In this document: positions 1 to 64,000 of the stretch, one piece after another
How positions within the stretch are numbered: the first letter of the stretch is position 1
Layout of the letters: each line of letters begins with the position of its first letter
Source of the DNA: Leptonemataceae bacterium
GTDB taxonomy: Bacteria > Spirochaetota > Leptospiria > Leptospirales > Leptonemataceae
Length of the DNA stretch: 64,000 bases
NCBI GenBank assembly: GCA_965242745.1
Contig: CBDETG010000034.1
Location: forward strand, 17,090 to 81,089
Direction of reading: 5' to 3'
Notes under the pieces: model-generated
Told to the model about the DNA's origin: nothing
The model's input: only the letters and a program-made list of their open reading frames with translations
Databases searched by the model: none
Translations under genes and position numbers: made by a program

Positions 1-2388
1 GACGACAACTGCCCCACCGTAGCCAACGCCGATCAGACGAACACGGATGACGACGGCCTTGGCAACGCCTGCGACGCAGATGACGATAACGACGGCACGG
101 CTGATGCAAGCGACAACTGCCCCATCGTAGCAAATGCTGACCAGGCCAACGCTGATGACGACGAGCTTGGTAACGCCTGCGACGCCGACGACGATAACGA
201 CGGCACGGCTGACGCCACAGACGTGGACGACGATAACGACGGCCTGATAGAGATTGCCACCGCCGCCGAGCTGGATAACATACGCCACGACCTTGCCGGC
301 GCAAGCTACGACGACGAGGCCGATGATGGCACCGGCAACAAGGGCGATATCACGGGCGCGCCCACAGCAATGACCGAAAACTGCAAGACAGCCACCAGCC
401 GCAGCGTCTACCTCTGCGGCTACGAGCTCGTCGACGACATTGACTTCAGTGACGACGGCACTGGCAGCCCCATCGACCAAAACGGCGGCACTGCGGGCAA
501 CTTCGATCCCATCGGCAGCGACCAGAGCGGCGAACGCTTCACGGCGCGCCTGCACGGCAACGGACACAGCATCAGCAACCTAAACATTGACATCACAGGC
601 CGGGCAGCCGCCGACGACCACACCAACGACGCCGGCCTCTTTGCCGCCTGCGACAACGCAGACATCAGCAATCTCACGCTAACGAATCCCACCATCAGGG
701 GGCGTCGTCGTGTGGGCGCGCTTTGCGGCGGCACGAGCGGCACAAGGCTGAGCAATGCGCACGTGGCCGGCGGCTCCATCCAGGGCGACAGCGCTAGTAC
801 TGTCGATCTTTCCATAGGCGGTCTGGTGGGGTGGGCAGATAGCAGCGAGCTCACAGGGAGCAGCAGTGGCAATGTCTCCGATGGCGGGGGTGGTATTGTT
901 GATTCTATGGGCGGCCTAGTGGGGCAGGCAGACAACAGCGAGATCACAGGGAGCAGCGCAAGCGGCAATGTCTCCGATGGCGGGGGTGGTATTGTTAATT
1001 CTATGGGCGGTCTGGTGGGGTGGGCAAATAGCAGCGAGATCACAGGGAGCAGCGCGAGCGGCAATGTCTCCGATGGCGGGGATAAAACGGATCGAATGGG
1101 CGGCCTGGTGGGGCAGGCAACTAACAGCTCTCAGATCACAGGGAGCCGTGCAAGCGGCAATGTCTCCGATGGCGGGGGTGGGGGGGATCAAATGGGTGGC
1201 CTGGTGGGGCGGGCAAATAGCAGCGAGATCACAGGGAGCAGCGCAAGCGGCAATGTCTCCGATGGCGGGGGTGGGACGGATCAAATGGGCGGCCTGGTGG
1301 GGCAGGCAGCTAACAGCTCTCAGATCACAGGGAGCCGTGCAAGCGGCAGCGTTTCCAATGGCGGCGTGGGAGAGGATCGTATGGGCGGCCTGATAGGGTT
1401 TCTGGGATATGGCATTGTACGCGACTCCCTGAGCCTTGGGAGCGTCTGCGATGGCGTGCTTACGACAAGTTGCGCTGCCGGCGCTGGCAATGACGAGATT
1501 GGCGTTCTGATTGGACGTTTCTATGGTCAGGATGCAACCAGCAAAAGCGAGGTCTATAACTGCCTCGCTGCAGGCGCAACGAGCGGCCATACCGGCGATA
1601 ATGTCGGCTTTTTTGGGCGTATCCAGAACGGCAGTCAAACGCAGCTGGATGCGGCCATCGCCAACAACCGCTTCGATACGGAGGCCAGCGGCGTCACAGC
1701 TAAGGCCGGCAGCGCAACCGGCGGCGTTATGATTGCTGATCTCAGCGGCATCACCGGCGCAGGTACTGAGGCCACGCAGCCCGCCACAGCCTGGCTTGAT
1801 ACCGACACCGATACTGATGACGTGCCTGACGCCAGCTCCTGGCTTGCCACGCGCTGGCTCTTTGCCTCCGGCGTCTATCCGCGGCTGTTGTATTTTGACT
1901 TTGATCCGGCCAGTCCCACGACAGAGAATCCCACCGCCACCACAACCATCGACGTCTGCGAGACGATTACAAACAACGACCCGCTGGAAGACGAAGGCGA
2001 CGAGAATGTGCCCGACTGCGGCGATGTTTTAGAGGCCTGGCCGCGGCCGACCACTCCGGCAGATGCGGTATTTCATCCCGTGCCGGATGACCTGATGCTC
2101 ACGGAAAATGTCGATGGCAGTTCGGCTGCGGTCGCCATCGGCTCGCCCGTCACAGCCGCCGATGCGAACTTTGAGGCCGTCACCTACAGCCTCAAGGCCG
2201 GCGCCCCGGCGGGCTACGCAATCAACAGCGCAACGGGCCAGCTCAGCTACACGGGCAGCGGCGAAGACTATGAAATGCACATGTCGCGCAGCCTGACGGT
2301 GATTGCAACTTCCATAGGCGCCGACGGCACGGAAACGGGAGTGGAGCAGGTGGTGACGATTACGATTGTGGACGTGGACGGGTCTTGA
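1..2388 (+). CDS. Large secreted/surface repeat protein, 5' end outside the window: thrombospondin type-3 repeats + GLUG-motif repeats + cadherin-like C-terminal domain
   Basis: Frame 1 is open from nt 1. DDNCPxVANADQxNxDDDxLGNACDADDDNDGTAD occurs twice and fits the TSP3 Ca-binding consensus. About seven 31-32 aa units each contain MGGLVG (GLUG motif). The C-terminus (AVTYSLKAGAPAGYAINSATGQLSYTG...VVTITIVDVD) looks cadherin-like. Codon third positions are G/C-rich, unlike the rest of the window. Confidence 0.8.
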   Translation, partial: DDNCPTVANADQTNTDDDGLGNACDADDDNDGTADASDNCPIVANADQANADDDELGNACDADDDNDGTADATDVDDDNDGLIEIATAAELDNIRHDLAGASYDDEADDGTGNKGDITGAPTAMTENCKTATSRSVYLCGYELVDDIDFSDDGTGSPIDQNGGTAGNFDPIGSDQSGERFTARLHGNGHSISNLNIDITGRAAADDHTNDAGLFAACDNADISNLTLTNPTIRGRRRVGALCGGTSGTRLSNAHVAGGSIQGDSASTVDLSIGGLVGWADSSELTGSSSGNVSDGGGGIVDSMGGLVGQADNSEITGSSASGNVSDGGGGIVNSMGGLVGWANSSEITGSSASGNVSDGGDKTDRMGGLVGQATNSSQITGSRASGNVSDGGGGGDQMGGLVGRANSSEITGSSASGNVSDGGGGTDQMGGLVGQAANSSQITGSRASGSVSNGGVGEDRMGGLIGFLGYGIVRDSLSLGSVCDGVLTTSCAAGAGNDEIGVLIGRFYGQDATSKSEVYNCLAAGATSGHTGDNVGFFGRIQNGSQTQLDAAIANNRFDTEASGVTAKAGSATGGVMIADLSGITGAGTEATQPATAWLDTDTDTDDVPDASSWLATRWLFASGVYPRLLYFDFDPASPTTENPTATTTIDVCETITNNDPLEDEGDENVPDCGDVLEAWPRPTTPADAVFHPVPDDLMLTENVDGSSAAVAIGSPVTAADANFEAVTYSLKAGAPAGYAINSATGQLSYTGSGEDYEMHMSRSLTVIATSIGADGTETGVEQVVTITIVDVDGS
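811..1400 (+). repeat. Coding tandem repeat, period 93-96 bp (GLUG units)
   Basis: ATGGGCGG(C/T)CT(G/A)GTGGGG recurs at 907, 1003, 1096 and onward. The protein shows repeated ITGSSASGNVSDGGGG..MGGLVG. Confidence 0.85.
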
Positions 2389-2625
2389 TGGCGGCGTTGC
2401 AGTGATGACGTGCGGTGTCCGGTGAGATAAGTAGCGATTGGAATAAGCAGCTTTGGTTTTGATGACTGGGGCGGGGCTTGTAGTAGGGGGAGTCTGGGCG
2501 TGGTTGTAATAATATAGCGTTGGCTTTTGCTGACTGCGGGCGTTGTTGCAATATGCGGAGTCTGGGCGCCTGTGGAGCCCGGGGGCGCTTGTGGGATTGA
2601 CGGCGGGCGGGGTTGCAATTAAGAG
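2389..2625 (+). repeat. GC-rich dispersed repeat element, copy 1 (degenerate ~25-30 nt units GGCGTTGTTGYAATATGCRGAGTCTGGGCG)
   Basis: Shares long stretches with 26700-26975, 28296-28680 and (reverse-complemented) 47225-47470. Example: GTTGTAATAATATAGCGTTGG.TTTTGCTGACTGCGGGCG. Confidence 0.8.
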
Positions 2626-2633
2626 AGCAAAAC

Positions 2634-3257
2634 ATGAGCAGAACACACAAAGGACCTTATTCCATATGCGCTTTCCTTGCTATGCTTTTTCTATCGTACC
2701 TGCTTGCTGCGCAATGCCGTCCCCTGCCCGGGTCTTACTTTGGTCTTGCGACATGGGAGGCCTATACGGAGCAAAAAGAGCTTGTACGTTTCAGGGAACT
2801 AAAAAATCATAGTTTGATCTTAAATCTTTACAGCCCAACTTGCCCGCCGTGCATAGCGGAATTGCCCGCCTTAGAGCTCTTTTACAAGGAATGTCAGAAA
2901 AGGAATACGGCTCTTTTTCTGGGCGTAGAAGGCGATCTGGAAAGGAATGGCTTAAAAGAAGCAGGGGAAGAAGGGAAAACTTTTTCGCCAAAGCAGGAGT
3001 GGGAGCTGATCTGGCAGCGTTTGAAAAAGGACCAAAAAACATACCATATTTCTATTCCCATGCTTGTCTTCCCCAAGGGATTTCGTGTAGGTCCAGAGCA
3101 AGTCGTACAGGCAAAGCCTGAAACGCTCTTCTTTATGACAAAGCCTCTGCGCCTCAAATATAACTTTGTGGGGCCCTTGAGCTATGAAAGGGAGCCTGAA
3201 AAGATCAGGCAAGATCATCGCTTCCAGTTTGCTCTTAGGAAGCTTAGGGAGCTTTGA
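2634..3257 (+). CDS. Thioredoxin-fold thiol-disulfide oxidoreductase (TlpA/ResA-like), membrane-anchored or secreted
   Basis: CPPC redox motif in LNLYSPTCPPCIAELPALE. Hydrophobic N-terminus (ICAFLAMLFLSYLLAA). ATG at 2634 inside the tracked TTG-started ORF. Confidence 0.7.
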   Translation: MSRTHKGPYSICAFLAMLFLSYLLAAQCRPLPGSYFGLATWEAYTEQKELVRFRELKNHSLILNLYSPTCPPCIAELPALELFYKECQKRNTALFLGVEGDLERNGLKEAGEEGKTFSPKQEWELIWQRLKKDQKTYHISIPMLVFPKGFRVGPEQVVQAKPETLFFMTKPLRLKYNFVGPLSYEREPEKIRQDHRFQFALRKLREL

Positions 3258-4062
3258 GCGCTTGTGTATCGTCTTTCTGTTTGGCAGCCAAAATGTTTGC
3301 CAAATGTTTCTCGAAAACAGGGCCTTGCAGAAAGCCTTCCAATTCCAACAGAACCCTTTCTTCCTGAAAGGAATCGAGAGCCTGCCTTGTCGCCTCTCGC
3401 AGTTGAGCTTTGATATGACATAGGCTTTCATAGGGATGCCGTAAAAGGAGCTGCATATGCCGCAGGGCTGCCTTTTGCGCCTGCTCAGGGGGATAGACAG
3501 CATCTACCAAGCCAATTTCCAAGGCCTCCTTAGGACGAAAAAAGTAAGCCTGCATTGCGACTTTTCGTAGAGCCTGCTCTGCCACTACGCTTCTTAAAAG
3601 AGGCAGCAATGCCTTGGGTATAGACAAGGCGATAGCTACTTCAGAAAAAGCATAGCGCGCCTGCTTGTCCTGCATAAAGCGAAAATCAGAAATCAGGGCT
3701 AAGAAAGCCCCCCCTGCTATCGCATGACCTTCAATAAGAGATAGATGCGGCTTAGGGAAGCTATAGAGCTCCTTCAAAGCGCGTAAGAATAGCAGGAACA
3801 GTTCTTTTCTTTCTTGAAGGTTATGAGATGCAATATAGGCAATATCCATGCCATTGCAAAAACATTTGGGTAGATGCGAGGCTAAAATTACGGCCTTGAC
3901 TTGCTCGTCTTGGCCTAAATCTCTATGCGCTTGGACAAGCTCTTGCAAAAACTCCACATTAAGCTCATTGCCAGGTGCGCGTTTCATAAAAAGCCATGCG
4001 ATCTCTTTTTCTATTGTAAGCTCAAGGTGCTGGTATGTCATCCTACTGCCTTCCTTTTTCAT
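3244..4062 (-). CDS. Enoyl-CoA hydratase/isomerase (crotonase) family protein
   Basis: Crotonase-like layout: VKAVILAS...FCNGMDI and EGHAIAGGAFLALISDFRFM (oxyanion-hole region). The start may be the internal MTYQHL. Confidence 0.8.
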   Translation of the reverse strand: MKKEGSRMTYQHLELTIEKEIAWLFMKRAPGNELNVEFLQELVQAHRDLGQDEQVKAVILASHLPKCFCNGMDIAYIASHNLQERKELFLLFLRALKELYSFPKPHLSLIEGHAIAGGAFLALISDFRFMQDKQARYAFSEVAIALSIPKALLPLLRSVVAEQALRKVAMQAYFFRPKEALEIGLVDAVYPPEQAQKAALRHMQLLLRHPYESLCHIKAQLREATRQALDSFQEERVLLELEGFLQGPVFEKHLANILAAKQKDDTQALKAP

Positions 4063-4155
4063 CTAAAGAAGAGTATAAGTTACTAAGTAAAACATGCAAG
4101 CCCCCAGGTCAAGCCAATTTTGCAAAGTATGCGGCTGGGAATTGATGCGCAAAGT

Positions 4156-4470
4156 TTAGGCGCTTAGGTCTATATGCAGGCCTTTGTAGGAAGTCTTATA
4201 GTCGTAAAGCTTTCTTTCGTAAGTATTAGCTTTCAGGAAGTGTTCTTGCAAGAAAGAGGCTTGAGCAGAAGCTCGTATTCCCTTTTCTTGAAACAAATCT
4301 CTAATCCCCTGCGCTTTCCATGCAAAGCCAAATTGCTGCCCCTTGACCGGGCTCAGGGCCGCTATAGCTTGATTGCTGTATTGGTGCAGAGGATAAGCAT
4401 AATGGCCGGGTCTTAAGGCTGCATTCGGGGAACCATTGACCACGTTCATAGATACTTCCATAATCGACAA
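4156..4470 (-). CDS. Hypothetical protein (104 aa)
   Basis: ORF only; no recognisable motif. Confidence 0.35.
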   Translation of the reverse strand: MSIMEVSMNVVNGSPNAALRPGHYAYPLHQYSNQAIAALSPVKGQQFGFAWKAQGIRDLFQEKGIRASAQASFLQEHFLKANTYERKLYDYKTSYKGLHIDLSA

Positions 4471-4579
4471 ATTTCTGCTCTTTATTGAGACGCTTCAAGA
4501 AAATCTCTTCTATCAGCCGTCATCTGGCCATTGGTCTTTTGCAAGCGGCATCCCTGTAGGCTTTCCATTCTTAGCTCCC

Positions 4580-4742
4580 GGCAACTCATAGGCATTGTGT
4601 GGAATCGCTGGTTCTCGCTTTTGCTTATTGCAACAACGCCGCAGAGTCTCGGCGCTGCATTATGTCGTGTTAGCGCGAGGGCTCTGCTGCTGTACATACT
4701 ACAACAATGCAGTGCAACTCATAGGCATTGCGGTCATATATT
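4580..4742 (+). repeat. Intergenic composite repeat: GC-rich family segment bracketed by direct copies of GCAACTCATAGGCATTG
   Basis: CAACTCATAGGCATTG at 4582 and 4725. The core GCAGAGTCTCGGCGCTGCATTATGTCGTGTTAGCGCG matches 26885-26925. The bracket motif resembles CAAATCATAGGCATTG of the 50.8-52.0 kb elements. Confidence 0.7.
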
Positions 4743-4778
4743 TGGATAGAGAAGCTATATGGGCTCTGAGGGCTGCTT

Positions 4779-5264
4779 TTACTGTTTTTCTCCCTTTCCT
4801 TTTTTGTCTTGTTTGTGTTTTTTGGACGCCTTTTGTAAGCCAGCTTGGGTCTTGTCTTTTGCTTTAGAGAGAGAGCGTGTTTTCTTTCCTATGCGTGAGA
4901 CCTCTGTACTTCCTATGGTTTTCCCAAAGAGCCAACCTTCCATCCCGTTTTGCAAACGGACACGATACCAATAGTCTGTATGATCACCTATACGGTATTT
5001 TTTTTCTGTGCGCTGCAAAATCAGCAGAACGGTATTACGTTTCAGAATGCTTACGAGTGAAGAGCGCACCAAAGGATTGGTTCGGACATTTGCCCTGGCG
5101 ACCTGTACCCAAGCTTTTTCATTAGGCCTTCTCTTGTCCTTATCACAAGAAGGGAAAGCTCCGCTAAGTAAAAGACAAAAGAGAAAGCTAAGGATCGTAT
5201 AAAACTTTTTTTGCTCTTTTTTGCTTGGGCTAAGCACGGCTACTGTGTTTTCGTAAAAAAGCAA
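4779..5264 (-). CDS. Putative lipoprotein with bacterial SH3 (SH3b) domain and Lys-rich tail
   Basis: Signal/lipobox-like FLFCLLLSGAFPSC. SH3b-like ANVRTNP...DYWYRVRLQNGMEGWLFG. No ATG at the 5' end (TTG or GTG start), so the start is uncertain. Confidence 0.55.
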   Translation of the reverse strand: MLFYENTVAVLSPSKKEQKKFYTILSFLFCLLLSGAFPSCDKDKRRPNEKAWVQVARANVRTNPLVRSSLVSILKRNTVLLILQRTEKKYRIGDHTDYWYRVRLQNGMEGWLFGKTIGSTEVSRIGKKTRSLSKAKDKTQAGLQKASKKHKQDKKGKGEKQ

Positions 5265-5331
5265 AAATGAGTCAGCTATGTTTTAAGGGAAGCAGGGAAT
5301 CAGGGCCAAGCTATGATATTTGCGCTGGGCC

Positions 5332-5892
5332 TTAAGCAAGCGCTGTTTTGATACGCTCGTTTACTTCCTCTACGCTTCCTAAACCGTTGATTCGGGCCAA
5401 AATTGCTTCTTTTTCATAATATTCCAGAAGGGGATAGGTCTCTTTTTGATAAACCTCAAGGCGCCTGGTGATCACTTCTCTTGTATCGTCACTACGGCCT
5501 TCTTTGCGGGCCCGCTTAAGCAGCCGTTCTATCAAAATATCATCCGCAACAACAAGATGCAAAGCCCTATCCAGCTTCTCCCCGATCATAGCGAGCATAT
5601 TCTTGAGAGACTCTGCCTGCGCTATAGTGCGAGGGAAGCCATCTAATACATAAGCGCCTCTTAGCTGCTCTTCCTGTAGTTTTTCCTTTACGATTCCTAC
5701 TACAACTTCATCCGGTACTAGTTTCCCTGCCTCCACATAAGCTTTAGCTTTTTGGCCCAAAGGCTTGCGGTTATCCATCGCTGCCCGTAAAATATCTCCC
5801 GTAGAGACTTTATGCAATTTATATGTTTCACAGAGCAGACGGGCTTGCGTGCCCTTTCCTGCGCCTGGAGCTCCCATAAGAAGTAGTTTCAT
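5332..5892 (-). CDS. adk: Adenylate kinase (short-lid type)
   Basis: P-loop MKLLLMGAPGAGKGTQA, STGDILRA and LDGFPRT motifs. Located immediately downstream of secY. Confidence 0.95.
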   Translation of the reverse strand: MKLLLMGAPGAGKGTQARLLCETYKLHKVSTGDILRAAMDNRKPLGQKAKAYVEAGKLVPDEVVVGIVKEKLQEEQLRGAYVLDGFPRTIAQAESLKNMLAMIGEKLDRALHLVVADDILIERLLKRARKEGRSDDTREVITRRLEVYQKETYPLLEYYEKEAILARINGLGSVEEVNERIKTALA

Positions 5893-5997
5893 TTTCTAAC
5901 TCAAGGGATATTGCTAAACAACAAACAAGCAAAGCCTTCCTTAAGCAGCAAGAAGCCATAGGCAGAGCCTTGACTCCATAGGGCTTCCTTCTATATC

Positions 5998-7356
5998 TTA
6001 AGAGCGGCCGCGAATTCTCCCCTTTTTCATAAAACCTTCATACTTTCGCATAATAAGCTGCGACTCCAGCTGCTTGAGGGTGTCTAAAGCAACTCCCACA
6101 ATAATTAAAAGAGAGGTGCCTCCAAAAGTGTAAGCCAGACCATGTATGTTTTGGTTACTTTCTAAATTCAAAAAATTGATAATAAAATAAGGAGCTAAAG
6201 CCAGAGCAGCTAAAAATATGGCGCCGGGTAAAGTGATGCGATTGAGCACGGCTTCCAAGTATTGTTTGGTATGAGAGCCGGGACGTATGCCGGGAACAAA
6301 GCCTCCATAGCGTTTTAGGTTTTCAGACAGTTCTTGGGGATTGATCTGTATGGCTGTATAGAAGTACGCAAAAAAGATAATGAGCAGCGTGTAGACCAGA
6401 TAATAGGGAATTTGCTTATACCAGCTTGGAGCAAAAGGATTCAGCCATTCTTGTATCATCCGCCAGCCGACCCAAGACCCTGCCGTATCTCCAAGAAAGC
6501 CGACCAGTGTTTGAGGGAAAAGCAAAAGAGAAGAAGCAAAGATAATAGGCATCACATTAGCAGAGTTGAGTTTGAAGGGAAGACTCTGGCTTTGAGCCTG
6601 CACCATGCGCCGCCCTTGCATTTTTTTCCCGTACTGCAGGGGCACTTTCCGCACGCCTGTGGAAAGAAGAACAGTCAGCGCAATGAGAATAAAAAAGAGC
6701 ACAACCAAGATAATGATAGGAAACATATCCACACTCTCGTCTTCCATCATTTGCCAGAGCATGAGGGGCAGCTGCGCAATAATACCCGCAAAGATCAAAA
6801 GAGACACGCCATTGCCTATGCCTCTTTCAGTAATCTGATCCCCTATCCACATAAGCACCATGGTGCCAGTAGTAATACTCATAAGACCCATGACTGTAAA
6901 CCAGAAAGGACTCACATCCGGCGAAACCAGAGGCTCATTAAAACGATTGGTGCTTTGCAGGGCATTTGCTAGGATAAAATAGGCCTGCGTTGCGCATAAA
7001 AAAATAGTCCCATAGCGCGTATACTGACTGATCTTTTTACGCCCTTCTTCACCTTCTCTTTGGAGTCGGGCCAGAGCCGGGAAAACCACTGTGAGGAGAT
7101 TCATGATAATGGAAGCGGATATATAAGGCATGATGCCCAAAGAAAAAATCGAAAGCTTGAAAAGCGCGCCTCCAGAAAAGACATTTACAACGTCCAGAAA
7201 GGATTGGCCCGGTGGGCGAGAGTAGGCAACAGCAATGGGGTTTACGCCGGGTATGGTTACAAAGATACCAAAGCGGTACAGCAAAAGGGCAGAAATCGTA
7301 AACAGAAACCTTGTGCGCAGCTCTGGTATGCGCAGTATGTTCAAAAAAGCTTTCAC
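5998..7356 (-). CDS. secY: Preprotein translocase subunit SecY
   Basis: 452 aa, multi-TM, with typical SecY blocks ([35 protein letters not shown]..., [15 protein letters not shown]). GTG start. Confidence 0.95.
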
Positions 7357-7458
7357 TTAAACCCTATCCTTATGCAAAGAGCAGAATACAAAAAGGCTTT
7401 TGCTTTGCAATCAATTTTTTACTTTCTTCCCCGTTTTTAGCATAAATAACAAAGCTGG

Positions 7459-7674
7459 TTATTGAAATAATTTCTTCTTAGCTTTCAAGTATATACCGTA
7501 TGCGATGTTGAATTTCAAGCATATTTCGGCTAAAGCAAGGCAGTCTAGGGCTTCATCGTGTTTCTCTGTTATTGTATCAAAGTCTACGGACCACCTGCTT
7601 TTGCTTGCTTTGGAATGGAGTAAGTTTAAAAATTTTTCGGGCAGGTCCTGCTCTGTATCCCAGTTTTCTAACAT
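7459..7674 (-). CDS. Hypothetical small protein (71 aa) in AT-rich islet
   Basis: ATG preceded by AGGAG at suitable spacing. No recognisable domain. Confidence 0.45.
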   Translation of the reverse strand: MLENWDTEQDLPEKFLNLLHSKASKSRWSVDFDTITEKHDEALDCLALAEICLKFNIAYGIYLKAKKKLFQ

Positions 7675-8071
7675 AGGGTGACTCCTAAAAGCCGCCTGCC
7701 AGAGAGGTTTGAACGCAACCCACCTGTAAATACACGGGGCAAATTATACTTGAAATATCAGCTCGTTTTAGCTTTTTATTCCATAGCCTTACCTGTGTTT
7801 GTTCCACGGATAGGGTTAGCGTTCTGTCAGGGAAGACCCTCTCTGGCAGAACGTGCCTCAATTATACAGATAGCTTAGTTTTGGCAATTATTTTTTAGGC
7901 CTTTTTTTGAAGACTGGCGCTATTGCCCTGCTGGACTGCATAGGCTAGGTTACATCTTTGTCTGTATCGAATGAAGCCTTTGGCTTTGGTCTGGGCGGCG
8001 CTGGGGGAGGTTTGGGGGGAGGGTGTACTGTCCGTATAGGCCCTGATGATCTTTCTCGAAGCGGTCTAGGG

Positions 8072-8626
8072 CTAGGCGGTGGTTTTTGTGGCTTTGGTTG
8101 TGGTTTCTCTCCCATAGTACCCATTCATTACTTCATTATTGATATCACAAGCAATTTTTCTTCGTTTATCTTTGTAAAAAAAGTCTGTACTATCTATTTC
8201 ACTATGCACTGACGCAAAGTCATTTCGTATTGCCGTAAGCGCCTTTGCATAAAAGCTCACATCAAAATCATAGTCAGAACGAATGTCACAATGTAATGCG
8301 TCCATTTTCATACGTATCTTTGATAAATCTTTACTTATTGATTTCCATAGATTTGCCTTCTCATTAAACCGCAAAAATTGTATTAACGTAAGTAATATAC
8401 TAACGACAGAGATGGTACTTCCAACCCAATTTGGGAAAGGAAACATATTAGATGCAAATACGCCAGTTAACGAAAAAACTATGAAAGAGGTTGTAAAAAA
8501 TGTTACACGAGCCCACTTTTGCGTTATTTTTTCCGCCAAAATTTGAAAAAATGATACATCATAATGTAGATTTGCCGCTTCTTGCCATAGCTGCTCACGT
8601 CTAAACTCGTCTCTTTCCCCGCTCAT
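8072..8626 (-). CDS. Two-TM membrane protein, possibly SLATT/DUF4231-like
   Basis: 184 aa. Two adjacent hydrophobic helices (VTFFTTSFIVFSLTGVF and VGSTISVVSILLTLIQFL) follow an N-terminal helical region and are followed by the amphipathic NEKANLWKSISKDLSKIRMKM. This matches the SLATT architecture, judged from memory only. Confidence 0.4.
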   Translation of the reverse strand: MSGERDEFRREQLWQEAANLHYDVSFFQILAEKITQKWARVTFFTTSFIVFSLTGVFASNMFPFPNWVGSTISVVSILLTLIQFLRFNEKANLWKSISKDLSKIRMKMDALHCDIRSDYDFDVSFYAKALTAIRNDFASVHSEIDSTDFFYKDKRRKIACDINNEVMNGYYGRETTTKATKTTA

Positions 8627-8794
8627 AATTTTTTCACGAACTTAAAATCTGCCCCCAGTCCTCCTTATACAAATACATATTGATGCGGAAGCTAAGATCA
8701 GATAATAATAACGTTTCAAATATACGGGAAGTTGTCAAGCGATTCCCAACAGTATTTTATTGACAAATAAAACTTTCTTTGCTTACTTGGTAAA

Positions 8795-10108
8795 ATGCGC
8801 TTAGGTAATATGAAGATTGCGTGCGTTTTAGGGGCGAATGGCTCTATGGGCGCAGGCTGTGCCGCTATTTTGGCTGCTTTTGGCTCTATGAAAGTCTATA
8901 TGCTGGCGCGGGACAAAGATAAAGCAAAGCGGGGCATGAAAGCTGCTGTGCGATCCGTGCGTTCTGAGACTTTAGAGCAGCGTATGGAAGCCGGCTCTTA
9001 CGATGAGGACCTTGAAAAAGCAGTAGCCCAAAGTGATTGGGTCTTTGAGTGTGTAGCAGAGTCCTACGACATCAAGGAGAATATCAATAGGCGCATTAAC
9101 CAGGCAAGGCGGCCGGGCACTTTACTATCCACAGTCACTTCGGGCTTGTCTATCAAGCGCCTTGCGTCTTGTTTTGATGAAGACGGCAGAAAGCATTACT
9201 ACGGCACTCATTTTTTTAATCCCCCCTATAAGCTGACACTTTGCGAGCTTGTAAGCCATCCTGAAAATGATCCCGAATATACGCAGGCTCTCAGTCAATA
9301 TTTAAGAACAAGGCTTATGCGTCACGTCATCATAACGAATGACACGCCTGCCTTTGCTGGGAATCGTATAGGCTTTCAGATGATGAATGAAGCAGCGCAG
9401 CTAGCAGAGCAATATCAGGATCAAGGCGGGATTTATCTCTTGGACAGCCTGCTTGGCCCCTATACGGGGCGCGCCATGAGCCCTCTTGCCACTATTGACC
9501 TGGTAGGACTTGATGTGCATAAAGCCATTGTAGATAATATCTATGAGAATACAAAAGACGCTGCCCATAATACCTTCCGTCTCCCTGCCTATATGCAAAA
9601 ACTTATTGCAAAGGGCTTTCTTGGAAACAAAAGCGGCAAGGGCTTGTACTGCTCACGGCAAAAAGAGGATGGGGAAAAAGAGCGCCAAGTCTATCACATT
9701 ACGAAAGACTCTTATGAAGCTTATCCAAGTATTGAGATTCCCTTCAAGAAAGAAATGATACAGGCCATACGTAATGCGGACTATCAAGGAGGGATAGAGA
9801 TTTTCAAATCAGCAAAGGGCCTCGAAGCCGATCTGCTGCGCCGCCTTATCGCCAGGTATATATCTTATAGCTTTTCCTTAATACCAGAGGTCACAGATCA
9901 ACAGGGCATAGATACGGCAATGGGCTTTGGTTTTAGCTGTCTTGCGCCCTCTGCATGGGTAGACCTGCTTGGCGGGCCAGAGGAAAGCTGCCGCTTCCTT
10001 GAAAAGCACAATATGCCCATCCCGCCTTTTTTTGAAGATTGTCCCGAAGGGAAATTCTACAAGCTCCAAGACAGCCTTGATTACCGCTCGCTTTTTCGCG
10101 CTGCCTGA
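8795..10108 (+). CDS. 3-hydroxyacyl-CoA dehydrogenase family protein
   Basis: Rossmann-type KIACVLGANGSMGAG, HFFNPPYKLTLCELV, and C-terminal dehydrogenase domain (GNRIGF). The start may be at 8810. Confidence 0.8.
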   Translation: MRLGNMKIACVLGANGSMGAGCAAILAAFGSMKVYMLARDKDKAKRGMKAAVRSVRSETLEQRMEAGSYDEDLEKAVAQSDWVFECVAESYDIKENINRRINQARRPGTLLSTVTSGLSIKRLASCFDEDGRKHYYGTHFFNPPYKLTLCELVSHPENDPEYTQALSQYLRTRLMRHVIITNDTPAFAGNRIGFQMMNEAAQLAEQYQDQGGIYLLDSLLGPYTGRAMSPLATIDLVGLDVHKAIVDNIYENTKDAAHNTFRLPAYMQKLIAKGFLGNKSGKGLYCSRQKEDGEKERQVYHITKDSYEAYPSIEIPFKKEMIQAIRNADYQGGIEIFKSAKGLEADLLRRLIARYISYSFSLIPEVTDQQGIDTAMGFGFSCLAPSAWVDLLGGPEESCRFLEKHNMPIPPFFEDCPEGKFYKLQDSLDYRSLFRAA

Positions 10109-10147
10109 AAGGCGCGTTCTTAGACTTTCGTTCTTGTCCTAGAGAAG

Positions 10148-10221
10148 GGGGGCTTAGCTCAGTTGGTTAGAGTGTTGCTTTGACATGGCAAAGGTCACTG
10201 GTTCGATCCCAGTAGCTCCCA
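10148..10221 (+). tRNA. tRNA-Val (anticodon GAC)
   Basis: Hand-folded cloverleaf: acceptor GGGGGCT/AGCTCCC, D arm GCTC-AGTTGGTTA-GAGT, anticodon arm TTGCT-TTGACAT-GGCAA, T arm ACTGG-TTCGATC-CCAGT. No encoded CCA. Confidence 0.9.
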
Positions 10222-10291
10222 AGCATAAGATAAGGGCGGGCATGGAAGGCCTGATACAAGCTGCGCATCTTTTCTGGCCCGCAATCCTTTC

Positions 10292-11479
10292 TCAATCTAC
10301 CAAAAGCTGAGGCATAAGAACCAGATCATTACGGTGCACAAGCTCCCGTCTTAACCAAGCATGCTCCTTTTTTCTTTGTTCCAAAGTTTTCTTTTTGGCC
10401 TGCAAGGCCAGCCATGCCATAAGCTCACGGTAGTGGTAATTGACTATGCCTCTTCCAATAGCTCTGCCCTGCTCATCTTCTATCTGTACAACCTCCCCAG
10501 CCCAAAAACGGCCTTTGGCAGAGCGCAAACCCACAGCCAACAAAGAGGCCCCCTGCTCCTCTAAAGCTCTGGCCGCGCCCGTATCTATCACAAGCGTGCC
10601 GCGCGTGCGGGAAAAAAGCAGCCATTTCTTGCGCGCGCTCAGAGCAGTGGGCTTCCCCGCCGGGAACAGCGTCCCTATGTCCTCTCCTTGAAAAAAAGAC
10701 TGCAGCACGCCCTTATTTTTGCCGGGAAGTATAGCGCAGTGTATACCGCTCATGGCGCATAGCTGGGCTGCATGCAGTTTTGCGCTCATACCGCCGCTGC
10801 CGCGCAGCTCAGGGCCTTTGGCTGCTGCCCAATGTTCAGGAAGAATTTTCTCTATAAAAGCAATACGCCTCTTGTGCAGCAGAAATCCCTCTACGGAGCT
10901 GAGAAGCAGGAGATAGTCCGCATGGAAAAGGGCAGCGCAGGCAGCGCTCAGGAAGTCATTTTCACCAAACTGTAGTTCATCTGTGGCAGTTATATCATTC
11001 TCATTGATAATAGGTAAAACTTGAAGCCCTAAAAGCTCACTGATGGCGCCTTTCATGTTCAGGTATGCCCTGCGATCACTAAAATCCCGCGCTGTCAAAA
11101 GCAGCTGAGCTACAGCTATGCCATAGTGGTGAAATATTTTTTGATAAGTCCTCACAAGAGAAGCCTGTCCCAAAGCAGAAAGGGCCTGACGCCTATGCAG
11201 GTTATTTTGCTTCTTTTCTGTTTTAGCTGAAGTATAGCCTGCCAGTTCTTTGGAACCAAGATGGACAGCGCCGCTGGAGACAAGCAGAACCGATATGCCC
11301 TGAGAGCGAAGGAGATGCACCCCATAGCAAAGCTCCCAAAGCGCATCATGATCCACAAAATGGACTTCTTGCGCCGCAGCTTTGCTTTCTTCCTTTGCTA
11401 TAATATTCGTGCCTACTTTAATTACAACACGTTGGACTTTCCCTGCGCATGGGAGCTGCCTTATAGGATTATGTACCAT
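10292..11479 (-). CDS. proB: Glutamate 5-kinase with C-terminal PUA domain
   Basis: VVIKVGTNII, SGGMSAKLHAAQL, and PUA-like LVIDTGAARAL...GEVVQIEDEQGRAIGRGIVNY. Confidence 0.9.
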   Translation of the reverse strand: MVHNPIRQLPCAGKVQRVVIKVGTNIIAKEESKAAAQEVHFVDHDALWELCYGVHLLRSQGISVLLVSSGAVHLGSKELAGYTSAKTEKKQNNLHRRQALSALGQASLVRTYQKIFHHYGIAVAQLLLTARDFSDRRAYLNMKGAISELLGLQVLPIINENDITATDELQFGENDFLSAACAALFHADYLLLLSSVEGFLLHKRRIAFIEKILPEHWAAAKGPELRGSGGMSAKLHAAQLCAMSGIHCAILPGKNKGVLQSFFQGEDIGTLFPAGKPTALSARKKWLLFSRTRGTLVIDTGAARALEEQGASLLAVGLRSAKGRFWAGEVVQIEDEQGRAIGRGIVNYHYRELMAWLALQAKKKTLEQRKKEHAWLRRELVHRNDLVLMPQLLVD

Positions 11480-11594
11480 ACTATAAGCTGCAGCTTAGGG
11501 CGCAGGCAAGGCAGGCCGCTGCAGCAGCTTGAAACATTCGCAAAAAGCCTTGTTGCGAGACTGCCTAAATAAGGGCCTAGTTTTGAGACCGGCT

Positions 11595-12667
11595 CTAAGA
11601 ATTTTGCAAGTCTTGCTCAGCTTGGCTTGCCTCAGGGAAAAAAGCAAAAAGCTGCTCCACTAAACTGTCGAGGCCCTGCCTTTCTTTAGCTGAGATAAAA
11701 AGGACGCGGGGGGGCGGGGAATTAGGCCAAAGCTCCCTTGCCTGAAGTCTGCTTTGTATCTCCTCCTGGAGAGCTTTATCGTAATCTATGAGATCACATT
11801 TGTTAATGGCAAGCAGGCTCTTCTTTTGCAGCAACTCTTTTTTGTAGCTGCGTAATTCTTCCTGCAAAAGCTGCAGCTCTTCTTCAAAGGAAAAACGTTC
11901 TCCATCAAGGAGATAGACGATAGCATGCACGCGTTCCATGTGTTTTAGAAAAGACAGCCCCAAGCCCTGCCCGCAGCTTGCTCCTTTGATAATGCCGGGG
12001 ATATCCGCCAGATATAAGCGGCGATGATCTTCATTACGCACAAGACCTATATTAGGCAGAAGCGTGGTAAAGGGATAAGATGCGATTTTGCCCTTTTTCT
12101 CTGATAAGGCGGCAACTAAGCTTGTTTTCCCTGCGTTTGGCATGCCTGCTAAGCCCACGTCCGCCAGAAGTTTTAGGCGCAAAGTAAGTATCGCTTCCTC
12201 TCCCGGCTCTCCCGGCTGCGCATATTCCGGCTTTTGTCGCGTGGCTGTAGCAAAGTTATGATTCCCCAAACCGCCCTGGCCTCCTTTAGCAGCAAGGCAC
12301 AAGGCGCCAGACTCGTCCAAATCCGCTATATGTTCTTCTATTATGGCATCCGGCTGGTCGTGGGATGCTTTTCTTTTGATGACTTCCGTGCCTAGGGGAA
12401 CGTAGAGCTGCAGTGACTTCCCGTTTTGCCCGCTTTGCTTTCTGGAGCGGCCGTCCTGGCCCTTAGAGGCTTTGTAGCGCTTTTGTCTTAAGAGTTTTGC
12501 CAGAGTGTTTAAAGAAGGGTGGGAACATAAATATACATCCCCCCCCCTGCCCCCGTTGCCTCCATCTGGTCCACCCAAAGGCCTGTATTTTTCTCTGGCA
12601 AAACTTAGGCAACCCTTCCCCCCCTGCCACCATGAATATGGATTTGCACCTCGTCAACAAACTTCAT
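11595..12667 (-). CDS. obg: GTPase Obg/CgtA, reading frame interrupted at a G7 run
   Basis: Tracked ORF 11595-12578 starts inside the Obg fold ([16 protein letters not shown]) and carries G1-G4 motifs (GMPNAGKTS, DIPG, NKCD). The canonical N-terminus MKFVDEVQIHIHGGRGG starts at 12667 in another frame. [20 protein letters not shown] is reached only by a +1 shift at C7 (plus strand 12618-12624). Confidence 0.85.
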
Positions 12668-12731
12668 TGGACACCTGAAGAAAAGAGCCGGCAATAGACG
12701 GGATTAGAACGCAAAGCACAAGGGCTCTCAT

Positions 12732-14303
12732 CTACTCCTTTTGGAGCACGCTCAGCAGTTTTTCAGGGCTCTCGGGATCACTTTTAGCCTCTGTTGCTAT
12801 GTTTTTCAGGGCTGTGATGTCGATGAGCTTTGCATCGAAAGCTGCCAGCGCCATCTCCCAGCCCTGCCCGCATAAAAGAGGCCGGCATACAAGATCGCTT
12901 TTTTCATATAATTCTCTCAAAGATGGCGGGAGGGCAAAGCAAATCAACTCATCCATGTATTTTTGGTCAAAAGGCCTGGCGCTGGCTGCGTTCTGGCCGG
13001 CTGCTTTTTTATCTTTGTCGGCTCCCTTAGCTGCATGGTTGATCCACACAGCAGATACAGGGTTTACAGAGCCATGCAGCCTGCTATTTTCCTGACTTAG
13101 CCGGAATACCTTTGCTGCAGTCTCAGGAGTAATCACTTCTCTGCCAAGAAAGCGCATATCCCGCAGGTAGGCTCTCAGCTCCTTTGCAGACAATATCTTC
13201 TGCACAAAGAACTGGTATAAAGTAAATACAAAAAAGTCACTATCCGTATTATCGCCCACAAGTATCTCCCTTGCTCCAGTCGGCTGCATCAATCGATTTT
13301 GTAAAAGCATTTCCAGCTTATAGCCTACGTTATCAATAAAGGAATAGACATGCGTGCTGACATATTTAGCCATCGCTTCCAAAAAAGAACGCAGATCACC
13401 CTTGAGATACTTAGGGAAGCCGGAGCTCAATTCCCAGAGCTTTCCTCCTATCTTGCTAAAAAAACCTATAAGATCGATATATTTCAGATAGACAGCGTCA
13501 AAGCGCATATTGCTTTGCGCAAAAAAACTAAACATAGTGCGATAAAAGCAATGAGGAGATGCAGAAAGCAGGAAAAAGGCTTTGGCCCCTGTTTCACAAC
13601 GACTCAGCTCTCTATAAAGAGCCGGCATCCCATTGATAAATTGCTTGTCTTTAGGCCGATCCAGGAGCGTAGCTGCAAGGGATAAATATTCACCTATGGG
13701 AGTGCGCACCAAGCTTTGATCCAAATCTGAAATTAACACGTGCCCTTGAAAATCCGCTTCCAGGACGTGGAGTTTCCCATAACCCACGCAAATATTACTC
13801 TGCAAGGTTTGCTTATTTCTTTTACGAAGGTACTGCAAGTCCTTTAGGCTTTGGCGTAAAGAGGCAATTTTTACTAAAGTAATGCGCAATACATAGAAAG
13901 AACTTTGGAGATCCGCATCCAAAGGACAGGAAAAAAACCCATTTGCATCCGTGCGGAATTCAGGTGAACAAAAAAGCGCCTTATAGCTTTGCGCCTTGCT
14001 TTCATCAAAATCCTTCGGCTGAATATCTAAAACCTCTAACTTCAAGATCGCTCCCTGAACAGAAGCAATCATGAGGTCTTCCAAAGGACGTATCCTTTCC
14101 TGAGCAGACAGTGGCAGAGATAAGAAGGGATCCCACTTCTCTTCCAGGTCTAGGTCTTGCGGAGGAATAGGAAAATCCAGCAGCTGGCCGCAGCATTGCA
14201 GGCGTCTGGCTTGGCCGCAGGCGCCTTCCATAAGAACAGCCCGGCGGTACTGCGTGGAGCTGTCCTTGAGAACAGACAACATCCTTAATATAGAAGCGGG
14301 CAA
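12732..14303 (-). CDS. Hypothetical protein, possibly App1/DUF2183-like HAD-type phosphatase
   Basis: VLISDLDQSLV (DxDxx-like) and ILVGDNTDSDFFVF resemble the two App1-family motifs. The assignment is weak. Confidence 0.35.
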   Translation of the reverse strand: MPASILRMLSVLKDSSTQYRRAVLMEGACGQARRLQCCGQLLDFPIPPQDLDLEEKWDPFLSLPLSAQERIRPLEDLMIASVQGAILKLEVLDIQPKDFDESKAQSYKALFCSPEFRTDANGFFSCPLDADLQSSFYVLRITLVKIASLRQSLKDLQYLRKRNKQTLQSNICVGYGKLHVLEADFQGHVLISDLDQSLVRTPIGEYLSLAATLLDRPKDKQFINGMPALYRELSRCETGAKAFFLLSASPHCFYRTMFSFFAQSNMRFDAVYLKYIDLIGFFSKIGGKLWELSSGFPKYLKGDLRSFLEAMAKYVSTHVYSFIDNVGYKLEMLLQNRLMQPTGAREILVGDNTDSDFFVFTLYQFFVQKILSAKELRAYLRDMRFLGREVITPETAAKVFRLSQENSRLHGSVNPVSAVWINHAAKGADKDKKAAGQNAASARPFDQKYMDELICFALPPSLRELYEKSDLVCRPLLCGQGWEMALAAFDAKLIDITALKNIATEAKSDPESPEKLLSVLQKE

Positions 14304-14563
14304 GGGAGCAAAGTGTCAAGTACTTTAAGGTAAAAGAGTATACAAGCAAAGATCATTTTCTTTTCTAATCTAAGATTTTTCTCATGTATGGGCATAAAAA
14401 CTTATACAGTTTTTGATGACACGTAATAAGCGCATGGCTTGGAATAGCTTCTAGTATTCTAAAGAAGAAGGCGGGCCTATCTAAAGGCCCGGCAAAAAAT
14501 TTTAAGTTATCGGAGCGAAGGCCTATAAGTAAAACACTTAGAGGCCTTCTATAACACATGTTC

Positions 14564-16249
14564 TTATATTTTTTCAGACGTGCTGGGAATTGCAAGTGTT
14601 TTTTTCTTCGGCAATACATGGCACAGCAAGGCTATCAACATTGGCAAAGCAGCAAGCAATCCCAGAGTAATCACGATACTCCAAGCAGAAAACAGCAGAG
14701 CTTTGCGTTCATAACGCGCTAAGTCCGTATCAAATCCTATAATTTCTCCCTCCTCGTCACGGCGTATTAGGAGCCTCCAGTGGTCCATTTTTACAGCGCC
14801 GCGGGCTATATAAAGGTCTCTTCGGACAGGATAAAGGCGAACAAAATTTTCCTTTTCCAACAAACTGGATAATTCTATAACATTCCCCACAGGGCGTATT
14901 TGGAGCTCATTGAGAAAATCAAAGCTTTCGTATAATTTTGGCATAACATTGACGGGGCGATAATAGCCCTGCAATTCCTGAGCTGCCTCTGCCTTTGGGG
15001 CGATCTCCCGAAGCTCATTCTCAGAGTTTGCGATTCCATACAAGGCATACAAGTGCGACCTAATTTCATAGAGGGCAAAGAGATCGTTCTTGTTGGATAA
15101 AAGCACAGCGCCCTGCCCTCCTTTGCTGATAAAGGCAAGGCCAGCATAGCCGGGCATGGAATTTTCTATATAAAAGACATCACTTGTGCGCAAATGCGCA
15201 GCGCCGCCATCGACGCTATACAAGACAGGCTTATGAAAAAAAAGGCCGTAGGACGTGCCTCCCAAGTCTTTGTCATATTGAAAATGCTTTTGCAAAAAAA
15301 GAGCCTCTACAGAAGCCGTGTCGCTCTTGGCTTTCTTCCATAACCGTAGAAGAAAACGCGCATATTCCCTGCTTTGGCTGTAGAGTGAAGATGCAGCAGG
15401 GAAAGGAAAGTGCAGCTGAGGCATGGGAAAGTAGCGGCTCTTTGCCTTAGTCTTGGCCTTCCTACTCTGCTTCATTTGCAGGCCCGTCAATGGCTCAGCA
15501 AGCCTGTAAGGCTTTGTACAATATTTGAGCAAAAGACAGCTGCGCATCAGACCTATCTTTTGCAATCGCCTTTGAAAAAGAACAGGGAAGGCCTCGCCCC
15601 TAAGCGCCTCACTTATTTGCGCAAGATAGGCGTAGTTATAGGACGAAATGCCTATCTCACTTCCCGGCTTGCTTTGCGCATAAAGCGCTTGCCTTATAGA
15701 AGGAGAAGCCGTGTCGGCGCTGCGTATATAAGGGGGAGCCGGCGGCCAGCCAGAAGTCATGTTTAGCAAGTGCCCTAAAGCCAAGCCCTCCCCCTTTTTC
15801 ACAGCCTTGTTTTGCACATAAGATAAGACAGCAGCTGCGCCTTTATGAGTCTGAGCAGGGTCCAGCACGGGCACGGGGCTGGCTAAAAATCGCTCCAAGC
15901 TTTCACTGCCTTGCCTTTTTTCCCATAAACTGAGGAGACTTACGTATGCTGTCAAGGGCCAAACCAAATTCCCAGCTTGGAAGAGGCTCTGCGGCCCCAC
16001 TTTTTCTTTTTTATTTTGGGAGGCGTAGCCATAGGAGCGCTCCCGCCAAAAACCCGGGCCAAAGAACGTAAGCTGCAGGCCTGGCACGGCTCTTTTTTCT
16101 AGTATGGCGGGAATCTTCTCATCTAAGAAGTCATCCCAATGCTCTGGGTTTATGGCTTTGGAATGCTTTTTTAGGCCTTGCTTGTAAGGCTGAGCAGAGA
16201 GCGCAGCAAGCGTGCAAGCAAAGACGCAGAGGCAGGAGTATAGGCGCAT
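14564..16249 (-). CDS. Beta-lactamase/serine-hydrolase-fold protein with signal peptide and C-terminal TM anchor; catalytic SxxK apparently degenerate
   Basis: N-terminal signal (LCVFACTLAALSAQ). Family-like GPQSLFQAGNLVWPLTAYV stands where F.xxSxxKxxTA is expected. C-terminal hydrophobic helix. Confidence 0.5.
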   Translation of the reverse strand: MRLYSCLCVFACTLAALSAQPYKQGLKKHSKAINPEHWDDFLDEKIPAILEKRAVPGLQLTFFGPGFWRERSYGYASQNKKEKVGPQSLFQAGNLVWPLTAYVSLLSLWEKRQGSESLERFLASPVPVLDPAQTHKGAAAVLSYVQNKAVKKGEGLALGHLLNMTSGWPPAPPYIRSADTASPSIRQALYAQSKPGSEIGISSYNYAYLAQISEALRGEAFPVLFQRRLQKIGLMRSCLLLKYCTKPYRLAEPLTGLQMKQSRKAKTKAKSRYFPMPQLHFPFPAASSLYSQSREYARFLLRLWKKAKSDTASVEALFLQKHFQYDKDLGGTSYGLFFHKPVLYSVDGGAAHLRTSDVFYIENSMPGYAGLAFISKGGQGAVLLSNKNDLFALYEIRSHLYALYGIANSENELREIAPKAEAAQELQGYYRPVNVMPKLYESFDFLNELQIRPVGNVIELSSLLEKENFVRLYPVRRDLYIARGAVKMDHWRLLIRRDEEGEIIGFDTDLARYERKALLFSAWSIVITLGLLAALPMLIALLCHVLPKKKTLAIPSTSEKI

Positions 16250-16254
16250 AGAGT

Positions 16255-16836
16255 CTACCTGAAATCCTTTGCCTGCAGCAAACTTGCTAAGCTGATGCCT
16301 TCTTTAGCGAGGGCTTCCTTTGCCCCTTCCTGTCTGTCTATAATACTAATGCAATAGCGCACCCGAAAACCTGCAGAGCGAAAAGCTGCCGCTGCCGCCA
16401 AAGAAGAGGAGCCTGTAGTAAGCGTGTCATCCACAAGCAGGACTTCTTCTACCTCCTGTGGGAGAAATTCAGCTTCTACCTGCTTTGCTATGCCGTGCCC
16501 TTTGCTCTGCTTGCGGACAATGGCAGGATACACAAGCTCGCCCGCATCCAAGTAGGCAAAGCTCAATGCGTATGCAATAGGGTCAGCTCCCAAAGTCATG
16601 CCGCCCACAGCACGGGGAAGGGGCAGGCCATGTTCTGGAATAAGCTCATCACGCATGGCTTCCGCTACAAGTTTGAGGCGCGTAGGATAAAGGCTGAGTT
16701 TTTTACAATTATAGTAATGCTGGGACCTTTTTCCTGAAGCCAGAAGAAAGCCTTCTTTACGAAACTGGTAGACATGCTCCTTTGCCAAAGCTAAAAGCTG
16801 CCGGCGCAAGGGGCCCATGCCAGAGGATGCTTTCAT
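16255..16836 (-). CDS. pyrE: Orotate phosphoribosyltransferase
   Basis: PRPP-binding loop VLLVDDTLTTGSS and LASGKRSQHYYNCK. Confidence 0.9.
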   Translation of the reverse strand: MKASSGMGPLRRQLLALAKEHVYQFRKEGFLLASGKRSQHYYNCKKLSLYPTRLKLVAEAMRDELIPEHGLPLPRAVGGMTLGADPIAYALSFAYLDAGELVYPAIVRKQSKGHGIAKQVEAEFLPQEVEEVLLVDDTLTTGSSSLAAAAAFRSAGFRVRYCISIIDRQEGAKEALAKEGISLASLLQAKDFR

Positions 16837-17321
16837 TCGAGTCTCCCTTTGCTCTGCTTTGCTTTTTTCTTTGATGAGCCTCTGCGCTTTTGCAAGGCCT
16901 TTGTCTCTGGCTTTTCTAAAACAGGCCAGGGCTCAGATTCGTGCTTAGGATCAAGGCGGCCCATGTCTTGCATCTTAAGCTTCACAGCAAAGAGATCATG
17001 AAAGAAGCGGCTGTCCCTAAAGTTTTGGCTAAACACGCGGACTCTGGATAAGGGCTGCGCTCTGGAAGGCGGGTGAAAGATGATCTTGCAGAGGCTACCA
17101 GCTGGCAAGAGCCTCAGGATCATACCTTGCTGACCTTCCTTGCGCTCGTCAAAAACCTTCTCTACGCGAAAGCCCTGCTTCCTGCGTCCCATTTCGTCTA
17201 AAAACTCTTGCAGTATCTGCGCAATGGACTTCTTCGACTCATAGCTGCGCCATTCTGCAAGGAGAGGGCTCCAGCAGACAAAAGACAAAAAGGCAAAGCA
17301 ACAGAAATGTTTTTGCATCAT
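16833..17321 (-). CDS. Hypothetical secreted protein (162 aa)
   Basis: Signal-like N-terminus. Its stop overlaps the pyrE start (ATGA). Confidence 0.55.
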   Translation of the reverse strand: MMQKHFCCFAFLSFVCWSPLLAEWRSYESKKSIAQILQEFLDEMGRRKQGFRVEKVFDERKEGQQGMILRLLPAGSLCKIIFHPPSRAQPLSRVRVFSQNFRDSRFFHDLFAVKLKMQDMGRLDPKHESEPWPVLEKPETKALQKRRGSSKKKAKQSKGRLE

Positions 17322-17375
17322 CCAAGCAAAGAAGCGCTGGGAAAGCCGCCGTACTAAAAAAGACGCTCTGCCGGA

Positions 17376-17792
17376 TTAGGGCCTAGCATGCAAGCCTATG
17401 CGGTTCCCTTCGCTATCTAAGAAGATCGCCACAAAACCATACTCGCCTATGCTAAATTTTTCTCTGAGAATTTTCGCTTCTTTCTCACGCGCCCGATCCA
17501 GGACAAGATCCACGTCTAAGACGCTAAAATAGATCATAACCCCCTTTTTAGAAGAGGGCTCATAATCCGGCCCTTGCATCAGAGTCCCTGTTGCGCCTGG
17601 CGCCTGCTCCAGCATGGGGAACCAAGCCATGTTGTCTTCGCCCATCTTGTGCTCCTCAAGTTCGACTTGAAAAACATATTCGTAAAAGGCCTTCGCCCTT
17701 CCCATATCGCTGACAGGTATTTCAAACCAGCCTACATTGTGATAGTGTGTACTCATGTTGCGCAGTCTCTTAGGATCACCGAATTTTGTCAA
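17376..17792 (-). CDS. VOC (glyoxalase/bleomycin-resistance/dioxygenase) family protein
   Basis: HNVGWFEIPVSDMGRAKAFYEYVF ... FLDSEGNRIGLH. Confidence 0.75.
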   Translation of the reverse strand: MTKFGDPKRLRNMSTHYHNVGWFEIPVSDMGRAKAFYEYVFQVELEEHKMGEDNMAWFPMLEQAPGATGTLMQGPDYEPSSKKGVMIYFSVLDVDLVLDRAREKEAKILREKFSIGEYGFVAIFLDSEGNRIGLHARP

Positions 17793-18089
17793 GCAAGTTT
17801 TGCTCTCCTGTTATTGCAACCGGGATCAAATTGATCCTTCAGTCTGACTTTAGGACACTTTTAGCAAATTCTGGCTGTAGACTTCACGGGCAAATCAAAA
17901 AAAGCTTGCTTACTGCATCTCTTGAAACGACACTGGCCTTAGCGCATGATTGTCTGGCACAGCAGAGTCTCTTATTTACGTTACTCTATAGGCCGGGCAA
18001 ATTTAGGAGCGCTTCCTTCACCTGCATATAGCCCTTAAGGAACAAATGCTTATGATAGACAAAAGATTTGCAGGCTTTTCTTCTTAGCT

Positions 18090-18524
18090 TTGACTTGTGG
18101 TCTTGCCTTATTATGCTTAAGCGCTTGTGAGGGCCTTCGTACACAAACTCTTAAAAAACTTTCTGTAGAGCTTGCTCATTATCGCATAAAAGTAGAGCTT
18201 GCCGCCACTGCTAAGAGCAGACAAAGAGGTCTTATGTATCGCTCTAAACTAGACGCCAATGAGGGCATGCTGTTTGTTTTCCCATATCCTCATAAGCCTG
18301 CCTTTTGGATGAAAAACACGTTTATCCCCCTGGACTTAGGCTACTTTAGCCCTGAGGCAAGGCTTATAGAATACTTTACTATGCAGCCTGGACAATGGGA
18401 AAAAGACCTACCCTGCCTCACAGCTCACGCTCTATGCCTTAGAACTTAACGCGGGGTGGCTTCAAAACACAACATACGAAAGGGCGCTCAGCTCAAGCTT
18501 CCCTATAAAATCCACGGGCGCTAG
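18090..18524 (+). pseudogene. DUF192 (COG1430) family gene, frame broken twice
   Basis: Frame 0 gives RQRGLMYRSKLDANEGMLFVFPYPHKPAFWMKNTFIPLDLGYF and stops at 18449. The canonical C-terminal YALELNAGW is in frame +1 (18409-18465). KHNIRKGAQLKLPYKIHGR* is back in frame 0. The shifts lie next to A5 (18400-18404) and A4 (18464-18467). Confidence 0.7.
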
Positions 18525-18547
18525 GACAGCGCTGCTGCGTAAAAAGC

Positions 18548-19489
18548 TTAGCTTAGCTCCATAAAAGCTGAGGCAGCACAGCCCAAAAGAGCCGCATTGT
18601 TACCAAGGGGGCTTGTAGTGATATCGCAGCCTTGGTGCGCCAGAGGAAGACATTGACGTAAAGCATAAAGGCGCAGAGGGGCAAGTAAAACATCTCCTGC
18701 AGCAGCAATGCCTCCCCCAAGCGCTACGCATTCCAAATCCAGCAAGTTGATGACAGAAGCAATGACGGTACCTAAGGCCTTCGCCGCATCTCTGACTATG
18801 CTTTGACAGAGCAAATCGCCCTGCTTTGCCAGATCGCAAACAAGGCGCGGGGTGTATTCTTCTACTGGATGATCCAATAATGCGCTGGGGAGCTTTCTTT
18901 TCCTTATGCTTTTTGCGCTTCTTATTATGGCAGTAGCTGAAGCATAGGCTTCCAGGCAGCCTCTTTTCCCGCAGGTGCAAGGGGCGCCGTCTGGGATATA
19001 GCTCATGTGACCAATCTCGCCAGCATAGTTGTTTTTACCTCGGAAGAACTTTTTATTTAAGACCAAGCCGCCCCCTATCCCTGTGCCCAAAGTCAGGGCC
19101 ATAAAATTGCTCTTACCTTGTCCCGGTCCAAAGAGATACTCACCCTTTGCAGCGTTATTGGCATCGTTATCAATAAAAACAGGGCATGAGACTATCTTTT
19201 TCAAGAAATCCTTTATAGAGACTCCTTCCAAAGCCTTGATATTATCTATTGCCCTTAATGCGCCGCTTAGAGGATCAGCCCAGCCCGGAGCTCCTAGCCC
19301 TACGCCAACTATGTTTTCGTTATAGACTTTTTGGCAGGCTGCCTGCAGCTTGCTTAAAATGACATCTGCGCTTTCTGAAGCATGCGTAGGGCTTTGCTCA
19401 GACTTGAGAATATGTCCGCTTTCTGAAACCAAGGCGCTCTTGATAAAGGTGCCGCCTAAGTCTATTGCTACTACTGTTTTTTCTGCCAT
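18548..19489 (-). CDS. ROK family sugar kinase (glucokinase-like)
   Basis: VAIDLGGTFIK, GIGGGLV, and ROK zinc motif CTCGKRGCLEAYAS. Confidence 0.9.
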   Translation of the reverse strand: MAEKTVVAIDLGGTFIKSALVSESGHILKSEQSPTHASESADVILSKLQAACQKVYNENIVGVGLGAPGWADPLSGALRAIDNIKALEGVSIKDFLKKIVSCPVFIDNDANNAAKGEYLFGPGQGKSNFMALTLGTGIGGGLVLNKKFFRGKNNYAGEIGHMSYIPDGAPCTCGKRGCLEAYASATAIIRSAKSIRKRKLPSALLDHPVEEYTPRLVCDLAKQGDLLCQSIVRDAAKALGTVIASVINLLDLECVALGGGIAAAGDVLLAPLRLYALRQCLPLAHQGCDITTSPLGNNAALLGCAASAFMELS

Positions 19490-19925
19490 AATGCCAGCCG
19501 TCCTTTACTAAGCGCCAGCCCCTCCATTGTGCCTACAGAGCGCTCTAAAAACACATCTATCATCGGAGCTTCGCATCCTTCGTGCGCAGGCATCTTATAT
19601 CTTAGGATAAGCCCTACAGCTGTCAAGGATAAAGTAAATACCACTTCTAAATCATAATATGCCTGCGTATTTTTGCGCAGCAAAAGCGCAAAAAAACAAG
19701 ACACAGTAATGCTCCCGCCTGCTTTTGCGCATTTGAAAGCTTTACAAAGGCAATATGACGACGAGCTGCTTTGCCAAGCGCATATAAAAGCGGAAGTTTG
19801 CTAAAAGAGACGCTAGGCGGGAGAGCTTTTAGCTAGACAGAACAAAGCGCTTCTATAGTGTGAGCTTTGATCCTGCAAGTTAGGCTTCCTTTGCTTAGAG
19901 TCATAACAATTACTTTTGTCTGCCA

Positions 19926-21884
19926 ATGCCCCCTGTAATAAAAGAAAAACAAAGAGCAGCGCTCAGGCCTAGGAAAGGCCATGCAGTAGATGCTATGCAG
20001 CAGAATGGCCATGCATCGCAGAACTTCATTAGGGACAAACATGCGGGCTTAGATAAAAACTCGCAGCAGAATGGCCATGCAGCGCAGAACTTCATTAGAG
20101 ACAAACATGCGGGCTTAGATAAAAACTCGCAGCAGAATGGCTCTGCAGCGCAGAACTTCATTAGAGACAAACATGCGGGCTTAGATAAAAACTCGCAGCA
20201 GAATGGTCTTGCAGCGCAGAACTTCATTAGAGACAAACATGCGGGCTTAGATAAAAACTCGCAGCAGAATGGCTCTGCAGCGCAGAACTTCATTAGGGAC
20301 AAACATGCGGGCTTAGATAAAAACTCGCAGCAGAATGGCTCTGCAGCGCAGAACTTCATTAGGGACAAACATGCGGGCTTAGATAAAAGCTCGCAGCAGA
20401 ATGGCTCTGCAGCGCAGAACTTCATTAGAGACAAACATGCGGACTTAGATAAAAACTCGCAGCAGAATGGCTCTGCAGCGCAGAACTTCATTAGGGACAA
20501 ACATGCGGGCTTAGATAAAAACTCGCAGCAGAATGGCTCTGCAGCGCAGAACTTCATTAGGGACAAACATGCGGGCTTAGATAAAAACTCGCAGCAGAAT
20601 GGCTCTGCAGCGCAGAACTTCATTAGGGACAAACATGCGGGCTTAGATAAAAACTCGCAGCAGAATGGCTCTGCAGCGCAGAACTTCATTAGGGACAAAC
20701 ATGCGGGCTTAGATAAAAACTCGCAGCAGAATGGCTCTGCAGCGCAGAACTTCATTAGGGACAAACATGCGGGCTTAGATAAAAACTCGCAGCAGAATGG
20801 TCTTGCAGCGCAGAACTTCATTAGGGACAAACATGCGGGCTTAGATAAAAACTCGCAGCAGAATGGCTCTGCAGCGCAGAACTTCATTAGAGACAAACAT
20901 GCGGGCTTAGATAAAAACTCGCAGCAGAATGGCTCTGCAGCGCAGAACTTCATTAGGGACAAACATGCGGGCTTAGATAAAAACTCGCAGCAGAATGGTC
21001 TTGCAGCGCAGAACTTCATTAGGGACAAAGAAAAACAAAGAACAGCGCTAAGACCTGAAGAATGCCACGAGGAATATAATTATTTGAAGCTTTTGAAGCA
21101 GATTTTAAGTACGGGAGAGGAGCGCAAAGATCGTACAGGCATAGGGACTCTTAGTATTTTTGGGGCCTGCCTGCATTTTTCTTTAGACTCGTATTTCCCC
21201 CTTCTGACTACCAAGGAGCTGCATTTCAAGTCGATCGCATATGAGCTTTTATGGTTCTTGAAAGGAGAAAGCAATGTCCGCTACCTGCAGGACAAGGGGG
21301 TGCGTATATGGGATGAGTGGGCTGATGAAGACGGCGAGCTGGGGCCTGTTTATGGGGCGCAGTGGCGCAAATGGAGTACAAATGATGGCGCAAGTATAGA
21401 TCAGATTTCTGAGCTTATTGCATCGCTTCGCAATACTCCATTTAGTAGAAGGCATATATTAAGCGCTTGGAATGTCGGCGAGTTGGCGAAAATGAAACTT
21501 CCTCCCTGCCATATCCTTGCGCAATTTTATGTGAGCAATGACAAAGGACTCTCCTGCCAATTCTATCAAAGAAGCGTCGACAGCTTTTTGGGCTTGCCCT
21601 TCAATATCGCATCTTATGCTCTTTTGACTTATATACTAGCGAATGTATGTGGTCTTTGGCCTAAGAGGCTGAGCTTCGTGGGGGGTGATGTGCATTTGTA
21701 CAAAAATCATCTCAGGCAGGCCGAAATACAGCTGCAGCGCAGGCCTTATCCATTTCCAAGACTGCGCTTGAAAAAAAACTATAGCAGCAAAAAAGCAGAC
21801 TGCATAAGCAGGATCGCTTACGAAGATTTTGCGCTGGAAGACTACCGCCATCATGATAAAATACGCGCGCCCATAGCCGTTTAG
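19926..21884 (+). CDS. thyA: Thymidylate synthase (ThyA) with ~370-aa N-terminal extension made of 22-aa tandem repeats
   Basis: The C-terminal ~275 aa align by eye to E. coli ThyA (DRTGIGTLSIFG, IWDEWADEDGELGPVYG.QWR, PPCH, QRSVDSFLGLPFNIASYALL, APIAV end). There is no in-frame ATG between the repeat and the core. The only in-frame ATG start is at 19926, upstream of the repeat. Confidence 0.85.
   Translation: MPPVIKEKQRAALRPRKGHAVDAMQQNGHASQNFIRDKHAGLDKNSQQNGHAAQNFIRDKHAGLDKNSQQNGSAAQNFIRDKHAGLDKNSQQNGLAAQNFIRDKHAGLDKNSQQNGSAAQNFIRDKHAGLDKNSQQNGSAAQNFIRDKHAGLDKSSQQNGSAAQNFIRDKHADLDKNSQQNGSAAQNFIRDKHAGLDKNSQQNGSAAQNFIRDKHAGLDKNSQQNGSAAQNFIRDKHAGLDKNSQQNGSAAQNFIRDKHAGLDKNSQQNGSAAQNFIRDKHAGLDKNSQQNGLAAQNFIRDKHAGLDKNSQQNGSAAQNFIRDKHAGLDKNSQQNGSAAQNFIRDKHAGLDKNSQQNGLAAQNFIRDKEKQRTALRPEECHEEYNYLKLLKQILSTGEERKDRTGIGTLSIFGACLHFSLDSYFPLLTTKELHFKSIAYELLWFLKGESNVRYLQDKGVRIWDEWADEDGELGPVYGAQWRKWSTNDGASIDQISELIASLRNTPFSRRHILSAWNVGELAKMKLPPCHILAQFYVSNDKGLSCQFYQRSVDSFLGLPFNIASYALLTYILANVCGLWPKRLSFVGGDVHLYKNHLRQAEIQLQRRPYPFPRLRLKKNYSSKKADCISRIAYEDFALEDYRHHDKIRAPIAV
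19998..21027 (+). repeat. Tandem repeat, period 66 bp, ~15.6 copies, in frame with thyA
   Basis: The unit ATGCGGGCTTAGATAAAAACTCGCAGCAGAATGGCTCTGCAGCGCAGAACTTCATTAGGGACAAAC repeats with only a few point variants (GGCTCT/GGTCTT/GGCCAT, AGAGAC/AGGGAC). Confidence 0.95.
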
Positions 21885-22012
21885 CTAATACATGTGAGTA
21901 ATCGCGCGCTTGCTTTGCTGCAGATTGCTTGAAGTAATTTTTCGTTTCGTAGGTTTTCAGGTTAAACAATTACCTGTTAGCGTGGTATATAGTAAAGAGA
22001 GGCGTGTAAATT

Positions 22013-25000
22013 ATGAGTAATACTTTAGAAGAGTTAGCAAAGGGCAAGCCTATTACGGCCCCTGCAGAGGTGCAGGAGTTGGTAGAAAGGTTTCATTCCA
22101 ATGAAGATGGAGCAAGAAAGTATAACGAAACGCAGCTGCGGCTTGAGTATGTCAATCCGCTTTTTGCATGCTTGGGCTGGGATGTGGCCAATAAGGCGGG
22201 GCGCTCCCCCTTGTATAGGGATGTCCAGCACGAATATTCTATGAGAACGCCTGAGGGGATTAGGGCTCCTGACTATTGCTTTCAGATAGGCGGGGTGCAC
22301 AAGTTTTTTCTGGAAACAAAAAAGCCGTCCATCAATATAAAAAGCGATATAGGGCCCGCCTTTCAAGTGAGGCGCTATGGCTGGACAGAGCAATTACCTT
22401 TGTGCATACTTACTGACTTTGAAGAGTTTGCCATATACGATTGTCGTTTTGAGCCTAAGGCGAAAGATCGCGCTGATTTTGCCAGGGCTCAGTATTACAC
22501 TTATGAACATTATTTGACCAAATGGCATGAGATAGCGGGTCTTTTTTCTAAGACAGCCGTACAGGAAGGCTCTTTTGATAGTTTTATTGATAAGAAGAAA
22601 AAAGGTACTTTAGAGGTCAATCGCGCCTTGATTAGAGACATGGAGGGCTGGCGTGATTTGCTGGCTAAGAACATTGCGCGGAATAATAAAAATCTCAGCG
22701 TATCACAGCTGAATTATCTGGTGCAGCTTACGATCGACCGCATTATCTTTTTGCGTATTTGCGAGGATCGCGATATAGAAGAATACGGCCAAATGCAGAA
22801 GCTGCTAAAAAAAGAGCAGGTCTATAAGGGCTTGTGCGGCATCTTTAGGCAAGCCGATGAAAAATACAATTCGGGCTTGTTTCACTTTCAAGACGAAAAG
22901 GGGCGGGGGGCGCATGATAGTGTGAGTCTTGGATTGGCTATTGGCGACAAGCCGCTTAAGGAAATTATCCGCCATCTATATTATCCTAAAAGCTCCTATG
23001 TTTTTTCTAAAATCCCCGCTGATATACTGGGGCAGGTCTACGAGCAATTTTTAGGCAAGGTGATACGCCTGACTCCTGCGCATCAGGCTAAGGTCGAGTA
23101 CAAGCCAGAAGTGCGCAAGGCGGGCGGCGTTTATTATACGCCTACTTATATAGTAGAATATATTGTGAAACATACGGTAGGCGCGCTGCTAAAAAACAAG
23201 ACGCCTGCGCAGGCAAAAAAGCTGCGCGTGCTGGACCCTGCCTGCGGCTCTGGCACCTTTTTGCTGGGCGCATATCAGTATTTACTGCAATGGTATCGCG
23301 ACTGCTACGCCAAAGACGCTGCCAAACATAAAAAGCTGCTTTACAAGGACGGGGCAGACGAGTGGCAGCTCAGCACGCAGGAAAAAAAGGAGATCCTGCT
23401 TAGCAACATTTACGGCGTGGACATTGACAGGCAGGCCGTAGAAGTCACGAAGCTCTCGCTGCTCTTGAAAGTCTTGGAGGGCGAGCACAGTGATAGGCTG
23501 GATCATCAAAGGAGGATCTTTCACGAGCGCGCCCTGCCTGATCTCAGTAATAATATCAAGTGCGGGAATTCGCTGATAGGAACTGACTTTTTTTACGGCA
23601 AGAACTTAGACATGTTCGCGCGCGATGAGATGGAAAAGATTAACGCCTTTGACTGGGACGATGAGGCGCGCGGCTTTGGGAAAATTATGCGTGAGGGCGG
23701 CTTTGATGCGGTGATCGGGAATCCGCCATATGCGCGCCTTCAATCATTACAAGAAAGTCAACCTTACGCTATAGAGACCTATAGAAAAAATTATACAGCT
23801 GCTTCAGAAGGCAATTTTGATATTTATGTGCTATTTACTGAAAAAGGATATAAGCTGCTAAACAAAACAGGAGCTTTAGGCTTTATCCAGCCGCATAAGT
23901 TTATGCAGTCGGATTTTGGCATTGGCTTACGAAATTATTTGAGCGAAAAGAAAGCATTACAAAAAATTGTGCATTTTGGCTCCGAGCAAGTTTTTAATGC
24001 AGCGACAACATATACTTGTTTGATATTTTTAAGTAAAGCAAGGCAGGCGAATTTTGATTTTACGCCTGTGGAAAATCTTATTCCAGATAAGCTGCAGGAA
24101 GTAAAAACATATAAGCTAAAGCAGCCTTTGATTGGCAATAAATGGCATTTTACGAGCCCGCAGAAAGAAAAGGTGATGCAAAAATTACATGCTCAACCTC
24201 TAAGGCTTGGTGATATAGTTAGGAAAATATTTGTTGGCTTGCAAACCAGTGCAGACTCAATTTATGTGCTTAAGGCGCTAAAATGGGACAAAAACCTACT
24301 TACTTGTTATTCTAAATCTTTAGAGAAAGAAATTAGAATTGAAGCAGGCTTGGTGAAACCTTTTTTGATGGGAAAAGACGTAAAACGTTATACAGAAGCT
24401 CGCCCTTTAAACGTCGTAATTTTCCCCTATGAAGTTCGAAAGGGAGGCGCTAATTTGATGTCAGCGCAATATATCAAAAAAAATTTCCCTAGAGGCTGGG
24501 AATACCTTTTAGAGAATAAAAAGGGGTTGGAGGGAAGAGAAAACAGACGTTTTGAAAAAACATGGTGGCAATTTAGCCGTCCTCAAAACTTAAATGAATT
24601 TGCAACGGCTAAAATAATGGCACCAGAAATTGCTTCTTCACCTCAAATGACTTTTGATACAAATGGAAGTATGTATCATACAACCAAAGTATATAGTTTC
24701 TCTTTTCAAGAAAAGCACAACAGTAAATACTACTTAGGTTTATTAAATTCTAATATCTTATGGTTTTTCTTAACTGCTACTGGATATGTTTTGCGAGGCG
24801 GTTTTTATACTTTCAAAACGGAATATCTAAAGCCCTTCCCCATCCCAAAACTCGACCTCACCAACCCCGCCCAAAAAGCCCAGCACGATCGCATGGTGCA
24901 GCTCGTCGATCAGATGCTCGCCGCACAGAAGCAGCTGCATACATCAAAAAACGATAGCGACCGCAGGCATTATCAGCAGAAGGTAGATATACTGGACAGG

Positions 25001-25075
25001 CAGATAGATGCGCTGGTGTATGCGTTGTACGAATTGACCCCGGAGGAGATAGGGATCGTGGAGGGGAGAGGATAA
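22013..25075 (+). CDS. Type IIG restriction-modification fusion enzyme (PD-(D/E)xK nuclease + gamma-class N6-adenine MTase + C-terminal specificity region), paralog 1
   Basis: N-terminal HsdR-N/Mrr-like block (APDYCFQIGGVHKFFLETKKP). SAM motif VLDPACGSGTFLL. Catalytic GFDAVIGNPPY. Long divergent C-terminal region. 1020 aa with AGAGAGG upstream of the ATG. Confidence 0.85.
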   Translation: MSNTLEELAKGKPITAPAEVQELVERFHSNEDGARKYNETQLRLEYVNPLFACLGWDVANKAGRSPLYRDVQHEYSMRTPEGIRAPDYCFQIGGVHKFFLETKKPSINIKSDIGPAFQVRRYGWTEQLPLCILTDFEEFAIYDCRFEPKAKDRADFARAQYYTYEHYLTKWHEIAGLFSKTAVQEGSFDSFIDKKKKGTLEVNRALIRDMEGWRDLLAKNIARNNKNLSVSQLNYLVQLTIDRIIFLRICEDRDIEEYGQMQKLLKKEQVYKGLCGIFRQADEKYNSGLFHFQDEKGRGAHDSVSLGLAIGDKPLKEIIRHLYYPKSSYVFSKIPADILGQVYEQFLGKVIRLTPAHQAKVEYKPEVRKAGGVYYTPTYIVEYIVKHTVGALLKNKTPAQAKKLRVLDPACGSGTFLLGAYQYLLQWYRDCYAKDAAKHKKLLYKDGADEWQLSTQEKKEILLSNIYGVDIDRQAVEVTKLSLLLKVLEGEHSDRLDHQRRIFHERALPDLSNNIKCGNSLIGTDFFYGKNLDMFARDEMEKINAFDWDDEARGFGKIMREGGFDAVIGNPPYARLQSLQESQPYAIETYRKNYTAASEGNFDIYVLFTEKGYKLLNKTGALGFIQPHKFMQSDFGIGLRNYLSEKKALQKIVHFGSEQVFNAATTYTCLIFLSKARQANFDFTPVENLIPDKLQEVKTYKLKQPLIGNKWHFTSPQKEKVMQKLHAQPLRLGDIVRKIFVGLQTSADSIYVLKALKWDKNLLTCYSKSLEKEIRIEAGLVKPFLMGKDVKRYTEARPLNVVIFPYEVRKGGANLMSAQYIKKNFPRGWEYLLENKKGLEGRENRRFEKTWWQFSRPQNLNEFATAKIMAPEIASSPQMTFDTNGSMYHTTKVYSFSFQEKHNSKYYLGLLNSNILWFFLTATGYVLRGGFYTFKTEYLKPFPIPKLDLTNPAQKAQHDRMVQLVDQMLAAQKQLHTSKNDSDRRHYQQKVDILDRQIDALVYALYELTPEEIGIVEGRG

Positions 25076-25096
25076 TCGCAGCAGGAAGGCGTGGAG

Positions 25097-25128
25097 GCTA
25101 AACGCGCCAGCGCGTTTAGCTTTTATTT
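25097..25128 (+). terminator. Rho-independent terminator after RM paralog 1
   Basis: Perfect 10-bp stem GCTAAACGCG / CGCGTTTAGC with a 4-nt loop, followed by TTTTATTT. Confidence 0.7.
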
Positions 25129-25221
25129 GTAAGGCGCGCAAAAAATACGTGTGTCTCATTTTGGGAAATAGCGCGCCAGATTATGCCGCACCGCATGCCC
25201 ATGTACACGGCTTGCGAAGTA

Positions 25222-25241
25222 TTGTGTGCATGGGCACACAA
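25222..25241 (+). promoter_or_regulatory. Palindrome upstream of brnT, candidate operator
   Basis: TTGTGTGC-ATGG-GCACACAA lies 40 nt upstream of the GTG start. A related inverted half-site TGCCCATGTACAC is at 25196-25208. Confidence 0.3.
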
Positions 25242-25280
25242 TGATAGCACCCCCTTGGCATAAGTTCAATAACTGAATTT

Positions 25281-25568
25281 GTGAATGAAATAATATTCAA
25301 GTGGCTCACCGCCAAAGCAATTGTTAATCAAAATAAACATGGTATTTCTTTCGAAGAAGCAGTCACGATTTTTGAAGATGCTCTTTCTTTAACGATAAGC
25401 GACCCCTTGCATTCTGAAAATGAAAACCGTTATATTACAATCGGGCAGAGCAATGCGGGAAAAATTTTAGTTGTAATTCATAGGGATAGTGGCAGTGTGT
25501 TACGAATAATAAGTGCGAGGAGAGCTACGCCAAAGGAACGCAGGGATTATGAACACAGCCAAAGATGA
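25281..25568 (+). CDS. brnT: BrnT-family (DUF497) toxin
   Basis: FKW...KAIVNQNKHGISFEEAVTIFED...ENRYITIGQS..GKILVVIHRD...LRIISARRATPKERRDY matches the BrnT pattern. GTG start. Confidence 0.8.
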   Translation: MNEIIFKWLTAKAIVNQNKHGISFEEAVTIFEDALSLTISDPLHSENENRYITIGQSNAGKILVVIHRDSGSVLRIISARRATPKERRDYEHSQR

Positions 25569-25734
25569 CATGTTACCAGAGTATGACTTTTCAAATGGAG
25601 TTAGGGGAAAATACGCCAGGCGATACAAAAACTCAAATGCAATTGTAATAGACCAAGACCTTATAGACAAGTTCCCTAATTCTGAGAAAGTCAATAAAGC
25701 GCTTAGAGAATATATCAAAATAAAAACGAGGTGA
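25549..25734 (+). CDS. brnA: BrnA-like antitoxin (61 aa)
   Basis: Overlaps the brnT 3' end. The motif LPEYDFSNGVRGKYARRY is typical of antitoxins paired with BrnT. Confidence 0.6.
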   Translation: MNTAKDDMLPEYDFSNGVRGKYARRYKNSNAIVIDQDLIDKFPNSEKVNKALREYIKIKTR

Positions 25735-25882
25735 ATGCCTTGTCTGGCGTTGCGGAGAAAGATCTAATCTTAAAAAACTCAAAAAATAGCCCATTATTTT
25801 TATTGTGTTTTGCTTGTGGCAATGAAAAAGGGAAATCACCCGCTCTAAAAATTGCCAATCACATTATTGGCAAGAGTAACCC

Positions 25883-26602
25883 ATGACCCAATCCGCCATT
25901 GAATGGACGCAGATGACGTGGAACCCCACGACAGGCTGCACCAAAATATCTACGGGCTGTAAGTATTGCTATGCTGAGGTGATGAGCAGCCGCTTGCAAG
26001 CGATGGGCCTTAGAAAATACCGAGATGGCTTTACTAAAATTCGCACGCATAAAGAGGCTCTAAGCATTCCTTACCTTTGGCATAAGCCAAGAGTGATTTT
26101 TGTAAACTCAATGAGCGACCTGTTTCATCCCGAAGTGCCCGATAGCTTCATAAAAAAAGTCTTCCAAGTTATGAACGAAAACCAGCGGCACACCTTTCAA
26201 GTTTTGACAAAGCGTGCACAACGCTTGTTAGAGCTCGATCATCAGTTGCATTGGAGCAGTAATATATGGATGGGAGTATCTGTTGAAAACAAAGCTGCCA
26301 TGCATCGCATTTCTTCTCTTATCAAGACGGGCGCAAAAATGAAGTTCCTCTCTTGCGAGCCCTTGCTGGAATCACTTCCAAGATTGCCGCTGGGGAACAT
26401 TGATTGGGTTATCGTTGGCGGCGAGAGTGGACAAAAGTCAAGAGAGATGGAACAGGCCTGGGCTGTGAATATCCAAAAGCAATGTAGTAAAAATAATGTT
26501 GCTTTTTTCTTTAAGCAGTGGGGTGGAAAAAATAAAAAGAAAAACGGCCGTATTCTAAACGGCAAAACTTACGACGAAATGCCCTCAGCCCACCTCAAGT
26601 AG
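25883..26602 (+). CDS. Phage Gp37/Gp68 family (DUF5131) protein
   Basis: Signature N-terminus IEWTQMTWNPTTGCTKISTGCKYCYA, and WVIVGGESG. Confidence 0.8.
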   Translation: MTQSAIEWTQMTWNPTTGCTKISTGCKYCYAEVMSSRLQAMGLRKYRDGFTKIRTHKEALSIPYLWHKPRVIFVNSMSDLFHPEVPDSFIKKVFQVMNENQRHTFQVLTKRAQRLLELDHQLHWSSNIWMGVSVENKAAMHRISSLIKTGAKMKFLSCEPLLESLPRLPLGNIDWVIVGGESGQKSREMEQAWAVNIQKQCSKNNVAFFFKQWGGKNKKKNGRILNGKTYDEMPSAHLK

Positions 26603-26650
26603 CATAGACCCTTAGCGCATCTCACAAGCGCATCGCATACATATAAAGAA

Positions 26651-26700
26651 GGGATCAAGATCGTGGAGGGGAGAGGATGAGGCGTAGTAGGCAGGCGTGA
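26651..26700 (+). other. Remnant of the 3' end of an RM gene of the same family (tail + ~30 nt downstream)
   Basis: GGGATCAAGATCGTGGAGGGGAGAGGATGAGGCGTAGTAGGCAGGCGTGAGC aligns to 25050-25100 (the end of RM paralog 1 and the sequence just after it). Confidence 0.7.
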
Positions 26701-26975
26701 GCTTTGATAACGGCGGGCGGGGATGTGTAAATGCAGCGTCAGGAGTGCAAAAAATATGTTGCGCTGTGAGATTAAGCGGCTACGTTCGCAGCGAAGGGGT
26801 GTACTGGGACGCTGTAGGATTGGCAGCGGGCGTTGGTGGTAAAATGCGGAGTCTGGCGTTGTTGTAATATGCAGAGTCTGGGCGCCGCATTATGTCGCGT
26901 TGGGCGCAGACGTTTTTTATGACAACAACGCTGCCATCTTCCCACGCCGCATTGGCGCAGGCTACGTTGCATACG
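26700..26975 (+). repeat. GC-rich dispersed repeat element, copy 3
   Basis: CAAAAAATATGTTGCGCTGTGAGATTAAGCGGCTACGTTCGCAG and GTACTGGGACGCTGTAGGATTGGCAGCGGGCGTTGGTGGTAAAATGCGGAGTCTGGCGTTGTTGTAATATGCAGAGTCTGGGCG are identical to 28300-28475. Confidence 0.9.
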
Positions 26976-26983
26976 AGATAAAG

Positions 26984-26998
26984 ATTGTGGAGGGGAGA
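26984..26998 (+). other. Second RM-tail remnant, directly upstream of the 256-aa gene
   Basis: GAGATAAAGATTGTGGAGGGGAGATAA resembles the EEI.IVEGRG* coding end of both RM genes. Confidence 0.55.
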
Positions 26999-27009
26999 TA
27001 AATACTCAT

Positions 27010-27780
27010 ATGGATCAGACCTTTGCAATAAAAATCAGTGGTGAGGGGCTTAGTCCTGAAGAGGTCAGTATTGGAGACCTAGGCAAACTCTTAAGCTCTT
27101 TTGACAAAAGCATAAAATCATTGATTCCAAAAGAAGAGCCCGAGATGGCGAAAGATATAGTTATTGGATTAATTGGTATTGGAACAGGCAGCGCGAAACT
27201 TACATTTAAGACTAAGCTGCCTGTGGTGATGCTTGCATGGTCTTCATTAACTGCAGTAATAAGGGAAAATAATTTTCATACATTACCACCTGAATCCATA
27301 AAACCCTTAAAGGAGATTGCAGATTTATCAAAAAAAAAGCGATGTGCAGTGGAGTTTCATAATACGAATGGAGCAATTTCACCTGCAATCATTCACCCTG
27401 ATACAACTATAGAAATTCCATCTGAGAAGTATATTGAAGTAAGTACAACTATTTATGGCAAAGTGGAAAGAGTAGGCGGCAAAAAGGAGCCTAAAGCGCT
27501 TCTTTCATTACCAAAAACAGGATCACTTTCTTGTGATGTATCTGAGGAAATGGCAAAAAAATTAGCTCAGAGATTATACACATGGGTAGGAGTAGCAGGG
27601 CAGGCAAAATGGAATATCGATGATGACTCTATTGCAGCTTTTCAAATCGAGTCATTGACTTCTTATGAAGATACTCCTCTTTCTGATGCAATACAAGAAC
27701 TAGCAAAAATTACTGGAGAACTCTGGAAGGACGAAGAGGACGTAATTAAAGCTGTAGCAAAACTTAGAGGTAAAATATAA
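27010..27780 (+). CDS. Hypothetical protein (256 aa), upstream partner of the PIN gene
   Basis: The ATG is preceded by GGAGGGGAG. Its stop TAA abuts the ATG of the next gene. I recognise no domain. Confidence 0.7.
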   Translation: MDQTFAIKISGEGLSPEEVSIGDLGKLLSSFDKSIKSLIPKEEPEMAKDIVIGLIGIGTGSAKLTFKTKLPVVMLAWSSLTAVIRENNFHTLPPESIKPLKEIADLSKKKRCAVEFHNTNGAISPAIIHPDTTIEIPSEKYIEVSTTIYGKVERVGGKKEPKALLSLPKTGSLSCDVSEEMAKKLAQRLYTWVGVAGQAKWNIDDDSIAAFQIESLTSYEDTPLSDAIQELAKITGELWKDEEDVIKAVAKLRGKI

Positions 27781-28257
27781 ATGAGACTCGTTTGCTTAGA
27801 TACTCACATTTTAATATGGGGTATCAAAGGGGCAGCGACTGCGGGGCAAGAAGAGAAGGTGGAAGTTGCTCAAGCTTTTATCCAGCACCTTGAGAGTCAA
27901 AAAAGTAAGGCCATCATTCCTTCAGTGGTTATGGCAGAATTTTTGGTGGAGTACAGAGATGATAAGCAAAGGCATGAATTCAGCGCTTTCTTGGATAGGA
28001 AGTTTATGGTGGCGCCGTTTGATACGCAAGCAGCTATTAAGTTTTCAGAAATATGGCAAAAAAATCATCAAAACAAAAGCAAAACAGACACCAGAGACAA
28101 AGTCAAATTTGACTACCAAATTGTTTCGATAGCTGTTACAAAGGGTGCAGATTGTATTTATACGCATGATAAGGACCTGTCCAAGTTTGCCCGAGGTTTC
28201 ATTGAAACACAAGAAATGCCGGACCTAAGAGGGACACAAATGGATTTACCGATGTAA
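27781..28257 (+). CDS. PIN-domain nuclease (VapC-like)
   Basis: Acidic residues are placed as in PIN domains: LDTHILIW (D7), VVMAEFLV, KFDYQIVSIA, YTHDKD. Confidence 0.75.
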   Translation: MRLVCLDTHILIWGIKGAATAGQEEKVEVAQAFIQHLESQKSKAIIPSVVMAEFLVEYRDDKQRHEFSAFLDRKFMVAPFDTQAAIKFSEIWQKNHQNKSKTDTRDKVKFDYQIVSIAVTKGADCIYTHDKDLSKFARGFIETQEMPDLRGTQMDLPM

Positions 28258-28295
28258 ACAATGCTTCGCTTGCTGCGACGGCATGCTCGGGAATT

Positions 28296-28680
28296 AAGCC
28301 CGCGCAAAAAATATGTTGCGCTGTGAGATTAAGCGGCTACGTTCGCAGTGAAAATACAGCGTCGGCCTTGTTGTAATAAGCGGCGTTTGTGTACTGGGAC
28401 GCTGTAGGATTGGCAGCGGGCGTTGGTGGTAAAATGCGGAGTCTGGCGTTGTTGTAATATGCAGAGTCTGGGCGTTGTTGCGTAACACAAAAGCGAGAAT
28501 CGGCGATTCCACGCAGGCACCACAGCGCTTATCAGCTATTTTGCGAATTACACAACAAGGCCCCCAGTTAGCAAAACTAGCGCTGCCTACTCCCAACGTC
28601 GCTTATAGCTACACCGCCCTCGTCATCAAAACTACCGCCCACTCCCAGCGCCATATTTGTACAACAACGCGACACTGAAT
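28296..28680 (+). repeat. GC-rich dispersed repeat element, copy 4 (forward units followed by inverted units)
   Basis: The first ~180 nt equal copy 3 apart from a ~37-nt insertion. The distal half carries reverse-oriented units (ATTACACAACAAGGCC, TTTGTACAACAACGCG) like the copy at 47225-47470. Confidence 0.9.
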
Positions 28681-28709
28681 TTAGGCAATAATACTGGCCT
28701 CAGCTGAGC

Positions 28710-30608
28710 TCAAATGCGGCGTGAGGTGGAGGAATAGTGAGTCTTGTCTGTGTGCAGGCTGCTTAAGTGTAATTCCCGAAGCTGCTCTGCTTCTACCTTG
28801 CTTGGACTTTGGGACATAAGACATTGGCCCTTTTGGGTCTTAGGGAAGGCTATGACATCTCTAATGGAGTTCTTTTGTAAAAAGAGCATCAAGATGCGAT
28901 CAAGACCAAAAGCTATGCCTGCATGAGGCGGGGCGCCGTATTCGAGAGAGCGAAGCAAAAAGGAAAATTGTTCTTCTATTTGCTCTGGGGCTAAGGCGAG
29001 GTATTGGAATACCTGTCTTTGCATTTTGGCATCGTGAATGCGTACAGAGCCTCCCCCTATCTCTACTCCGTTTAAAACCAGATCATAGGCCTGCGAAAGC
29101 AGGCTCAGGCCGGAATCCGCAAAAGCCTTTTCGTCCATAAGTACAGGGAAATCTTCCTCTCGAGGCGCCGTAAAAGGATTATGCACGCTCTGTATTTTGT
29201 TAGTTTGAGGATCACGCATAAAAAGAGGGAAATCGTAGACCCACACAAAGGACCACAGTTTTTCTGGTATAAGCTTCCTTTCTTGGGCCATCCTCCTGCG
29301 CAAATGACCCAGAGAGCTGTGAACTACTTCCTCAGGGCCTGCTCCAAAAAAGATCACATCTCCTTTTTGGCATGATAGGCAATGCGCCAGTTTTTCTAGT
29401 AATGCAGGCTGAAAGAATTTGCTGATAACAGATTGCAGGCCCTGTTCCTCGTATTTGAGCCATGCCAAGCCCTTAGCCTGAAAGTCATGAGCAAGCCATG
29501 CCTCAAGATTCTCTATCTCCTTACGAGATAAGCCTGCTCCTCCCGGGACGCAGAGCGCCTTGACCCTGCCCCCTTCCTCCAAGACCTTACGAAAGACTTG
29601 AAATTGAGATTCCTTAACTATGTGAGCCACATCCACCAAAGGCATATCGTACCTAAGATCAGGCGCGTCCACTCCGTAATTCTCCATAGCCTCATGATAA
29701 GAAAGGCCTCGTATAGGCAGCTGCAGCTGGACCTCAAAGCATTCTTCTAAAACATAAGCCCACAGCTTTTCCATACTTTGCATGACCATAGCACGATTGA
29801 CAAAACTCATTTCTATATCCAGCTGCGTGAATTCAGGCTGGCGGTCGGCCCGCAGGTCCTCATCTCTAAAACATTTTACTATTTGAAAGTATCTTTCCAT
29901 ACCGCTTAGCATCAGGAGCTGCTTGAAGATTTGAGGTGACTGCGGCAGGGCATAGAAGTTGCCGGGCATGATGCGTGAGGGGACAAGGAAATCCCGCGCG
30001 CCTTCGGGCGTGGCCTTGTTTAGCACAGGCGTTTCAATCTCTAAAAAGTCCTGCGATATAAGAAAGTTACGTATGCTGTGATTGAGTCGGGAACGAGCCC
30101 TGAGAGCTTCCTGCATCTCCTGACGACGCAGGTCCAAAACACGATAGCGCAGGCGCAGCTCCTCAGAACTATGATCATATTCTTCTATGCTTATAGGAGG
30201 CGTGAGTGAAGCGCTGAGGATGCGAAAATCTTTTACAAGCGCTTCTACCTCGCCTGTGGGCAGCTTGCTGTTGTAACTCTCAGCGCTGCGCTTTCTTAGT
30301 ATGCCTTGCACGGCAACATTGTACTCGCTTCTCATGCCCTCCGCCTCTGCAAAGGCATCACCCAAAACCGAACGATCAAAAACAAGCTGGAGCAGACCGC
30401 TGCGGTCCCGCAGGTCTACAAAGATACAGGCGCCCTGGTCTCTGCAGCGCATAGCCCAACCTGCGACATAAATGATCTTCCCATCGTCTTTGGCACGAAA
30501 GCCTCCAGCGGGACTGCGTTTTTGGTATAGCTCTGTAAGCCATGCTCTTTGCTCTTCCTGCTTCTTGGATAGAGAAGGCGCGTTTTGGGGAGGCGTGTTT
30601 TGTGTCAT
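28710..30608 (-). CDS. aspS: Aspartyl-tRNA synthetase
   Basis: Class II motifs (FQIVKCFRDEDLRADRQPEFTQLDIE, GGGSVRIH, APPHAGIAFGLDR). The likely start is MTQNTPP at 30608 within the longer tracked ORF. Confidence 0.95.
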   Translation of the reverse strand: MTQNTPPQNAPSLSKKQEEQRAWLTELYQKRSPAGGFRAKDDGKIIYVAGWAMRCRDQGACIFVDLRDRSGLLQLVFDRSVLGDAFAEAEGMRSEYNVAVQGILRKRSAESYNSKLPTGEVEALVKDFRILSASLTPPISIEEYDHSSEELRLRYRVLDLRRQEMQEALRARSRLNHSIRNFLISQDFLEIETPVLNKATPEGARDFLVPSRIMPGNFYALPQSPQIFKQLLMLSGMERYFQIVKCFRDEDLRADRQPEFTQLDIEMSFVNRAMVMQSMEKLWAYVLEECFEVQLQLPIRGLSYHEAMENYGVDAPDLRYDMPLVDVAHIVKESQFQVFRKVLEEGGRVKALCVPGGAGLSRKEIENLEAWLAHDFQAKGLAWLKYEEQGLQSVISKFFQPALLEKLAHCLSCQKGDVIFFGAGPEEVVHSSLGHLRRRMAQERKLIPEKLWSFVWVYDFPLFMRDPQTNKIQSVHNPFTAPREEDFPVLMDEKAFADSGLSLLSQAYDLVLNGVEIGGGSVRIHDAKMQRQVFQYLALAPEQIEEQFSFLLRSLEYGAPPHAGIAFGLDRILMLFLQKNSIRDVIAFPKTQKGQCLMSQSPSKVEAEQLRELHLSSLHTDKTHYSSTSRRI

Positions 30609-30809
30609 ATTTCTAAGCTTTCGCGCTGAGCAGATAAAGATAGCTTTCGTACTATGGTTTAGGATGCCAAGCATTATTCTGTCCTGCAGGGTAAAAAGCA
30701 TGCCTCTAGTACATAGACAAGGCGCACTGGAAGCCTAAAAAAGCTCTATTTCATCAAGTGAGCGCATTTCTGTTTGACAGCGCTTAAGGCAAAACCAAGC
30801 TGTTTTCTT

Positions 30810-33614
30810 ATGTCTGCGCCCGCCGAAGTCCAGCGTCTTGTAGAAAATTTTGATGCGCACATCGACTCCTACAAAGCAGGGTCCTATAACGAGACGCAGC
30901 TGCGCGTGGATTTCGTTGATCCACTTTTTAGCTGCATGGGCTGGGACATCAATAATCAAGCGGGCTTTGCTGAAAGTTACCGCGACGTGCTGCACGAATA
31001 TACGCTTAAGACCAAAGACGGCACGAAGGCGCCCGACTATTGCTTTTGTATTGGCGGCGCCCGCAAATTCTTTTTAGAGACGAAAAAGCCCGCCGTGCAT
31101 ATCAAAGATGACGCTGCGCCCGCCTTTCAACTGCGGCGTTACGGCTGGTCGGCGAGTCTGCCCTTGAGCATCCTCACGGACTTTGAGGAATTTGCCGTCT
31201 ATGATTGCCGCATCAAGCCGCAGCAAAAGGACCGCGCCTCTGTCGCTCGGCTTATGTATTTTACTTACAAGGATTATTTAGACGAGTGGGAGGAGCTGGC
31301 GGGGCTTTTTTCTAAGAGAGCGATTCAACAAGGCGCTTTTGATACGTTTGTCAGCTCGGATAAAAAAAAGAAAGGCGCAAGCGAGATTGACAAGTCCTTT
31401 TTAGCGGACATGGAGAGGTGGCGCGAGCTGCTTGCTAAAAACATTGCGCTGCGCAACGCAAAGCTGAGTCAAAAAGAGATGAACCATTACGTGCAGGCGA
31501 CGATGGATCGCATCATCTTTTTGCGCATCTGCGAGGATCGTAATATAGAAGAATACGGCCGGCTGCAGGAGCTGCTAAAAAAAGAGCGCGTCTATAAGGG
31601 CTTGTGCCGCCTCTTTAGGCAGGCTGACGCAAAATACAATTCGGGCTTGTTTTGCTTTGAGGACGAAAGGGGGCGGGGGGCGCCTGATAGGGTGAGTCTT
31701 AGATTGGCTGTTGACGACAAGCCGCTGCAAGAAATTATCCGCCATCTGTATTATCCCCAAAGCCCCTACGTGTTTTCGCAGATTCCAGCAGAGATCTTAG
31801 GGCAGGTTTATGAAAAGTTTTTAGGCAAGGTGATACGTCTGACTCCTGCGCATCAGGCCAAAGTAGAAGAGAAGCCCGAAGTGCGCAAGGCAGGCGGCGT
31901 TTATTATACGCCCAAATACGTAGTCGATTACATCGTAAAAAATACGGTGGGCGCGCTGCTCAAAAACAAGACGCCCGCGCAGGCAAAAAAGCTGCGTGTG
32001 CTGGACCCTGCCTGCGGCTCTGGCTCCTTTTTGCTTGGCGCTTATCAGTTTCTTCTGCGCTGGTATCTGCAAAGTTATAGCAAGGAGCCTGCCAAAAATA
32101 CAAAGCGCATCTATCAAGACGACAAGGGCCGGTGGTCTTTGGCGACGAGGGAAAAAAAGGAGATCCTGCTTAGCAACATTTACGGCGTGGACATTGACAG
32201 GCAGGCCGTAGAGGTCACAAAGCTCTCGCTGCTCTTGCAGGTGCTGGAGGGTGAAAACAGCGATACGCTGGATGCGGAGCGCCGCCTCTTTGCCGAGCGC
32301 GCCCTGCCTGATCTGCGTCATAATATCAAGTGCGGGAATTCGCTGATCGGGACTGACTTTTTTTACGGCAAGAACTTAGATATCTTCGAGCAGAATGAGA
32401 TGGAAAAGATTAACGCCTTTGACTGGGACGATGAGGCGCGAGGCTTTGGGGAGATCATGCGTGAGGGCGGTTTTGATGCGGTGATTGGGAATCCGCCTTA
32501 TGGGGCGGAAATTACAGCAGTCCAAAGGAAGTATATTGATAATAGATTAGATTACTCTTCAGGAACAAAAAACTCTGCAATTTATTTTATTAGTCTTGCA
32601 AAACAATTACTAAGTCCTAATGGAATTTTATCGTTTATTATTCCTAAGTCGGTATGTTATTCAAATGGTTGGAAGGAATGCGCATTGATGTTGATAAAAA
32701 GGCTGGTGAAGTTAATTGATGTAGAAAAAGCATTTCAAGGCGTAAAGCTAGAGCAGATCATATTTCTATGCGACCAGAATAACAAAAAGGATTCTTATAC
32801 AAATGGTCTCGTGATAAATGGAGAAATAAAGCAACAGTCAATCGTTAAAAAATCAGTGTTTTCCAAATATAATATATTGCTTGCGGGACAAGTAAAAAGT
32901 GAAATTGATATTATAAACAAGATTACAACAAATTTTTCAAAAATGCTTTCTGATTATGTGTTTATTGAACGTGGTTTGAATTGGCAGAGCCAAGTTAAAG
33001 AAAAGCGAGGTCAAACTCCTGTATTTAGGGGCGCTCAACTTAACCGCTATGCGCTAGATGACGCTACAGATTTCATTTCTTTGAAAAAATTTTCTAAAGG
33101 AGAGTATGAATACCAACTGAAACCAAAACTCTTGAATCAATTAGTCATTGCTCATGTGAAAAACCCTTATCCTCATTTTTATCTACAAGGCTTTTTAGAT
33201 TTTGAGAATAGGATTGTTTTTGAAACAATATCATGTATCTTTCCTCAAGATAAGGCGAAAGTAAATTTATATTTTTTACTAGGGTTGAATAACTCAAAAT
33301 TATTCGCATGGTTACTGTATAAATTTGTATTTTCTAACGCTATACGTAGTATTCGCTTTGATAACCTCTATGTGAAAAAGATACCTGTACCCGACCTTAA
33401 TGAGATAAACCAATCTGGTATAGCAAAACTTGCAACTCAGATACTCGCCGCACAAAAAAAACTGCATACATCAAAATCCGATAGCGACCGCAGGCATTAT
33501 CAGCAGAAGGCGGATATACTTGATAGACAGATAGATGCGCTGGTCTATGAATTGTATGAACTAAGGCCGGAGGAAATCAGGATTGTGGAGGGGAGGGGAT
33601 GCGAGGAGAGATAG
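30810..33614 (+). CDS. Type IIG restriction-modification fusion enzyme, paralog 2 (different C-terminal specificity region)
   Basis: Same architecture and motifs as 22013-25075 (APDYCFCIGGARKFFLETKKP, VLDPACGSGSFLL, GFDAVIGNPPY). The sequence after NPPY is unrelated until the shared last ~50 aa. Confidence 0.85.
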   Translation: MSAPAEVQRLVENFDAHIDSYKAGSYNETQLRVDFVDPLFSCMGWDINNQAGFAESYRDVLHEYTLKTKDGTKAPDYCFCIGGARKFFLETKKPAVHIKDDAAPAFQLRRYGWSASLPLSILTDFEEFAVYDCRIKPQQKDRASVARLMYFTYKDYLDEWEELAGLFSKRAIQQGAFDTFVSSDKKKKGASEIDKSFLADMERWRELLAKNIALRNAKLSQKEMNHYVQATMDRIIFLRICEDRNIEEYGRLQELLKKERVYKGLCRLFRQADAKYNSGLFCFEDERGRGAPDRVSLRLAVDDKPLQEIIRHLYYPQSPYVFSQIPAEILGQVYEKFLGKVIRLTPAHQAKVEEKPEVRKAGGVYYTPKYVVDYIVKNTVGALLKNKTPAQAKKLRVLDPACGSGSFLLGAYQFLLRWYLQSYSKEPAKNTKRIYQDDKGRWSLATREKKEILLSNIYGVDIDRQAVEVTKLSLLLQVLEGENSDTLDAERRLFAERALPDLRHNIKCGNSLIGTDFFYGKNLDIFEQNEMEKINAFDWDDEARGFGEIMREGGFDAVIGNPPYGAEITAVQRKYIDNRLDYSSGTKNSAIYFISLAKQLLSPNGILSFIIPKSVCYSNGWKECALMLIKRLVKLIDVEKAFQGVKLEQIIFLCDQNNKKDSYTNGLVINGEIKQQSIVKKSVFSKYNILLAGQVKSEIDIINKITTNFSKMLSDYVFIERGLNWQSQVKEKRGQTPVFRGAQLNRYALDDATDFISLKKFSKGEYEYQLKPKLLNQLVIAHVKNPYPHFYLQGFLDFENRIVFETISCIFPQDKAKVNLYFLLGLNNSKLFAWLLYKFVFSNAIRSIRFDNLYVKKIPVPDLNEINQSGIAKLATQILAAQKKLHTSKSDSDRRHYQQKADILDRQIDALVYELYELRPEEIRIVEGRGCEER

Positions 33615-33670
33615 CGTTTTTAGAAAGAGATGGTTTATAGAAAAGTACAAATCAATCAGAACAGATTGCT
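33516..33670 (+). repeat. 155-bp direct repeat, copy A (3' end of RM paralog 2 + first 41 nt of the ImmA-like gene)
   Basis: Aligns to 35346-35500 at a constant offset of 1830 bp with about 6-7 mismatches. Confidence 0.95.
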
Positions 33671-34778
33671 TTATCTGTTGAAACTATTCTCTTACAAGAA
33701 AGAGAAGCTTTTAGAACACGTCAATTCTCACTATAAACGCCCAAAAGAATTTAAAGATTTATTCAATGATGAAATTGATATTGGGGTACTAAAAAAAATA
33801 GATGCTCTCTTTCAACAGGGGCTGAGCTATTATACAGACCCTACTGATATAGAACCTAGCGGCAAGAATAGTATATTTTTTAGAAAGCGGCGCTTCAATA
33901 CTACATTAGTTTTTGGTGATTATTTGCGCGTGAATGCTATAGAGCGAGAAGCGCAGCATCTCAATGCGCTTGTAAAATTATGCAATTACCCCATTGGAAA
34001 TATCCCATTTAACGATAGCCTTGACAGCTCTCCAGACCTAGCTGCTAAAAAGGCTATAGCGGAGTTTTACCCAGAACAAGGGATTAAGGACGACAGAGAT
34101 TTCTTAAAGGCTTTCATACATAAATTGTCAGAAAAGAACATTGTAGTATTTGAATATGTGGAAACTTGGAACCAAAACTATAAGAGTAGTTTGGACGGCC
34201 TCTTTATTAAGCCCAATATCATTGCCATTAAGAGACAACAAGATAGTCTTAAAAGAGAAATTTTTACCCTGGCTCATGAGCTTGGACATTGCATACTAAG
34301 CCAAGAAGAAATTGATCAGCCGGTTATAGAACAGCGTTTAGAAAACGAAACTGAAAAATGGTGCAATGATTTCGCTTTTGCTTTTTTAATAGGGCCGGAA
34401 AAAAAGAGACTTTTACTGCAAAGATCCGATTTTAGTTTGCAGTCTTCCTATATTCGGCAAATCACTCAGGAACAACATTTAAGCCGTTTAGCTATTTTTA
34501 CATTTCTTTGGATTCATCAAAAAATTTCATGGGTGGCATACCAGAACATTAAGAAGCAACTCAAGCAAGAGTACGAAAGTCGTCAAAAGAAAAAAGAAGA
34601 ACAAAAAATACGAAATAAAGAGTCAGGAATAAAGCAAAGAGGCGGCCCCCCTAAGCCTATTCATTCAAAACTCGCAGAAGATATTTATCGCAGCGCGTTT
34701 TTAAACAATGTAGTTAAGGAATACGAAGTATTGATGCGCTTTGGCAAAAAAGATATAGATAACTTTATTTATGGATAA
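33630..34778 (+). CDS. ImmA/IrrE-like (COG2856) zinc metallopeptidase domain protein
   Basis: HExxH motif in FTLAHELGHCIL. 382 aa. Starts 15 nt after the RM paralog 2 stop. Confidence 0.65.
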   Translation: MVYRKVQINQNRLLYLLKLFSYKKEKLLEHVNSHYKRPKEFKDLFNDEIDIGVLKKIDALFQQGLSYYTDPTDIEPSGKNSIFFRKRRFNTTLVFGDYLRVNAIEREAQHLNALVKLCNYPIGNIPFNDSLDSSPDLAAKKAIAEFYPEQGIKDDRDFLKAFIHKLSEKNIVVFEYVETWNQNYKSSLDGLFIKPNIIAIKRQQDSLKREIFTLAHELGHCILSQEEIDQPVIEQRLENETEKWCNDFAFAFLIGPEKKRLLLQRSDFSLQSSYIRQITQEQHLSRLAIFTFLWIHQKISWVAYQNIKKQLKQEYESRQKKKEEQKIRNKESGIKQRGGPPKPIHSKLAEDIYRSAFLNNVVKEYEVLMRFGKKDIDNFIYG

Positions 34779-35337
34779 ATACCTTATAGATACAAGCTCT
34801 CTTATAAGTTTAGCGCGCTACTACGCTCCTTTTGACGAAGAAAAAATTCTTTATACCGCAATACATAAAATGTTTATCGATCACAAGTGTGTGCTTTTAG
34901 AAAGCGTATTTAATGAGGCAAAGAACGTTGCTAAAGGCATAATTACAAAAACCTATGTTTTCTTAAAAGATATACCAAGAGAAAAAAATATATCAGTTAT
35001 TCCACCGCCTCTCCACATCAAAATTGATAACAACTGGGCGGTAAAACTTCACAATAAGATTGATAACAACTGGGCGGTAATATCCCAAAAAGCAAAATTA
35101 GCAGCAGCCGAATATGAAACACGCAAAAAAAAAGAGATAGAAAAAGCGGATTTTCAACTTATTTTCATGGCGCAAAATCAGAAAAATTGTACTATAGTTT
35201 CTGAAGAGAGCAAAAAAGAAAACGATCAAAAGCTATTTAAAAAGATTCCACTTATCTGCAAAGATGAAGAAATAACGTGTATTAGACTGCCAGAGATGAT
35301 GAAAGCTAATGGTATTCATATCGAATATAAAGTGTAA
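34771..35337 (+). CDS. DUF4411-like (PIN-like) protein
   Basis: N-terminus MDKYLIDTSSLISLARYYAPF resembles the DUF4411 start. Overlaps the upstream gene by 8 nt. Contains an internal 36-bp duplication (KIDNNWAV twice). Confidence 0.5.
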   Translation: MDKYLIDTSSLISLARYYAPFDEEKILYTAIHKMFIDHKCVLLESVFNEAKNVAKGIITKTYVFLKDIPREKNISVIPPPLHIKIDNNWAVKLHNKIDNNWAVISQKAKLAAAEYETRKKKEIEKADFQLIFMAQNQKNCTIVSEESKKENDQKLFKKIPLICKDEEITCIRLPEMMKANGIHIEYKV

Positions 35338-35345
35338 TGATATAA

Positions 35346-35500
35346 ATACTTGACGCGCAGATAGATGCGCTGGTCTATGAATTGTATGAACTAAGGCCGG
35401 AGGAAATCAGGATTGTGGAGGGGAGGGGAGGCGAGAAGACATAGCGTCTTTAGAAAGAGATGGTTTATAGAAAAGTACAAATCAATCAGAACAGATTGCT
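35346..35500 (+). repeat. 155-bp direct repeat, copy B
   Basis: See 33516-33670. It carries a second RM-tail motif and a truncated ImmA-like start (MVYRKVQINQNRLL then divergence). Confidence 0.95.
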
Positions 35501-35563
35501 CGATGGAATCTGCGCTTTCATGTGGTTTTGAGGCCACTTCTAAATATAAGACGGATAATTTGC

Positions 35564-36229
35564 ATGCCCTCCTTGAATCTGAAAAAATCTGAGCTCAGCA
35601 TAAATAACAAGAAGCAGCCTCTTCTTGTTGCTATGGATTTGGAAGGCTGTCTCATACCAGAGATATGGGCAGCCTTAGCTGAAAAGACCAAAGTCTCAGA
35701 ATTGGCTTTGACTACGCGTGATATAGCAGACTATGATGCGCTGATGGGCAGGCGCTTGGCGCTGCTCCAAGAACACAAGCTTCGGATCCAAGATATAGAA
35801 AACATTATCAGCTCGCTTGCGCCGCTGGAGGGCGCTAAGGAATTTCTATACTGCCTGCGCTCTTTGTTTCCTTTCGTGATTCTTTCAGATACTTTCTATG
35901 AGTTTGCCTCAGCCATTTTACCAAAGCTTGACTATCCTACGCTCTTTTGCCATAGGCTGGGCATAGATGAACATGGCACGATTAGGCATTATTATCTCCG
36001 CAGCCTGAGCAGTAAGGCGGGAGCAGTACAAGCTTTTCAAGAAAACGGCTTTTTTGTAGTCGCCATAGGAGATTCTTACAATGATATAGAAATGCTGCAG
36101 AAAGCTCAGCAAGGCATACTCTTTCATGCGCCTAAGGAAATAAGTGGGCAATTTTCTCACCTACCCTCCTATCACAATTACCAAGAACTCAAAGAAGCGA
36201 TTGGACATATAGCAAGGATGAAGTTGTAA
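35564..36229 (+). CDS. thrH: Phosphoserine phosphatase / homoserine phosphotransferase ThrH-like HAD protein
   Basis: Strong by-eye match to Pseudomonas ThrH: DLEGCLIPEIWAALAEKT, TTRDIADYDALM, PLEGAKEF, VILSDTFYEF, GDSYNDIEML, GILFHAP. Confidence 0.8.
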   Translation: MPSLNLKKSELSINNKKQPLLVAMDLEGCLIPEIWAALAEKTKVSELALTTRDIADYDALMGRRLALLQEHKLRIQDIENIISSLAPLEGAKEFLYCLRSLFPFVILSDTFYEFASAILPKLDYPTLFCHRLGIDEHGTIRHYYLRSLSSKAGAVQAFQENGFFVVAIGDSYNDIEMLQKAQQGILFHAPKEISGQFSHLPSYHNYQELKEAIGHIARMKL

Positions 36230-36236
36230 AGCGCGC

Positions 36237-37163
36237 TCAGGCATAGACCGGGCTCAGCCATTTGTAATAGTGTTTCTCTTCTCCCTTGACCGCCTGCAAA
36301 AAGACATGTCGCAAGCGGGCTGTGATCTTGCCTATGGCGCCCCTGCCTATTTCTCTGCGATCTAACTCTGCCACCCACGCTACCTGCGCCCCAGTCCCGC
36401 ACAAAAACATTTCATCCGCAATATACAGCTCGCCTCTGGCAATATCTCTTTCCACAACAGGTATAGACAAATCCCGCGCTATTTCTATCAAGCTGCGGCG
36501 CGTGATACCTTCCAGGACCCCCGCAGACAAAGGAGGAGTAATAAGAACGCCGTCACGTACTATAAAGATATTTTCAGCGCTGCCTTCGCTTACAAAACCA
36601 CGAGTATCTAAAAAAATTGCTTCATCATAGCCATTCTGTAAAGCCTCAGACTTCGCTAAAGCAGAGTTGATATAGGTGCCTGAGGATTTCACGCGTGCTG
36701 GAACAGCGTTTTCATCTATGCGTCTCCAGGTAGAAGTCACTACCTTTAGACCACGTGTAGTATCCAAATAATCATCCAAAGGAATCATATACAAAGAAAA
36801 ACTATCCTCCACATCATGCAAACGAGGCGAAAGCTCCAAGGCCGACTTGTAAATGCAAGGACGAAAGTAACTGTTCTTCTTTGCTTGGTTGCGCCTGGCA
36901 AGCTCCAGCAATATCTGCATCATTTCCTCTTCCGTATAGGGAAGGCGCATCTGCATAATGTGAGCGCTCCTTGCCAAGCGCTGAAAATGTTCCTGCAGAC
37001 GGAATACATAGAGCTCTTTTTTGTGAGTGTTGTAGTAAGCGCGTATGCCTCCTATCACCATAGTCCCATATTGGAAAGCATGTGTCGCAATATGGATACT
37101 GCAATCCTTCATGGAACGAAATTCCTTTTCGTGATAAGCGATACCTTCCGTACGTATGTCCAC
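36237..37163 (-). CDS. ilvE: Branched-chain amino acid aminotransferase (class IV)
   Basis: HAFQYGTMVIGGIRAY, EGSAENIFIV, GITR, and CGTGAQV-type blocks. Confidence 0.85.
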   Translation of the reverse strand: MDIRTEGIAYHEKEFRSMKDCSIHIATHAFQYGTMVIGGIRAYYNTHKKELYVFRLQEHFQRLARSAHIMQMRLPYTEEEMMQILLELARRNQAKKNSYFRPCIYKSALELSPRLHDVEDSFSLYMIPLDDYLDTTRGLKVVTSTWRRIDENAVPARVKSSGTYINSALAKSEALQNGYDEAIFLDTRGFVSEGSAENIFIVRDGVLITPPLSAGVLEGITRRSLIEIARDLSIPVVERDIARGELYIADEMFLCGTGAQVAWVAELDRREIGRGAIGKITARLRHVFLQAVKGEEKHYYKWLSPVYA

Positions 37164-37471
37164 ACCACAGTCTCTTTTCTCAAGATTCTTATGTCAATCT
37201 TTTCCTACTCGCAGCTAAGACGAAGAAAAGTTCTATACTAGAAGCAAGTACAAAAAGCAGCTCTCCTATTGTGACGCTAAGACTGCAAGTTGAGAATGAA
37301 GTCTTTGATTTTCCGTTTCACAGAGGCGCTGGCCCTTTTTATCGGACCTAAATCAGCAAGCGCCCGCACCCGGCCTTTATCGTCAAAAGTGAAGTCAGAT
37401 TTGTAAGTCCGGTTGCAGCGCTGGCATTAACGCAGCGAGAGGGAATGGTAAAGGAACACGATTTGCGCAGC

Positions 37472-38425
37472 TTACTTTGCCATCGCCGCCAAACGCCTGC
37501 AAATAACGTCCATCATAGCCTTATCTATCTCATAACCCAAACATCGGCGCTTCTCGCTTAAGGCAGCGATTGCTGTCGTGCCAGTCCCCATAAATGGATC
37601 AAGCACCGTATCGCCCTCGCTACTAAATATCCGTATGAAGTGCCGACACAGGTCCACTGGCTTTACCGTCATGTGATTGTATTTTTCCCTAGGTTTCTTA
37701 CAAGGCACAATGTTAGCTGGAAAGCAGTCAGGCTCAATAAGGGGCTTGTCGGTGTTGATAAGCCCTGTGCGCCATCTAAGCCAGTTGTCTATGTGCGTTC
37801 CCTCTTTGGGCTTTTGTGCGATCACTATAAGCTCCATTCGTGGCTTAAGCTGAGGCGTTTTGCGGCCGCCCAAGTCATCAATGATGCGCTGTTTTTCCTT
37901 TTCCGATATATCCATCTTGCGGACGAAGTGGTTTTGGCTGAAGGCCTTGGCTTGCCCCTCATAACTCCAAGCGGCTATGTCCCTTATTTCAAAGCCGACT
38001 TCCTCCAAGGCCATAGCCGCGCGGTGCACCAGCCGGGCTTGGCTGAAGCACAACATAAAGCCGCCGGGCTTAAGCGCCCGATAACATTCGCAGGCAACCT
38101 TCCTTAGAAAATTTTGCAGACGGATACCTTGGCTGGAGTCAAACTTCTGCCCAGCTGGGATGCCTCCGACCACGCCTGGCTTGGCGCGTTTATACAGCTT
38201 AGCGTTATCCCACTTGTCATCCATCCCGTCTATGAAGTACGGCGGGTCGGTAAAAATTAGAGATAGATCCTTAGCCGGTATCTGGGGCATTGTAAGGCAG
38301 GAGCTGTTGTAGATTTTATAGCCCTCGCCCTCTAAAGTATTCTCGGAAATATCTTTGGGGCGCTTCGCAAAGCCAACAAAGCGCTCTTTGCTGTGCTCTC
38401 TAAGAGCCTCCATGAACACCCCCAT
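37472..38425 (-). CDS. Stand-alone beta-class DNA methyltransferase (N6-A or N4-C)
   Basis: Motif IV LIFTDPPYF lies N-terminal to motif I GDTVLDPFMGTGTTAIAA. No adjacent endonuclease candidate. Confidence 0.8.
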   Translation of the reverse strand: MGVFMEALREHSKERFVGFAKRPKDISENTLEGEGYKIYNSSCLTMPQIPAKDLSLIFTDPPYFIDGMDDKWDNAKLYKRAKPGVVGGIPAGQKFDSSQGIRLQNFLRKVACECYRALKPGGFMLCFSQARLVHRAAMALEEVGFEIRDIAAWSYEGQAKAFSQNHFVRKMDISEKEKQRIIDDLGGRKTPQLKPRMELIVIAQKPKEGTHIDNWLRWRTGLINTDKPLIEPDCFPANIVPCKKPREKYNHMTVKPVDLCRHFIRIFSSEGDTVLDPFMGTGTTAIAALSEKRRCLGYEIDKAMMDVICRRLAAMAK

Positions 38426-38498
38426 CCTCTACTCGTACGACATAAAGCAATTTCTGAGCGGGCATAAGCGCAATCCTAGCAAAAGAGGGGCAAAAATG

Positions 38499-38822
38499 TC
38501 AAGGCTTTAATACGACATAAAATTGAAACGAGCATAGCGCAATCCATATTTGCGTTTTGACAGCATTTTCACTGCGGCCTAAGAAGGTTTTGAATTTTAG
38601 ATTTTGCTTTAGGAACTTAAAAAGAATTTCAATCTGCCAAGGCTTTTTGTAGATTTCCGCAATTCGCAAGGCGTCTGTTGTAAAGTCATTTGTAATGATG
38701 TTAAAGTTTTCATTTCTGCGTTCATCATGAATTGTAATCAATCTAAGATGGTCTTCATATTTCTGTGTGGCATAGTTAGAACCTCCGCTAGCGTAGCGGC
38801 CTTTGCGGCAAACATATCCCAA
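38499..38822 (-). mobile_element. IS4-family transposase C-terminal fragment (degraded IS)
   Basis: IAEIYKKPWQIEILFKFLKQNLKFKTFLGRSENAVKTQIWIAL matches the conserved Y..RWQIE..FK..KQ block. Only ~105 aa remain. Confidence 0.7.
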
Positions 38823-38920
38823 GCAAGACTACATTGTACAGCAATTTTTCTCATACGAAGCGAAGAGCTATGGATATTTTTGCAGAACTATTGTGCTGTC
38901 TTGCAAGACCTGCAGCAGCG

Positions 38921-39574
38921 CTAGGCAGCGGGATCATTACAAAATGCTTTGATAGCTTTGCGCGCTTCGTAAGAATTTTGCATTAGGTGCACCTGCCAGC
39001 CCAGCTTCTGCGCGCTCTTGAGATTGACAGAACGGTCGTCTATAAAGAGCAAGTCTTTAGCCTGCAAAGAGGCGTGCTCCGCTCTGGATTTCAGGGCATA
39101 AAATATCGTTTCATAGTAAGCCTTTTCTGGCTTCCTGTATCCCAGCTCGCAGGAAAAGAATAAGTAATCACATTGTTTCAAGAGGGGCATGCTTTCTAAG
39201 ATCAGCGCGTACCATTCTGAATAATTCGAAGCCAGCCCCGTATAAATATTAGGCTTTGTCTGCGCCTCCTTGAGCAGCTCTTCCATGCCTGCTCTATAGG
39301 AAAGCTTGCGCAAAAGCGTTTTTTTGATTTTCTTGGCCTTAGGCAATCTGCTTTCTATTTCTTTTGGGATGCTTTGTTTGTAAAAGCTGCGAAGATGTTC
39401 CTTTTCACTTATTTGCGCCCTTTCAAAGTCATGAAAGGAGCGGGTATTTTTCCACTCTAAAAAAAGTCTGCGGTCCTCCTGGCAAGGAAGCAGATGCTGC
39501 AGCGCATCATAATAGGGCTCACGAAGCAAGGTATCCATCATATCAAAAAGTATGATTTTCCTTGCTTCTTTCAT
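38921..39574 (-). CDS. HAD-superfamily hydrolase
   Basis: ILFDMMDTLL near the N-terminus and LLFIDDRSVNLKSAQKLGW near the C-terminus. Confidence 0.6.
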   Translation of the reverse strand: MKEARKIILFDMMDTLLREPYYDALQHLLPCQEDRRLFLEWKNTRSFHDFERAQISEKEHLRSFYKQSIPKEIESRLPKAKKIKKTLLRKLSYRAGMEELLKEAQTKPNIYTGLASNYSEWYALILESMPLLKQCDYLFFSCELGYRKPEKAYYETIFYALKSRAEHASLQAKDLLFIDDRSVNLKSAQKLGWQVHLMQNSYEARKAIKAFCNDPAA

Positions 39575-41391
39575 ATTCTCCCTCCCCGAAGCCCGCTTTC
39601 ATAAGAGGAGCAGCTTTCATGAGAAAGAAGGCTTGCTTCTACAGCTGATGCAAAACCTTCAGCATTTATATGAAGACCTTGCGCATTGGCAATGGCAGCG
39701 CTGTGCAGCAGATGGAGAGCTGCAATCATACGAGTTTGTACAAAAGAATAAAAAGCTTGGCTCTTGTCCTGGGGGACGGGCGTTTTTTTGCTGAAAAGAG
39801 CTAAGAGTATACCGGCCAAGTGATCTCCGCTCCCAGCTGCGCTGAGGGCCGCATTAGGATGCGGGTACAGTACAGCTTGGCTGCGGCTTGCCAGGGAATG
39901 ACAAGAAAGGCAGGCAACGATGCTGTTCTTCAAACATACATGGGCGGGCGCCCGCCCTTGTTTTACAAGAGCATGTATATAATCCATAGCTTTATACAAA
40001 CTAAGGCTGTCCTTGACTGCCTCGCCGCCCATGATCTTTTGCCACTCTCCACTATGGGGCAGGGCAATGCACTTGTTTAGGTTGAGAGCCAGAGACCTAA
40101 TCTGCTCTCTTTGCATTGCTAAGGCAATGGCAGTAGCATCAAGTAAAAAATAGGGCTGTTTATTTGGATCATTTTGCAGCAGGAGATGCAGCTTTTCTGT
40201 GATCATAGGCAGGTCTTCTTTATGCAGGCCTGGACCAATGAGGATACAGGCGGGCTTTATATGAGAAGGCAATTTGTCTGCATCATAGAACATTACAGAA
40301 GGCAGAGTTTGACTCAGCAGTATACGTGATTCTTTATGAGGTACCAAGGCATGCAGTATGCCGCCCCCGCTGGCAAAAAAAGCCCGTGCCGCCATAAGCA
40401 GGGCGCCTTCCATGCCTCTGGAAGCTCCGATAATAAGGCCATGACCGGCATCATATTTATGTCCCAGGGGGTCTTTTACAAAAAGACTTTTTTGTTCCTG
40501 AGAAAAAACAGCGCTGCTTTGGCCTTCATATTGGTAATGCTGGACTGAGTAATCTATTGGAATCTTGTCAGCTGCTGTGGGATCAAAACCTATAGGCAGG
40601 AGGCGCACATGTGAATAGGCAGAGAGAGAAGGGGAAAGACGCAGAGCCAGTTTATCTACGCCATAGCAGTGTATTTCATCCGGCGCTGCCAGCAGGAGAT
40701 TCTTCTCTTCTTTTGCTCTGGATCTATGATGACTCATCATGGAAGCCGGCGGGAGCCATGAAGCAGGGCTTTCTTCTGTTAAGCCTGCTGGTATATCAAG
40801 GCTTATCAAGGCAGGGCAACGAAAGGCAGAACTAAGGCGGGCTGCAGTCTGTAGCTTAGGCTGCCCGCTGCGTAAAGTTCGTATAGCAAGCAGCGCCTCC
40901 AAAATAGCAGCACGCGGCCTTCCTTTCTGACCTGTGCCTAAGAGGGCTTCAATCAGCAGGTCCTTCTCAGAAAAGGCTTCTTTTCTTGCCAGAAAATCTT
41001 CAATAGGAAGGGGAGGCGGCCCTGGGCTGCATTGCTGGAGCAGTTTGGCATAAAAGAGCGCAGCTGGGCTTGTAATATTTTGAGGTCTGCAATGATAAAT
41101 ATATACGGCAGGGCAGGGGTGCAGCTTTGCATAAGAAGCAAGCATGTATGCAAGCGCTAAGCCATCCCCGCCGTTATTTCCAGGACCGCAAAGTATAAAG
41201 ACTCTTTCAAAGGATGCAAAGGGGATGGGGCATGCGCCCTGCGCCTCGTAGTGAAAACTTTCCAGCGCATATAGGCTTGCTGTGGCAGCTTGGGCCATGA
41301 GCTGCGCTTCTGGGATGCCGGCTTCCTGGCTCAGCTTATCGATTGCCTGACACTGAGAGAAATTGTAAAGAGCTCTTCTATTTCCATTCAT
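39571..41391 (-). CDS. nnr: Bifunctional NAD(P)H-hydrate repair enzyme (epimerase + ADP-dependent dehydratase) with long insertion
   Basis: YjeF-N motif ILCGPGNNGGDGLALA. C-terminal kinase-like HKYDAGHGLIIGASRGMEGA and AAGSGDHLAG. Confidence 0.75.
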   Translation of the reverse strand: MNGNRRALYNFSQCQAIDKLSQEAGIPEAQLMAQAATASLYALESFHYEAQGACPIPFASFERVFILCGPGNNGGDGLALAYMLASYAKLHPCPAVYIYHCRPQNITSPAALFYAKLLQQCSPGPPPLPIEDFLARKEAFSEKDLLIEALLGTGQKGRPRAAILEALLAIRTLRSGQPKLQTAARLSSAFRCPALISLDIPAGLTEESPASWLPPASMMSHHRSRAKEEKNLLLAAPDEIHCYGVDKLALRLSPSLSAYSHVRLLPIGFDPTAADKIPIDYSVQHYQYEGQSSAVFSQEQKSLFVKDPLGHKYDAGHGLIIGASRGMEGALLMAARAFFASGGGILHALVPHKESRILLSQTLPSVMFYDADKLPSHIKPACILIGPGLHKEDLPMITEKLHLLLQNDPNKQPYFLLDATAIALAMQREQIRSLALNLNKCIALPHSGEWQKIMGGEAVKDSLSLYKAMDYIHALVKQGRAPAHVCLKNSIVACLSCHSLASRSQAVLYPHPNAALSAAGSGDHLAGILLALFSKKTPVPQDKSQAFYSFVQTRMIAALHLLHSAAIANAQGLHINAEGFASAVEASLLSHESCSSYESGLRGGRI

Positions 41392-42565
41392 AGATGATGA
41401 ACTGCTTTTGCTTGATACGAGTGCTGAAGATGCGTCCTTTGAGATTCAGAAAGGTACTACGCCAGGAAGAAGGGAAGGCAACAAAGTTGATAAGTTGATT
41501 GTCAATGTACTCTCCTTCACGCGTAAAGATTTTAAAGAGCAGCTCTCCTTCATCTTCTTCGAGATGCGTCATATAAAAGTTCCCGTCAGGCTTAGCCCAT
41601 GCCAAAAAATCTTGGGGATTATCATTACGCAAAAGTATACGTGCTGCTTCGTCTGTGTTAGTCTGCATATATATGATTCGTTCTATAAAAGCAAAGTTCT
41701 TCTTATTGCGCAGCGCAACGGAGCCGATAACAAAGCTTTTCCCAGCTACTGGAATGATGTCTTCGAGTATAGCCATCTTGTCTTTCATGTTTTGGGCCCA
41801 TGGCAGCTTTGGTTTGCTAAAGCGTCTGACGAAGCTGCCGTGGCGAAAGACCAGCAGCTCTGCGTCTTTCTTAGTTTTATGCGCAACGCTGAATCTGCCG
41901 CCCGTATCTGGATATAAGCCGAGAATCAGAGAAAAGGGAGCTGTATTGTAGCCGCGCTGTCCCAGCTTGCCCTGCAGTTTATGATGTCTATTAAGATGTA
42001 AGATCATAGAAGTAGTCTGTACCAAAGCGGACTGCTGCAGGCTTCTCCTTTTTTCTATAGGTCTATTCTTTTTCTTTTTCTTTTGCGTATCTGGGAGAAA
42101 TGACTGTATATAAAGATTTTCTTCAGCTTCATCTACGGCTATGCGTCCGGGGATACCCAGCTCCAGGGCTTGGAATTGTATCTTAGAACTAAGCCTGGGG
42201 GGTTTTTTTGCTCCAAGCAGCTTCATCACTTTTGGGGAGCCATCCGTAAAGATTTTGATCAGCTGAGCTGCCGTATCCGGAATATATACCCTTGCTGTAC
42301 CTATAGCAACTTCCAGAGGGAGATTATACAAGAGCCCCTGCTTATGCAGCACCTGCATTTGCGTGACAGATTCCCCTTGCTTTGTGGAGTAAGTTAAGGG
42401 TATTGTAAAAAGCTCCAATGGCTCTAACTTATTTACTTTAAAGCGCGTGCAGGAAAAATGCAGAAAATACAATACAAAAAGGACAAATAAGCAGGGGCTG
42501 CGCATAGGCTCGAAGAAAAAATAGAAAGCTTGTACAAAGCGCATCAAAGCAAGAGCAGATGTCAA
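41378..42565 (-). CDS. Hypothetical membrane-anchored protein (395 aa)
   Basis: N-terminal hydrophobic segment. Overlaps the nnr start by 14 nt. Confidence 0.55.
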   Translation of the reverse strand: MTSALALMRFVQAFYFFFEPMRSPCLFVLFVLYFLHFSCTRFKVNKLEPLELFTIPLTYSTKQGESVTQMQVLHKQGLLYNLPLEVAIGTARVYIPDTAAQLIKIFTDGSPKVMKLLGAKKPPRLSSKIQFQALELGIPGRIAVDEAEENLYIQSFLPDTQKKKKKNRPIEKRRSLQQSALVQTTSMILHLNRHHKLQGKLGQRGYNTAPFSLILGLYPDTGGRFSVAHKTKKDAELLVFRHGSFVRRFSKPKLPWAQNMKDKMAILEDIIPVAGKSFVIGSVALRNKKNFAFIERIIYMQTNTDEAARILLRNDNPQDFLAWAKPDGNFYMTHLEEDEGELLFKIFTREGEYIDNQLINFVAFPSSWRSTFLNLKGRIFSTRIKQKQFIIYEWK

Positions 42566-42697
42566 GGATATATAAATGGCAGCGCCCGCCTGCGCTCTTA
42601 TCTCATCGGGCTATGTTTTGTTTTTATCGGCTGGGGGCGCCCAGCAGGCAAAAGCAGTGATATAAGAAGAAGACAAAAAAGGCTTGTCAATACATAA

Positions 42698-44005
42698 GTG
42701 ATATTTAGGCTAAAGTCTCAGGCGCAGCAAAGCTTGTCTCAAATAGCGCCTGCTACATTGCTGCTTATGAATTGCATAAAGCCGGCTATACTTATGTTTG
42801 TAATAAACTCAGCTTTTACCTTGCGAAGCCTTCTTACTATTGCAATTTCTGTGTTGAGGTCAAAAGCGGGGCTCCTTTTGTGCGCCTATATGTTACCTTC
42901 TGCTTTTTTTGCCCGACCGCTTGCTCTGCAGGTAGTCGGGCGAGGCTTTCATAAACCGCTGCATATTGTTTTTAGCGCCGGCGATCCAGGAGCAATGTAT
43001 GTATGTGAGCAGGGGGGGAGAATCTATCGCGTAGAGCAGGCTAAGAAGCGCAGGCTTTTTGCAGACCTTTCTCGGCTGGTACATAAGGGAGGAGGAGAAG
43101 AGGGGCTCTTAGGTATGGCCTTAGCTCCTAAGTATAACTTGCGGGCCTCTTATTTCTATGTGAACTATACGGCCGGCCGGCCAGCTCATAGCTATGTTGC
43201 GCGTATTCCTGTAAAGAAAGGCAGGGCCTATGTGCGCAAAAGACATATTATTTTGAAGATTGCGCAGCCATACCGCAACCACAATGGCGGGATGATCCTT
43301 TTTGGACCAGAGGGCTATCTGTATATAGCAACGGGAGATGGCGGAGCGGCAGGGGACCCTAAAAATTACGCTCAGAATAGAAGCAGTCTTTTGGGAAAAA
43401 TCCTGCGCATTCAAGTGCCGCAGCATTCTCTTGCAAAAAAAGCTTATCGTATTCCAGCTGATAATCCCTTTGCCTCCGCATCTTCTTTGTCTGCTGGGTT
43501 TAGGAAGGAGATCTATGCCTGGGGCTTGCGTAATCCATGGCGCTTCAGCTTTGACGCAAAGACAGGGCTACTTTATGCGGCAGATGTAGGTCAAAATCGT
43601 CAAGAAGAAGTCAATCTGATTGAAAAAGGGAAAAATTATGGCTGGCGTATCAAAGAGGGCAGGCTTTGCTATGTTTCTTCTAAGCAATGCCGGAGGGCAG
43701 CGGCAAAGCTGGCAGACCCCATTCATGTCTATGGACGCAAGCTAGGGCAAAGTATAACAGGAGGCTATGTTTATAGGGGCAAGCTCTTATCAAAATATAT
43801 TGCTTGGTATTTCTTTGCGGATTATGTTAGCCAAAGACTTTGGGCCTTCCCTTTGCGGGCAGGGGGGAGAAGGGCAGGTAAAGCGAGGCTCCTTTTTGCA
43901 AAAGCAGGCGCCATCTCGTCTTTTGGTGAAGACCCTCAAGGGGAATTGTATCTTGCAGAGCACAGGCGGGGCTACATCTACAAACTTGTTCCTGGTCCTT
44001 TGTAG
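42698..44005 (+). CDS. PQQ-dependent sugar (glucose/sorbosone) dehydrogenase family protein
   Basis: EEGLLGMALAP, HNGGMILFGPEGYLYIATGDGG, GLRNPWRFSFD, DVGQNRQEEVNLIEKGKNYGWR. The start is uncertain. Confidence 0.8.
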   Translation: MIFRLKSQAQQSLSQIAPATLLLMNCIKPAILMFVINSAFTLRSLLTIAISVLRSKAGLLLCAYMLPSAFFARPLALQVVGRGFHKPLHIVFSAGDPGAMYVCEQGGRIYRVEQAKKRRLFADLSRLVHKGGGEEGLLGMALAPKYNLRASYFYVNYTAGRPAHSYVARIPVKKGRAYVRKRHIILKIAQPYRNHNGGMILFGPEGYLYIATGDGGAAGDPKNYAQNRSSLLGKILRIQVPQHSLAKKAYRIPADNPFASASSLSAGFRKEIYAWGLRNPWRFSFDAKTGLLYAADVGQNRQEEVNLIEKGKNYGWRIKEGRLCYVSSKQCRRAAAKLADPIHVYGRKLGQSITGGYVYRGKLLSKYIAWYFFADYVSQRLWAFPLRAGGRRAGKARLLFAKAGAISSFGEDPQGELYLAEHRRGYIYKLVPGPL

Positions 44006-44018
44006 CGCAGAGCGGCGC

Positions 44019-44600
44019 TTAGTGTTTTTTTAAGAGACTTAAGACTTCATGGGCGCGTAGATTAGCTAAGAACTTGATCCTGCCTTTATTGTGAAAATAC
44101 GCTGATTTGATTTGGTCTATCTTATAGGTCTGGCAAAATCTACAGAAATCTATATGAGAAAAAAACTGTACATTAGGGCTGTCATACCATGGGAGGCTGT
44201 CTCCTGAAGTAGGGCTCCTGCCGCGGAACATCAGCTGCACGCGGTCGTACCAATACGCAAAATTGCTGAATGCCAAGATCACGTGAGATGCCACGCGGAA
44301 GGAAGCTGTCAGCACTTCTCGAGGAGAAAGTAGCTCTTGGAAGGTACCCAGAAGTAAGACATAGTCAAAGCTTTGCTTAGGATATTGATCCAGCCCCTCC
44401 AGCACATCCCCTTGGTAAGCAATAATACCTGCTTCTATGCATTGGGCAAGGAGCTTAGGATTCTTTTCTACTCCCTCACCGTAGATTTGTTTTTCCCGTA
44501 TGACTCTGCTAAGAAAGCGGCCGTTGCCTGTACCTAGGTCTAAGATGCGGCTTCCTTGAGGTAGCCATTCCATCACTGTTTCGTACAAATAAGGATTCAT
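44019..44600 (-). CDS. metW: Methionine biosynthesis protein MetW-like methyltransferase-fold protein
   Basis: SRILDLGTGNG, SFDYVLLLGTFQEL, FSNFAYWYDRVQLMFRGRSP, LPWYDSPNVQFFS. Confidence 0.7.
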   Translation of the reverse strand: MNPYLYETVMEWLPQGSRILDLGTGNGRFLSRVIREKQIYGEGVEKNPKLLAQCIEAGIIAYQGDVLEGLDQYPKQSFDYVLLLGTFQELLSPREVLTASFRVASHVILAFSNFAYWYDRVQLMFRGRSPTSGDSLPWYDSPNVQFFSHIDFCRFCQTYKIDQIKSAYFHNKGRIKFLANLRAHEVLSLLKKH

Positions 44601-44674
44601 TAGGCTTTGCTTTGTAAAGGCGCTTGCTGCGATTTGGGATAGTTACAGAAATGTATGCAAAGTGATCACTTAGC

Positions 44675-46420
<1,746 letters not shown>

Positions 46421-46483
46421 TTACTGGGCTTGAGGCCCCTCCTTACTGGTTGTTTGTATAACAAACAAGCACAGGAGGGACCT

Positions 46484-46723
46484 ATGTCCAATTATGAACA
46501 TGACCTACAAAAAATAAAACAAAATCTATTAGGAGTGAAGGAGCATGTAGTGCGCTCAAAAGCACGCTTGCTGATCTGCGTATTAGAAAGTAAAAACATT
46601 TCATTAGGCTGTGATCAAGCTGGCATACAACGCAGAACCTTTTACAATCATATAAAAGTCCTGCGTGAACATGGATATTGCCTTCATGCTCTAAATTGTT
46701 GCTTTGTAAGTCTTGCTGTGTAA
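46484..46723 (+). CDS. Small helix-turn-helix protein (79 aa)
   Basis: AGGAGG lies 6 nt upstream of the ATG. ISLGCDQAGIQRRTFYNHIKVLREHG looks like an HTH. Confidence 0.45.
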   Translation: MSNYEHDLQKIKQNLLGVKEHVVRSKARLLICVLESKNISLGCDQAGIQRRTFYNHIKVLREHGYCLHALNCCFVSLAV

Positions 46724-46733
46724 ATTAAGCTCA

Positions 46734-47132
46734 ATGTTGCGTTTCATTTTTATTGTATTTGGTAGTGTGGCATTTGTTGCTTGCTTGAACACTGAGCCAG
46801 AAGTGGAGCCCGAGCTAGGGGATGAGATTACGGGCGCTTGCATTCGAAGAGTATTTTCTGGCTTGGATACAACAATCATATATAGAACATGTGAGCATAA
46901 GCTAAGCGCTATTGCCTGTGCTCTCAATCTGGCTTCTAGCTCTGTGCTCTTAGAAAATGCAGACTGCCCTGCAAGTGTTGACAATATATCTTCTCAAGGC
47001 ACTTGCACCTGTTCTAAAACGGATGATGATGGCAATGCTAAAGAAACTCGCAAAGACTACTATACGAATGATCTCATGGATGCTATAAAGCGCTGTGAGT
47101 TTGACGCCGCCTGCAGCTTTACGACATTGTAG
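46734..47132 (+). CDS. Cys-rich putative lipoprotein
   Basis: Signal + lipobox MLRFIFIVFGSVAFVAC, with several further Cys residues. Confidence 0.5.
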   Translation: MLRFIFIVFGSVAFVACLNTEPEVEPELGDEITGACIRRVFSGLDTTIIYRTCEHKLSAIACALNLASSSVLLENADCPASVDNISSQGTCTCSKTDDDGNAKETRKDYYTNDLMDAIKRCEFDAACSFTTL

Positions 47133-47224
47133 CCCTCCCTCTTCCTCACTTCACTTGCAGGATCTAGCGCACCTCGCCATGCGCCATGTCATAGATATAT
47201 GCAAGAAGGGCTTACTTTTGGTAT

Positions 47225-47470
47225 CGCAAGCGCTAATCCCATAAGCTTCCCGCATACCAGCGCCCAGACTCCGCATTTTCACAACAAGGCCGGCTGTTTT
47301 TACCTGTATTATGTCGCGTTGCGCCCAAAACGCCGCATATTAGCAACACCGCCGCCGTTAGCACAAACAACGCTGCTTGTTACAACAACGCCAGACGCCG
47401 CCTACTACAACCCCGCCCGCAGTCAGCAAAACCAACGCTATATTATTACAACAACGCCTGCGACATAAGT
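47225..47470 (-). repeat. GC-rich dispersed repeat element, copy 5 (inverted orientation)
   Basis: CGCCCAGACTCCGCAT...ACAACAA units. The 3' part is the reverse complement of 2490-2560. Confidence 0.85.
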
Positions 47471-47694
47471 AGTGAAGTTTCCCAAACAAAACGCGCTATG
47501 AACATATTTCAAAAAAGGATGTGCGCAAGGCGGTGGCTAACTTAAATTCTATGCGCAGGATGGAAGGAGCAGCCGAGAAGTTTATGCTTGTCCTAATTTG
47601 AAATTGAAATAACAAAGTGTCCTAGTCAGACTGAAAGGTCACGCTTGCCATATTTTCTACTTGTTTCTATAGAGGCCTTAGAAAAAATGGAGCT

Positions 47695-49281
47695 ATGGCA
47701 CAAGAATGTATTCTATCTATAGACCAAGGGACGAGCGGCTCCAGAGTCTATCTCTTGAATAAGAAAGGCAAGGTTCTGGCTAACGAGTATGAAGAGTTCC
47801 CACAGTATTTCCCTCAAGCAGCATGGGTAGAGCATGACCCTGAGGAAATTTGGCTAAGCGTTCAAAGACTCATCCAAAAGGTCCTAAAAAAGAGCGGCCT
47901 CCCTTCAAAGTACATCCATGGCATAGGCATTACAAACCAACGGGAAACAGCAGTTATCTGGGACCGCAAGACAGGGAAGCCCATCTATAGGGCAATAGTA
48001 TGGCAGTGCAGGCGTACAGCTGAGCATTGCGTAAAGCTCATAGAAGGAGGCTATACAGATACCATACATGAGAAAACGGGCCTTTTGATAGACGCATATT
48101 TTTCAGGAACGAAATTCGCATGGATTCTGGATCATGTAGATGGGGCGCATGAGCGGGCAAAGCGCGGAGAACTAGCCGCAGGCACAATTGACTCTTGGCT
48201 CCTTTTTAAGCTTACTGCTGAACATAGCACAGACTATACCAACGCCAGCCGTACTCTCATTTACAATATCAGCAAAAAGGACTGGGACGATGAGCTTCTG
48301 GAAATTTTTGATATACCGCGGGCGATCTTAGCTACTGCGCAATCCAGCCGCAGCCACTTTGGGCAGGTCATCAATGTCTCAGGATTAGAGGGAGTGCCGG
48401 TGCTTGCAATGATGGGAGACCAGCAATCTGCTTTGTTTGGCCAGCTTTGCCATAAAGCTGGCGAGGCAAAAAACACCTATGGCACAGGCGCCTTTCTTTT
48501 GTTTCATACGGGAAATCAGTTTGTTTTAAGTAAATCAGGTATCTTAACTACTCTAGCCTGCAATGAAAATGGCCAAGTTGCCTATGCCTTAGAAGGAGCC
48601 ATTTTCATTGCAGGCGCTGTGATGCAGTGGCTGCGTGACTCTTTGCATTTTTTTAAGCAGGCCTCTGAATCTGAAAAACTGATTGGCGGACTAAGAGAGG
48701 AAAGTGATGGGGTAGTATTCGTTCCTGCCTTTGCTGGCCTAGCTGCTCCTCATTGGGATATGCAGGCCCGAGGCGCTCTTTTTGGTCTTTCGAGAGACAC
48801 TTCTATACAGCATATTGTACGGGCAGCTCTGAAATCCATTGCTTTGCAATCTTATGATCTTGTAGATGCTATGGAAAAAGCGACAAATAAGGAACTTACA
48901 ACGTTGAAGGTGGATGGAGGCGCAACTGCAAATTCCTTTTTGATGCAATACCAGGCTGACATCCTTAATAAAAGGCTTTGCAGAACTGCAAACTTGGATG
49001 CTACTGCTCTAGGATCAGCCTATCTTGCCGGGATACATGCTGGCATCTGGACTTTGGAGGACTTGCACGCATTTCAGGGCAAGGCTACGTTTTTTGAGCC
49101 CAAAATGGAACAAAGCGTGCGCAAAAAAGAGCTCGCATACTGGCGTCAGGGCGTAGAAAGAACAAAGGCTTGGTCAGCTCCAGAGGCCTCTGAGCCTAAA
49201 GGAAAAGAGGCGCAGGCAAAACAAGACTCAAGCGCCGGGGAGAGCCCTGCGCCAGAAGCCCATAAAAAGGCCGCAAAATGA
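47695..49281 (+). CDS. glpK: Glycerol kinase with ~25-aa Lys/Ala/Glu-rich C-terminal tail
   Basis: ILSIDQGTSGSRV, GITNQRETAVIWD, GDQQSALFGQ, VDGGA. Confidence 0.95.
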   Translation: MAQECILSIDQGTSGSRVYLLNKKGKVLANEYEEFPQYFPQAAWVEHDPEEIWLSVQRLIQKVLKKSGLPSKYIHGIGITNQRETAVIWDRKTGKPIYRAIVWQCRRTAEHCVKLIEGGYTDTIHEKTGLLIDAYFSGTKFAWILDHVDGAHERAKRGELAAGTIDSWLLFKLTAEHSTDYTNASRTLIYNISKKDWDDELLEIFDIPRAILATAQSSRSHFGQVINVSGLEGVPVLAMMGDQQSALFGQLCHKAGEAKNTYGTGAFLLFHTGNQFVLSKSGILTTLACNENGQVAYALEGAIFIAGAVMQWLRDSLHFFKQASESEKLIGGLREESDGVVFVPAFAGLAAPHWDMQARGALFGLSRDTSIQHIVRAALKSIALQSYDLVDAMEKATNKELTTLKVDGGATANSFLMQYQADILNKRLCRTANLDATALGSAYLAGIHAGIWTLEDLHAFQGKATFFEPKMEQSVRKKELAYWRQGVERTKAWSAPEASEPKGKEAQAKQDSSAGESPAPEAHKKAAK

Positions 49282-49568
49282 AGCGCAGAGACTCGGAGCG
49301 GGGGTGTCTGCTTTTGTATAAGCTGGATTAACAGCTTTCTCATTTCTTGTATGTCCTGCTTTGTGTCGCTGTGTAAATATGTTATTAGAACAAGCAAGCC
49401 AGTGAAAACGCCTTGTTGGCTTGTCTATCTTGCTTTCTAAGCTATCCAGTCTTTTGCTGAATTCTTGACTCTGGACGTACTCTAAGAAAAAGCCAAGGCC
49501 GACAGCCTTTTGCTTAGCTCTTGCAAGCTGGCAGGCTTTTTTGCGCTGCTGATGCCATGATGACTCAT
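49146..49568 (-). pseudogene. Degenerate member of the Bdr/DUF1640-like family
   Basis: The family blocks GLGFFLEYVQSQ...LESKIDK and ITYLHSDTKQDIQEMRKLLIQLIQKQTPP lie in different frames. The TM segment is largely missing. The open frame runs antisense into the glpK 3' end. Confidence 0.5.
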
Positions 49569-49576
49569 ACGCAAGC

Positions 49577-50323
49577 TTATCTTGTTTTTTGCTTGCTTTG
49601 CTTTTGTATGCTTTGTATAAGCAAGTCAAGCTTTGAGTCTATCTTATCTATGCGTGAGTCTATCTTGTCCATGCGTGAGCCTGTGTCGCTGTGCAGGTAA
49701 AGCATAACAGAGATCATAACAGTAAGGATAGTAGGCATGCCTATTCCCACAATCCATTTTAGCCAGTCAAGGCCAGACTCCACTTTCACAAGCCGGCTTT
49801 CTATATGCAGGAAGCCCTTGTCTACTTTGCGCTCTAAGCCATCGATTCTGCTTGTCTGCGCGTCTACTTTGCGCTCTAAGCCATCGATTCTGCCTGTCTG
49901 CGTGTCTACTTTGCCCTCCAGCTTATCTACTTTGCGCTCTAAGCCATCGATTCTGCTTGTCTGCGCGTCTACTTTGCGCTCTAAGCCATCGATTCTGCTT
50001 GTCTGCGCGTCTACTTTGCGCTCTAAGCCATCGATTCTGCTTGTCTGCGCGTCTACTTTGCGCTCTAAGCCATCGATTCTGCTTGTCTGCGCGTCTACTT
50101 TGCCCTCTAAGCCATCGATTCTGCTTGTCTGCGTGTCTACTTTGCCCTCCAGCTTATCTACTTTGCGCTCTACGCTTGCCAGCTTTTCGCTGCCTGCTTG
50201 ACTCCGTATATACTCTAAGAAAAAGCCAAAGCCCGACGGCGCTTCCTTTTCTGTAAAGCCCTCCTTGCGCTGCCTGCCTGCCTTAGCGCGGGCAGGTGTC
50301 TTTGCTTGTGTCTGTGTTGCCAT
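49577..50323 (-). CDS. Bdr/DUF1640-like coiled-coil membrane protein with 14-aa repeats
   Basis: GFGFFLEYIRSQ, about 7 copies of RIDGLERKVDAQTS, a single TM (IVGIGMPTILTVMISVMLYL), then HSDTGSRMDKIDSRIDKIDSKLDLLIQSIQKQ. Confidence 0.75.
   Translation of the reverse strand: MATQTQAKTPARAKAGRQRKEGFTEKEAPSGFGFFLEYIRSQAGSEKLASVERKVDKLEGKVDTQTSRIDGLEGKVDAQTSRIDGLERKVDAQTSRIDGLERKVDAQTSRIDGLERKVDAQTSRIDGLERKVDKLEGKVDTQTGRIDGLERKVDAQTSRIDGLERKVDKGFLHIESRLVKVESGLDWLKWIVGIGMPTILTVMISVMLYLHSDTGSRMDKIDSRIDKIDSKLDLLIQSIQKQSKQKTR
49821..50175 (-). repeat. Coding tandem repeat, period 42 bp
   Basis: CTACTTTGCGCTCTAAGCCATCGATTCTGCTTGTCTGCGCGT is repeated nearly perfectly, with 21-nt variant half-units near both ends. 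Confidence 0.9.
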
Positions 50324-50357
50324 AATAATAATACCCCTGTCTGTCACAGCAGGCAGT

Positions 50358-50771
50358 CTATCGCTTGCCTGAGTCAGGCACAGACGAGGGTGTCTGCTTT
50401 TGTATAAGCTGGATTAGCAGCTGTCTAATTTCTTGTATGTCTTGCTTTGTGCTTGACTTTAGCTCTGCTATATCTTGCTTGGTGTCCCTTATAGCAAAAA
50501 ACAGCACTGCAAAGCCTATTCCCATAACTGAGAGCACTATTGCAGCCATAGTCATAAGGTTTCTATGACTCCACTTTAGCCAGTCATAGCCAACGCTTAG
50601 CTTTTCATAGACAGTACTTAGCTCGTTTACTTTTTGCTTTAATTCCTGCAATGGACTGGAGGCTCTTGCTTTCTGTTCTTTCTTTTGCATGACAACTGGG
50701 GAATCCTGCCCCCACCTTCCCCAGTAATGAAAAGGCCTATACTGTGCTAGTCTTTTACTATATATAGACAT
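50358..50771 (-). CDS. Bdr/DUF1640-like small membrane protein
   Basis: The first 66 aa are identical to 51297-51713. A TM segment follows, then AELKSSTKQDIQEIRQLLIQLIQKQTP. The start may be the internal MQKKEQK. Confidence 0.65.
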   Translation of the reverse strand: MSIYSKRLAQYRPFHYWGRWGQDSPVVMQKKEQKARASSPLQELKQKVNELSTVYEKLSVGYDWLKWSHRNLMTMAAIVLSVMGIGFAVLFFAIRDTKQDIAELKSSTKQDIQEIRQLLIQLIQKQTPSSVPDSGKR

Positions 50772-50800
50772 ATAAAGTAGCTAAGTGTCAAGAAAAAAAC

Positions 50801-51041
50801 GGCAAATCATAGGCACCTCGTGTGCTCGGGACGCAATGCCTATGATTTGCTCTGGCTTGTTCTAGTATGCAAGGCGCTCGAGCCTCTGCGCCATCCCATA
50901 CTACAAACAAGGTCGCAAAGCTCCTTTCTGTTCCACAAAAAAAGTGCGCCTTAAATCGTAGCAAAGTGTGCACAGCGCACTTTGCGTCCATAAAACGCCT
51001 CATACTACAACTAGGTCTGCATCCTCGTTTTTGTGTCACAA
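50801..51041. repeat. Palindrome-containing intergenic element, copy 1
   Basis: A 14-bp perfect inverted repeat GCAAATCATAGGCA...TGCCTATGATTTGC, then ...CTGCGCCATCCCATACT...CGTTTTTGTGTCACAA. Near-identical to 51743-51982. Confidence 0.85.
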
Positions 51042-51042
51042 C

Positions 51043-51226
51043 GGCAAATCATAGGCATTGGTCTGGCGCGGGCGACATCCATGTCTTAGCGCCAGACTCT
51101 CGCACATCCATGTGCTCGGGATGCAATGCCTATGATTTGCACTGGCTTGTTCTAGTAGGCAGCACACTTGAGCCTCTGCGCCATCCCATACTCCATCAAG
51201 GTTTTCATCTTCGTTTTTGTGTCACA
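51043..51226. repeat. Palindrome-containing intergenic element, copy 2 (diverged, nested hairpin)
   Basis: Same terminal blocks as copy 1. The loop is expanded and contains TCTGGCGC...GCGCCAGA. Confidence 0.8.
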
Positions 51227-51296
51227 AAAAAAGCGCCCGCCTGCGCCGGTCTGCCCGCCACCTGCCTGCGCGCAGGGGCAGGAGCGGATGGCGGGG

Positions 51297-51713
51297 CTAT
51301 TGTATGCCTGTCTGCTTGCCTGAGGCAGGAGCAGGCGGCGGTGTCTGCTTTTGTATAAGCTGGATTAGCAGCTGTCTAATTTCTTGTATGTCTTGCTTTG
51401 TGTTGGCTTCCATCTTGTCTATGCGTGAGTCGAGTCTCGTTTCTATCCTGCCAAGCAAAAACCAAACAAAACCAGCCAACAAAGCTAAGTACGTAAATAC
51501 GTTTCTATGAAAAGACTTTAGCCAGTCATAGCCAACGCTTAGCTTTTCATAGACAGTACTTAGCTCGTTTACTTTTTGCTTTAATTCCTGCAATGGACTG
51601 GAGGCCCTTGCTTTCTGTTCCTTCTTTTGCATGACAACAGGGGAATCCTGCCCCCACCTTCCCCAGTAATGAAAAGGCCTATACTGTGCTAGTCTTTTAC
51701 TATATATAGACAT
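51297..51713 (-). CDS. Bdr/DUF1640-like small membrane protein
   Basis: Paralog of 50358-50771. C-terminus DKMEANTKQDIQEIRQLLIQLIQKQTPP. Confidence 0.65.
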   Translation of the reverse strand: MSIYSKRLAQYRPFHYWGRWGQDSPVVMQKKEQKARASSPLQELKQKVNELSTVYEKLSVGYDWLKSFHRNVFTYLALLAGFVWFLLGRIETRLDSRIDKMEANTKQDIQEIRQLLIQLIQKQTPPPAPASGKQTGIQ

Positions 51714-51742
51714 ATAAAGTAGCTAAGTGTCAAGAAAAAAAC

Positions 51743-51982
51743 GGCAAATCATAGGCACCTCGTGTGCTCGGGACGCAATGCCTATGATTTGCGCTGGCTT
51801 GTTCTAGTATGCAAGGCGCTCGAGCCTCTGCGCCATCCCATACTACAAACAAGGTCGCAAAGCTCCTTTCTGTTCCACAAAAAAAGTGCGCCTTAAATCG
51901 TAGCAAAGTGTGCACAGCGCACTTTGCTTCCACAGACGCCCCATACTACAACTAGGTCTGCATCCTCGTTTTTGTGTCACAA
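51743..51982. repeat. Palindrome-containing intergenic element, copy 3
   Basis: Near-identical to 50801-51041. Confidence 0.85.
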
Positions 51983-51991
51983 AAAGCGGGG

Positions 51992-53737
51992 CTATTGTAT
52001 GCAGGTTTCGCTTGTGATATCGCAGCCGTGCTTTGCTACAGTGCAGAGTTCGGTAGTTATGCCATCGTCTTCGTAGCAGGCAGGGTCGCTGCTGCGTTTT
52101 CTACCGTCGCTTTCGTAGTAGAGTATCCATGTCCTGCGATTGCCGTTGCTTTCGTAGTAGGTGGATTCTTCTTTTTTGGTCACGCCGTCGCCGTAGTAGA
52201 GTACATAAGTCTTCTTCTGAGCGCTGCTTTCGTAGTAGGCGTATTCATACTCTTTTTTGACGCTGTCATTTTGGTAGTCATATTGGTAGAGTATAAATGT
52301 CTTGCGATTGCCATTGTCATGGCAAGTTATGCTTAAATCTGTTTTTGTATCATTATTTATGTCATAATCACCAGCTATGCAGTCTGTCCTCCCACCGCCA
52401 AGCGAAGACTGATCACAGGAAACATCATCATACCAATGCTTAGGCTTAGGACAGCCGTGTTTTTCCAGCGTGCAACTTTCTTCAGTAGTTCTGCCATCAT
52501 ATCCGTAACAGTCAGGGACACGATTGCCGTTGTTGCGGTGGTAGCCTATATATGTCTTGTAATTGCCGTTTTCGTAGTAGGTATATTCAAGGTATTTAGA
52601 TCCTCTCGAGTAGTATATCCATTTCTTAGGATTGCCGTTGCTCTCGTAGTAGGTGTATTCATCGCTTTTTCTGCCATCGCTTCCGTAGAATATAAACGTC
52701 TTACGATTGCCGTTGTTATAGCAAGTTGTGCTCAAATCTGTTTTTGTATCATTATTTATGTCATAATCACCAGCTATGCAGTCTGTCCTTCCACCGCCAA
52801 GCGAAGACTGATCACAGGAATAGTGGTTATAGCCATCATTACTCCTCCACTGATGACAGCCATGTTTTTCCAGCGTGCAACTTTCTTCAGTTCTGCCATC
52901 GTCTTCGTAGCACTTTGAGTCGTGATATCTCGGGGTACCATTGCTGTAGTAGCTTATGGAAGTCTTCCTATAGCCGTTTTCGTAATAGGTACTTTCAGCG
53001 AATTTTGTCACGCCGTCTGCTTGGTAGCTTATAGTGGTCTTGCGATTGCCGTTGCTTTCGTAGTGAGTCTGTTCATAGCTCTTCGTCACGCCGTCTGCTC
53101 GGTAGCTTATAGTGGTCTTGCGATTGCCGTTGCTTTCGTAGTAGGTGGATTCCTCGTCTTTTGTCACGCCGTCTGCTCGGTAGCTTATAGTGGTCTTGCG
53201 ATTGCCGTTGCTTTCGTAGTAGGTGGATTCCTCGTCTTTTGTCACGCCGTCTGCTCGGTAGCTTATAGAAGTCTTGCGATTGCCGTTGCTTTTGTAAAAT
53301 GTATACTCATGGCTAACTCTTAAATCATCCTGACTAGATGAAAACAGATTAAAAAGATTAAAATATGCCTGATAAAGCCTTACAGATTTCCTATTCCCAT
53401 TCGGCCAGCAATCTATACTAAAGTCAAGGACGCCATCGCTATTACTATCATAATCACCCGCCCTGCACTCAAAGTCTCTATCTTCCCCCTTTGGAATAAA
53501 TTGATACGGCAGAAGGAGATCGTCATCAGCAGGCGGTGTGTCCTTAGTAGGCTTATCATCAGCAGGCGGCGTATCGCCAGCAAGCAGGGCGTCATCAGCA
53601 GATGTGTTTTCACCCCCTGCACAGCCCACACAAGCCAACACCGCAAGCATACATAAAAAAATCCTTGCGTTTCTCATCATGCCCGCCAGGCAAAAGGCAG
53701 CTCCCCTATCACTTACAACTTTGTTCATCTTTTTCAT
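51992..53737 (-). CDS. Lipoprotein with 26-aa YYESNGNRKT repeats (MORN/YwqK-like)
   Basis: Lipobox LAVLACVGCAG. The repeat TYYESNGNRKTTISYRADGVTKDEES recurs. Two copies of a Cys-containing GGGRTDCIAGDYDINNDTKTDLS module are present. Confidence 0.75.
   Translation of the reverse strand: MKKMNKVVSDRGAAFCLAGMMRNARIFLCMLAVLACVGCAGGENTSADDALLAGDTPPADDKPTKDTPPADDDLLLPYQFIPKGEDRDFECRAGDYDSNSDGVLDFSIDCWPNGNRKSVRLYQAYFNLFNLFSSSQDDLRVSHEYTFYKSNGNRKTSISYRADGVTKDEESTYYESNGNRKTTISYRADGVTKDEESTYYESNGNRKTTISYRADGVTKSYEQTHYESNGNRKTTISYQADGVTKFAESTYYENGYRKTSISYYSNGTPRYHDSKCYEDDGRTEESCTLEKHGCHQWRSNDGYNHYSCDQSSLGGGRTDCIAGDYDINNDTKTDLSTTCYNNGNRKTFIFYGSDGRKSDEYTYYESNGNPKKWIYYSRGSKYLEYTYYENGNYKTYIGYHRNNGNRVPDCYGYDGRTTEESCTLEKHGCPKPKHWYDDVSCDQSSLGGGRTDCIAGDYDINNDTKTDLSITCHDNGNRKTFILYQYDYQNDSVKKEYEYAYYESSAQKKTYVLYYGDGVTKKEESTYYESNGNRRTWILYYESDGRKRSSDPACYEDDGITTELCTVAKHGCDITSETCIQ
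53022..53300 (-). repeat. Coding tandem repeat, period 78 bp (~3.5 near-perfect copies)
   Basis: GGTAGCTTATAGTGGTCTTGCG recurs at 53022, 53100, 53178 and, with a variant, 53256. Confidence 0.9.
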
Positions 53738-54019
53738 TATCCATTCCTCACTTTACATATAGAAGGCGCACCCTGCCCACAGGAAACTAACTACTAGCGC
53801 AAGGCTAAAAGAGTAACAGGAAAAAGAAAAAGAAACTTGAAAGCTGGGAGCGCTTTGAGTCTTATACAATCAGCCATACTCTTTCTGAGACAAAGGGTTG
53901 GTCAGCATCCTGTTAGTGCTGTTACACTGGCAGGGTGCGCTTTTACTGCCATGTAAAAGAAGGCGTCTTTTTATTGCAAGCAAAAAGTATCGTATGCGAT
54001 TTTCCCGGCGCAGCCTGCG

Positions 54020-56041
54020 CTATAGTATGTCTACCGGGTCACAGTCTATTTCCAGATAATCGTTTTTGGGCAGAGAGAATGCGCCCGCTTCTTTCATGTC
54101 TGCAAGCAATGCTCTGATTCTAGGGAGCTGTGTACTTTTGATCAGAATATGTTCACGGAACTTGTTATGCGTTTTTTCAATAGGGGCAGGCGCCGGGCCT
54201 AAGAGTACTGTGCGCCCCCCCATTGGCTCTATCTTGTTTTCTAAGTCTACAGCCAGATTACGCATAAAGCTGCGTATGCGCTCCTGCTTTGGGCCTCGGC
54301 ATAGCAGGCGTATGATGCGGCTGAAGGGCGGGTAAAATGCGGCTTTGCGTACTGGGAGCTCTGCTTGGTAGAAGCCCGCATAGTCATGGCAGGCAGCTGC
54401 TTGTATGATAGGATGTTCTGGGTTCATACATTCAAAAAAGACCCGCCCGCCTACCTTGCTTCGCCCCGCCCGCCCGGCTGCCTGAGTCAGCAATGCAAAA
54501 GTTTTCTCTGTGGAACGAAAATCAGGCAGGTACAGGCTTTTCTCGGCCTGCAGCACGCCCACAAGGCTTACTTGAGGAGCATCCAAACCACGGGCGATCA
54601 TCTGTGTGCCTACCAATATATCAATCTCCTGAGCAAGAAAACGCAGGAGCGTATCTTCCAAAACAGAGCGTCTGCTGATGGCGTCGCTGTCCAGGCGTTC
54701 TATTCTTGCTTTGGGAAAGTAATGGATCAAAAAATCTTCTAGTTTCTGTATGCCTGTTCCCAGCAAATCAGTAGGGCCTCCATCTGATCCTAGTCCGGTA
54801 TAATCCCTTTGGTAAGAGCAATAATGGCAGATCAACTTCCCATTACGATGCAGATTCAAACTGACTGCGCAGGCAGGGCAGGTCTCTACCTCTTTGCTGT
54901 TTTGGCAGTAGACTTGCGGAAAGTAGCCGCGCCTGTTTAGAAGTAAGATACTCTGCTCTTTCCTGCGCAGATTTGCTCCGAGCTCTTCTAGCAGCATAGG
55001 AGAAATAACCGCTCCTTTATCACGGAGCTCCAGCACTTCTACTTGAGGCAGTTCCTGGCCCTGCGCCCGCTTGCTAAGAATATGATAGGATGAGCTTTGT
55101 TCCAAAGCAGCTTTGGAGATGCGCGTGTGATAAACGCTTTCTACACGCGGGGTAGCTGAGCCCAAGAGAAGCAAGGCTCCGTGCGAGCTGGCTCTTTGCT
55201 GCGCTACCTGCCTGGCGTCATAACGAGGGCTGCTGTGTTCCTTGAAAGAGCTGTCATGCTCTTCATCCAAGATGATGACTCCGAGATGCTGCAGGGGCGC
55301 AAAGACAGCAGAGCGGGTGCCCACGGCAATTCTCTTTTCTCCGCGTAAAACCTGTAAATAGTTTTCAAAGCGCTGCTTTGGCCTAAGGCCTGAGTGCAGG
55401 AGAGCCAGTTGTGAGGAAAAGACCCGCTTCAATCTTTCTATGAGCTGTACGGTAAGGCTGATCTCAGGGACTAAAAACAAAGCGCTTTTCCCCTTCATAA
55501 GCGCATCGCGCAGCAGGTGGATGTAAATCTCTGTTTTGCCGGATCCGGTTATGCCATGGAGCAGCTGGCAGTATCTGCTCCCTTGTTTTCTAAAAGCTGC
55601 CCGTATATCATGATAGGCATTCTCCTGCTCTGTTGTGAGCAGGTAAGGCTCCATAGCAGAGCAAGACGGGGGCGCTTTTCTAGGCGCAAAGGACGTGACT
55701 TTAGGGAACATTTTGAACAAAGCTTCCCCTGGGTTTGCAAGATAGCGCTCTGCCAGCCAATGGGCAAGGGCGATCTGCTCTTGATTGACCAGCGCTTCTG
55801 GGTCTATAGACTGAATTATGCTTTTGATTTTAAGGCCATGCTTTTGGTCCCCGCGCTGATGACTCAGGTCCGGAGGATGAGTGGTAAATTCTTCTATAAT
55901 GGCAGTTTCTGTACGGCTTTGGAAAGGGACATGCACGCGCATTCCTTTTTCTAAAGAGTCTTTATATTCTTCAGGAACCTTGTAGGTATAGCTCTCCGCA
56001 AGAGCTAAGGGCAGCAGCGCCTTTGCATAGAGATCAAACAT
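54020..56041 (-). CDS. priA: Primosomal protein N' (replication restart helicase PriA)
   Basis: Walker A GITGSGKTE, DEEHD, and zinc-finger region CPACAVSLNLHRNGKLICHYCSY. Confidence 0.95.
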   Translation of the reverse strand: MFDLYAKALLPLALAESYTYKVPEEYKDSLEKGMRVHVPFQSRTETAIIEEFTTHPPDLSHQRGDQKHGLKIKSIIQSIDPEALVNQEQIALAHWLAERYLANPGEALFKMFPKVTSFAPRKAPPSCSAMEPYLLTTEQENAYHDIRAAFRKQGSRYCQLLHGITGSGKTEIYIHLLRDALMKGKSALFLVPEISLTVQLIERLKRVFSSQLALLHSGLRPKQRFENYLQVLRGEKRIAVGTRSAVFAPLQHLGVIILDEEHDSSFKEHSSPRYDARQVAQQRASSHGALLLLGSATPRVESVYHTRISKAALEQSSSYHILSKRAQGQELPQVEVLELRDKGAVISPMLLEELGANLRRKEQSILLLNRRGYFPQVYCQNSKEVETCPACAVSLNLHRNGKLICHYCSYQRDYTGLGSDGGPTDLLGTGIQKLEDFLIHYFPKARIERLDSDAISRRSVLEDTLLRFLAQEIDILVGTQMIARGLDAPQVSLVGVLQAEKSLYLPDFRSTEKTFALLTQAAGRAGRSKVGGRVFFECMNPEHPIIQAAACHDYAGFYQAELPVRKAAFYPPFSRIIRLLCRGPKQERIRSFMRNLAVDLENKIEPMGGRTVLLGPAPAPIEKTHNKFREHILIKSTQLPRIRALLADMKEAGAFSLPKNDYLEIDCDPVDIL

Positions 56042-56490
56042 ATAAGGAAGCTATAGGCATAGCTTAAGATACAGCCTTCATAGCAGGGCACAGGAGAGCT
56101 GCGCGCTTTGCCATAATCTCCAAGCCGATTTGCAAATGCAAGATACTCTTGCACGTCCTAGTCAGCAGTACAGCATGGGGAGAAGCTGGGAAACTATATA
56201 CTTGAGCGCAGCAAGTTATGCTGCCTGCCTGCGCTTTTTCCCTGGTGATGGAAATATAAAACTAAAAAATGATTAGCCTGTCAATGTTATAGCAAGTATA
56301 GGCATAGTAAACAATGTAATGTACTTGACGTGCAATGCTTTCCCCTTATTAGTGCCTTAGTCTGGGAAATGCTTCTGTATTTGTTTTTTTATCTTTTTTC
56401 TTTGCTTGCCTCGATCCAAGGCCAGTAAGCAAAGCGCTGTGCTAGTCATGTCTTTTATATCGCAGTATGCGCTAAGCATGGAGCAGACAA

Positions 56491-56563
56491 GCCCTCTTAG
56501 CTCAGTTGGTAGAGCGCATCCATGGTAAGGATGAGGCCACCAGTTCAAACCTGGTAGAGGGCT
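56491..56563 (+). tRNA. tRNA-Thr (anticodon GGT)
   Basis: Hand-folded: acceptor GCCCTCT/AGAGGGC, D arm GCTC-AGTTGGTA-GAGC, anticodon arm CATCC-ATGGTAA-GGATG, T arm ACCAG-TTCAAAC-CTGGT. Confidence 0.9.
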
Positions 56564-56829
56564 CACATTTGTTTGCATAACAGCAAGATAAAAACTGCCG
56601 CTTAACTTTCGTCAAGTTTTGCAAAGCTGCTGCCAAAGTCTCCGCTGCGTATTCTGCATAAAGCCTGCGCTGCAATACTAAGGCGGCTTGTATACTCAAG
56701 CTTTATGCGGACCATAGAGGCGCTGGTATACGATAAAAAACTTGTAAAAAATACTTGTACTCCCCAGTGAAGTTTTAGATAGTAAGCTATATTTTAGTAA
56801 AAGCGCTTTCTGCGTGAAGCTTGACTTGT

Positions 56830-57516
56830 ATGATTCCTAAACGCAAAATATTCTTCTTTGCATTGCTGTGCTGTCTTGCCCCCCATTTCTTGGAGGCGCA
56901 GGACGGCCCAAAGGCGCAGGCAAAAGCAGAGAAAAATTCTCAAAGCTCTCAAGACAGCAGAGTAAAAAAAAGAGACTCCACTACTAGAAGTTTTTCCAAT
57001 TTGCAGTCTCCTTCCGCCGGGGAGAAAGACAAAAAGGCCCTCCGCAGGCCTCCTCTGCTTAGCTTCAAAAGCCATGTTGAAATAGGGCTCGGAGATGGAA
57101 GAAAAGTGCAGGGACAAATCATAATCAAGGCGCCGAAAACATGGCAGGTAGAACATGAGAAAGATGGCATCCTCTACCAAAAGACAATAGGGATGGGGGA
57201 CTTATCTCAAATTGTATTACACGCTTGGAAGAGTAATTTTATGAAGCGTAAAAAAACAGGCGAGGTATACCGCTTCGAGGTCTCACGCTACAAAATGTAT
57301 TTGAAGGATTCGCAGGTTTTAGTCTGTAAAAAAGCTCTGCCAGACTTTTTACAAGACTTCGTTTTAGTAAATGTTCATGGCAGGATCAATCTCTACAGCT
57401 ACTGGATTGACCTTTACAACAAAGAAGGATATTGGCACACAGGCATGCAAGGGCCTGTCCTGGAAGAAAGAGTTTTCTCTCATAAAGACGTAATCAAAAG
57501 CATCCGTTTCATGTAG
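56830..57516 (+). CDS. Hypothetical secreted protein
   Basis: Signal-like MIPKRKIFFFALLCCLAPHFLEA. No recognised domain. Confidence 0.55.
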   Translation: MIPKRKIFFFALLCCLAPHFLEAQDGPKAQAKAEKNSQSSQDSRVKKRDSTTRSFSNLQSPSAGEKDKKALRRPPLLSFKSHVEIGLGDGRKVQGQIIIKAPKTWQVEHEKDGILYQKTIGMGDLSQIVLHAWKSNFMKRKKTGEVYRFEVSRYKMYLKDSQVLVCKKALPDFLQDFVLVNVHGRINLYSYWIDLYNKEGYWHTGMQGPVLEERVFSHKDVIKSIRFM

Positions 57517-57703
57517 GAAAGGCAGCCTCTACTTCGCGCACGCTTCTTAGAGATCATCAAGCGCCCAAGGCCTGAGTATAAAACGCAAAGCGCAGGGAGG
57601 CAGGCCCGGTTACAGAGCGCTTTTTTTACGCTTCCTTGCTTTAGAAGGCCCTATATACAAGAACCCACTAAAAAGATTTAGCTTAGCCTTTGTCGAAGCA
57701 AAG

Positions 57704-57831
57704 GCATTTTTAGGGAGACCCTAAAAATGCTGAGGCAAGCTTTATGCTTGCCGAAGTGCAGATTGCATCGAGCAATCTGCCTGAGCCCATCTTTACGGCT
57801 AGCGAAGTGCAGATCACATCAAGTAATCTGC
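57704..57831. other. Cluster of four consecutive stem-loops in a convergent intergenic region
   Basis: GCATTTTTAGGG/CCCTAAAAATGC (57704-57730). GGCAAGC/GCTTGCC (57734-57752). GCAGATTGC/GCAATCTGC (57758-57780). GCAGATCAC/GTAATCTGC (57809-57831). The last two are each preceded by CGAAGT. Confidence 0.6.
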
Positions 57832-57832
57832 C

Positions 57833-59138
57833 TCAAAGCAAATAAGACTTATCAAAATCCCGCATAGCTTTTTTGATGGTCTCTAAGTCCGCCTTCACCC
57901 ATTCATGTCTGCTTTGCAATTCCGTATGTATGTGCTTTTCCATATCTCTAAAATTATGCGTTAGTACTTTGTATTCCAGTTTGTAGCCCCTGTTTGGATC
58001 GCTGGTCTGGTAGCTCGCTTGCTGAGCCTGCCTTTTTGTATGTCATGAGCTATGCCTACTTTGTATTCGTTCTTGTAGGCTTTTTGTTAGAAATCACATA
58101 GACGTATTTTTGCTCTATGTCTGTCTGCCTAAGGTCTGTTCTTTTAGGAGGTGTTGTGGAAAAGCGCAGGGCTTTCTTGTAGTCAAAAAGATCTTCTGGG
58201 TTTGCAACTTCTTTCTCTAGTCTCGTTTGCACAAGCTCATGGGCCTTTATAGAAATGTCTATGCCTACCCACTTGCGTCCCAGCTTTTCAGCTGCTATGC
58301 ACGTGGTAGCGCAGCCGCAAAAAGGGTCCAGCACAAGGTCGCCTTTCTTGCTGCTGGCTTGGATGATGCGCTCTAGTAAAGCGAGCGGCTTTTGCGTAGG
58401 GTAGCCCGTGCGTTCTTTATTTGTAGCCCCCCAAGAGATATCATTAAACACATCATGTTGAGGCACGCCTTTATTTTGTTTTTTGCGTTTCATATAATTA
58501 CCGTGCTCATCTTTTGATCTTACTAACTTATTATCTTTATTGCGAACTCTTAGAGTCTCTTCGATCCATTTTTCATCCGCGTATTTTTGAAACTGTATTC
58601 TATAAAAGTATGTATTATTTTTTGAGTAAAATAATACAACATCGTGATTTTTTTGGAAATGCTTGCTTACATTACTCCATTTTTTGTAATGCCAAACTAT
58701 CTCATTCCTAAAATTCTTTTCCCCAAAGACGCAGTCCAAAAGTATTTTGAGATAATGCGACATTGTGGGATCGCAGTGCAAATACAAGCTGCCAGTGTCT
58801 TTGAGTATCCGGTGGCATTCTATAAGCCGTATAGCCATGTAGACAAGATAACAGAAGTTGTATTTGTTGCCATAATCTCTGATGCCCATAAGGAAGCTGT
58901 AAAGCTCGTCTCTATCTTCTTTGATAGTCTTTAGCCATTCTTTTTTTAGATCTGCTTCTCTGAAATAATCCTTGAAGCTTGCGCCCTCCGCATGGCTTCC
59001 TATGGGCGCTGTAAAGACTTTCTTTTTATTGAAGGGCGGGTCTAAGTATATCAGGTCTACGCATTTGGAGTTTATGCCTTGCAATACGTCTATGTTGTCA
59101 CGGCAATAAATGGACCTGTTCTGTAAGTTGCTTTTCAT
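57833..59138 (-). CDS. Beta-class DNA methyltransferase fused to a GIY-YIG/T5orf172-like C-terminal domain; the domain is interrupted by two frameshifts
   Basis: MTase motifs DLIYLDPPF and GDLVLDPFCGCATTCIAA lie in the tracked ORF, which stops at 58056. YVYVISNK | KAYKNEYKVGIAHDIQK | RQAQQASYQTSDPNRGYKLEYKVLTHNFRDMEKHIHTELQSRHEWVKADLETIKKAM continues through +1 shifts at T5 runs 58081-58085 and 58033-58037. Confidence 0.7.
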
Positions 59139-59226
59139 TTGCCTGCATAAAACGAGGGCCGCCGAGTCTGGCCTGCGCCCGCATGTCTTATTATTACTAG
59201 GTCTAAGCGCCTGCAAGCTTTTCTAT

Positions 59227-60150
59227 TTATTTTAGTGGGCTCTTGTATATAGTTCCCGCTTTAGAAGGCGCTTCTTTTTTATTCATTTTCAAGGACCTTG
59301 TAAAAGCAAGACCGTAAAAGAGCAGGCTTAGAAAGATATTGTAAATATGCCAAGGATGCCTAAGGCTATGCCAAAGCCAATGCAGGCCCCGATTTTGGAC
59401 CCAATTAGGATATTTTTTACGCATACCAGCGAGAATTTCAAAAGTATCATCGATTCCTATCACCACAGATGAGGGAAAATACTGGATATTTTCCTTGAGC
59501 CATAACTCCTGCTCAGGGAAATTATAGGCTAAGAAAATAATATTAGGAGAAGACTTACGCAGAGATTCTTTTACTAAGGCTTCTCTTTTTTTACCAAAAT
59601 AACCTTCTTGACGTCCAATGATACGGACGCCGGGGAAGCTGCGCTGGAAATTAAAAAAGACTCGTTCCAGATATTCCTTTTTTGATCCAAGAAAATAAAC
59701 GCTCAAATCCTTATGAAGGGCCAAGCGCATTATATCCATAGTTAATGCGATTTTCGAAATACGTTCCTTCAAAGGCCTTCCCATAATACGCGCAGCCCAT
59801 AGCAAACCACTGCCCTCCGCCAAATTCAGCTGTGACTTTGCGGCTATGGGGCGAAGACGTGAGCTGAGTCTTGTTTTTAACAATTTTAGGGGATCCATGA
59901 AAAATACATGGAAGGCGCCTTTTTGCTGCTCTATTGCTTCAAGTATACATGCTGTAGCTTCATCTCTTGTAACATTATGTAAAGGGACGCCAAAAATCAG
60001 GACCCGCTTTATACTCTTCGTATTGATGCTCTTGTATATCAGAACATCATCTCTGTCATCTTTTATAGACGCGGCACTGTAGCTTTTCTTTTCTAGGTCT
60101 TGCATCCTTTTGCTCCTTCTTCTATTTCCATCATGCCAAAATATCAGCAA
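59227..60150 (-). CDS. WecB/TagA/CpsF family glycosyltransferase
   Basis: IFGVPLHNVTRDEA, DGSGLL-like AEGSGLLWAARIMG, and IIFLAYNFPEQELW. The start may be the internal MQDLEKK. Confidence 0.75.
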   Translation of the reverse strand: MLIFWHDGNRRRSKRMQDLEKKSYSAASIKDDRDDVLIYKSINTKSIKRVLIFGVPLHNVTRDEATACILEAIEQQKGAFHVFFMDPLKLLKTRLSSRLRPIAAKSQLNLAEGSGLLWAARIMGRPLKERISKIALTMDIMRLALHKDLSVYFLGSKKEYLERVFFNFQRSFPGVRIIGRQEGYFGKKREALVKESLRKSSPNIIFLAYNFPEQELWLKENIQYFPSSVVIGIDDTFEILAGMRKKYPNWVQNRGLHWLWHSLRHPWHIYNIFLSLLFYGLAFTRSLKMNKKEAPSKAGTIYKSPLK

Positions 60151-61414
60151 TACTTTTTTAGCGCTTCGGGAATGTCAAAGCTCATATCTTCACGCTGATA
60201 ATTTTCCATAATAGCGATCATCGTTCTGCCAGCTGCAAGGCCAGAGGCATTCAAAGTATGGACGAAGGCGCTTTTACTTCCCTTCTTGCTGCTTTTGAAA
60301 CGTATATTGCCTCTGCGCGCCTGATAATCATAGCAATTCGACACAGAAGAGATTTCCAGCCATCTCCTTAGGCCAGGCAGCCAAACTTCCAAGTCATAAG
60401 ACTTGGAAGCAGTTGCGCCTGTATCGCCTGCCGCCTTGAGTACGACTTGGTAAGGCAGCTCAAGACGCTTCAAGACCTCTTCTGCATGCCTAAGCATGTT
60501 TTCCTGCGTTTCTTCTGATCCCTCTGGCTGCGTAATTTGGACCAATTCTACTTTTTGAAACTGATGCACGCGTATTAAACCCCGCGTATCCCTCCCAGCA
60601 GCGCCCGCCTCTCTCCGAAAGCAGCTGCTGGCTCCTGCCAGGGCTATAGGCAGCTTTTTTTCTTCTATGATCTCATCACGATAAAGATTTACCAGCGGGA
60701 CTTCTGCCGTAGGGATGAGACTAAGGCTGTCTTTTTCCAAACTGTAGTATTCCCCGCGAAATTTTGGGAACTGCCCTGTCGTATACATGGCCTCATCATT
60801 GACCAACATAGGCACAAACACTTCTTGGTAGTGGAATTCTCGGGTGTGCAAATCCAGCATATAATGCAAAAGCACTCTTTCCAAACGCGCCAAAGCGCCC
60901 CAATAGGTATAAAAACGAGCGCCGGCAAGCTTGACTCCACGCTCAAAATTAAGCAGGCCTTGTTTTTCTCCCAAGTCGTAATGGCTTTGAGCCGGGAAAG
61001 GGAAGCTGGGTTTTTCCCCCCACTTGCGGATAATCTGCCTTGCCTCCTCACCGCCCTCAGGCACTTCGGGGGCTAGCCAGTTTGGCAGAGCAGATAAGAT
61101 TGAGTGGAGCTTTTGCTGGAGAAGAGCTTTTTTTTTTCCAGCCTTTGTATGTTTTGATTGATCGCTTGTACTTTCGCTCTGGAATCTTTGAGCTGTGAAT
61201 CTTCTTGTCTGGCTTCCTTTGCGGTAAAAAACCTGCCTATTTCTTTACTCAGCTGATTACGCTGAGCTTGGGCCTGCTGTATAGAGCTTGTCAAGGCTTT
61301 ATTTTCTGCAATAAGATTTTGCAGCGCTTTGCAGTCTAGAGCATCCCAGTTACGCTTCTTTAGCATTGCTTCGAGTCTTTGAGGCTCTTCTAAAATGATT
61401 TGTGGATCAAGCAT
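60144..61414 (-). CDS. serS: Seryl-tRNA synthetase, frame interrupted in an A10 run
   Basis: The N-terminal coiled-coil arm (MLDPQIILEEPQRLEAML...) is in ORF 61073-61429. The catalytic core is in ORF 60144-61064. The junction ...LEKKK|ALLQQKLHSILSALPNWLAPEVPEGGEE is restored by a +1 shift in T10 (plus strand 61128-61137). Confidence 0.85.
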
Positions 61415-61554
61415 AAGACTAGGGGGCAATAATCTAGAAAGGACGGAAAATGAAGCGCATGGGCTTAAGCCATGTTGCCATGTATCCTAAGGGAGCGCAA
61501 AAAACAAGCAAAAAAGAGTAGAAGCTTATAGGCAGCGCTGTTTTTTCTTGACTC

Positions 61555-61890
61555 TTGGCTGCCTTGCATGCTAGTATTGCAGTTAAAGCAAAAACAACAG
61601 CGCGCTGCAAGGAGCTCGGCGCTAGGGCTGTGAGCAAATACTATAAAGAGGGCGCTAAGGTGGCGATAGAATACTACAAAGACAGTAATGGAAAGAGGAG
61701 GAGCTTCTCCTTAGGAAAGCGCTTTCTACGAAAGCAAGGGCAAGATGAAGACAAGAACATTCTGCAGCGGTTACGCCGTCAAAAAATACGCCTCCCCCGC
61801 CCTCGCTGTTTCAAAAGGGACGGTAAAACTAAAGCAACGTGCGCGAAAAAAAGTGCGACTGTACAAGCGAAAGCGACCCTTAACTTATAG
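61555..61890 (+). pseudogene. Possible degenerate fragment of a YwqK/MORN-like repeat gene
   Basis: KYYKEGAKVAIEYYKDSNGKRRS in one frame and AFYESKGKMKTRTF in another resemble the YYESNGNRKT repeats of 51992-53737. Confidence 0.25.
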
Positions 61891-61925
61891 CCTGCCTTCA
61901 CAAGGCGGGCCATCTTATTGATTAT

Positions 61926-62369
61926 ATGAGAACATCAGCATCTGCAAAAACTAGGACGCAAGGTCCCACAGAAAAGGAAGCGCCTGGCTTTTTCTTAGAG
62001 TATTTACATAAAGACCTGCTTTCTAAGCTGGACGGCGTAGACCGTAAAATAGACAACTTAGATGGCAAAGTAGACAAGAAAATAGATAACTTAGATAGCA
62101 AAGCAGACAAGAAAATAGATAACTTAGCAGGCAGAGTAGAAAGCAGGATAGAGAAGCAGACAAGGCTTATGCTCTGGATTATGGGAGCTGGCTTTACGGG
62201 CTTGCTTGGTCTCATGACTTACTTACACAGCGACACAAAGCAAGATATACAGAGACTAGACTCCCGTATAGACAAGCTGGAGTCTGGCATAAGCGAAAAT
62301 AGAAAACTGCTTATCCAGCTTATACAAACACAAGCCAAGACAGGTGAAGGCAACACAAGCCGGAGGTAG
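61926..62369 (+). CDS. Bdr/DUF1640-like coiled-coil membrane protein (KID 11-aa repeats)
   Basis: GFFLEYLHKD, VDRKIDNLDGKVDKKIDNLDSKADKKIDNLAGRVE, TM segment LWIMGAGFTGLLGLMTYL, and HSDTKQDIQRLDSRIDKLES. Confidence 0.75.
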   Translation: MRTSASAKTRTQGPTEKEAPGFFLEYLHKDLLSKLDGVDRKIDNLDGKVDKKIDNLDSKADKKIDNLAGRVESRIEKQTRLMLWIMGAGFTGLLGLMTYLHSDTKQDIQRLDSRIDKLESGISENRKLLIQLIQTQAKTGEGNTSRR

Positions 62370-62427
62370 CTTGCTTATAGCCTGCCTTCACAAGGCTTGG
62401 GCAGGCAGACGCCGTCTTATTGATTAT

Positions 62428-62862
62428 ATGAGAACATCAGCATCTGCAAAAACTAGGACGCAAGGTCCCACAGAAAAGGAAGCGCCTGGCTTTTTCTTAG
62501 AGTATTTACATAAAGACCTGCTTTCTAAGCTGGACGGCGTAGACCGTAAAATAGACAACTTAGATGGCAAAGTAGACAAGAAAATAGATAACTTAGATAG
62601 CAAAGCAGACAAGAAAATAGATAACTTAGCAGGCAGAGTAGAAAGCAGGATAGAGAAGCAGACAAGGCTTATGCTCTGGATTATGGGAGCTGGCTTTACG
62701 GGCTTGCTTGGTCTCATGACTTACTTACACAGCGACACAAAGCAAGATATACAGAGACTAGACTCCCGTATAGACAAGCTGGAGTCTGGCATAAGCGAAA
62801 ATAGAAAGCTGCTTATGCAGCTCTTGCAAAAACAAAGACCTCTGCCTGCGCAAGACAGGTAG
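62428..62862 (+). CDS. Bdr/DUF1640-like coiled-coil membrane protein, tandem duplicate
   Basis: Nucleotide-identical to 61926-62300 over ~375 bp and divergent only in the last ~20 codons. Confidence 0.75.
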   Translation: MRTSASAKTRTQGPTEKEAPGFFLEYLHKDLLSKLDGVDRKIDNLDGKVDKKIDNLDSKADKKIDNLAGRVESRIEKQTRLMLWIMGAGFTGLLGLMTYLHSDTKQDIQRLDSRIDKLESGISENRKLLMQLLQKQRPLPAQDR

Positions 62863-62954
62863 GGATAAGCCGCAGCTAAGAGGCTAGCAAGGCGGGAAAT
62901 GCGGCTTAGCGCAGGTAAAGTATATAGTTCCCCAAAAACAGGGGCAGCGTCGTA

Positions 62955-64000
62955 TTATTGCTGCCCCAGAATTGCAGCAATAATATGGCATACCCTTTGT
63001 ATCTCTTTTTTGGCTAGATGGCTGGCTGAGGGGAGATAAAGGCCGTGAAAAGTCAAGTTGTCTGTACAGGGATAATGTTCTGCAGCCTCAGCAAGGAAAC
63101 TTAAGGATTTCTGACGATGCATTCCTGTAAATAATCTGCGGGTATCAATGGCCTCATCTTGCAGCCTGCGCATAAGCTCATCGCGTCCAATTTGCAGACG
63201 CTTGGGGTCCAAGACCACAGCATTTACCCAGTGCACATGCAGCTTGTCTTTTAGCCCATCATTCTGAAAACTGAGTCCATCAATATGGCTCAGATACTTG
63301 CGATAAAGAGCAGCATTGCTGCGCCGCATCGAGCGGTATAGGTCTGCTTTCTCAGTTTGGGCTAATCCTATTGCAGCATGCAGGTTAGACATGCGGTAGT
63401 TAAAGCCTATGTCATCATGACGGTAGTCTCGAGCAGTATGCAAAGGGAAGCAAAGGTCCTTGTAATAACGCAGGCGCTCAGATAATACCTTGTCGTTGGT
63501 AAGACAGATGCCCCCCTCGCCTGCTGTAAGATTCTTATTAGCAAAGAAACTAAAACATGAAATATCAGAAAAAGACCCTACTTTCCTGCCTTTGTACTCT
63601 GCGCCATGAGCCTGGGCAGCATCCTCCACGACATACAACTTATACTTAGAAGCAAGCTCCAAAATATCATCCATATCGCAGGGGAGCCCCATAATGTGTA
63701 CGGGCAAAATGGCCTTAGTATGTTTCGTAATCTTTGCTTCTATTTTCGCAGGCTCTATATTCCAACTCAGCGGATTGACATCAACAAAAACCGGCCTGGC
63801 TCCCGTATAATGCACGGCAAAGGCCGTAGAGATCATGCTGAAGGCGGGGATAATAACCTCATCTCCCTTTCCTATTTCAAGAGTATGCAGAGCAAGGTGT
63901 AATGCTGCAGTCCCATTGCAAACAGCTACCCCATAATCCAGGCCGCAGTAGGCGGCAAAACTCTGTTCAAAGCGCTCTACAAAAGTCCCAGCAGCAGAAA
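62955..64000 (-). CDS. DegT/DnrJ/EryC1/StrS family sugar aminotransferase, 5' end outside the window
   Basis: The frame stays open to nt 64000 (..FAAYCGLDYGVAVCNGTAALHLAL...GDEVIIPAFS). VEDAAQAHGA and SFFANKNLTAGEGG (PLP-Lys region). Confidence 0.85.
   Translation of the reverse strand, partial: SAAGTFVERFEQSFAAYCGLDYGVAVCNGTAALHLALHTLEIGKGDEVIIPAFSMISTAFAVHYTGARPVFVDVNPLSWNIEPAKIEAKITKHTKAILPVHIMGLPCDMDDILELASKYKLYVVEDAAQAHGAEYKGRKVGSFSDISCFSFFANKNLTAGEGGICLTNDKVLSERLRYYKDLCFPLHTARDYRHDDIGFNYRMSNLHAAIGLAQTEKADLYRSMRRSNAALYRKYLSHIDGLSFQNDGLKDKLHVHWVNAVVLDPKRLQIGRDELMRRLQDEAIDTRRLFTGMHRQKSLSFLAEAAEHYPCTDNLTFHGLYLPSASHLAKKEIQRVCHIIAAILGQQ

Follow-up and report, generated by a model that had tools for sequence, protein, structure and literature searches.

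The window analysed here (a 64-kb stretch of DNA from an uncultured Leptospira-like bacterium) contains a thyA gene whose reading frame is continuous, on its 5′ side, with a long tandem repeat. This raises the question of whether the enzyme is translated through the repeat, as a fusion, or is started downstream of it.

Anatomy of the reading frame and its array

The coordinates of the features are given in Table 1. An in-frame stop upstream of the ORF ends at 19898. TRF returned a single array (19997–21029, period 66, 15.7 copies, 97% matches, score 1934), and the QNFIRD motif is present 16 times at a spacing of exactly 66 nt, with no indel across the array. The original prediction of an in-frame 66-bp tandem array at the 5′ end of thyA was confirmed by this analysis, one ORF of 652 aa running through the array into ThyA. 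The structure is that of an in-frame minisatellite: near-identical units are arranged head-to-tail, have a length that is a multiple of three and lie inside an open frame. The exact consensus is found in six units, four of them adjacent (20481–20744). Unit variants form an ordered set (AGG/AGA; GGCTCT/GGTCTT/GGCCAT; AAC/AGC; GGC/GAC), and the peptides encoded by the units include HAGLDK and NSQQNGSAAQNFIR. Divergence is greater in the edge unit U0 (65% identity) and in the flanks (90%) than among the inner units (97–100%), a sequence pattern which suggests that the in-frame structure has been kept for some time. Within the 64 kb, the repeat DNA is confined to the array.

Table 1. Features of the thyA locus (positions in the window).
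Feature	Position	Strand	Basis
Complete ORF, repeat extension then ThyA, 652 codons + stop	19926..21884	+	ORF list; Pfam PF00303
First possible start ATG and MPPVI; no upstream Shine-Dalgarno-like sequence	19926..19940	+	anti-SD duplex energy 0
Flank copy A, KEKQRAALRP	19941..19970	+	
Degenerate unit U0 (RKGHAVDAMQQNGHASQNFIRD), 43/66 identity to consensus; holds in-frame ATG 19995	19971..20036	+	
15 full 66-bp units, KHAGLDKNSQQNG(S/H/L)AAQNFIRD	20037..21026	+	
Flank copy A′, KEKQRTALRP; 27/30 identity to copy A	21027..21056	+	
EECHEE, aligns with canonical ThyA N-terminus of homologues	21057..21074	+	
TTG, codon of Leu387 (E. coli Leu5 equivalent); sole conceivable start 3′ of array	21084..21086	+	
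ThyA catalytic core, Tyr384–Val652	21075..21881	+	Pfam; 41-sequence alignment; E. coli TS match
436-bp region common to thyA and the divergent ROK-family kinase gene (18548–19489, minus strand)	19490..19925		

A duplication of about 30 bp on each side of the array had also been predicted. It was found, but its second copy occupies 21027–21056 and not 21028–21057. The duplication is real, as AAAGAAAAACAAAGARCAGCGCT occurs twice in the 64 kb against none expected (100 shuffles). Of the three differences between the copies, two are synonymous and the third is an Ala/Thr replacement. The next 30 nt past the duplication are identical at 13/30 positions (P about 0.03); this is a hint only, and the duplication was taken as 30 bp.

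Of the six frames, two can be read through the unit without a stop: one is antisense, and the other is that of thyA, the sole open frame of the three on the plus strand. An unselected insert was roughly estimated to leave the frame unbroken, from an ATG across the array and on into ThyA, in about 2% of cases, by multiplying the chances of a length that is a multiple of three, of an open frame in that phase and of an open 5′ flank. In the thyA frame, the codon usage of the unit was at the 42nd percentile of the window's in-frame 22-codon windows and above 97.5% of open shuffles; its codon score was matched by 20% of open non-coding 22-codon frames (conservative null, P=0.20). The antisense ORF (19910–21028) was rejected as a gene: its 372-aa product would be Cys-rich and hydrophobic, with a codon score lower than that of genes. 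No Rfam family was detected in the region. An RNA element was discarded, since three units folded no better than shuffles (z −1.5), as was a CRISPR-like array, since spacers are lacking.

The thyA promoter must be located in the region shared with the kinase gene. No confident thyA promoter was found in that region, and none was convincing close to ATG 19926.

ThyA core and proposed repeat tail

Residues 385–652 matched positions 2–266 of the 266-position Pfam profile PF00303 (E 2e-109, 365 bits, cut-off 24.3), and the core matched residues 3–264 of E. coli thymidylate synthase (TS; E 6e-94). The 269 residues of the core contain no stop or frameshift and keep all 59 residues found to be invariant when 41 sequences were aligned; among them are Arg403, Arg508-Arg509, Cys528-His529, Arg549, Asp552, Asn560, His590 and Tyr592. 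The catalytic Cys of the PCH motif, the dUMP-binding arginines and the Asp, Asn, His and Tyr of the active site are thus present and place the product in ThyA. In the AlphaFold2 model, the pLDDT of the core was above 90. Taken jointly with translation through the array, it is probable from these sequence features that the thyA product is a functional thymidylate synthase (EC 2.1.1.45).

The core is preceded by 383 aa, more than the ~350 aa expected from the original prediction. This tail has a net charge of about +18, a pI of 9.9, a GRAVY of −1.31 and a Gln+Asn content of 25%. As had been proposed, it is predicted to be disordered: AlphaFold2 gave it no confident structure (pLDDT < 50 at residues 1–336), and its composition is hydrophilic and of low complexity. 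Prion-like Q/N-rich domains are exemplified by Rho of Clostridium botulinum. Judged by composition, the tail was not retained as such a domain, because its Q+N content of 25% is accompanied by ~23% K+R+D, too much charge for the usual composition.

No homologue of the tail was found at E ≤ 0.01 in a word-indexed search of 5.8 billion proteins. A full HMMER scan of 1.84 billion representative proteins with the tail gave 88 matches, mostly at 16–37% identity. The five matches inspected were unrelated repeat proteins with a chance-fitting period (e.g. TDDFSGSYNDLTDLPANLDTDA and KTEESELKKSVEKEKVAAENIV units), and the scores were inflated because repeats were aligned on repeats; these matches were not considered as homology. 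The Pfam families DUF5770 and DUF4606 were rejected as well, both being sub-threshold and driven by repetition, with no stretch that passes alone. No DHFR domain (PF00186) was detected by Pfam N-terminal to TS, and the product is therefore not a bifunctional DHFR-TS. The repeat DNA was not found in JGI metagenome contigs, plasmids or phages. On the basis of these sequence searches, the repeat tail is an orphan. A bacterial ThyA extended by a repeat was not found in the literature searched.

Start of translation and competing readings

In-frame ATG, GTG and TTG codons are absent between 19995 and 21084. The original prediction that no ATG or GTG separates the array from the core was thus correct, but ATG 19926 is not the only ATG start, as had been claimed, since a second in-frame ATG is present at 19995 (Met24). 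Both are located 5′ of the perfect units. Start positions were surveyed in 76 diverse thyA loci, with distances counted to the equivalent of Arg21. A usable start was found 20–26 codons 5′ of this residue in 73 of the 76 loci. In the window, the distance is 379 or 402 codons, a difference that bears on the architecture of the gene and not on family membership. The equivalent of Tyr4 (Tyr386) is a Tyr in 75/76 loci and is at least 90% conserved in the 41-sequence alignment. As it is included only if translation comes through the array, a start upstream of the array is favoured.

The explanation regarded as probable is that ThyA is translated from 5′ of the array with a basic, Q/N-rich, predicted-disordered tail of 383 aa grown by slippage or unequal recombination. 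Translation would begin at ATG 19926, possibly at ATG 19995, and would give a protein of ~73 kDa in which the tail precedes a normal ThyA core of ~31 kDa. The tail would be composed, in this order, of MPPVI, KEKQRAALRP, the degenerate 22-aa unit, 15 near-identical 22-aa units, KEKQRTALRP and EECHEE. A short native N-terminal extension may have been duplicated to give the 30-bp flanks (proposed ancestral N-terminus, MPPVIKEKQRAALRPEEC...), and the 66-bp segment would then have been amplified, by unequal recombination or by slippage during replication. With a unit length divisible by three, the frame would be kept at any number of units, and the copy number may be unstable. The tail would be mainly a tolerated passenger that at most modulates the abundance, solubility or turnover of ThyA, and no new catalytic function is expected from it. 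Against this explanation stand the missing Shine-Dalgarno-like sequence before ATG 19926, the failure to find the tail in any relative, and the absence of the window's ThyA product, in five start variants, from the protein collection searched, where the products of six neighbouring genes are present. The fusion and insertion interpretation of the original prediction is partly supported.

It is unlikely that two genes are present, namely an orphan repeat protein (MPPVI...KEKQRTALRPEEC...) ending just inside thyA and a thyA encoding MHEEYNYL... from the out-of-frame ATG 21062–21064, within the EECHEE segment. The continuity of the frame would then be due to a one-base insertion near 21065–66, an assembly error: if one base of the CC at 21065–66 were removed, the repeat ORF would stop at TGA 21085–21087. 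This ATG is 23 codons before the Arg21 equivalent, within the 20–26 range of the homologues, and the ThyA of the Leptospirales relative L001 starts 24 codons before it. The same assembly is frameshifted in the essential gene obg at a G7 run (12618–12624), which calls for caution over the fusion, and among the six neighbouring products present in the public protein collection Obg is represented by its truncated ORF. The contig of the SecY relative P0123 also bears a long-read-style name. However, the error would be needed at a CC, GG or AA dinucleotide and not at a long homopolymer, and dozens of runs of at least 7 bases in the window sit inside ORFs that are still open. Errors more usually disrupt ORFs than join them, the chance of an off-frame ATG in that 7-codon span is ~10–25% (rough estimate), and position 21062, like ATG 19926, has no preceding Shine-Dalgarno-like sequence. 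Were the extra base instead a true mutation of recent origin, the two genes would really be fused, and the two-gene reading would merge with translation through the array. A second improbable reading keeps the array as an insertion in the 5′ end and has a working 266-aa ThyA made from TTG 21084, with GAGGA (21069–21073) as ribosome-binding site and the long upstream frame as a leader or minor fusion product. This TTG had been named as an alternative start in the original prediction; it exists and is in frame, and the GAGGA is 10 nt upstream of it with an anti-SD duplex energy of −5.9 kcal/mol, comparable to that of the ROK-kinase (18548–19489) and restriction-modification (22013–25075) genes (both −7.5 kcal/mol), whereas ATG 19926 has no comparable site. 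It is nevertheless a poor candidate. The TTG is the codon of the conserved Leu5, found as TTG in 10/76 homologues which all have their own upstream start; GAGGA is Glu-Glu coding sequence; and the product would lose the near-invariant Tyr386. A start less than 20 codons from the Arg is needed in 0/76 homologues, and plus-strand promoter-like sites were not found in or after the array. A Shine-Dalgarno-like site is also missing from many other genes in the window.

Two further readings are very unlikely. A decaying gene next to a real array would imply that thyA was cut off from its start, that the fusion is unstable or inactive and that the organism relies on thyX or on thymidine salvage. In its favour, thyA is not followed by folA in the window, unlike in L001 and L088; it adjoins a variable region that includes two restriction-modification genes of type IIG; and the best ThyA reaches about 60% identity among the matches listed (nothing above about 62%), though SecY relatives reach 85–90%. 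Decay is contradicted by the uninterrupted core with all its invariant positions, by its Pfam score and by the upstream frame of 1.1 kb, which is still open, the diverged edge unit included. The chance is just as slight that the array or its copy number is an assembly artefact, the repeat being collapsed or inflated. Assemblies are known to go wrong at tandem repeats (PMC6868369), and four adjacent units are identical. However, the ordered distinct unit variants, the degenerate edge unit and the diverged flanks have the look of a real array, the 66-nt spacing is exact throughout, and an artefact would alter how many copies there are, but the in-frame tail would exist all the same.

Among the relatives, the locus of P0123 is non-syntenic, with thyA outside the 10-kb flank. 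A scan of metagenomes for the ROK neighbour gave matches of at most 43% identity.

Related systems and possible consequences

PDB matches of the product include DHFR-TS chains (1qzf, 1j3i, 3jsu), in which TS has an N-terminal partner of 220–320 residues. In the DHFR-TS of protozoa and plants, as proposed here, a TS core is joined to a large N-terminal polypeptide, and DHFR-TS stays an active dimer; the TS N-terminus thus tolerates big additions. The partner there is a folded, conserved enzyme domain involved in substrate channelling, whereas the tail is orphan, repetitive and predicted to be disordered. Human thymidylate synthase has a disordered N-terminal segment of about 25–30 residues that is reported to govern turnover, and in the PDB alignments it starts some 20 residues ahead of the bacterial core. 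It shares with the proposed fusion an unstructured N-terminal extension ahead of the conserved TS helix A, but this segment is short, non-repetitive and eukaryotic. To our knowledge, its role in degradation needs the proteasome, which this bacterium lacks. With these two precedents, the N-terminus of the TS fold would be expected to accept a tail such as the one proposed.

The 5′-UTR of human TYMS contains a 28-bp variable-number tandem repeat (2R/3R polymorphism). It is also a tandem repeat at the 5′ end of a TS gene that could tune expression, but it is untranslated, is present in 2–3 copies, seldom more, and exerts its effect on transcription or translation, whereas 16 units are found here inside an ORF. 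The likeness is an analogy only and not homology. In-frame coding VNTRs of bacteria are found in staphylococcal and streptococcal surface proteins, Ehrlichia TRPs and mycoplasma variable lipoproteins. They resemble the array in their near-identical units of a multiple of three, homogenized inside and degenerate at the edges, in their hydrophilic low-complexity peptides and in the expected mechanism, slippage or unequal recombination. They are almost always found in proteins that are secreted or at the surface and under diversifying pressure, and it is unusual to see one in a cytosolic core enzyme of nucleotide metabolism.

A tuning role for the translated array is conceivable, but distinctly improbable: the number of 22-aa units, changed by slippage, would set the abundance, solubility or self-association of ThyA. 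Heritable and reversible cell-to-cell differences in thymidylate supply would result and would bear on antifolate tolerance, thymineless stress or phage replication; the gene adjoins two restriction-modification genes. Such an array would be the first described example of a contingency-type coding repeat in a core enzyme of nucleotide metabolism.

Should the fusion be genuine, a highly conserved, essential cytosolic enzyme can bear a fast-evolving orphan repeat tail of 380 residues, coding minisatellites extend beyond surface proteins, and the locus offers a natural case in which to ask how disordered tails influence dosage and turnover in a bacterial enzyme. Homology-guided gene callers may shorten such genes or label them pseudogenes, and short-read assemblies would break there, so that such features are probably under-reported; long-read metagenomes are expected to uncover more of them. 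If a one-base assembly error is present instead, the locus is an instructive case of a single indel creating a spurious fusion. No repeat tail was seen on the inspected N-termini of AspRS, PyrG, YjeF, PriA, the GlpK-like kinase and ProB of the window. Further coding arrays of the window belong to a GLUG-repeat protein and to two uncharacterized ORFs, which are coiled-coil- and lipoprotein-like in sequence.

The repeat array in the thyA reading frame

A single array was detected at 19997-21029 by Tandem Repeats Finder (period 66, 15.7 copies, 97% matches). The QNFIRD motif recurred 16 times in the thyA frame at a spacing of exactly 66 nt, with zero insertions or deletions, which bears out the in-frame array of the original prediction. 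The enclosing ORF (652 codons) opens with the ATG at 19926 and closes with the stop at 21882-21884; the in-frame stop that precedes it ends at 19898. The ATG at 19926 had been taken as the only one; a second in-frame ATG was found at 19995. No ATG, GTG or TTG occurs in frame between 19995 and 21084, so that the core indeed has no in-frame ATG of its own. The N-terminal extension was 383 residues long, not about 350.

The two 30-nt flanks were identical at 27/30 positions (two synonymous differences and one Ala/Thr change) and shared a 23-mer found twice in the window versus none expected. The proposed duplication bracketing the array was thus recovered, with its second copy beginning at 21027 and not 21028. 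Identity was 97-100% among inner units and lower for the edge unit (65%) and between the flanks (90%). Near-identical inner units with diverged edges are the usual signature of homogenization by slippage or unequal recombination, either of which may have acted here. The divergence of the edge unit and flanks relative to the inner units implies that the structure has been in frame for some time. In structure, the array fits the definition of an in-frame coding minisatellite, putative as to its variability and translation.

Segments of the thyA ORF and other features of the window
Feature	Position	Strand	Remarks
MPPVI	19926 onward	+	ORF start, first segment of protein
KEKQRAALRP	19941-19970	+	first flank
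Degenerate unit RKGHAVDAMQQNGHASQNFIRD	19971-20036	+	43/66 identity to consensus
Fifteen units KHAGLDKNSQQNG(S/H/L)AAQNFIRD	20037-21026	+	
KEKQRTALRP	21027-21056	+	second flank
EECHEE	after second flank	+	then complete thymidylate synthase
Short arrays, 25-nt period, GGGCGTTGGTGGTAAAATGCAGAGTCT-like, two copies	26828-26884, 28418-28480		flank ORF 27010-27780
In-frame array, 42-nt units encoding RIDGLERKVDAQTS	49820-50149, in ORF 49577-50347	minus	coiled-coil-like protein
In-frame array, 78-nt units, 26-aa repeat	52949-53296, in ORF 51992-53737	minus	lipoprotein-like N-terminus
Two tandem paralogous genes	61926-62369, ~62430-62862		each with identical 95-nt array, 33-nt units KIDNLDGKVDK
Partial large surface-type protein	1-2388		thrombospondin-type-3-like Asp-rich repeats (108-nt period), GLUG motifs (96-nt period)
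Two paralogous type IIG restriction-modification genes	22013-25075, 30774-33614		downstream of thyA
DUF5131 phage-type gene	25883-26602		near restriction-modification genes
M78 peptidase gene	33630-34778		near restriction-modification genes

Probable translation of the array, and the thymidylate synthase core

A number of features speak for translation of the array. Its period is divisible by three, and all units are free of indels. Of the forward frames, the thyA frame alone stays open across the unit, and it is continuous with the upstream ATG and the downstream core; an unselected insert would give such continuity ~2% of the time by our rough estimate. Ranked against in-frame windows from the window's real genes, the codon usage of the unit fell at the 42nd percentile, and it exceeded 97.5% of the unit's open shuffles. 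In a stricter control, 20% of the open windows taken from real genes off-frame or in antisense scored as high, so that codon usage is compatible with coding and no proof of it.

The strongest argument for translation of the array is positional and comes from sequence comparison. The Arg21 equivalent was located in 76 diverse thyA loci of reference genomes, and the usable start closest to it lay 20-26 codons upstream in 73 loci and 31, 50 and 82 codons upstream in the others. The Tyr4 equivalent, which is Tyr386 here and conserved to 90% or more among the aligned proteins, was Tyr in 75 of these loci and Phe in one. A product begun at the internal TTG 21084 would lack this Tyr and be shorter than all 76. 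This TTG encodes the conserved Leu5, as TTG also does in 10 other genomes, all with their own upstream start; the GAGGA located 10 nt before it (-5.9 kcal/mol) is Glu-Glu coding sequence. Given the start positions and Tyr4 in the 76 loci, a full N-terminal helix would therefore need translation through the array. Translation from 19926, or possibly 19995, is most likely, and would give a ~73-kDa ThyA with a basic repeat tail predicted to be disordered.

No ATG, GTG or TTG was found closer to the Arg21 equivalent than 82 codons in a Thermoleophilia MAG (L040) or 50 codons in Cellulomonas persica (L044). For this reason, a non-repetitive N-terminal extension of 30-60 residues may be an obligatory part of some actinobacterial ThyA proteins.

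Pfam PF00303 matched residues 385-652 over essentially the whole profile (365 bits), and the best solved-structure match was E. coli TS (residues 3-264, E 6e-94). In an alignment with 40 homologues, 59/59 invariant columns were kept in the core, including the catalytic Cys528-His529 and the phosphate-binding arginines, and core pLDDT was mostly >90 (AlphaFold2). The whole-profile match, the invariant columns and the well-modelled core speak strongly against a decayed thyA; judged on its residues, this is a bona fide ThyA whose N-terminus departs from the canonical form. Its best relatives among the matches listed were ~60% identical, and the protein of one of them, from a Leptospirales MAG, begins as MISEELQYL..., 24 codons upstream of the Arg. 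Another ThyA match, P0001 (384 aa, from a 1.9-kb ENA contig), had a search score inflated by an internal duplication of ~120 residues (LRGDTN...PFNIA twice), which is probably a misassembly.

The extension has a pI of 9.9, a net charge of ~+18, a GRAVY of -1.31 and 25% Gln+Asn. In the AlphaFold2 model, pLDDT was <50 for residues 1-336, and a more confident helix was obtained only from about residue 352, continuing into ThyA helix A. A word-indexed search of 5.8 billion proteins returned no relatives of the tail. Matches from an exhaustive HMMER scan of 1.84 billion representatives were rejected as unrelated repeat proteins of fitting period, their scores being inflated through repeat-on-repeat alignment. 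The array DNA was not found in JGI metagenome contigs, plasmids or phages.

DHFR-TS structures show that the TS fold can accommodate large N-terminal additions. We infer that the tail is for the most part a passenger that the enzyme tolerates, and that it may modulate enzyme level or turnover. Four analogies come closest. DHFR-TS resembles the tailed ThyA in its large N-terminal fusion, and human TS resembles it in its disordered N-terminus. The human TYMS 5'-UTR repeat also lies at a TS gene but is untranslated, and the fourth analogy is with bacterial surface-protein VNTRs. In none of the four does a bacterial core metabolic enzyme bear a repeat tail. The feature is thus both real and out of the ordinary, and is known from a single locus in one MAG.

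A one-base error as a possible source of the fusion

The repeat ORF and thyA could be separate genes, one base of the CC at 21065-66 being spurious; thyA would then begin MHEEYNYL... and the repeat ORF would end at the TGA 21085-21087. Removal of the base would turn the out-of-frame ATG at 21062-21064, 23 codons before the Arg, into a textbook start, although a chance off-frame ATG in the junction span is not rare. Single-base indel errors are present in this assembly, as seen in obg, whose reading frame is broken at a G7 run (12618-12624, within 12480-12740, minus strand). One obg frame reads MKFVDEVQIHIHGGRGG then stops, and another continues the protein; the break probably stems from a homopolymer indel made in long-read assembly. 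The error needed at thyA, however, falls in a dinucleotide and not in a long homopolymer, and dozens of runs of at least 7 bases in the window sit within ORFs that are still open. We consider two separate genes unlikely; were the extra base a true mutation, the fusion would be genuine.

The ThyA product was not found in the public protein collection with five start variants. Six products encoded near thyA (ROK, R-M, glyoxalase, DUF192, DUF5131 and Obg, the latter as the truncated 327-aa ORF) are present there as singleton clusters from one 99,847-bp contig.

Other repeats and the thyA neighbourhood

The in-frame 42-nt and 78-nt arrays show that the genome tolerates coding minisatellites; the proteins that contain them are of the type in which such repeats usually occur. 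The two KIDNLDGKVDK arrays are 502 nt apart, and the paralogues carrying them are a recent gene duplication. A period that is not a multiple of 3 was seen in just two of the window's repeat families, the 25-nt one and a 65-nt repeat at 47330-47458. The 25-nt-period arrays could mark the boundary of an inserted segment, and the ORF that they flank matched no Pfam family.

The window SecY was 85-90% identical to that of several uncultured genomes, 75-79% to Leptospirales- or Leptospiraceae-labelled MAGs, 70% to Leptonema illini and 61% to Leptospira, which places the host among uncultured Leptospirales. A ROK-family kinase gene lies next to thyA in divergent orientation. Behind thyA comes a type IIG restriction-modification gene, where the Leptospirales relative L001 and the locus L088 have folA instead. 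Both type IIG paralogues combine an Eco57I/MmeI-like methylase with a TaqI_C specificity domain. G+C falls to 0.35-0.37 at 23750-24750, and the region around aspS looks like a variable defence region. On a related contig (L089), a 2490-aa GLUG protein is encoded near secY.

Follow-up and report, generated by a model that had tools for sequence, protein, structure and literature searches.

Two intact type IIG restriction-modification genes of a Leptonemataceae bacterium, RM1 (22013..25075, + strand; 1020 aa according to the list of open reading frames and its translation) and RM2 (30810..33614, + strand; 934 aa from the ATG at 30810), are mosaics that share their front halves and C-terminal tails and differ in the module between them. 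All positions refer to the window, the whole stretch of 64,000 nucleotides that was analysed. The explanation that we regard as highly probable is that both are scaffold enzymes whose rear modules were exchanged by recombination, with later conversion of tracts among three paralogs. The shared scaffold would run from the nuclease through the helical connector into the methyltransferase as far as motif IV (NPPY) and would resume in a helical hairpin at the C terminus, and the rear module, which appears compositionally foreign and differs per enzyme, would comprise motifs V-VIII and the recognition domain. The exchange of rear recognition modules is a well-known bacterial route to diverse defence; the present case leaves the current understanding unchanged and adds, in unusual detail, a well-resolved example from a poorly sampled lineage.

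The RM2 frame is already open from a TTG at 30774 (30774-33614 in the list, a frame of 946 aa), and the ATG at 30810 (MSAPAEVQ...) is its likely start, since it aligns with the starts of RM1, of a third paralog, RM3, and of homologs outside the genome. Judging from their sequences, RM1 and RM2 are single-polypeptide restriction-modification enzymes of the Eco57I family, with the module order PD..ExK nuclease, helical connector, gamma-class N6-adenine methyltransferase, recognition domain (seen in RM2 only at the level of the fold) and helical tail. Pfam searches identified HSDR_N in both proteins, and N6_Mtase/Eco57I and TaqI_C in RM1. The Eco57I model was covered nearly completely in each (RM1 aa 465-661, E 1.8e-44; RM2 aa 468-650 of the 946-aa frame, E 1.8e-30), with MmeI_Mtase matches ranking below it, and TaqI_C scored 48.8 bits in RM1 and 20.3 bits in RM2, against a cut-off of 26.5. 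The PADLOC model PDLC03604 (REase_MTase_IIG) matched RM1 over its full length (aa 19-1013 to model positions 9-1001 of 1011, 822 bits) and RM2 over aa 5-675 only (590 bits), as expected if the rear module of RM2 has been replaced. The catalytic motifs are intact: RM1, RM2 and RM3 all have PD-x13-ExK (APDYCF...FFLETKKP), and an alignment of 72 family sequences shows no variation at the catalytic residues D87, E101 and K103 or in DPACGSG and NPPY.

The AF2 models of both proteins fold confidently (pLDDT 88.4 for RM1; pLDDT 90.2 and pTM 0.88 for RM2) and have the same order of strands and helices downstream of NPPY. Structural neighbours common to both are CamA, M.BseCI, PglX, BpuSI, MmeI and DrdV; at the level of the fold, the RM2 model aligned with CamA over about 645 columns (E 6e-25). 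RM1 and RM2 are predicted to be enzymatically active and, given that their recognition domains differ, each most likely has its own target sequence for methylation and cleavage. Two other identities were considered and rejected. BREX PglX/BrxX proteins have an Eco57I-type methyltransferase core and a similar overall fold, but NCBIfam scores were far below the cut-offs (124 vs 400 for BREX-2, 107 vs 500 for BREX-1), no BREX genes lie nearby, and RM1 and RM2 carry an N-terminal nuclease. A type I HsdM subunit was dismissed on the TIGR00497 score (26 bits vs 242.75) and on the presence of all functions on one chain.

The two proteins are 52% identical overall (BLASTP, E = 0). The first-pass annotation had described, by eye, identity that is uneven along the alignment, a nuclease only moderately similar, a loss of identity right after NPPY, its return in the last ~50 aa, and divergent regions richer in AT, and codon-aligned sliding windows, together with base composition, bore out each of these points. 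In the nuclease domain and the beginning of the helical connector (RM1 aa 1-246; 22013..22750), the most divergent of the shared parts, amino acid identity is about 59% (windows 43-75%), third-position identity is 0.25-0.57 and synonymous sites are saturated. In the connector and the N-terminal part of the methyltransferase to NPPY (RM1 aa 247-573; 22751..23731), it rises to about 81% (windows 48-96%), with third-position identity reaching 0.80-0.88. From the codon following NPPY onwards only about 20-30% of amino acids are identical (windows 0-31%), and identity is restored to about 87% over the last 54 aa (windows 78-92%), where 84.8% of nucleotides agree over 164 nt. All exact runs of at least 20 nt fall within aa 283-553 or the tail, and the longest measure 63, 46, 32 (tail), 29, 28 and 27 nt; the long nucleotide-identical runs noted earlier thus exist, but as several separate stretches, with no single block extending from LSNIYGVD to NPPY. 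Part of the higher identity seen in the methyltransferase region and in the last ~30 aa of the tail reflects constraint throughout the family, in which the methyltransferase part is generally better conserved than the nuclease.

The rear module of RM1 (aa 574-966; 23732..24910) is AT-rich and contains methyltransferase motifs V-VIII and a recognition domain of the TaqI_C type, and that of RM2 (aa 565-876; 32502..33437) is very AT-rich and unrelated to it. The divergent regions have a GC content of 0.31-0.37, compared with 0.45-0.53 in the shared parts. GC3 is 0.33 in the RM1 module and 0.28 in the RM2 module, against 0.49-0.65 in the scaffold and about 0.5 in housekeeping genes, and it falls sharply at the junction in both genes, from about 0.6 to about 0.3. 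The conserved tails follow (RM1 aa 967-1020, 24911..25075; RM2 aa 877-934, 33438..33614) and form a helical hairpin, with helices predicted by AF2 at 952-977, 981-1005 and 1010-1016 in RM1 and at 869-887, 891-915 and 920-926 in RM2. The left junction coincides precisely with the nucleotide stretch of highest conservation (GGxFDxVIGNPPY), and the right one lies inside the first long helix of the tail.

Replacement of the target recognition domain (TRD) between conserved flanks, as first proposed, is supported with regard to the swap itself, by incongruent trees, by the outside gene P0023 and by GC3; the swapped block, on the other hand, exceeds the TRD. According to Pfam, PADLOC and the AF2 models, the break that immediately follows NPPY falls within the catalytic fold of the methyltransferase, and the swapped unit is therefore motifs V-VIII together with the TRD, not the TRD alone. 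Separate phylogenies of nuclease, methyltransferase, rear module and tail are incongruent with one another. The clade of RM1, RM2, RM3, P0003, P0008, P0021 and P0023 has support of 100/100 in the nuclease and methyltransferase trees, and the tail tree tracks this front-half clade (98/93); within it, at least five unrelated types of rear module occur. The front half of RM2 to NPPY (aa 1-564; 30810..32501) has as its nearest relative the metagenomic gene P0023, to which it is 85% identical in the nuclease and 86% in the methyltransferase part, whereas the rear modules of the two are unrelated; this is a comparison of a paralog with a metagenomic homolog, not of alleles of one locus in conspecific genomes. 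The match between RM3 and P0023, unlike that of RM2, carries on past NPPY. Conversely, the relatives of the RM2 rear module, some of which are annotated as PglX, are 45-57% identical to it and sit on front halves that are just ~27-30% identical, as in P0274 (~57% in the rear module, ~30% in the front half). The RM1 rear module is of the canonical type for the family (about 50-70% identity to many homologs) and is sister to that of P0003 (70% aa identity; support 100/99), and the sole indication that it is foreign to its own scaffold is its low GC3, which suggests as much. A genome-wide search found no donor within the genome for either rear module, that of RM2 having no relative there. The exchange may have taken place by recombination between the conserved flanks either in the present genome or in a donor.

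Within the shared front half, RM1-RM2 dS runs from saturated through 0.26, 1.20, 0.22 and 1.76 to 0.43 in successive segments, and is 0.79 in the tail. The three low values define patches (22751-22975, 23201-23275 and 23351-23731 in RM1; 31521-31745, 31971-32045 and 32121-32501 in RM2; all + strand), recognised from third-position identity, dS and triplet tests, in which third-position identity is 0.72-0.88 and dS of 0.22-0.43 contrasts with 1.2 to saturation in the neighbouring segments. These are conversion tracts, in which RM1 and RM2 are mutually closest at synonymous sites, flanked by tracts where they are not. Among the informative sites of RM2, 184 favour P0023 and 37 favour RM1 in aa 1-244, and 110 of 199 favour RM1 in aa 245-569. 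In maximum chi-square triplet tests, none of 200 permutations reached the observed value, either for RM2 against RM1 and P0023 or for RM1 against RM2 and RM3. Gene conversion of the methyltransferase core, suspected from the start, is thus supported, though it is patchy, and RM3 takes part in it as well. In the tail specifically, conversion between RM1 and RM2 is only weakly indicated, by the dS value and one identical run of 32 nt. Once the three genes were in one genome, short connector and methyltransferase tracts would have been copied among them by non-crossover gene conversion, and concerted evolution of this kind is at work on defence-gene paralogs.

A recent tandem duplication was rejected as the origin of the pair, because the RM2 nuclease is 85% identical to that of P0023 and 59% to that of RM1, and RM1-RM2 synonymous sites there are saturated; the RM1 nuclease is itself about equally distant from RM2, RM3 and P0023 (57-61% aa identity). 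The same closeness of RM2 to an outside gene might mean that already-different members of the family were acquired independently by horizontal transfer, with the identity profile reflecting domain constraint and no exchange having occurred here. An RM1-type gene on a phage-like contig of 72 kb, the patchy occurrence of the family (10 of 26 relatives) and the family-wide excess of methyltransferase over nuclease conservation fit with this. We nevertheless consider it unlikely, as synonymous divergence differs 5-10 fold between adjacent segments and the nearest relative of RM2 flips from P0023 to RM1 in defined patches; the absence of exchange is what is disfavoured, because constraint on the protein is unable to give a patch-wise synonymous pattern.

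RM3, the third paralog, is decayed and lies on another contig; its stop codon and its frameshift might be sequence errors, and the assembly is a draft of 107 contigs. The whole mosaic might accordingly be suspected of being a strain chimera or a paralog collapse in a metagenome-assembled genome. This seems very improbable: both genes lie on one contig of 99.8 kb, both frames stay open across about 310-390 codons of 32-37% GC, and a 63-nt longest exact run with an overall identity of 77% is too little for collapse. In addition, a related complete genome in a single contig (G005) has the same kind of paralog set and one orphan tail.

Parts of the tail also occur outside the intact genes. Two tail-end remnants were read between RM1 and aspS, ...IKIVEGRG* at 26650-26680 and EIKIVEGR* at 26975-27003 (both + strand), and the 18-mer GATHGTGGAGGGGAGRGG occurs five times in the window, always on the + strand, compared with 0.09 occurrences expected. 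Genome-wide there are nine tail copies, each oriented like the adjoining RM gene and 80-95% identical, one of which, on contig C85, accompanies a TRD fragment. Immediately at the 3' end of RM2, a unit (33516..35500, + strand) is delimited by two direct repeats of 155 nt (33516-33670 and 35346-35500; 94.8% identical), which take in the end of the RM gene. It contains two genes identified by Pfam, an ImmA-like gene (33630-34778, + strand; weak RmrA matches) and a DUF4411 gene (34771-35337, + strand), and no mobility gene, and G005 has a similar repeat-bracketed insertion.

A tentative reading of these copies is that the front half and the tail of ~160-210 nt form a resident scaffold with portable homology arms, a cassette platform working without a recombinase. 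Gene conversion would keep the scaffold alike at three or more loci. Foreign specificity modules would be captured with the NPPY stretch as the left arm and the tail as the right, and the tail by itself would take up small pairs of toxin-antitoxin or defence genes immediately behind it, the orphan tails (nine copies here, one in G005) being footprints of such events. If true, a single platform would serve both RM specificity and defence cargo. The number and common orientation of the tail copies, together with the TRD fragment on C85, could also be taken to mean that RM3 and the orphan tails are silent cassettes for programmed switching of specificity, recombining frequently into RM1 and RM2 as with hsdS shufflons or pilS. 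There is little to recommend this, however: no recombinase gene was found in the 19-37 kb region, no inverted repeats lie between the copies, all of which are direct, the C85 copy is the only orphan with TRD sequence and is frameshifted, the copies fall short of near-identity, and RM1 and RM2 contain no simple-sequence repeats (longest homopolymers A8 and G6).

The exchange of scaffold-borne rear modules, which remains our preferred explanation, can be compared with several described systems. BpuSI (structure 3S1S; PMC3185434), a type IIG enzyme grouped here with the Eco57I family, likewise combines on one chain an N-terminal PD-(D/E)XK nuclease, a helical connector, a gamma N6-adenine methyltransferase that carries NPPY and, at the C terminus, a recognition domain, but the match is one of fold only, with low TM values (0.32-0.36); a PDB sequence search with the RM proteins gave no match to it, and the recognition domain of RM1 and, at the level of the fold, of RM2 is of the TaqI_C/CamA/M.BseCI type. 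MmeI (5HR4) and DrdV (7LO5), fold-level neighbours as well, are single-chain RM enzymes whose C-terminal specificity varies among close homologs, although they belong to another subfamily; for the MmeI-family type IIL enzymes, the abstract of Morgan & Luyten (2009, PMC2731914) concerns specificity changes engineered rationally, not replacement of whole modules. Another parallel is the allelic substitution and movement of TRDs in systems of types IIG, I and III (Furuta, Abe & Kobayashi 2010, PMC2853133; Furuta et al. 2011, PMC3077401; Furuta et al. 2014, PMC3983042). There, too, conserved flanks enclose a recognition region, central or C-terminal, that is unrelated between the alleles; recombination at the flanks is taken as the cause, and a change in specificity is presumed to follow. 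Those were alleles at one locus in conspecific strains, whereas ours are paralogs in one genome and metagenomic homologs, the left junction here falls inside the methyltransferase catalytic domain, and the present case adds conversion tracts shared by three paralogs. Insertions with long target duplication have also been described for RM genes (Furuta et al. 2010, PMC2853133), but in those cases it is the RM system that was inserted; at RM2 the duplicated target is the RM tail, and what was inserted is a set of toxin-antitoxin-like genes.

RM1 and RM2 may thus provide a natural example of how single-chain restriction enzymes gain new specificities by reusing a scaffold and replacing the block after motif IV. 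The junction lies at the most conserved nucleotide stretch, not at a structural domain boundary, and practical junctions for chimeric type IIG enzymes might be sought after NPPY and within the first helix of the tail.

The two genes lie in direct orientation around aspS (28710..30701, - strand; Pfam tRNA-synt_2, GAD and anticodon OB domain), as was first described, and this aspartyl-tRNA synthetase gene has a single match in the assembly. The idea that aspS stabilises the arrangement is logically sound, since a crossover between the direct repeats would remove the only aspS, and such crossovers would be weeded out by selection. The arrangement is not shared by the same-genus genomes examined: in these (AspRS ~62% identical) no gene from the 10-46 kb part of the window lies within 10 kb of aspS, so that no 'empty site' can be defined, and a search for related loci through aspS returned only distant AspRS genes of 47% identity or less. 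Promoter and terminator scans gave counts no different from shuffled controls. The neighbours of the RM genes, besides aspS, are thyA, toxin-antitoxin-like pairs and a HAD hydrolase (Pfam). Between RM1 and aspS, on the + strand, lie brnT (25281-25568), a DUF5131 gene (25883-26602) matching the PADLOC candidates PDC-M41B and PDC-M30B, a 256-aa gene with no assigned function (27010-27780) and a PIN gene (27781-28257), three of them identified by Pfam; with the exception of the DUF5131 gene, these accessory genes (25281..28257) have a GC3 of 0.27-0.42.

The source genome is a 3.0-Mb draft of 107 contigs with a GC content of 0.475, and the window corresponds to C34:17090-81089. Two restriction-modification genes of the plus strand are located on either side of an intact aspS (28710-30701, minus strand): RM1 (22013-25075, 1020 aa) and RM2, which is open over 30774-33614 and whose most probable start is the ATG at 30810, since this codon aligns with the starts of relatives, giving a protein of 934 aa. 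The genes brnT (25281-25568), a DUF5131 gene (25883-26602), and a 256-aa gene without assigned family paired with a PIN gene (27010-28257) lie between RM1 and aspS. According to Pfam, thyA is located upstream of RM1, and genes of an ImmA-like peptidase and a DUF4411 protein downstream of RM2. The aspS frame comprises 663 aa, and its true start may be further downstream, because alignments of relatives begin only at about residue 13-77. The thyA frame (19926-21884) carries an N-terminal extension of ~380 aa. Copies of a GC-rich repeat of ~50-60 nt, found in hundreds of copies genome-wide and often in tandem arrays (REP-like), occupy the intergenic regions 26603-27009 and 28258-28709, flanking the 256-aa and PIN pair.

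RM1 and RM2 are predicted to be Eco57I-family type IIG restriction-modification enzymes. Both contain an HSDR_N-type nuclease, an N6_Mtase/Eco57I domain and a TaqI_C-like C-terminus (Pfam). The PADLOC type IIG model PDLC03604 matched RM1 over its full length (822 bits), and its match to RM2 stopped at approximately aa 675. All sequences of a 72-member family alignment keep the catalytic residues D87/E101/K103, motif I (DPACGSG) and NPPY unchanged, and both proteins have them. Confident AlphaFold models of RM1 (pLDDT 88.4, pTM 0.82) and RM2 (pLDDT 90.2, pTM 0.88) share PglX, BpuSI, MmeI and DrdV as whole-chain structural neighbours, and CamA and M.BseCI over the C-terminal ~650 residues. Assignment to BREX PglX or type I HsdM was rejected, as the scores were far under the cut-offs in both cases, and no BREX genes were found in the vicinity. 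The family is very large (more than 8000 database matches), and its genes are patchily distributed among relatives (10 of 26).

The first-pass annotation described the pair as a mosaic, with identity lost after NPPY and regained in the C-terminal tail, and a codon-aligned profile bears this out. Overall identity is 52% (BLASTP). It varies between 43 and 75% in the nuclease (RM1 aa 1-246; third-position identity 0.25-0.57) and between 48 and 96% over aa 247-573 (third-position identity up to 0.88), stops exactly at the first codon past NPPY, where it drops to 0-31%, and returns at RM1 aa 967 (window 24911), equivalent to RM2 aa 877 (window 33438), reaching 78-92% over the last 54 aa of RM1. Uninterrupted identical stretches of 20 nt or longer are confined to aa 283-553 and the tail, the longest being 63, 46, 32, 29, 28 and 27 nt. 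The divergent parts are indeed AT-richer, with GC3 of 0.33 in RM1 and 0.28 in RM2 against 0.49-0.65 in the shared parts and ~0.5 in housekeeping genes.

Trees built separately for the nuclease, the methyltransferase part, the rear part (between NPPY and the tail) and the tail indicate that rear modules have been exchanged on a common scaffold. In the nuclease tree as well as the methyltransferase tree, a single clade (100/100) unites RM1, RM2 and their decayed paralog RM3 on contig C85 with four proteins from metagenomes, P0003, P0008, P0021 and P0023; the tail tree recovers this clade again (98/93). The rear parts of this clade belong to at least five unrelated types: RM1 is sister to P0003 (100/99), and RM2, P0023, P0021 and P0008 are each placed on a very long separate branch. 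RM2 and P0023 are 85% identical in the nuclease and 86% in the methyltransferase part and unrelated past NPPY; the match between RM3 and P0023 runs on for ~45 residues beyond it. Relatives of the RM2 rear module at 45-55% identity were found in ~58 database clusters, where they are joined to front parts of only 27-30% identity that mostly lack the HSDR_N nuclease. P0274, an outside homolog with the RM2 architecture, has a rear module ~57% and a front half ~30% identical. The data thus support replacement of the rear modules between conserved flanks, which would have taken place in this genome or before arrival; no donor for either module was found elsewhere in the genome. The proposed recombinational swap of a target recognition domain (TRD) is upheld by the trees, the pairwise comparison and the module distribution, but the exchanged unit is larger than the TRD alone.

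The exchanged block comprises methyltransferase motifs V-VIII together with the recognition domain, because the Eco57I domain, the PADLOC match and the folds in the models all run past NPPY. The Pfam Eco57I domain extends to RM1 aa 661 and RM2 aa 650 (946-aa frame numbering), and in both models the chain goes on after the NPPY strand with a pair of helices, a long strand, one more helix and additional strands; the methyltransferase fold thus continues beyond NPPY. The left junction coincides with the most conserved nucleotide stretch, not an interdomain hinge of the kind located at about residue 580 in BpuSI (PMC3185434). The right junction falls within the first long tail helix of the models (H952-977 in RM1, H869-887 in RM2). 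A family member of ~1192-1198 aa, seen as P0004 and in the related single-contig genome G005 (C1:1689183-1692776; L049 2184-5777), carries an in-frame IS200-like Y1 transposase domain (PF01797) of ~170 aa just before GGFDxVIGNPPY, the same conserved stretch where rear modules exchange; PF01797 is present in the homologs P0317 and P0327 too.

Synonymous divergence between RM1 and RM2 (Nei-Gojobori) is patchy. It is saturated over RM1 aa 14-246, 0.26 over aa 247-321, 1.20 over aa 322-396, 0.22 over aa 397-421, 1.76 over aa 422-446, 0.43 over aa 447-573 and 0.79 in the tail. In the triplet RM2/RM1/P0023, 184 informative sites of aa 1-244 favour P0023 and 37 favour RM1, and 110 of 199 favour RM1 in aa 245-569 (maximum chi-square 71.6, reached in 0/200 permutations). 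Over aa 254-328, 69 of 79 sites group RM1 with RM2 rather than with RM3 (0/200 permutations), and RM1 is closer to RM3 instead in aa 322-346 and 422-471. These patches and tests show that short tracts were copied among the three paralogs. Gene conversion of the methyltransferase core, as first suggested, is therefore upheld by the low-dS patches and triplet tests, although the higher protein identity seen there, as in the final ~30 residues, is partly family-wide. Conversion between RM1 and RM2 specifically in the tail is only faintly suggested by the sequences.

A recent duplication is ruled out as the origin of the two genes by their nuclease identities, which are 57-61% between RM1 and every other member of the scaffold clade and 85% between RM2 and P0023. 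The closest full-length relative of RM1, P0003 (L046; 68% identical, with an RM1-type rear module), is encoded on a 72-kb contig named as circular among phage tail-tube, sheath and baseplate genes, so RM1-type genes may be carried by phages. Downstream of P0023 are tcmP, whose position is occupied here by brnT/brnA, and a DUF5131 gene (L045 11859-12602), the product of which is 85% identical to that encoded downstream of RM1. The latter matches the PADLOC defence candidates PDC-M41B and PDC-M30B. A crossover between the direct repeats of RM1 and RM2 would delete aspS, which is single-copy in the genome, and with it the toxin-antitoxin-like pairs and the specificity module of RM1. As a hypothesis it is sound that cells with this deletion would not persist, whereas non-crossover conversion would be permitted. 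The RM1-aspS-RM2 arrangement is absent from genus-mates, which do carry several paralogs with conserved tails.

It is established that the recognition domains of type IIG genes undergo allelic substitution and that recognition domains move when flanking repeats recombine (PMC2853133, PMC3077401, PMC3983042), and the present case belongs to this kind of exchange. It adds an exchange point within the catalytic domain, tracts converted among three paralogs, and a tail at which cargo insertions are marked as well. The genome contains nine tail matches and only two intact RM genes. The RM3 locus (C85:16158-21092; L011 4159-9092) retains a 573-aa front half with a stop 10 codons past NPPY; read through this stop, it matches P0023 up to about aa 618 of P0023. 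Next come a TRD fragment that is frameshifted and ends in a tail, two ORFs consisting of tail alone, a LAPAL-family gene (minus strand) and a 35-nt tail remnant. An 18-mer of the tail end occurs five times in the window, always on the plus strand (0.09 expected); two copies are orphan remnants (26650-26680 and 26975-27003), one of which ends 6 nt ahead of the 256-aa and PIN pair. Downstream of RM2, direct repeats of 155 nt (33516-33670 and 35346-35500, 94.8% identical) bracket the ImmA-like and DUF4411 genes. Each repeat spans the last 99 nt of RM2, a spacer of 15 nt and the ImmA-like gene's initial 41 nt. The same order of tail, cargo and tail is found in G005 (C1:996500-1003000; L054), where an RM tail is followed by genes of 891 and 388 aa and a near-identical orphan tail ORF (L054 4776-4946), with its stop codon overlapping the start of the gene that follows. 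As G005 is a single contig, the pattern is not an assembly artefact. It resembles 'insertion with long target duplication' (PMC2853133), the target here being the RM tail. The ImmA-like protein gave weak PADLOC matches to RmrA, the RosmerTA antitoxin. Another orphan remnant (C41:10039-10165; L012 5040-5166) has a stop overlapping the ATG of a 270-aa ORF (ATGA), and the orphan remnants of both the window and C41 are located directly upstream of two-gene modules.

What the first reader, a model, noticed from the sequence alone, without database searches (positions are those of the whole stretch)
26700..28680. Unknown 256-aa protein + PIN nuclease cassette bracketed by near-identical direct GC-rich repeats
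Genes 27010-27780 and 27781-28257 abut (TAA then ATG). The second is a clear PIN domain. The first is far larger than a classical VapB antitoxin and has no motif I recognise. The AT-rich pair is flanked by direct repeats that are identical over ~45 nt and ~85 nt blocks (26750-26900 vs 28300-28475), differing by one ~37-nt insertion. It is preceded by an RM-tail remnant. This looks like a discrete mobile or recombined two-gene unit of unknown function sitting between TA and RM genes.
Basis: partly seen in the sequence, partly recalled or inferred. Interest (0 to 1): 0.7.

Follow-up and report, generated by a model that had tools for sequence, protein, structure and literature searches.

The report
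Uncharacterised OB-fold partner plus PIN nuclease
A PIN ribonuclease gene sits next to a 256-residue partner from a large, unnamed family containing an OB-fold domain; the two always occur together, making a likely new toxin-antitoxin or anti-phage module that is often attached to restriction enzymes.

Summary
Genes 27010-27780 (256 aa) and 27781-28257 (158 aa, PIN) abut. They are AT-rich and flanked by direct repeats: 26747-26884 and 28304-28474, with 49 nt at 98%, 86 nt at 100%, and a ~36-nt insert in the right copy. A 27-nt restriction-gene tail precedes them.

The 256-aa protein matches no Pfam, NCBIfam, PADLOC or PDB sequence. It nevertheless belongs to a large family, with 1686 clusters at 50% identity. 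A confident model (pLDDT 93) shows an N-terminal alpha/beta domain, a canonical OB fold and an acidic C-terminal helical pair ending in a 99%-conserved Arg.

The pairing is obligate. All 59 informative loci found from the PIN side have the partner directly upstream, and the two proteins co-evolve (r=0.90). The PIN keeps its catalytic acidic residues. A type IIG restriction-modification (RM) gene lies directly upstream in four other lineages.

The repeats are not part of the conserved unit. Homology to the nearest relative stops at the gene ends, one third of each repeat is a dispersed host intergenic unit, and no recombinase is nearby.

Best reading: a horizontally acquired VapBC-like toxin-antitoxin or abortive-infection module with a new, large OB-fold antitoxin. 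Function is untested.

The parts
26648..26680 (+). RM-tail remnant A (...GIKIVEGRG*), after the DUF5131 gene
   Evidence: 20 nt (26659-26678) identical to the RM1 3' end at 25054-25073 (D17, 46, 83)
26747..26884 (+). Left direct repeat, 138 nt
   Evidence: Only 26841-26897 resembles dispersed units elsewhere in the window. Its predicted RNA fold is not unusual (z=-0.8).
26855..26932 (.). Long imperfect palindrome made of two inverted dispersed units (GCGTTGTTGTAATA / TATGACAACAACGC)
   Evidence: I1; z=-2.2 and -2.7
26972..26998 (+). RM-tail remnant B (EIKIVEGR + TAA). It contains the GGAGGGGAG Shine-Dalgarno-like run 12-20 nt before the ATG of the 256-aa gene.
   Evidence: It aligns with the RM-stop/partner-start junction of L001.
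27010..27780 (+). Partner gene, 256 aa: N-terminal alpha/beta domain (1-128), OB fold (141-217), acidic C-terminal helical pair (224-252) with conserved Arg253. Putative antitoxin or sensor.
27781..28257 (+). VapC-like PIN nuclease, 158 aa, with D7, E53, D81, D111 and D130 invariant across the family. Putative toxin or effector.
28304..28474 (+). Right direct repeat, 171 nt (the left repeat plus about 36 nt at 28353-28388 that is itself one more dispersed unit)

Best explanation
This is a horizontally acquired, self-contained two-gene module of the VapBC (PIN toxin / upstream antitoxin) kind. The usual small DNA-binding antitoxin is replaced by a 256-aa three-part protein.

Shown:
- The two genes are translationally coupled and always occur together.
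- They co-evolve as a unit.
- The PIN keeps a complete catalytic acidic set.
- The partner has a canonical OB fold and an acidic C-terminal helical pair ending in a near-invariant arginine.

Inferred:
- The partner binds the PIN and keeps it silent. It most likely does so by laying its C-terminal helices over the active site, with Arg253 entering the acidic pocket, as Arg68 of FitA does in FitAB (from memory).
- The N-terminal and OB domains sense a trigger (phage nucleic acid or protein, or loss of the partner itself).
- The freed PIN then cuts tRNA or rRNA and arrests the cell. This would give abortive infection and/or stabilise the neighbouring restriction genes.

History of the locus: in this genome the module once sat directly behind a type IIG restriction-modification gene, whose last 27 nt survive. 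The flanking direct repeats are a recombination or duplication scar in host intergenic repeat DNA, not part of the module.
For: Family size and annotation: the profile search gives 1686 clusters at E<=1e-3 and 457 at E<=1e-30, nearly all 250-270 aa. None has a Pfam, NCBIfam or PADLOC name. RefSeq calls both genes 'hypothetical protein' on a Methylobacterium plasmid.

Synteny: of the loci found through the partner (L001-L013; L001 and L006 are the same contig), 10 distinct ones from five phyla have an intact PIN abutting or overlapping by 4 nt; in the other two (L002, L003) the PIN is lost or truncated. In the reverse search starting from the PIN, 59 of 59 loci with at least 170 nt of upstream room have the partner directly upstream on the same strand.

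Co-evolution: pairwise identities of partner and PIN correlate with r=0.90 (Mantel p=0.001).

PIN: D7, E53, D81, D111 and D130 are invariant. The nearest solved relatives are VapC15 and the tRNA(fMet)-specific VapC.

Partner structure: pLDDT 93.4, pTM 0.82. The OB fold matches ExoVII, Lys/AspRS anticodon-binding domains, SSB and RPA. R253 is 99% conserved, the C-terminal tail has pI 4.6, and the family median pI is 5.1.

Decay pattern: where a locus is degraded, the PIN is the gene broken and the partner stays intact (L002, L003, L075).

Foreign origin: GC and GC3 differ from the host. There is 78% nt identity to the L006 cassette, confined to 26993-28240.

RM link: a type IIG RM gene lies directly upstream in L001, L007, L014 and L077, and the window keeps only the tail.
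Against:
- The partner has no recognisable DNA-binding domain for autoregulation.
- The OB domain is not basic (pI 6.2), so nucleic-acid binding is not assured.
- The decay pattern is biased for L002 and L003, which were found through the partner.
- dN/dS of the partner against L001 is 0.59, compared with 0.23 for the PIN. This could mean relaxed constraint in this lineage.
Confidence: 0.55

Rival explanations
1. The pair is a two-subunit nuclease, not a toxin-antitoxin pair. The OB-fold protein would be a substrate-recognition or recruiting subunit for the PIN (for example for a tRNA anticodon loop or single-stranded nucleic acid). It could act as a second line behind a type IIG restriction enzyme, by analogy with PrrC and EcoprrI (from memory).
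For: The top OB-fold fold hits include Lys/AspRS anticodon-binding domains and SSB/RPA. An RM gene lies directly upstream in the window remnant plus L001, L007, L014 and L077. Eco57I/N6_Mtase are the commonest families among 98 neighbours in 30 loci. The partner has no DNA-binding antitoxin domain.
Against: The fold matches are generic OB hits with E around 1e-3 and TM 0.2-0.25. The OB domain is near-neutral and the whole partner is acidic. Only about 1 locus in 6-7 has an RM neighbour; the rest sit among unrelated housekeeping genes. Loci where the PIN is lost but the partner is kept fit an antidote better than a cofactor.
Confidence: 0.2
2. The direct repeats are the ends of a mobile cassette. 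The unit (one repeat plus two genes) would move by excision and integration through repeat-by-repeat recombination, and the neighbouring pairs would be sister cassettes in a cassette array behind RM genes.
For: The repeats are identical over 86 nt and 98% over 49 nt. Their 5' ~95 nt occur only at these two places in the window. The ImmA/IrrE + DUF4411 pair is likewise bracketed by 155-nt repeats, made of the RM2 tail plus 55 nt (D14, 46). BrnTA + DUF5131 lie between an RM tail and its 20-nt copy. All three units are AT-rich relative to the host.
Against: No integrase, transposase or resolvase was found among the 18 ORFs scanned between 14.5 and 41.4 kb. Homology with the closest foreign cassette ends inside the genes and excludes the repeats. 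The 3' third of the repeat is a dispersed host unit. The repeat does not fold unusually (z=-0.8). The rest of the source genome could not be searched for further copies.
Confidence: 0.15
3. It is a decaying remnant with no present function. The upstream RM gene has been deleted and the pair is drifting.
For: Only 27 nt of the RM gene remain. Partner dN/dS is 0.59 against L001. No sigma-70-type promoter match lies upstream.
Against: Both ORFs are full length. All family-invariant positions are kept (G156, Y190, G197, and also W201, F211, R253; PIN D7, E53, D81, D111, D130). A Shine-Dalgarno-like run is kept 12-20 nt before the ATG. The promoter scan only covers sigma-70 consensus.
Confidence: 0.1

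Closest known systems
VapBC type II toxin-antitoxin systems (PIN toxin VapC with upstream antitoxin VapB; FitAB is a structural example)
   Same: The PIN has the conserved acidic residues. The partner gene lies immediately upstream and is translationally coupled. The partner is acidic with a C-terminal segment ending in a conserved Arg. Distribution is patchy, the module is horizontally transferred, and it sits among RM and TA genes.
   Different: The partner is 256 aa rather than about 70-100 aa. It has no AbrB, RHH, PHD or HTH DNA-binding domain and no Pfam match, and it is built around an OB fold plus an unassigned alpha/beta domain. The PIN falls far below the NCBIfam VapC cut-off (19 bits against 80).
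PIN toxins with large non-canonical partners: ImmA/IrrE (DUF955)-PIN and DUF433-PIN_10, described by Matelska et al. 2017 (PMC5499597)
   Same: A PIN is paired with a large or unusual upstream regulator, in defence islands and linked to RM genes. An example of the first kind lies in this same window at 33630-35337.
   Different: The partner family and fold are different. Matelska et al. saw PIN genes with type I RM subunits and state they did not observe them with type II RM systems. Here the recurrent neighbour is a single-chain type IIG enzyme.
PrrC / EcoprrI: an RM-linked latent anticodon nuclease (from memory, not tested here)
   Same: A ribonuclease gene is physically attached to a restriction-modification gene, and might be unleashed when restriction is blocked.
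   Different: PrrC is an ABC-ATPase fused to its own nuclease domain and sits inside a type Ic operon. This module is PIN plus an OB-fold partner, lies downstream of type IIG genes in only a minority of loci, and occurs alone in most.
Phage proteins in BFVD, including a DUF6575-annotated Siphoviridae protein. DUF6575 is listed among new defence domains by Vassallo et al. 2022 (PMC9519451).
   Same: The partner model resembles them in fold over most of its length: A0A8S5QA00 at E=6e-11, and Leptospira phage LE1 Q6NE06 at E=7e-8 with TMq 0.48.
   Different: No sequence-level match to DUF6575 or to any PADLOC PD-system model exceeds noise. TM-scores are only 0.4-0.5. Which part of those proteins is DUF6575 could not be checked.
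REP/BIME-like dispersed intergenic repeats (as a model for the flanks)
   Same: A short GC-rich unit occurs in both orientations in five intergenic regions, forms palindromic pairs, and varies in copy number between the two flanks.
   Different: The 5' ~95 nt of the 138-nt repeat occur only at the two flanks within this window. The family has not been described for this unidentified organism.

Membership tests
VapBC type II toxin-antitoxin | Toxin is a PIN domain with the conserved acidic catalytic residues | tested here: met
   PF01850 at E=4e-9, above the cut-off. D7, E53, D111 and D130 (plus D81) are invariant in 11 family members. Nearest solved structures are VapC15 and VapC.
VapBC type II toxin-antitoxin | Antitoxin gene immediately upstream, in one operon with the toxin | tested here: met
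   TAA and ATG abut in the window. Genes abut or overlap by 4 nt in the other loci. 59/59 in the reciprocal survey.
VapBC type II toxin-antitoxin | Antitoxin is a small protein with an N-terminal DNA-binding domain (AbrB, RHH, PHD/YefM or HTH) | tested here: not met
   The partner is 256 aa. The window protein has no Pfam hit at E<=0.1, and among 98 members only four single-member chance-level hits (E 0.001-0.01), none to a DNA-binding family. The model shows an alpha/beta domain, an OB fold and two helices.
VapBC type II toxin-antitoxin | Toxin arrests growth and is neutralised by direct binding of the antitoxin | not testable with these tools
Integron gene cassette | Integron integrase (intI) and attI nearby | tested here: not met
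   No integrase or recombinase family was found among the 18 ORFs scanned between 14.5 and 41.4 kb.
Integron gene cassette | Cassette ends in an attC site, an imperfect palindrome that folds as a hairpin | tested here: not met
   The flanks are 138/171-nt direct repeats. The repeat does not fold better than shuffles (z=-0.8 and -0.1). R'/R'' core sites were not searched.
Known anti-phage defence systems (PADLOC-DB v2) | Significant match of a component to a system model | tested here: not met
   Neither window protein has a hit at E<=0.1. The only weak hits are 8 of 98 partner homologues to PDC-M32A (best E=2e-4) and 4 of 11 PINs to PDC-M11A.
PrrC/RloC-type RM-linked anticodon nuclease | Nuclease gene embedded in or attached to an RM operon | tested here: inconclusive
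   A type IIG RM gene lies directly upstream in L001, L007, L014 and L077, and a 27-nt RM tail lies in the window. Most loci have no RM neighbour.
PrrC/RloC-type RM-linked anticodon nuclease | ABC-ATPase N-domain fused to the anticodon nuclease domain | tested here: not met
   The effector is a stand-alone PIN, and neither protein has an ATPase domain.
REP/BIME-like dispersed intergenic repeats (flanks only) | Many copies, intergenic, both orientations, palindromic units | tested here: inconclusive
   Met for the roughly 22-nt unit: 11 matches against 0.33 expected, in five intergenic regions, with a palindromic pair at z=-2.2 and -2.7. The 5' ~95 nt of the repeat occur only twice in this window, and the rest of the genome could not be searched.

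The most novel reading that the evidence does not exclude
The OB-fold/PIN pair is a new class of restriction-linked retaliation system. Riding on the conserved 3' tail of type IIG restriction-modification genes (...LVYxLYxLTxEEIxIVEG), it would be held silent while the restriction enzyme works. When a phage disables restriction, it would be released to cut tRNA, with the OB domain choosing the target. That conserved RM tail would also serve as a recombination landing pad that lets such two-gene cassettes be swapped between genomes. This would explain the three tail-bracketed cassettes in this window.
Probability: 0.12. Interest if true: 0.8.

Novelty: new variant of a known kind. Interest (0 to 1): 0.55.

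Why it matters
The partner defines a large protein family (over 1600 clusters at 50% identity, in at least six phyla and on a plasmid). It has no name in Pfam, NCBIfam, PADLOC or RefSeq, yet it now has a confident fold and an obligate PIN nuclease neighbour.

If the neutralisation model holds, it adds a new antitoxin architecture (an OB-fold sensor-like body with a short inhibitory tail) to the VapBC world. It also gives a ready candidate anti-phage system.

The repeated attachment to type IIG restriction genes runs against an earlier survey that saw no PIN genes with type II RM systems. It offers a testable case of cooperation between restriction and an RNase back-up. The three cassettes bracketed by restriction-gene tails hint at how defence islands are assembled.

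Tried and rejected
Searches that found nothing useful:
- Sequence searches of the partner against PDB, both single profile and 98-sequence profile, gave only noise. The PIN alone had no PDB hit.
- tblastn of the partner, a second family member and the PIN against 50,697 phage records gave no match.
- IMG/VR pattern scans found no relatives.
- The plasmid collection gave no match for the window protein or an L010 homologue, and one distant hit through P0007.
- PHROGs gave two families of unknown function only.
- A second word-indexed homologue search with the wide profile added little.

Leads that stayed unresolved:
- PADLOC hits to PDC-M32A are too weak to call, and the PINs do not hit PDC-M32B.
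- The DUF6575 lead from BFVD could not be confirmed at sequence level, and the Vassallo supplements do not mention it.
- Literature searches for an OB-fold partner of a PIN toxin found nothing relevant.
- The source organism could not be identified. The exact-sequence look-ups returned no names and no contig.

Ideas rejected:
- The promoter/terminator scan gave no upstream sigma-70 site and fewer sites than shuffles.
- The repeat as a structured RNA is rejected (z=-0.8).
- An integron or transposon origin is rejected for lack of any recombinase and of palindromic ends.
- The aspS neighbour, together with OB hits to AspRS/LysRS anticodon domains, was considered as a functional link. It was dropped as coincidence, because only one other locus has a class II synthetase, 2.8 kb away.
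Full report
**1. The observation**

The sequence shows two abutting ORFs on the plus strand: 27010-27780 (256 aa) and 27781-28257 (158 aa), with TAA directly followed by ATG. The second is a PIN domain (PF01850, E=4e-9, 37.5 bits against a cut-off of 23.6).

The pair is flanked by direct repeats. 26747-26795 matches 28304-28352 (49 nt, 98%). 26799-26884 matches 28389-28474 (86 nt, 100%). The right copy carries about 36 extra nt.

The genes are 38-41% GC, and GC3 of the first is 0.27. The flanking intergenic DNA is 52% GC, the window 46% and aspS 49%.

Just upstream, 26972-26998 reads EIKIVEGR-stop. This is the C-terminal signature of the two type IIG restriction-modification genes in the window (RM1 22013-25075, RM2 30774-33614; PADLOC REase_MTase_IIG at 1e-247 and 1e-177). 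It has 15 nt identical to the RM2 end. All elements of the finding are therefore real.

**2. The 256-aa protein**

It has no hit in Pfam, PADLOC or NCBIfam, and no sequence match in PDB. The word-indexed search found only six relatives. An exhaustive profile search found 1686 clusters (50% identity) at E<=1e-3 and 457 at E<=1e-30, nearly all 250-270 aa.

Ninety-eight diverse members have no meaningful Pfam match either: four single-member hits at E 0.001-0.01, none to a DNA-binding family. On a RefSeq Methylobacterium plasmid both genes of the pair are annotated 'hypothetical protein'.

With the 98-sequence alignment, AlphaFold2 gave a confident model (pLDDT 93.4, pTM 0.82). It has three parts:
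- An N-terminal alpha/beta domain (1-128).
- A canonical OB fold with beta1-beta2-beta3-alpha-beta4-beta5 order (141-217).
- Two C-terminal helices (224-252).

Foldseek against PDB returned only OB-fold proteins: the ExoVII large subunit, Lys/AspRS anticodon-binding domains, SSB, RPA and IF1. These had E around 1e-3 and covered about a quarter of the query. Against viral models, three uncharacterised phage proteins matched over most of the length, one of them annotated DUF6575 (E=6e-11 to 7e-8). DUF6575 is listed among new defence-associated domains in PMC9519451, but I could not confirm the link by sequence.

Conservation is highest in the OB domain (T146, Y149, G150, R154, G156, G157, P161, Y190, G197, W201, F211) and at R253, which is 99% conserved. 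The protein is acidic: the family median pI is 5.1 and the C-terminal tail has pI 4.6.

**3. The pairing**

Eleven distinct other loci were found through the partner. Ten of them, from five phyla (Bacteroidota, Planctomycetota, Verrucomicrobiota, Bacillota and Desulfobacterota), have an intact PIN gene of the same subfamily abutting or overlapping by 4 nt; the eleventh (L002) has lost most of it.

Starting from the PIN instead, 64 metagenome loci were retrieved. All 59 with at least 170 nt of upstream sequence carry the partner directly upstream on the same strand.

Pairwise identities of the two proteins across 40 complete pairs correlate with r=0.90 (r=0.82 without near-identical pairs; Mantel p=0.001).

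The PINs keep D7, E53, D81, D111 and D130 without exception. Their nearest solved relatives are VapC15 and the tRNA(fMet)-specific VapC.

In three degraded loci the PIN is the broken gene while the partner is intact: L003 (internal deletion next to IS66), L002 and L075. This is what one expects if the partner is the antidote. The first two cases are biased by how they were found.

**4. Context and origin**

The window cassette is 78% identical in DNA to a cassette in a MAG labelled Owenweeksia. The homology runs only from 26993 to 28240, that is, the RM-stop junction plus the two genes. The RM genes of the two genomes share only short 77-80% patches. In that MAG the order is type IIG RM, a 4-nt gap, partner, then PIN.

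A type IIG RM gene lies directly upstream in three further independent lineages (L007, L014, L077). All of these RM genes end in the same motif...LVYxLYxLTxEEIxIVEG.

Among 98 nearest neighbours in 30 distinct loci, Eco57I/N6_Mtase are the commonest families (4 loci). Most neighbours are unrelated housekeeping genes. The module is therefore autonomous, with a recurrent minority attachment to type IIG RM. An earlier PIN survey reported links to type I but not type II RM systems (PMC5499597).

In the window, only the last 27 nt of such an RM gene remain. They supply the Shine-Dalgarno-like GGAGGGGAG run before the partner's ATG.

**5. The flanking repeats**

Their 3' third (about 26841-26897) belongs to a short GC-rich unit, GAGTCTGGGCGTTGTTGTAATA. 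This unit occurs in both orientations in five intergenic regions of the window (11 matches against 0.33 expected). It forms a long palindrome next to the left repeat. The extra 36 nt in the right copy is one more such unit.

The 5' ~95 nt occur only at the two flanks within this window.

The repeat does not fold unusually. No recombinase gene was found among the 18 ORFs scanned between 14.5 and 41.4 kb, and the repeats are not part of the homologous cassette elsewhere.

I therefore read them as a duplication or recombination scar in host repeat DNA. It could still mediate loss or gain of the cassette by homologous recombination.

Two neighbouring units show the same pattern, with restriction-gene tails as the repeats:
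- ImmA/IrrE + DUF4411 (33630-35337) lies between 155-nt repeats at 95% identity.
- BrnTA + DUF5131 lies between the RM1 end and a 20-nt identical copy.

This suggests that the conserved RM tail acts as a recombination anchor. That remains an inference.

**6. Mechanism**

The best-supported model is a VapBC-like toxin-antitoxin or abortive-infection module with a new, large antitoxin (confidence 0.55).

Shown: coupling, obligate synteny, co-evolution, an intact catalytic set, and the OB fold plus acidic tail with an invariant Arg.

Inferred: the tail with Arg253 blocks the PIN active site, as Arg68 of FitA does in FitAB (from memory). The N-terminal and OB domains sense a trigger. The released PIN then cleaves tRNA or rRNA.

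Rivals:
- A cofactor or specificity-subunit model, possibly as an RM-linked back-up (0.2).
- A repeat-bounded mobile cassette (0.15).
- A decaying remnant (0.1; partner dN/dS is 0.59 against 0.23 for the PIN).

**7. Verdict**

It is not a member of classical VapBC, because the antitoxin criterion fails. It is not an integron cassette, and it is not in PADLOC. It works most like VapBC.

It is a new variant of a known kind: a widespread, unnamed OB-fold partner family tied to one PIN subfamily. Interest is moderate (0.55). Many candidate TA and defence pairs exist, but this one is large, clean, structurally defined and recurrently tied to type IIG restriction genes.

Noticed in passing
window 33516-35500: An ImmA/IrrE M78 peptidase (33630-34778, weak PADLOC RmrA/CapP hits) and a DUF4411 PIN-like protein (34771-35337) form a second TA-like pair. 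It is bracketed by 155-nt direct repeats at 95% identity, made of the last ~100 nt of RM2 plus 55 nt downstream (33516-33670 and 35346-35500).
   Followed up: partly
window 25043-26680: BrnT/BrnA (25281-25734) and a DUF5131 protein (25883-26602; PADLOC candidates PDC-M41B and PDC-M30B at E=1e-121) lie between the RM1 stop and a copy of the RM1 tail with 20 identical nt (26659-26678). No TcmP-like partner for DUF5131 was seen.
   Followed up: partly
window 22013-25075 and 30774-33614: Two paralogous type IIG restriction-modification genes lie 8770 nt apart on either side of aspS. They are 81-91% identical in DNA over the N-terminal two thirds and 85% over the last 164 nt, but differ in the target-recognition part.
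   Followed up: partly
window 2498-2553, 4626-4710, 26856-26931, 28365-28670, 47378-47457: A dispersed GC-rich intergenic unit of about 22 nt (GAGTCTGGGCGTTGTTGTAATA) occurs in both orientations, often in tandem or palindromic pairs. It makes the intergenic DNA more GC-rich than the genes.
   Followed up: partly
window 19865-21884: The thymidylate synthase gene (19926-21884) carries an N-terminal extension of about 380 aa. It is built from 16 tandem copies of a 66-nt unit, most at 96% identity.
   Followed up: no
window 61909-62710: A perfect 300-nt direct repeat, with copies starting 502 nt apart (61909-62208 and 62411-62710), overlaps two ORFs of 147 and 172 aa.
   Followed up: no
window 810-1380, 49778-50175, 50559-51847, 52118-53367: Several further tandem or dispersed repeat families lie inside or between ORFs (periods of 93-96, 42 and 78 nt, plus 300-nt copies 942 nt apart).
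   Followed up: no
window 37472-38425 (minus strand): An N6/N4 DNA methylase (PF01555) has no obvious restriction partner among the ORFs scanned. It lies 2 kb beyond the RM2 island.
   Followed up: no
window 27010-28257 compared with L001 6001-7260: Adjacent genes differ in substitution pattern. The partner has dS 0.36 and dN/dS 0.59. The PIN has dS 0.88 and dN/dS 0.23. This could reflect fast evolution of the partner or a recombination breakpoint between the genes.
   Followed up: no
L078 (NZ_CP015368.1, 79168-87881): The same partner-PIN pair sits on a mobilizable Methylobacterium phyllosphaerae plasmid next to a recombinase family gene. Both genes are annotated 'hypothetical protein'.
   Followed up: partly
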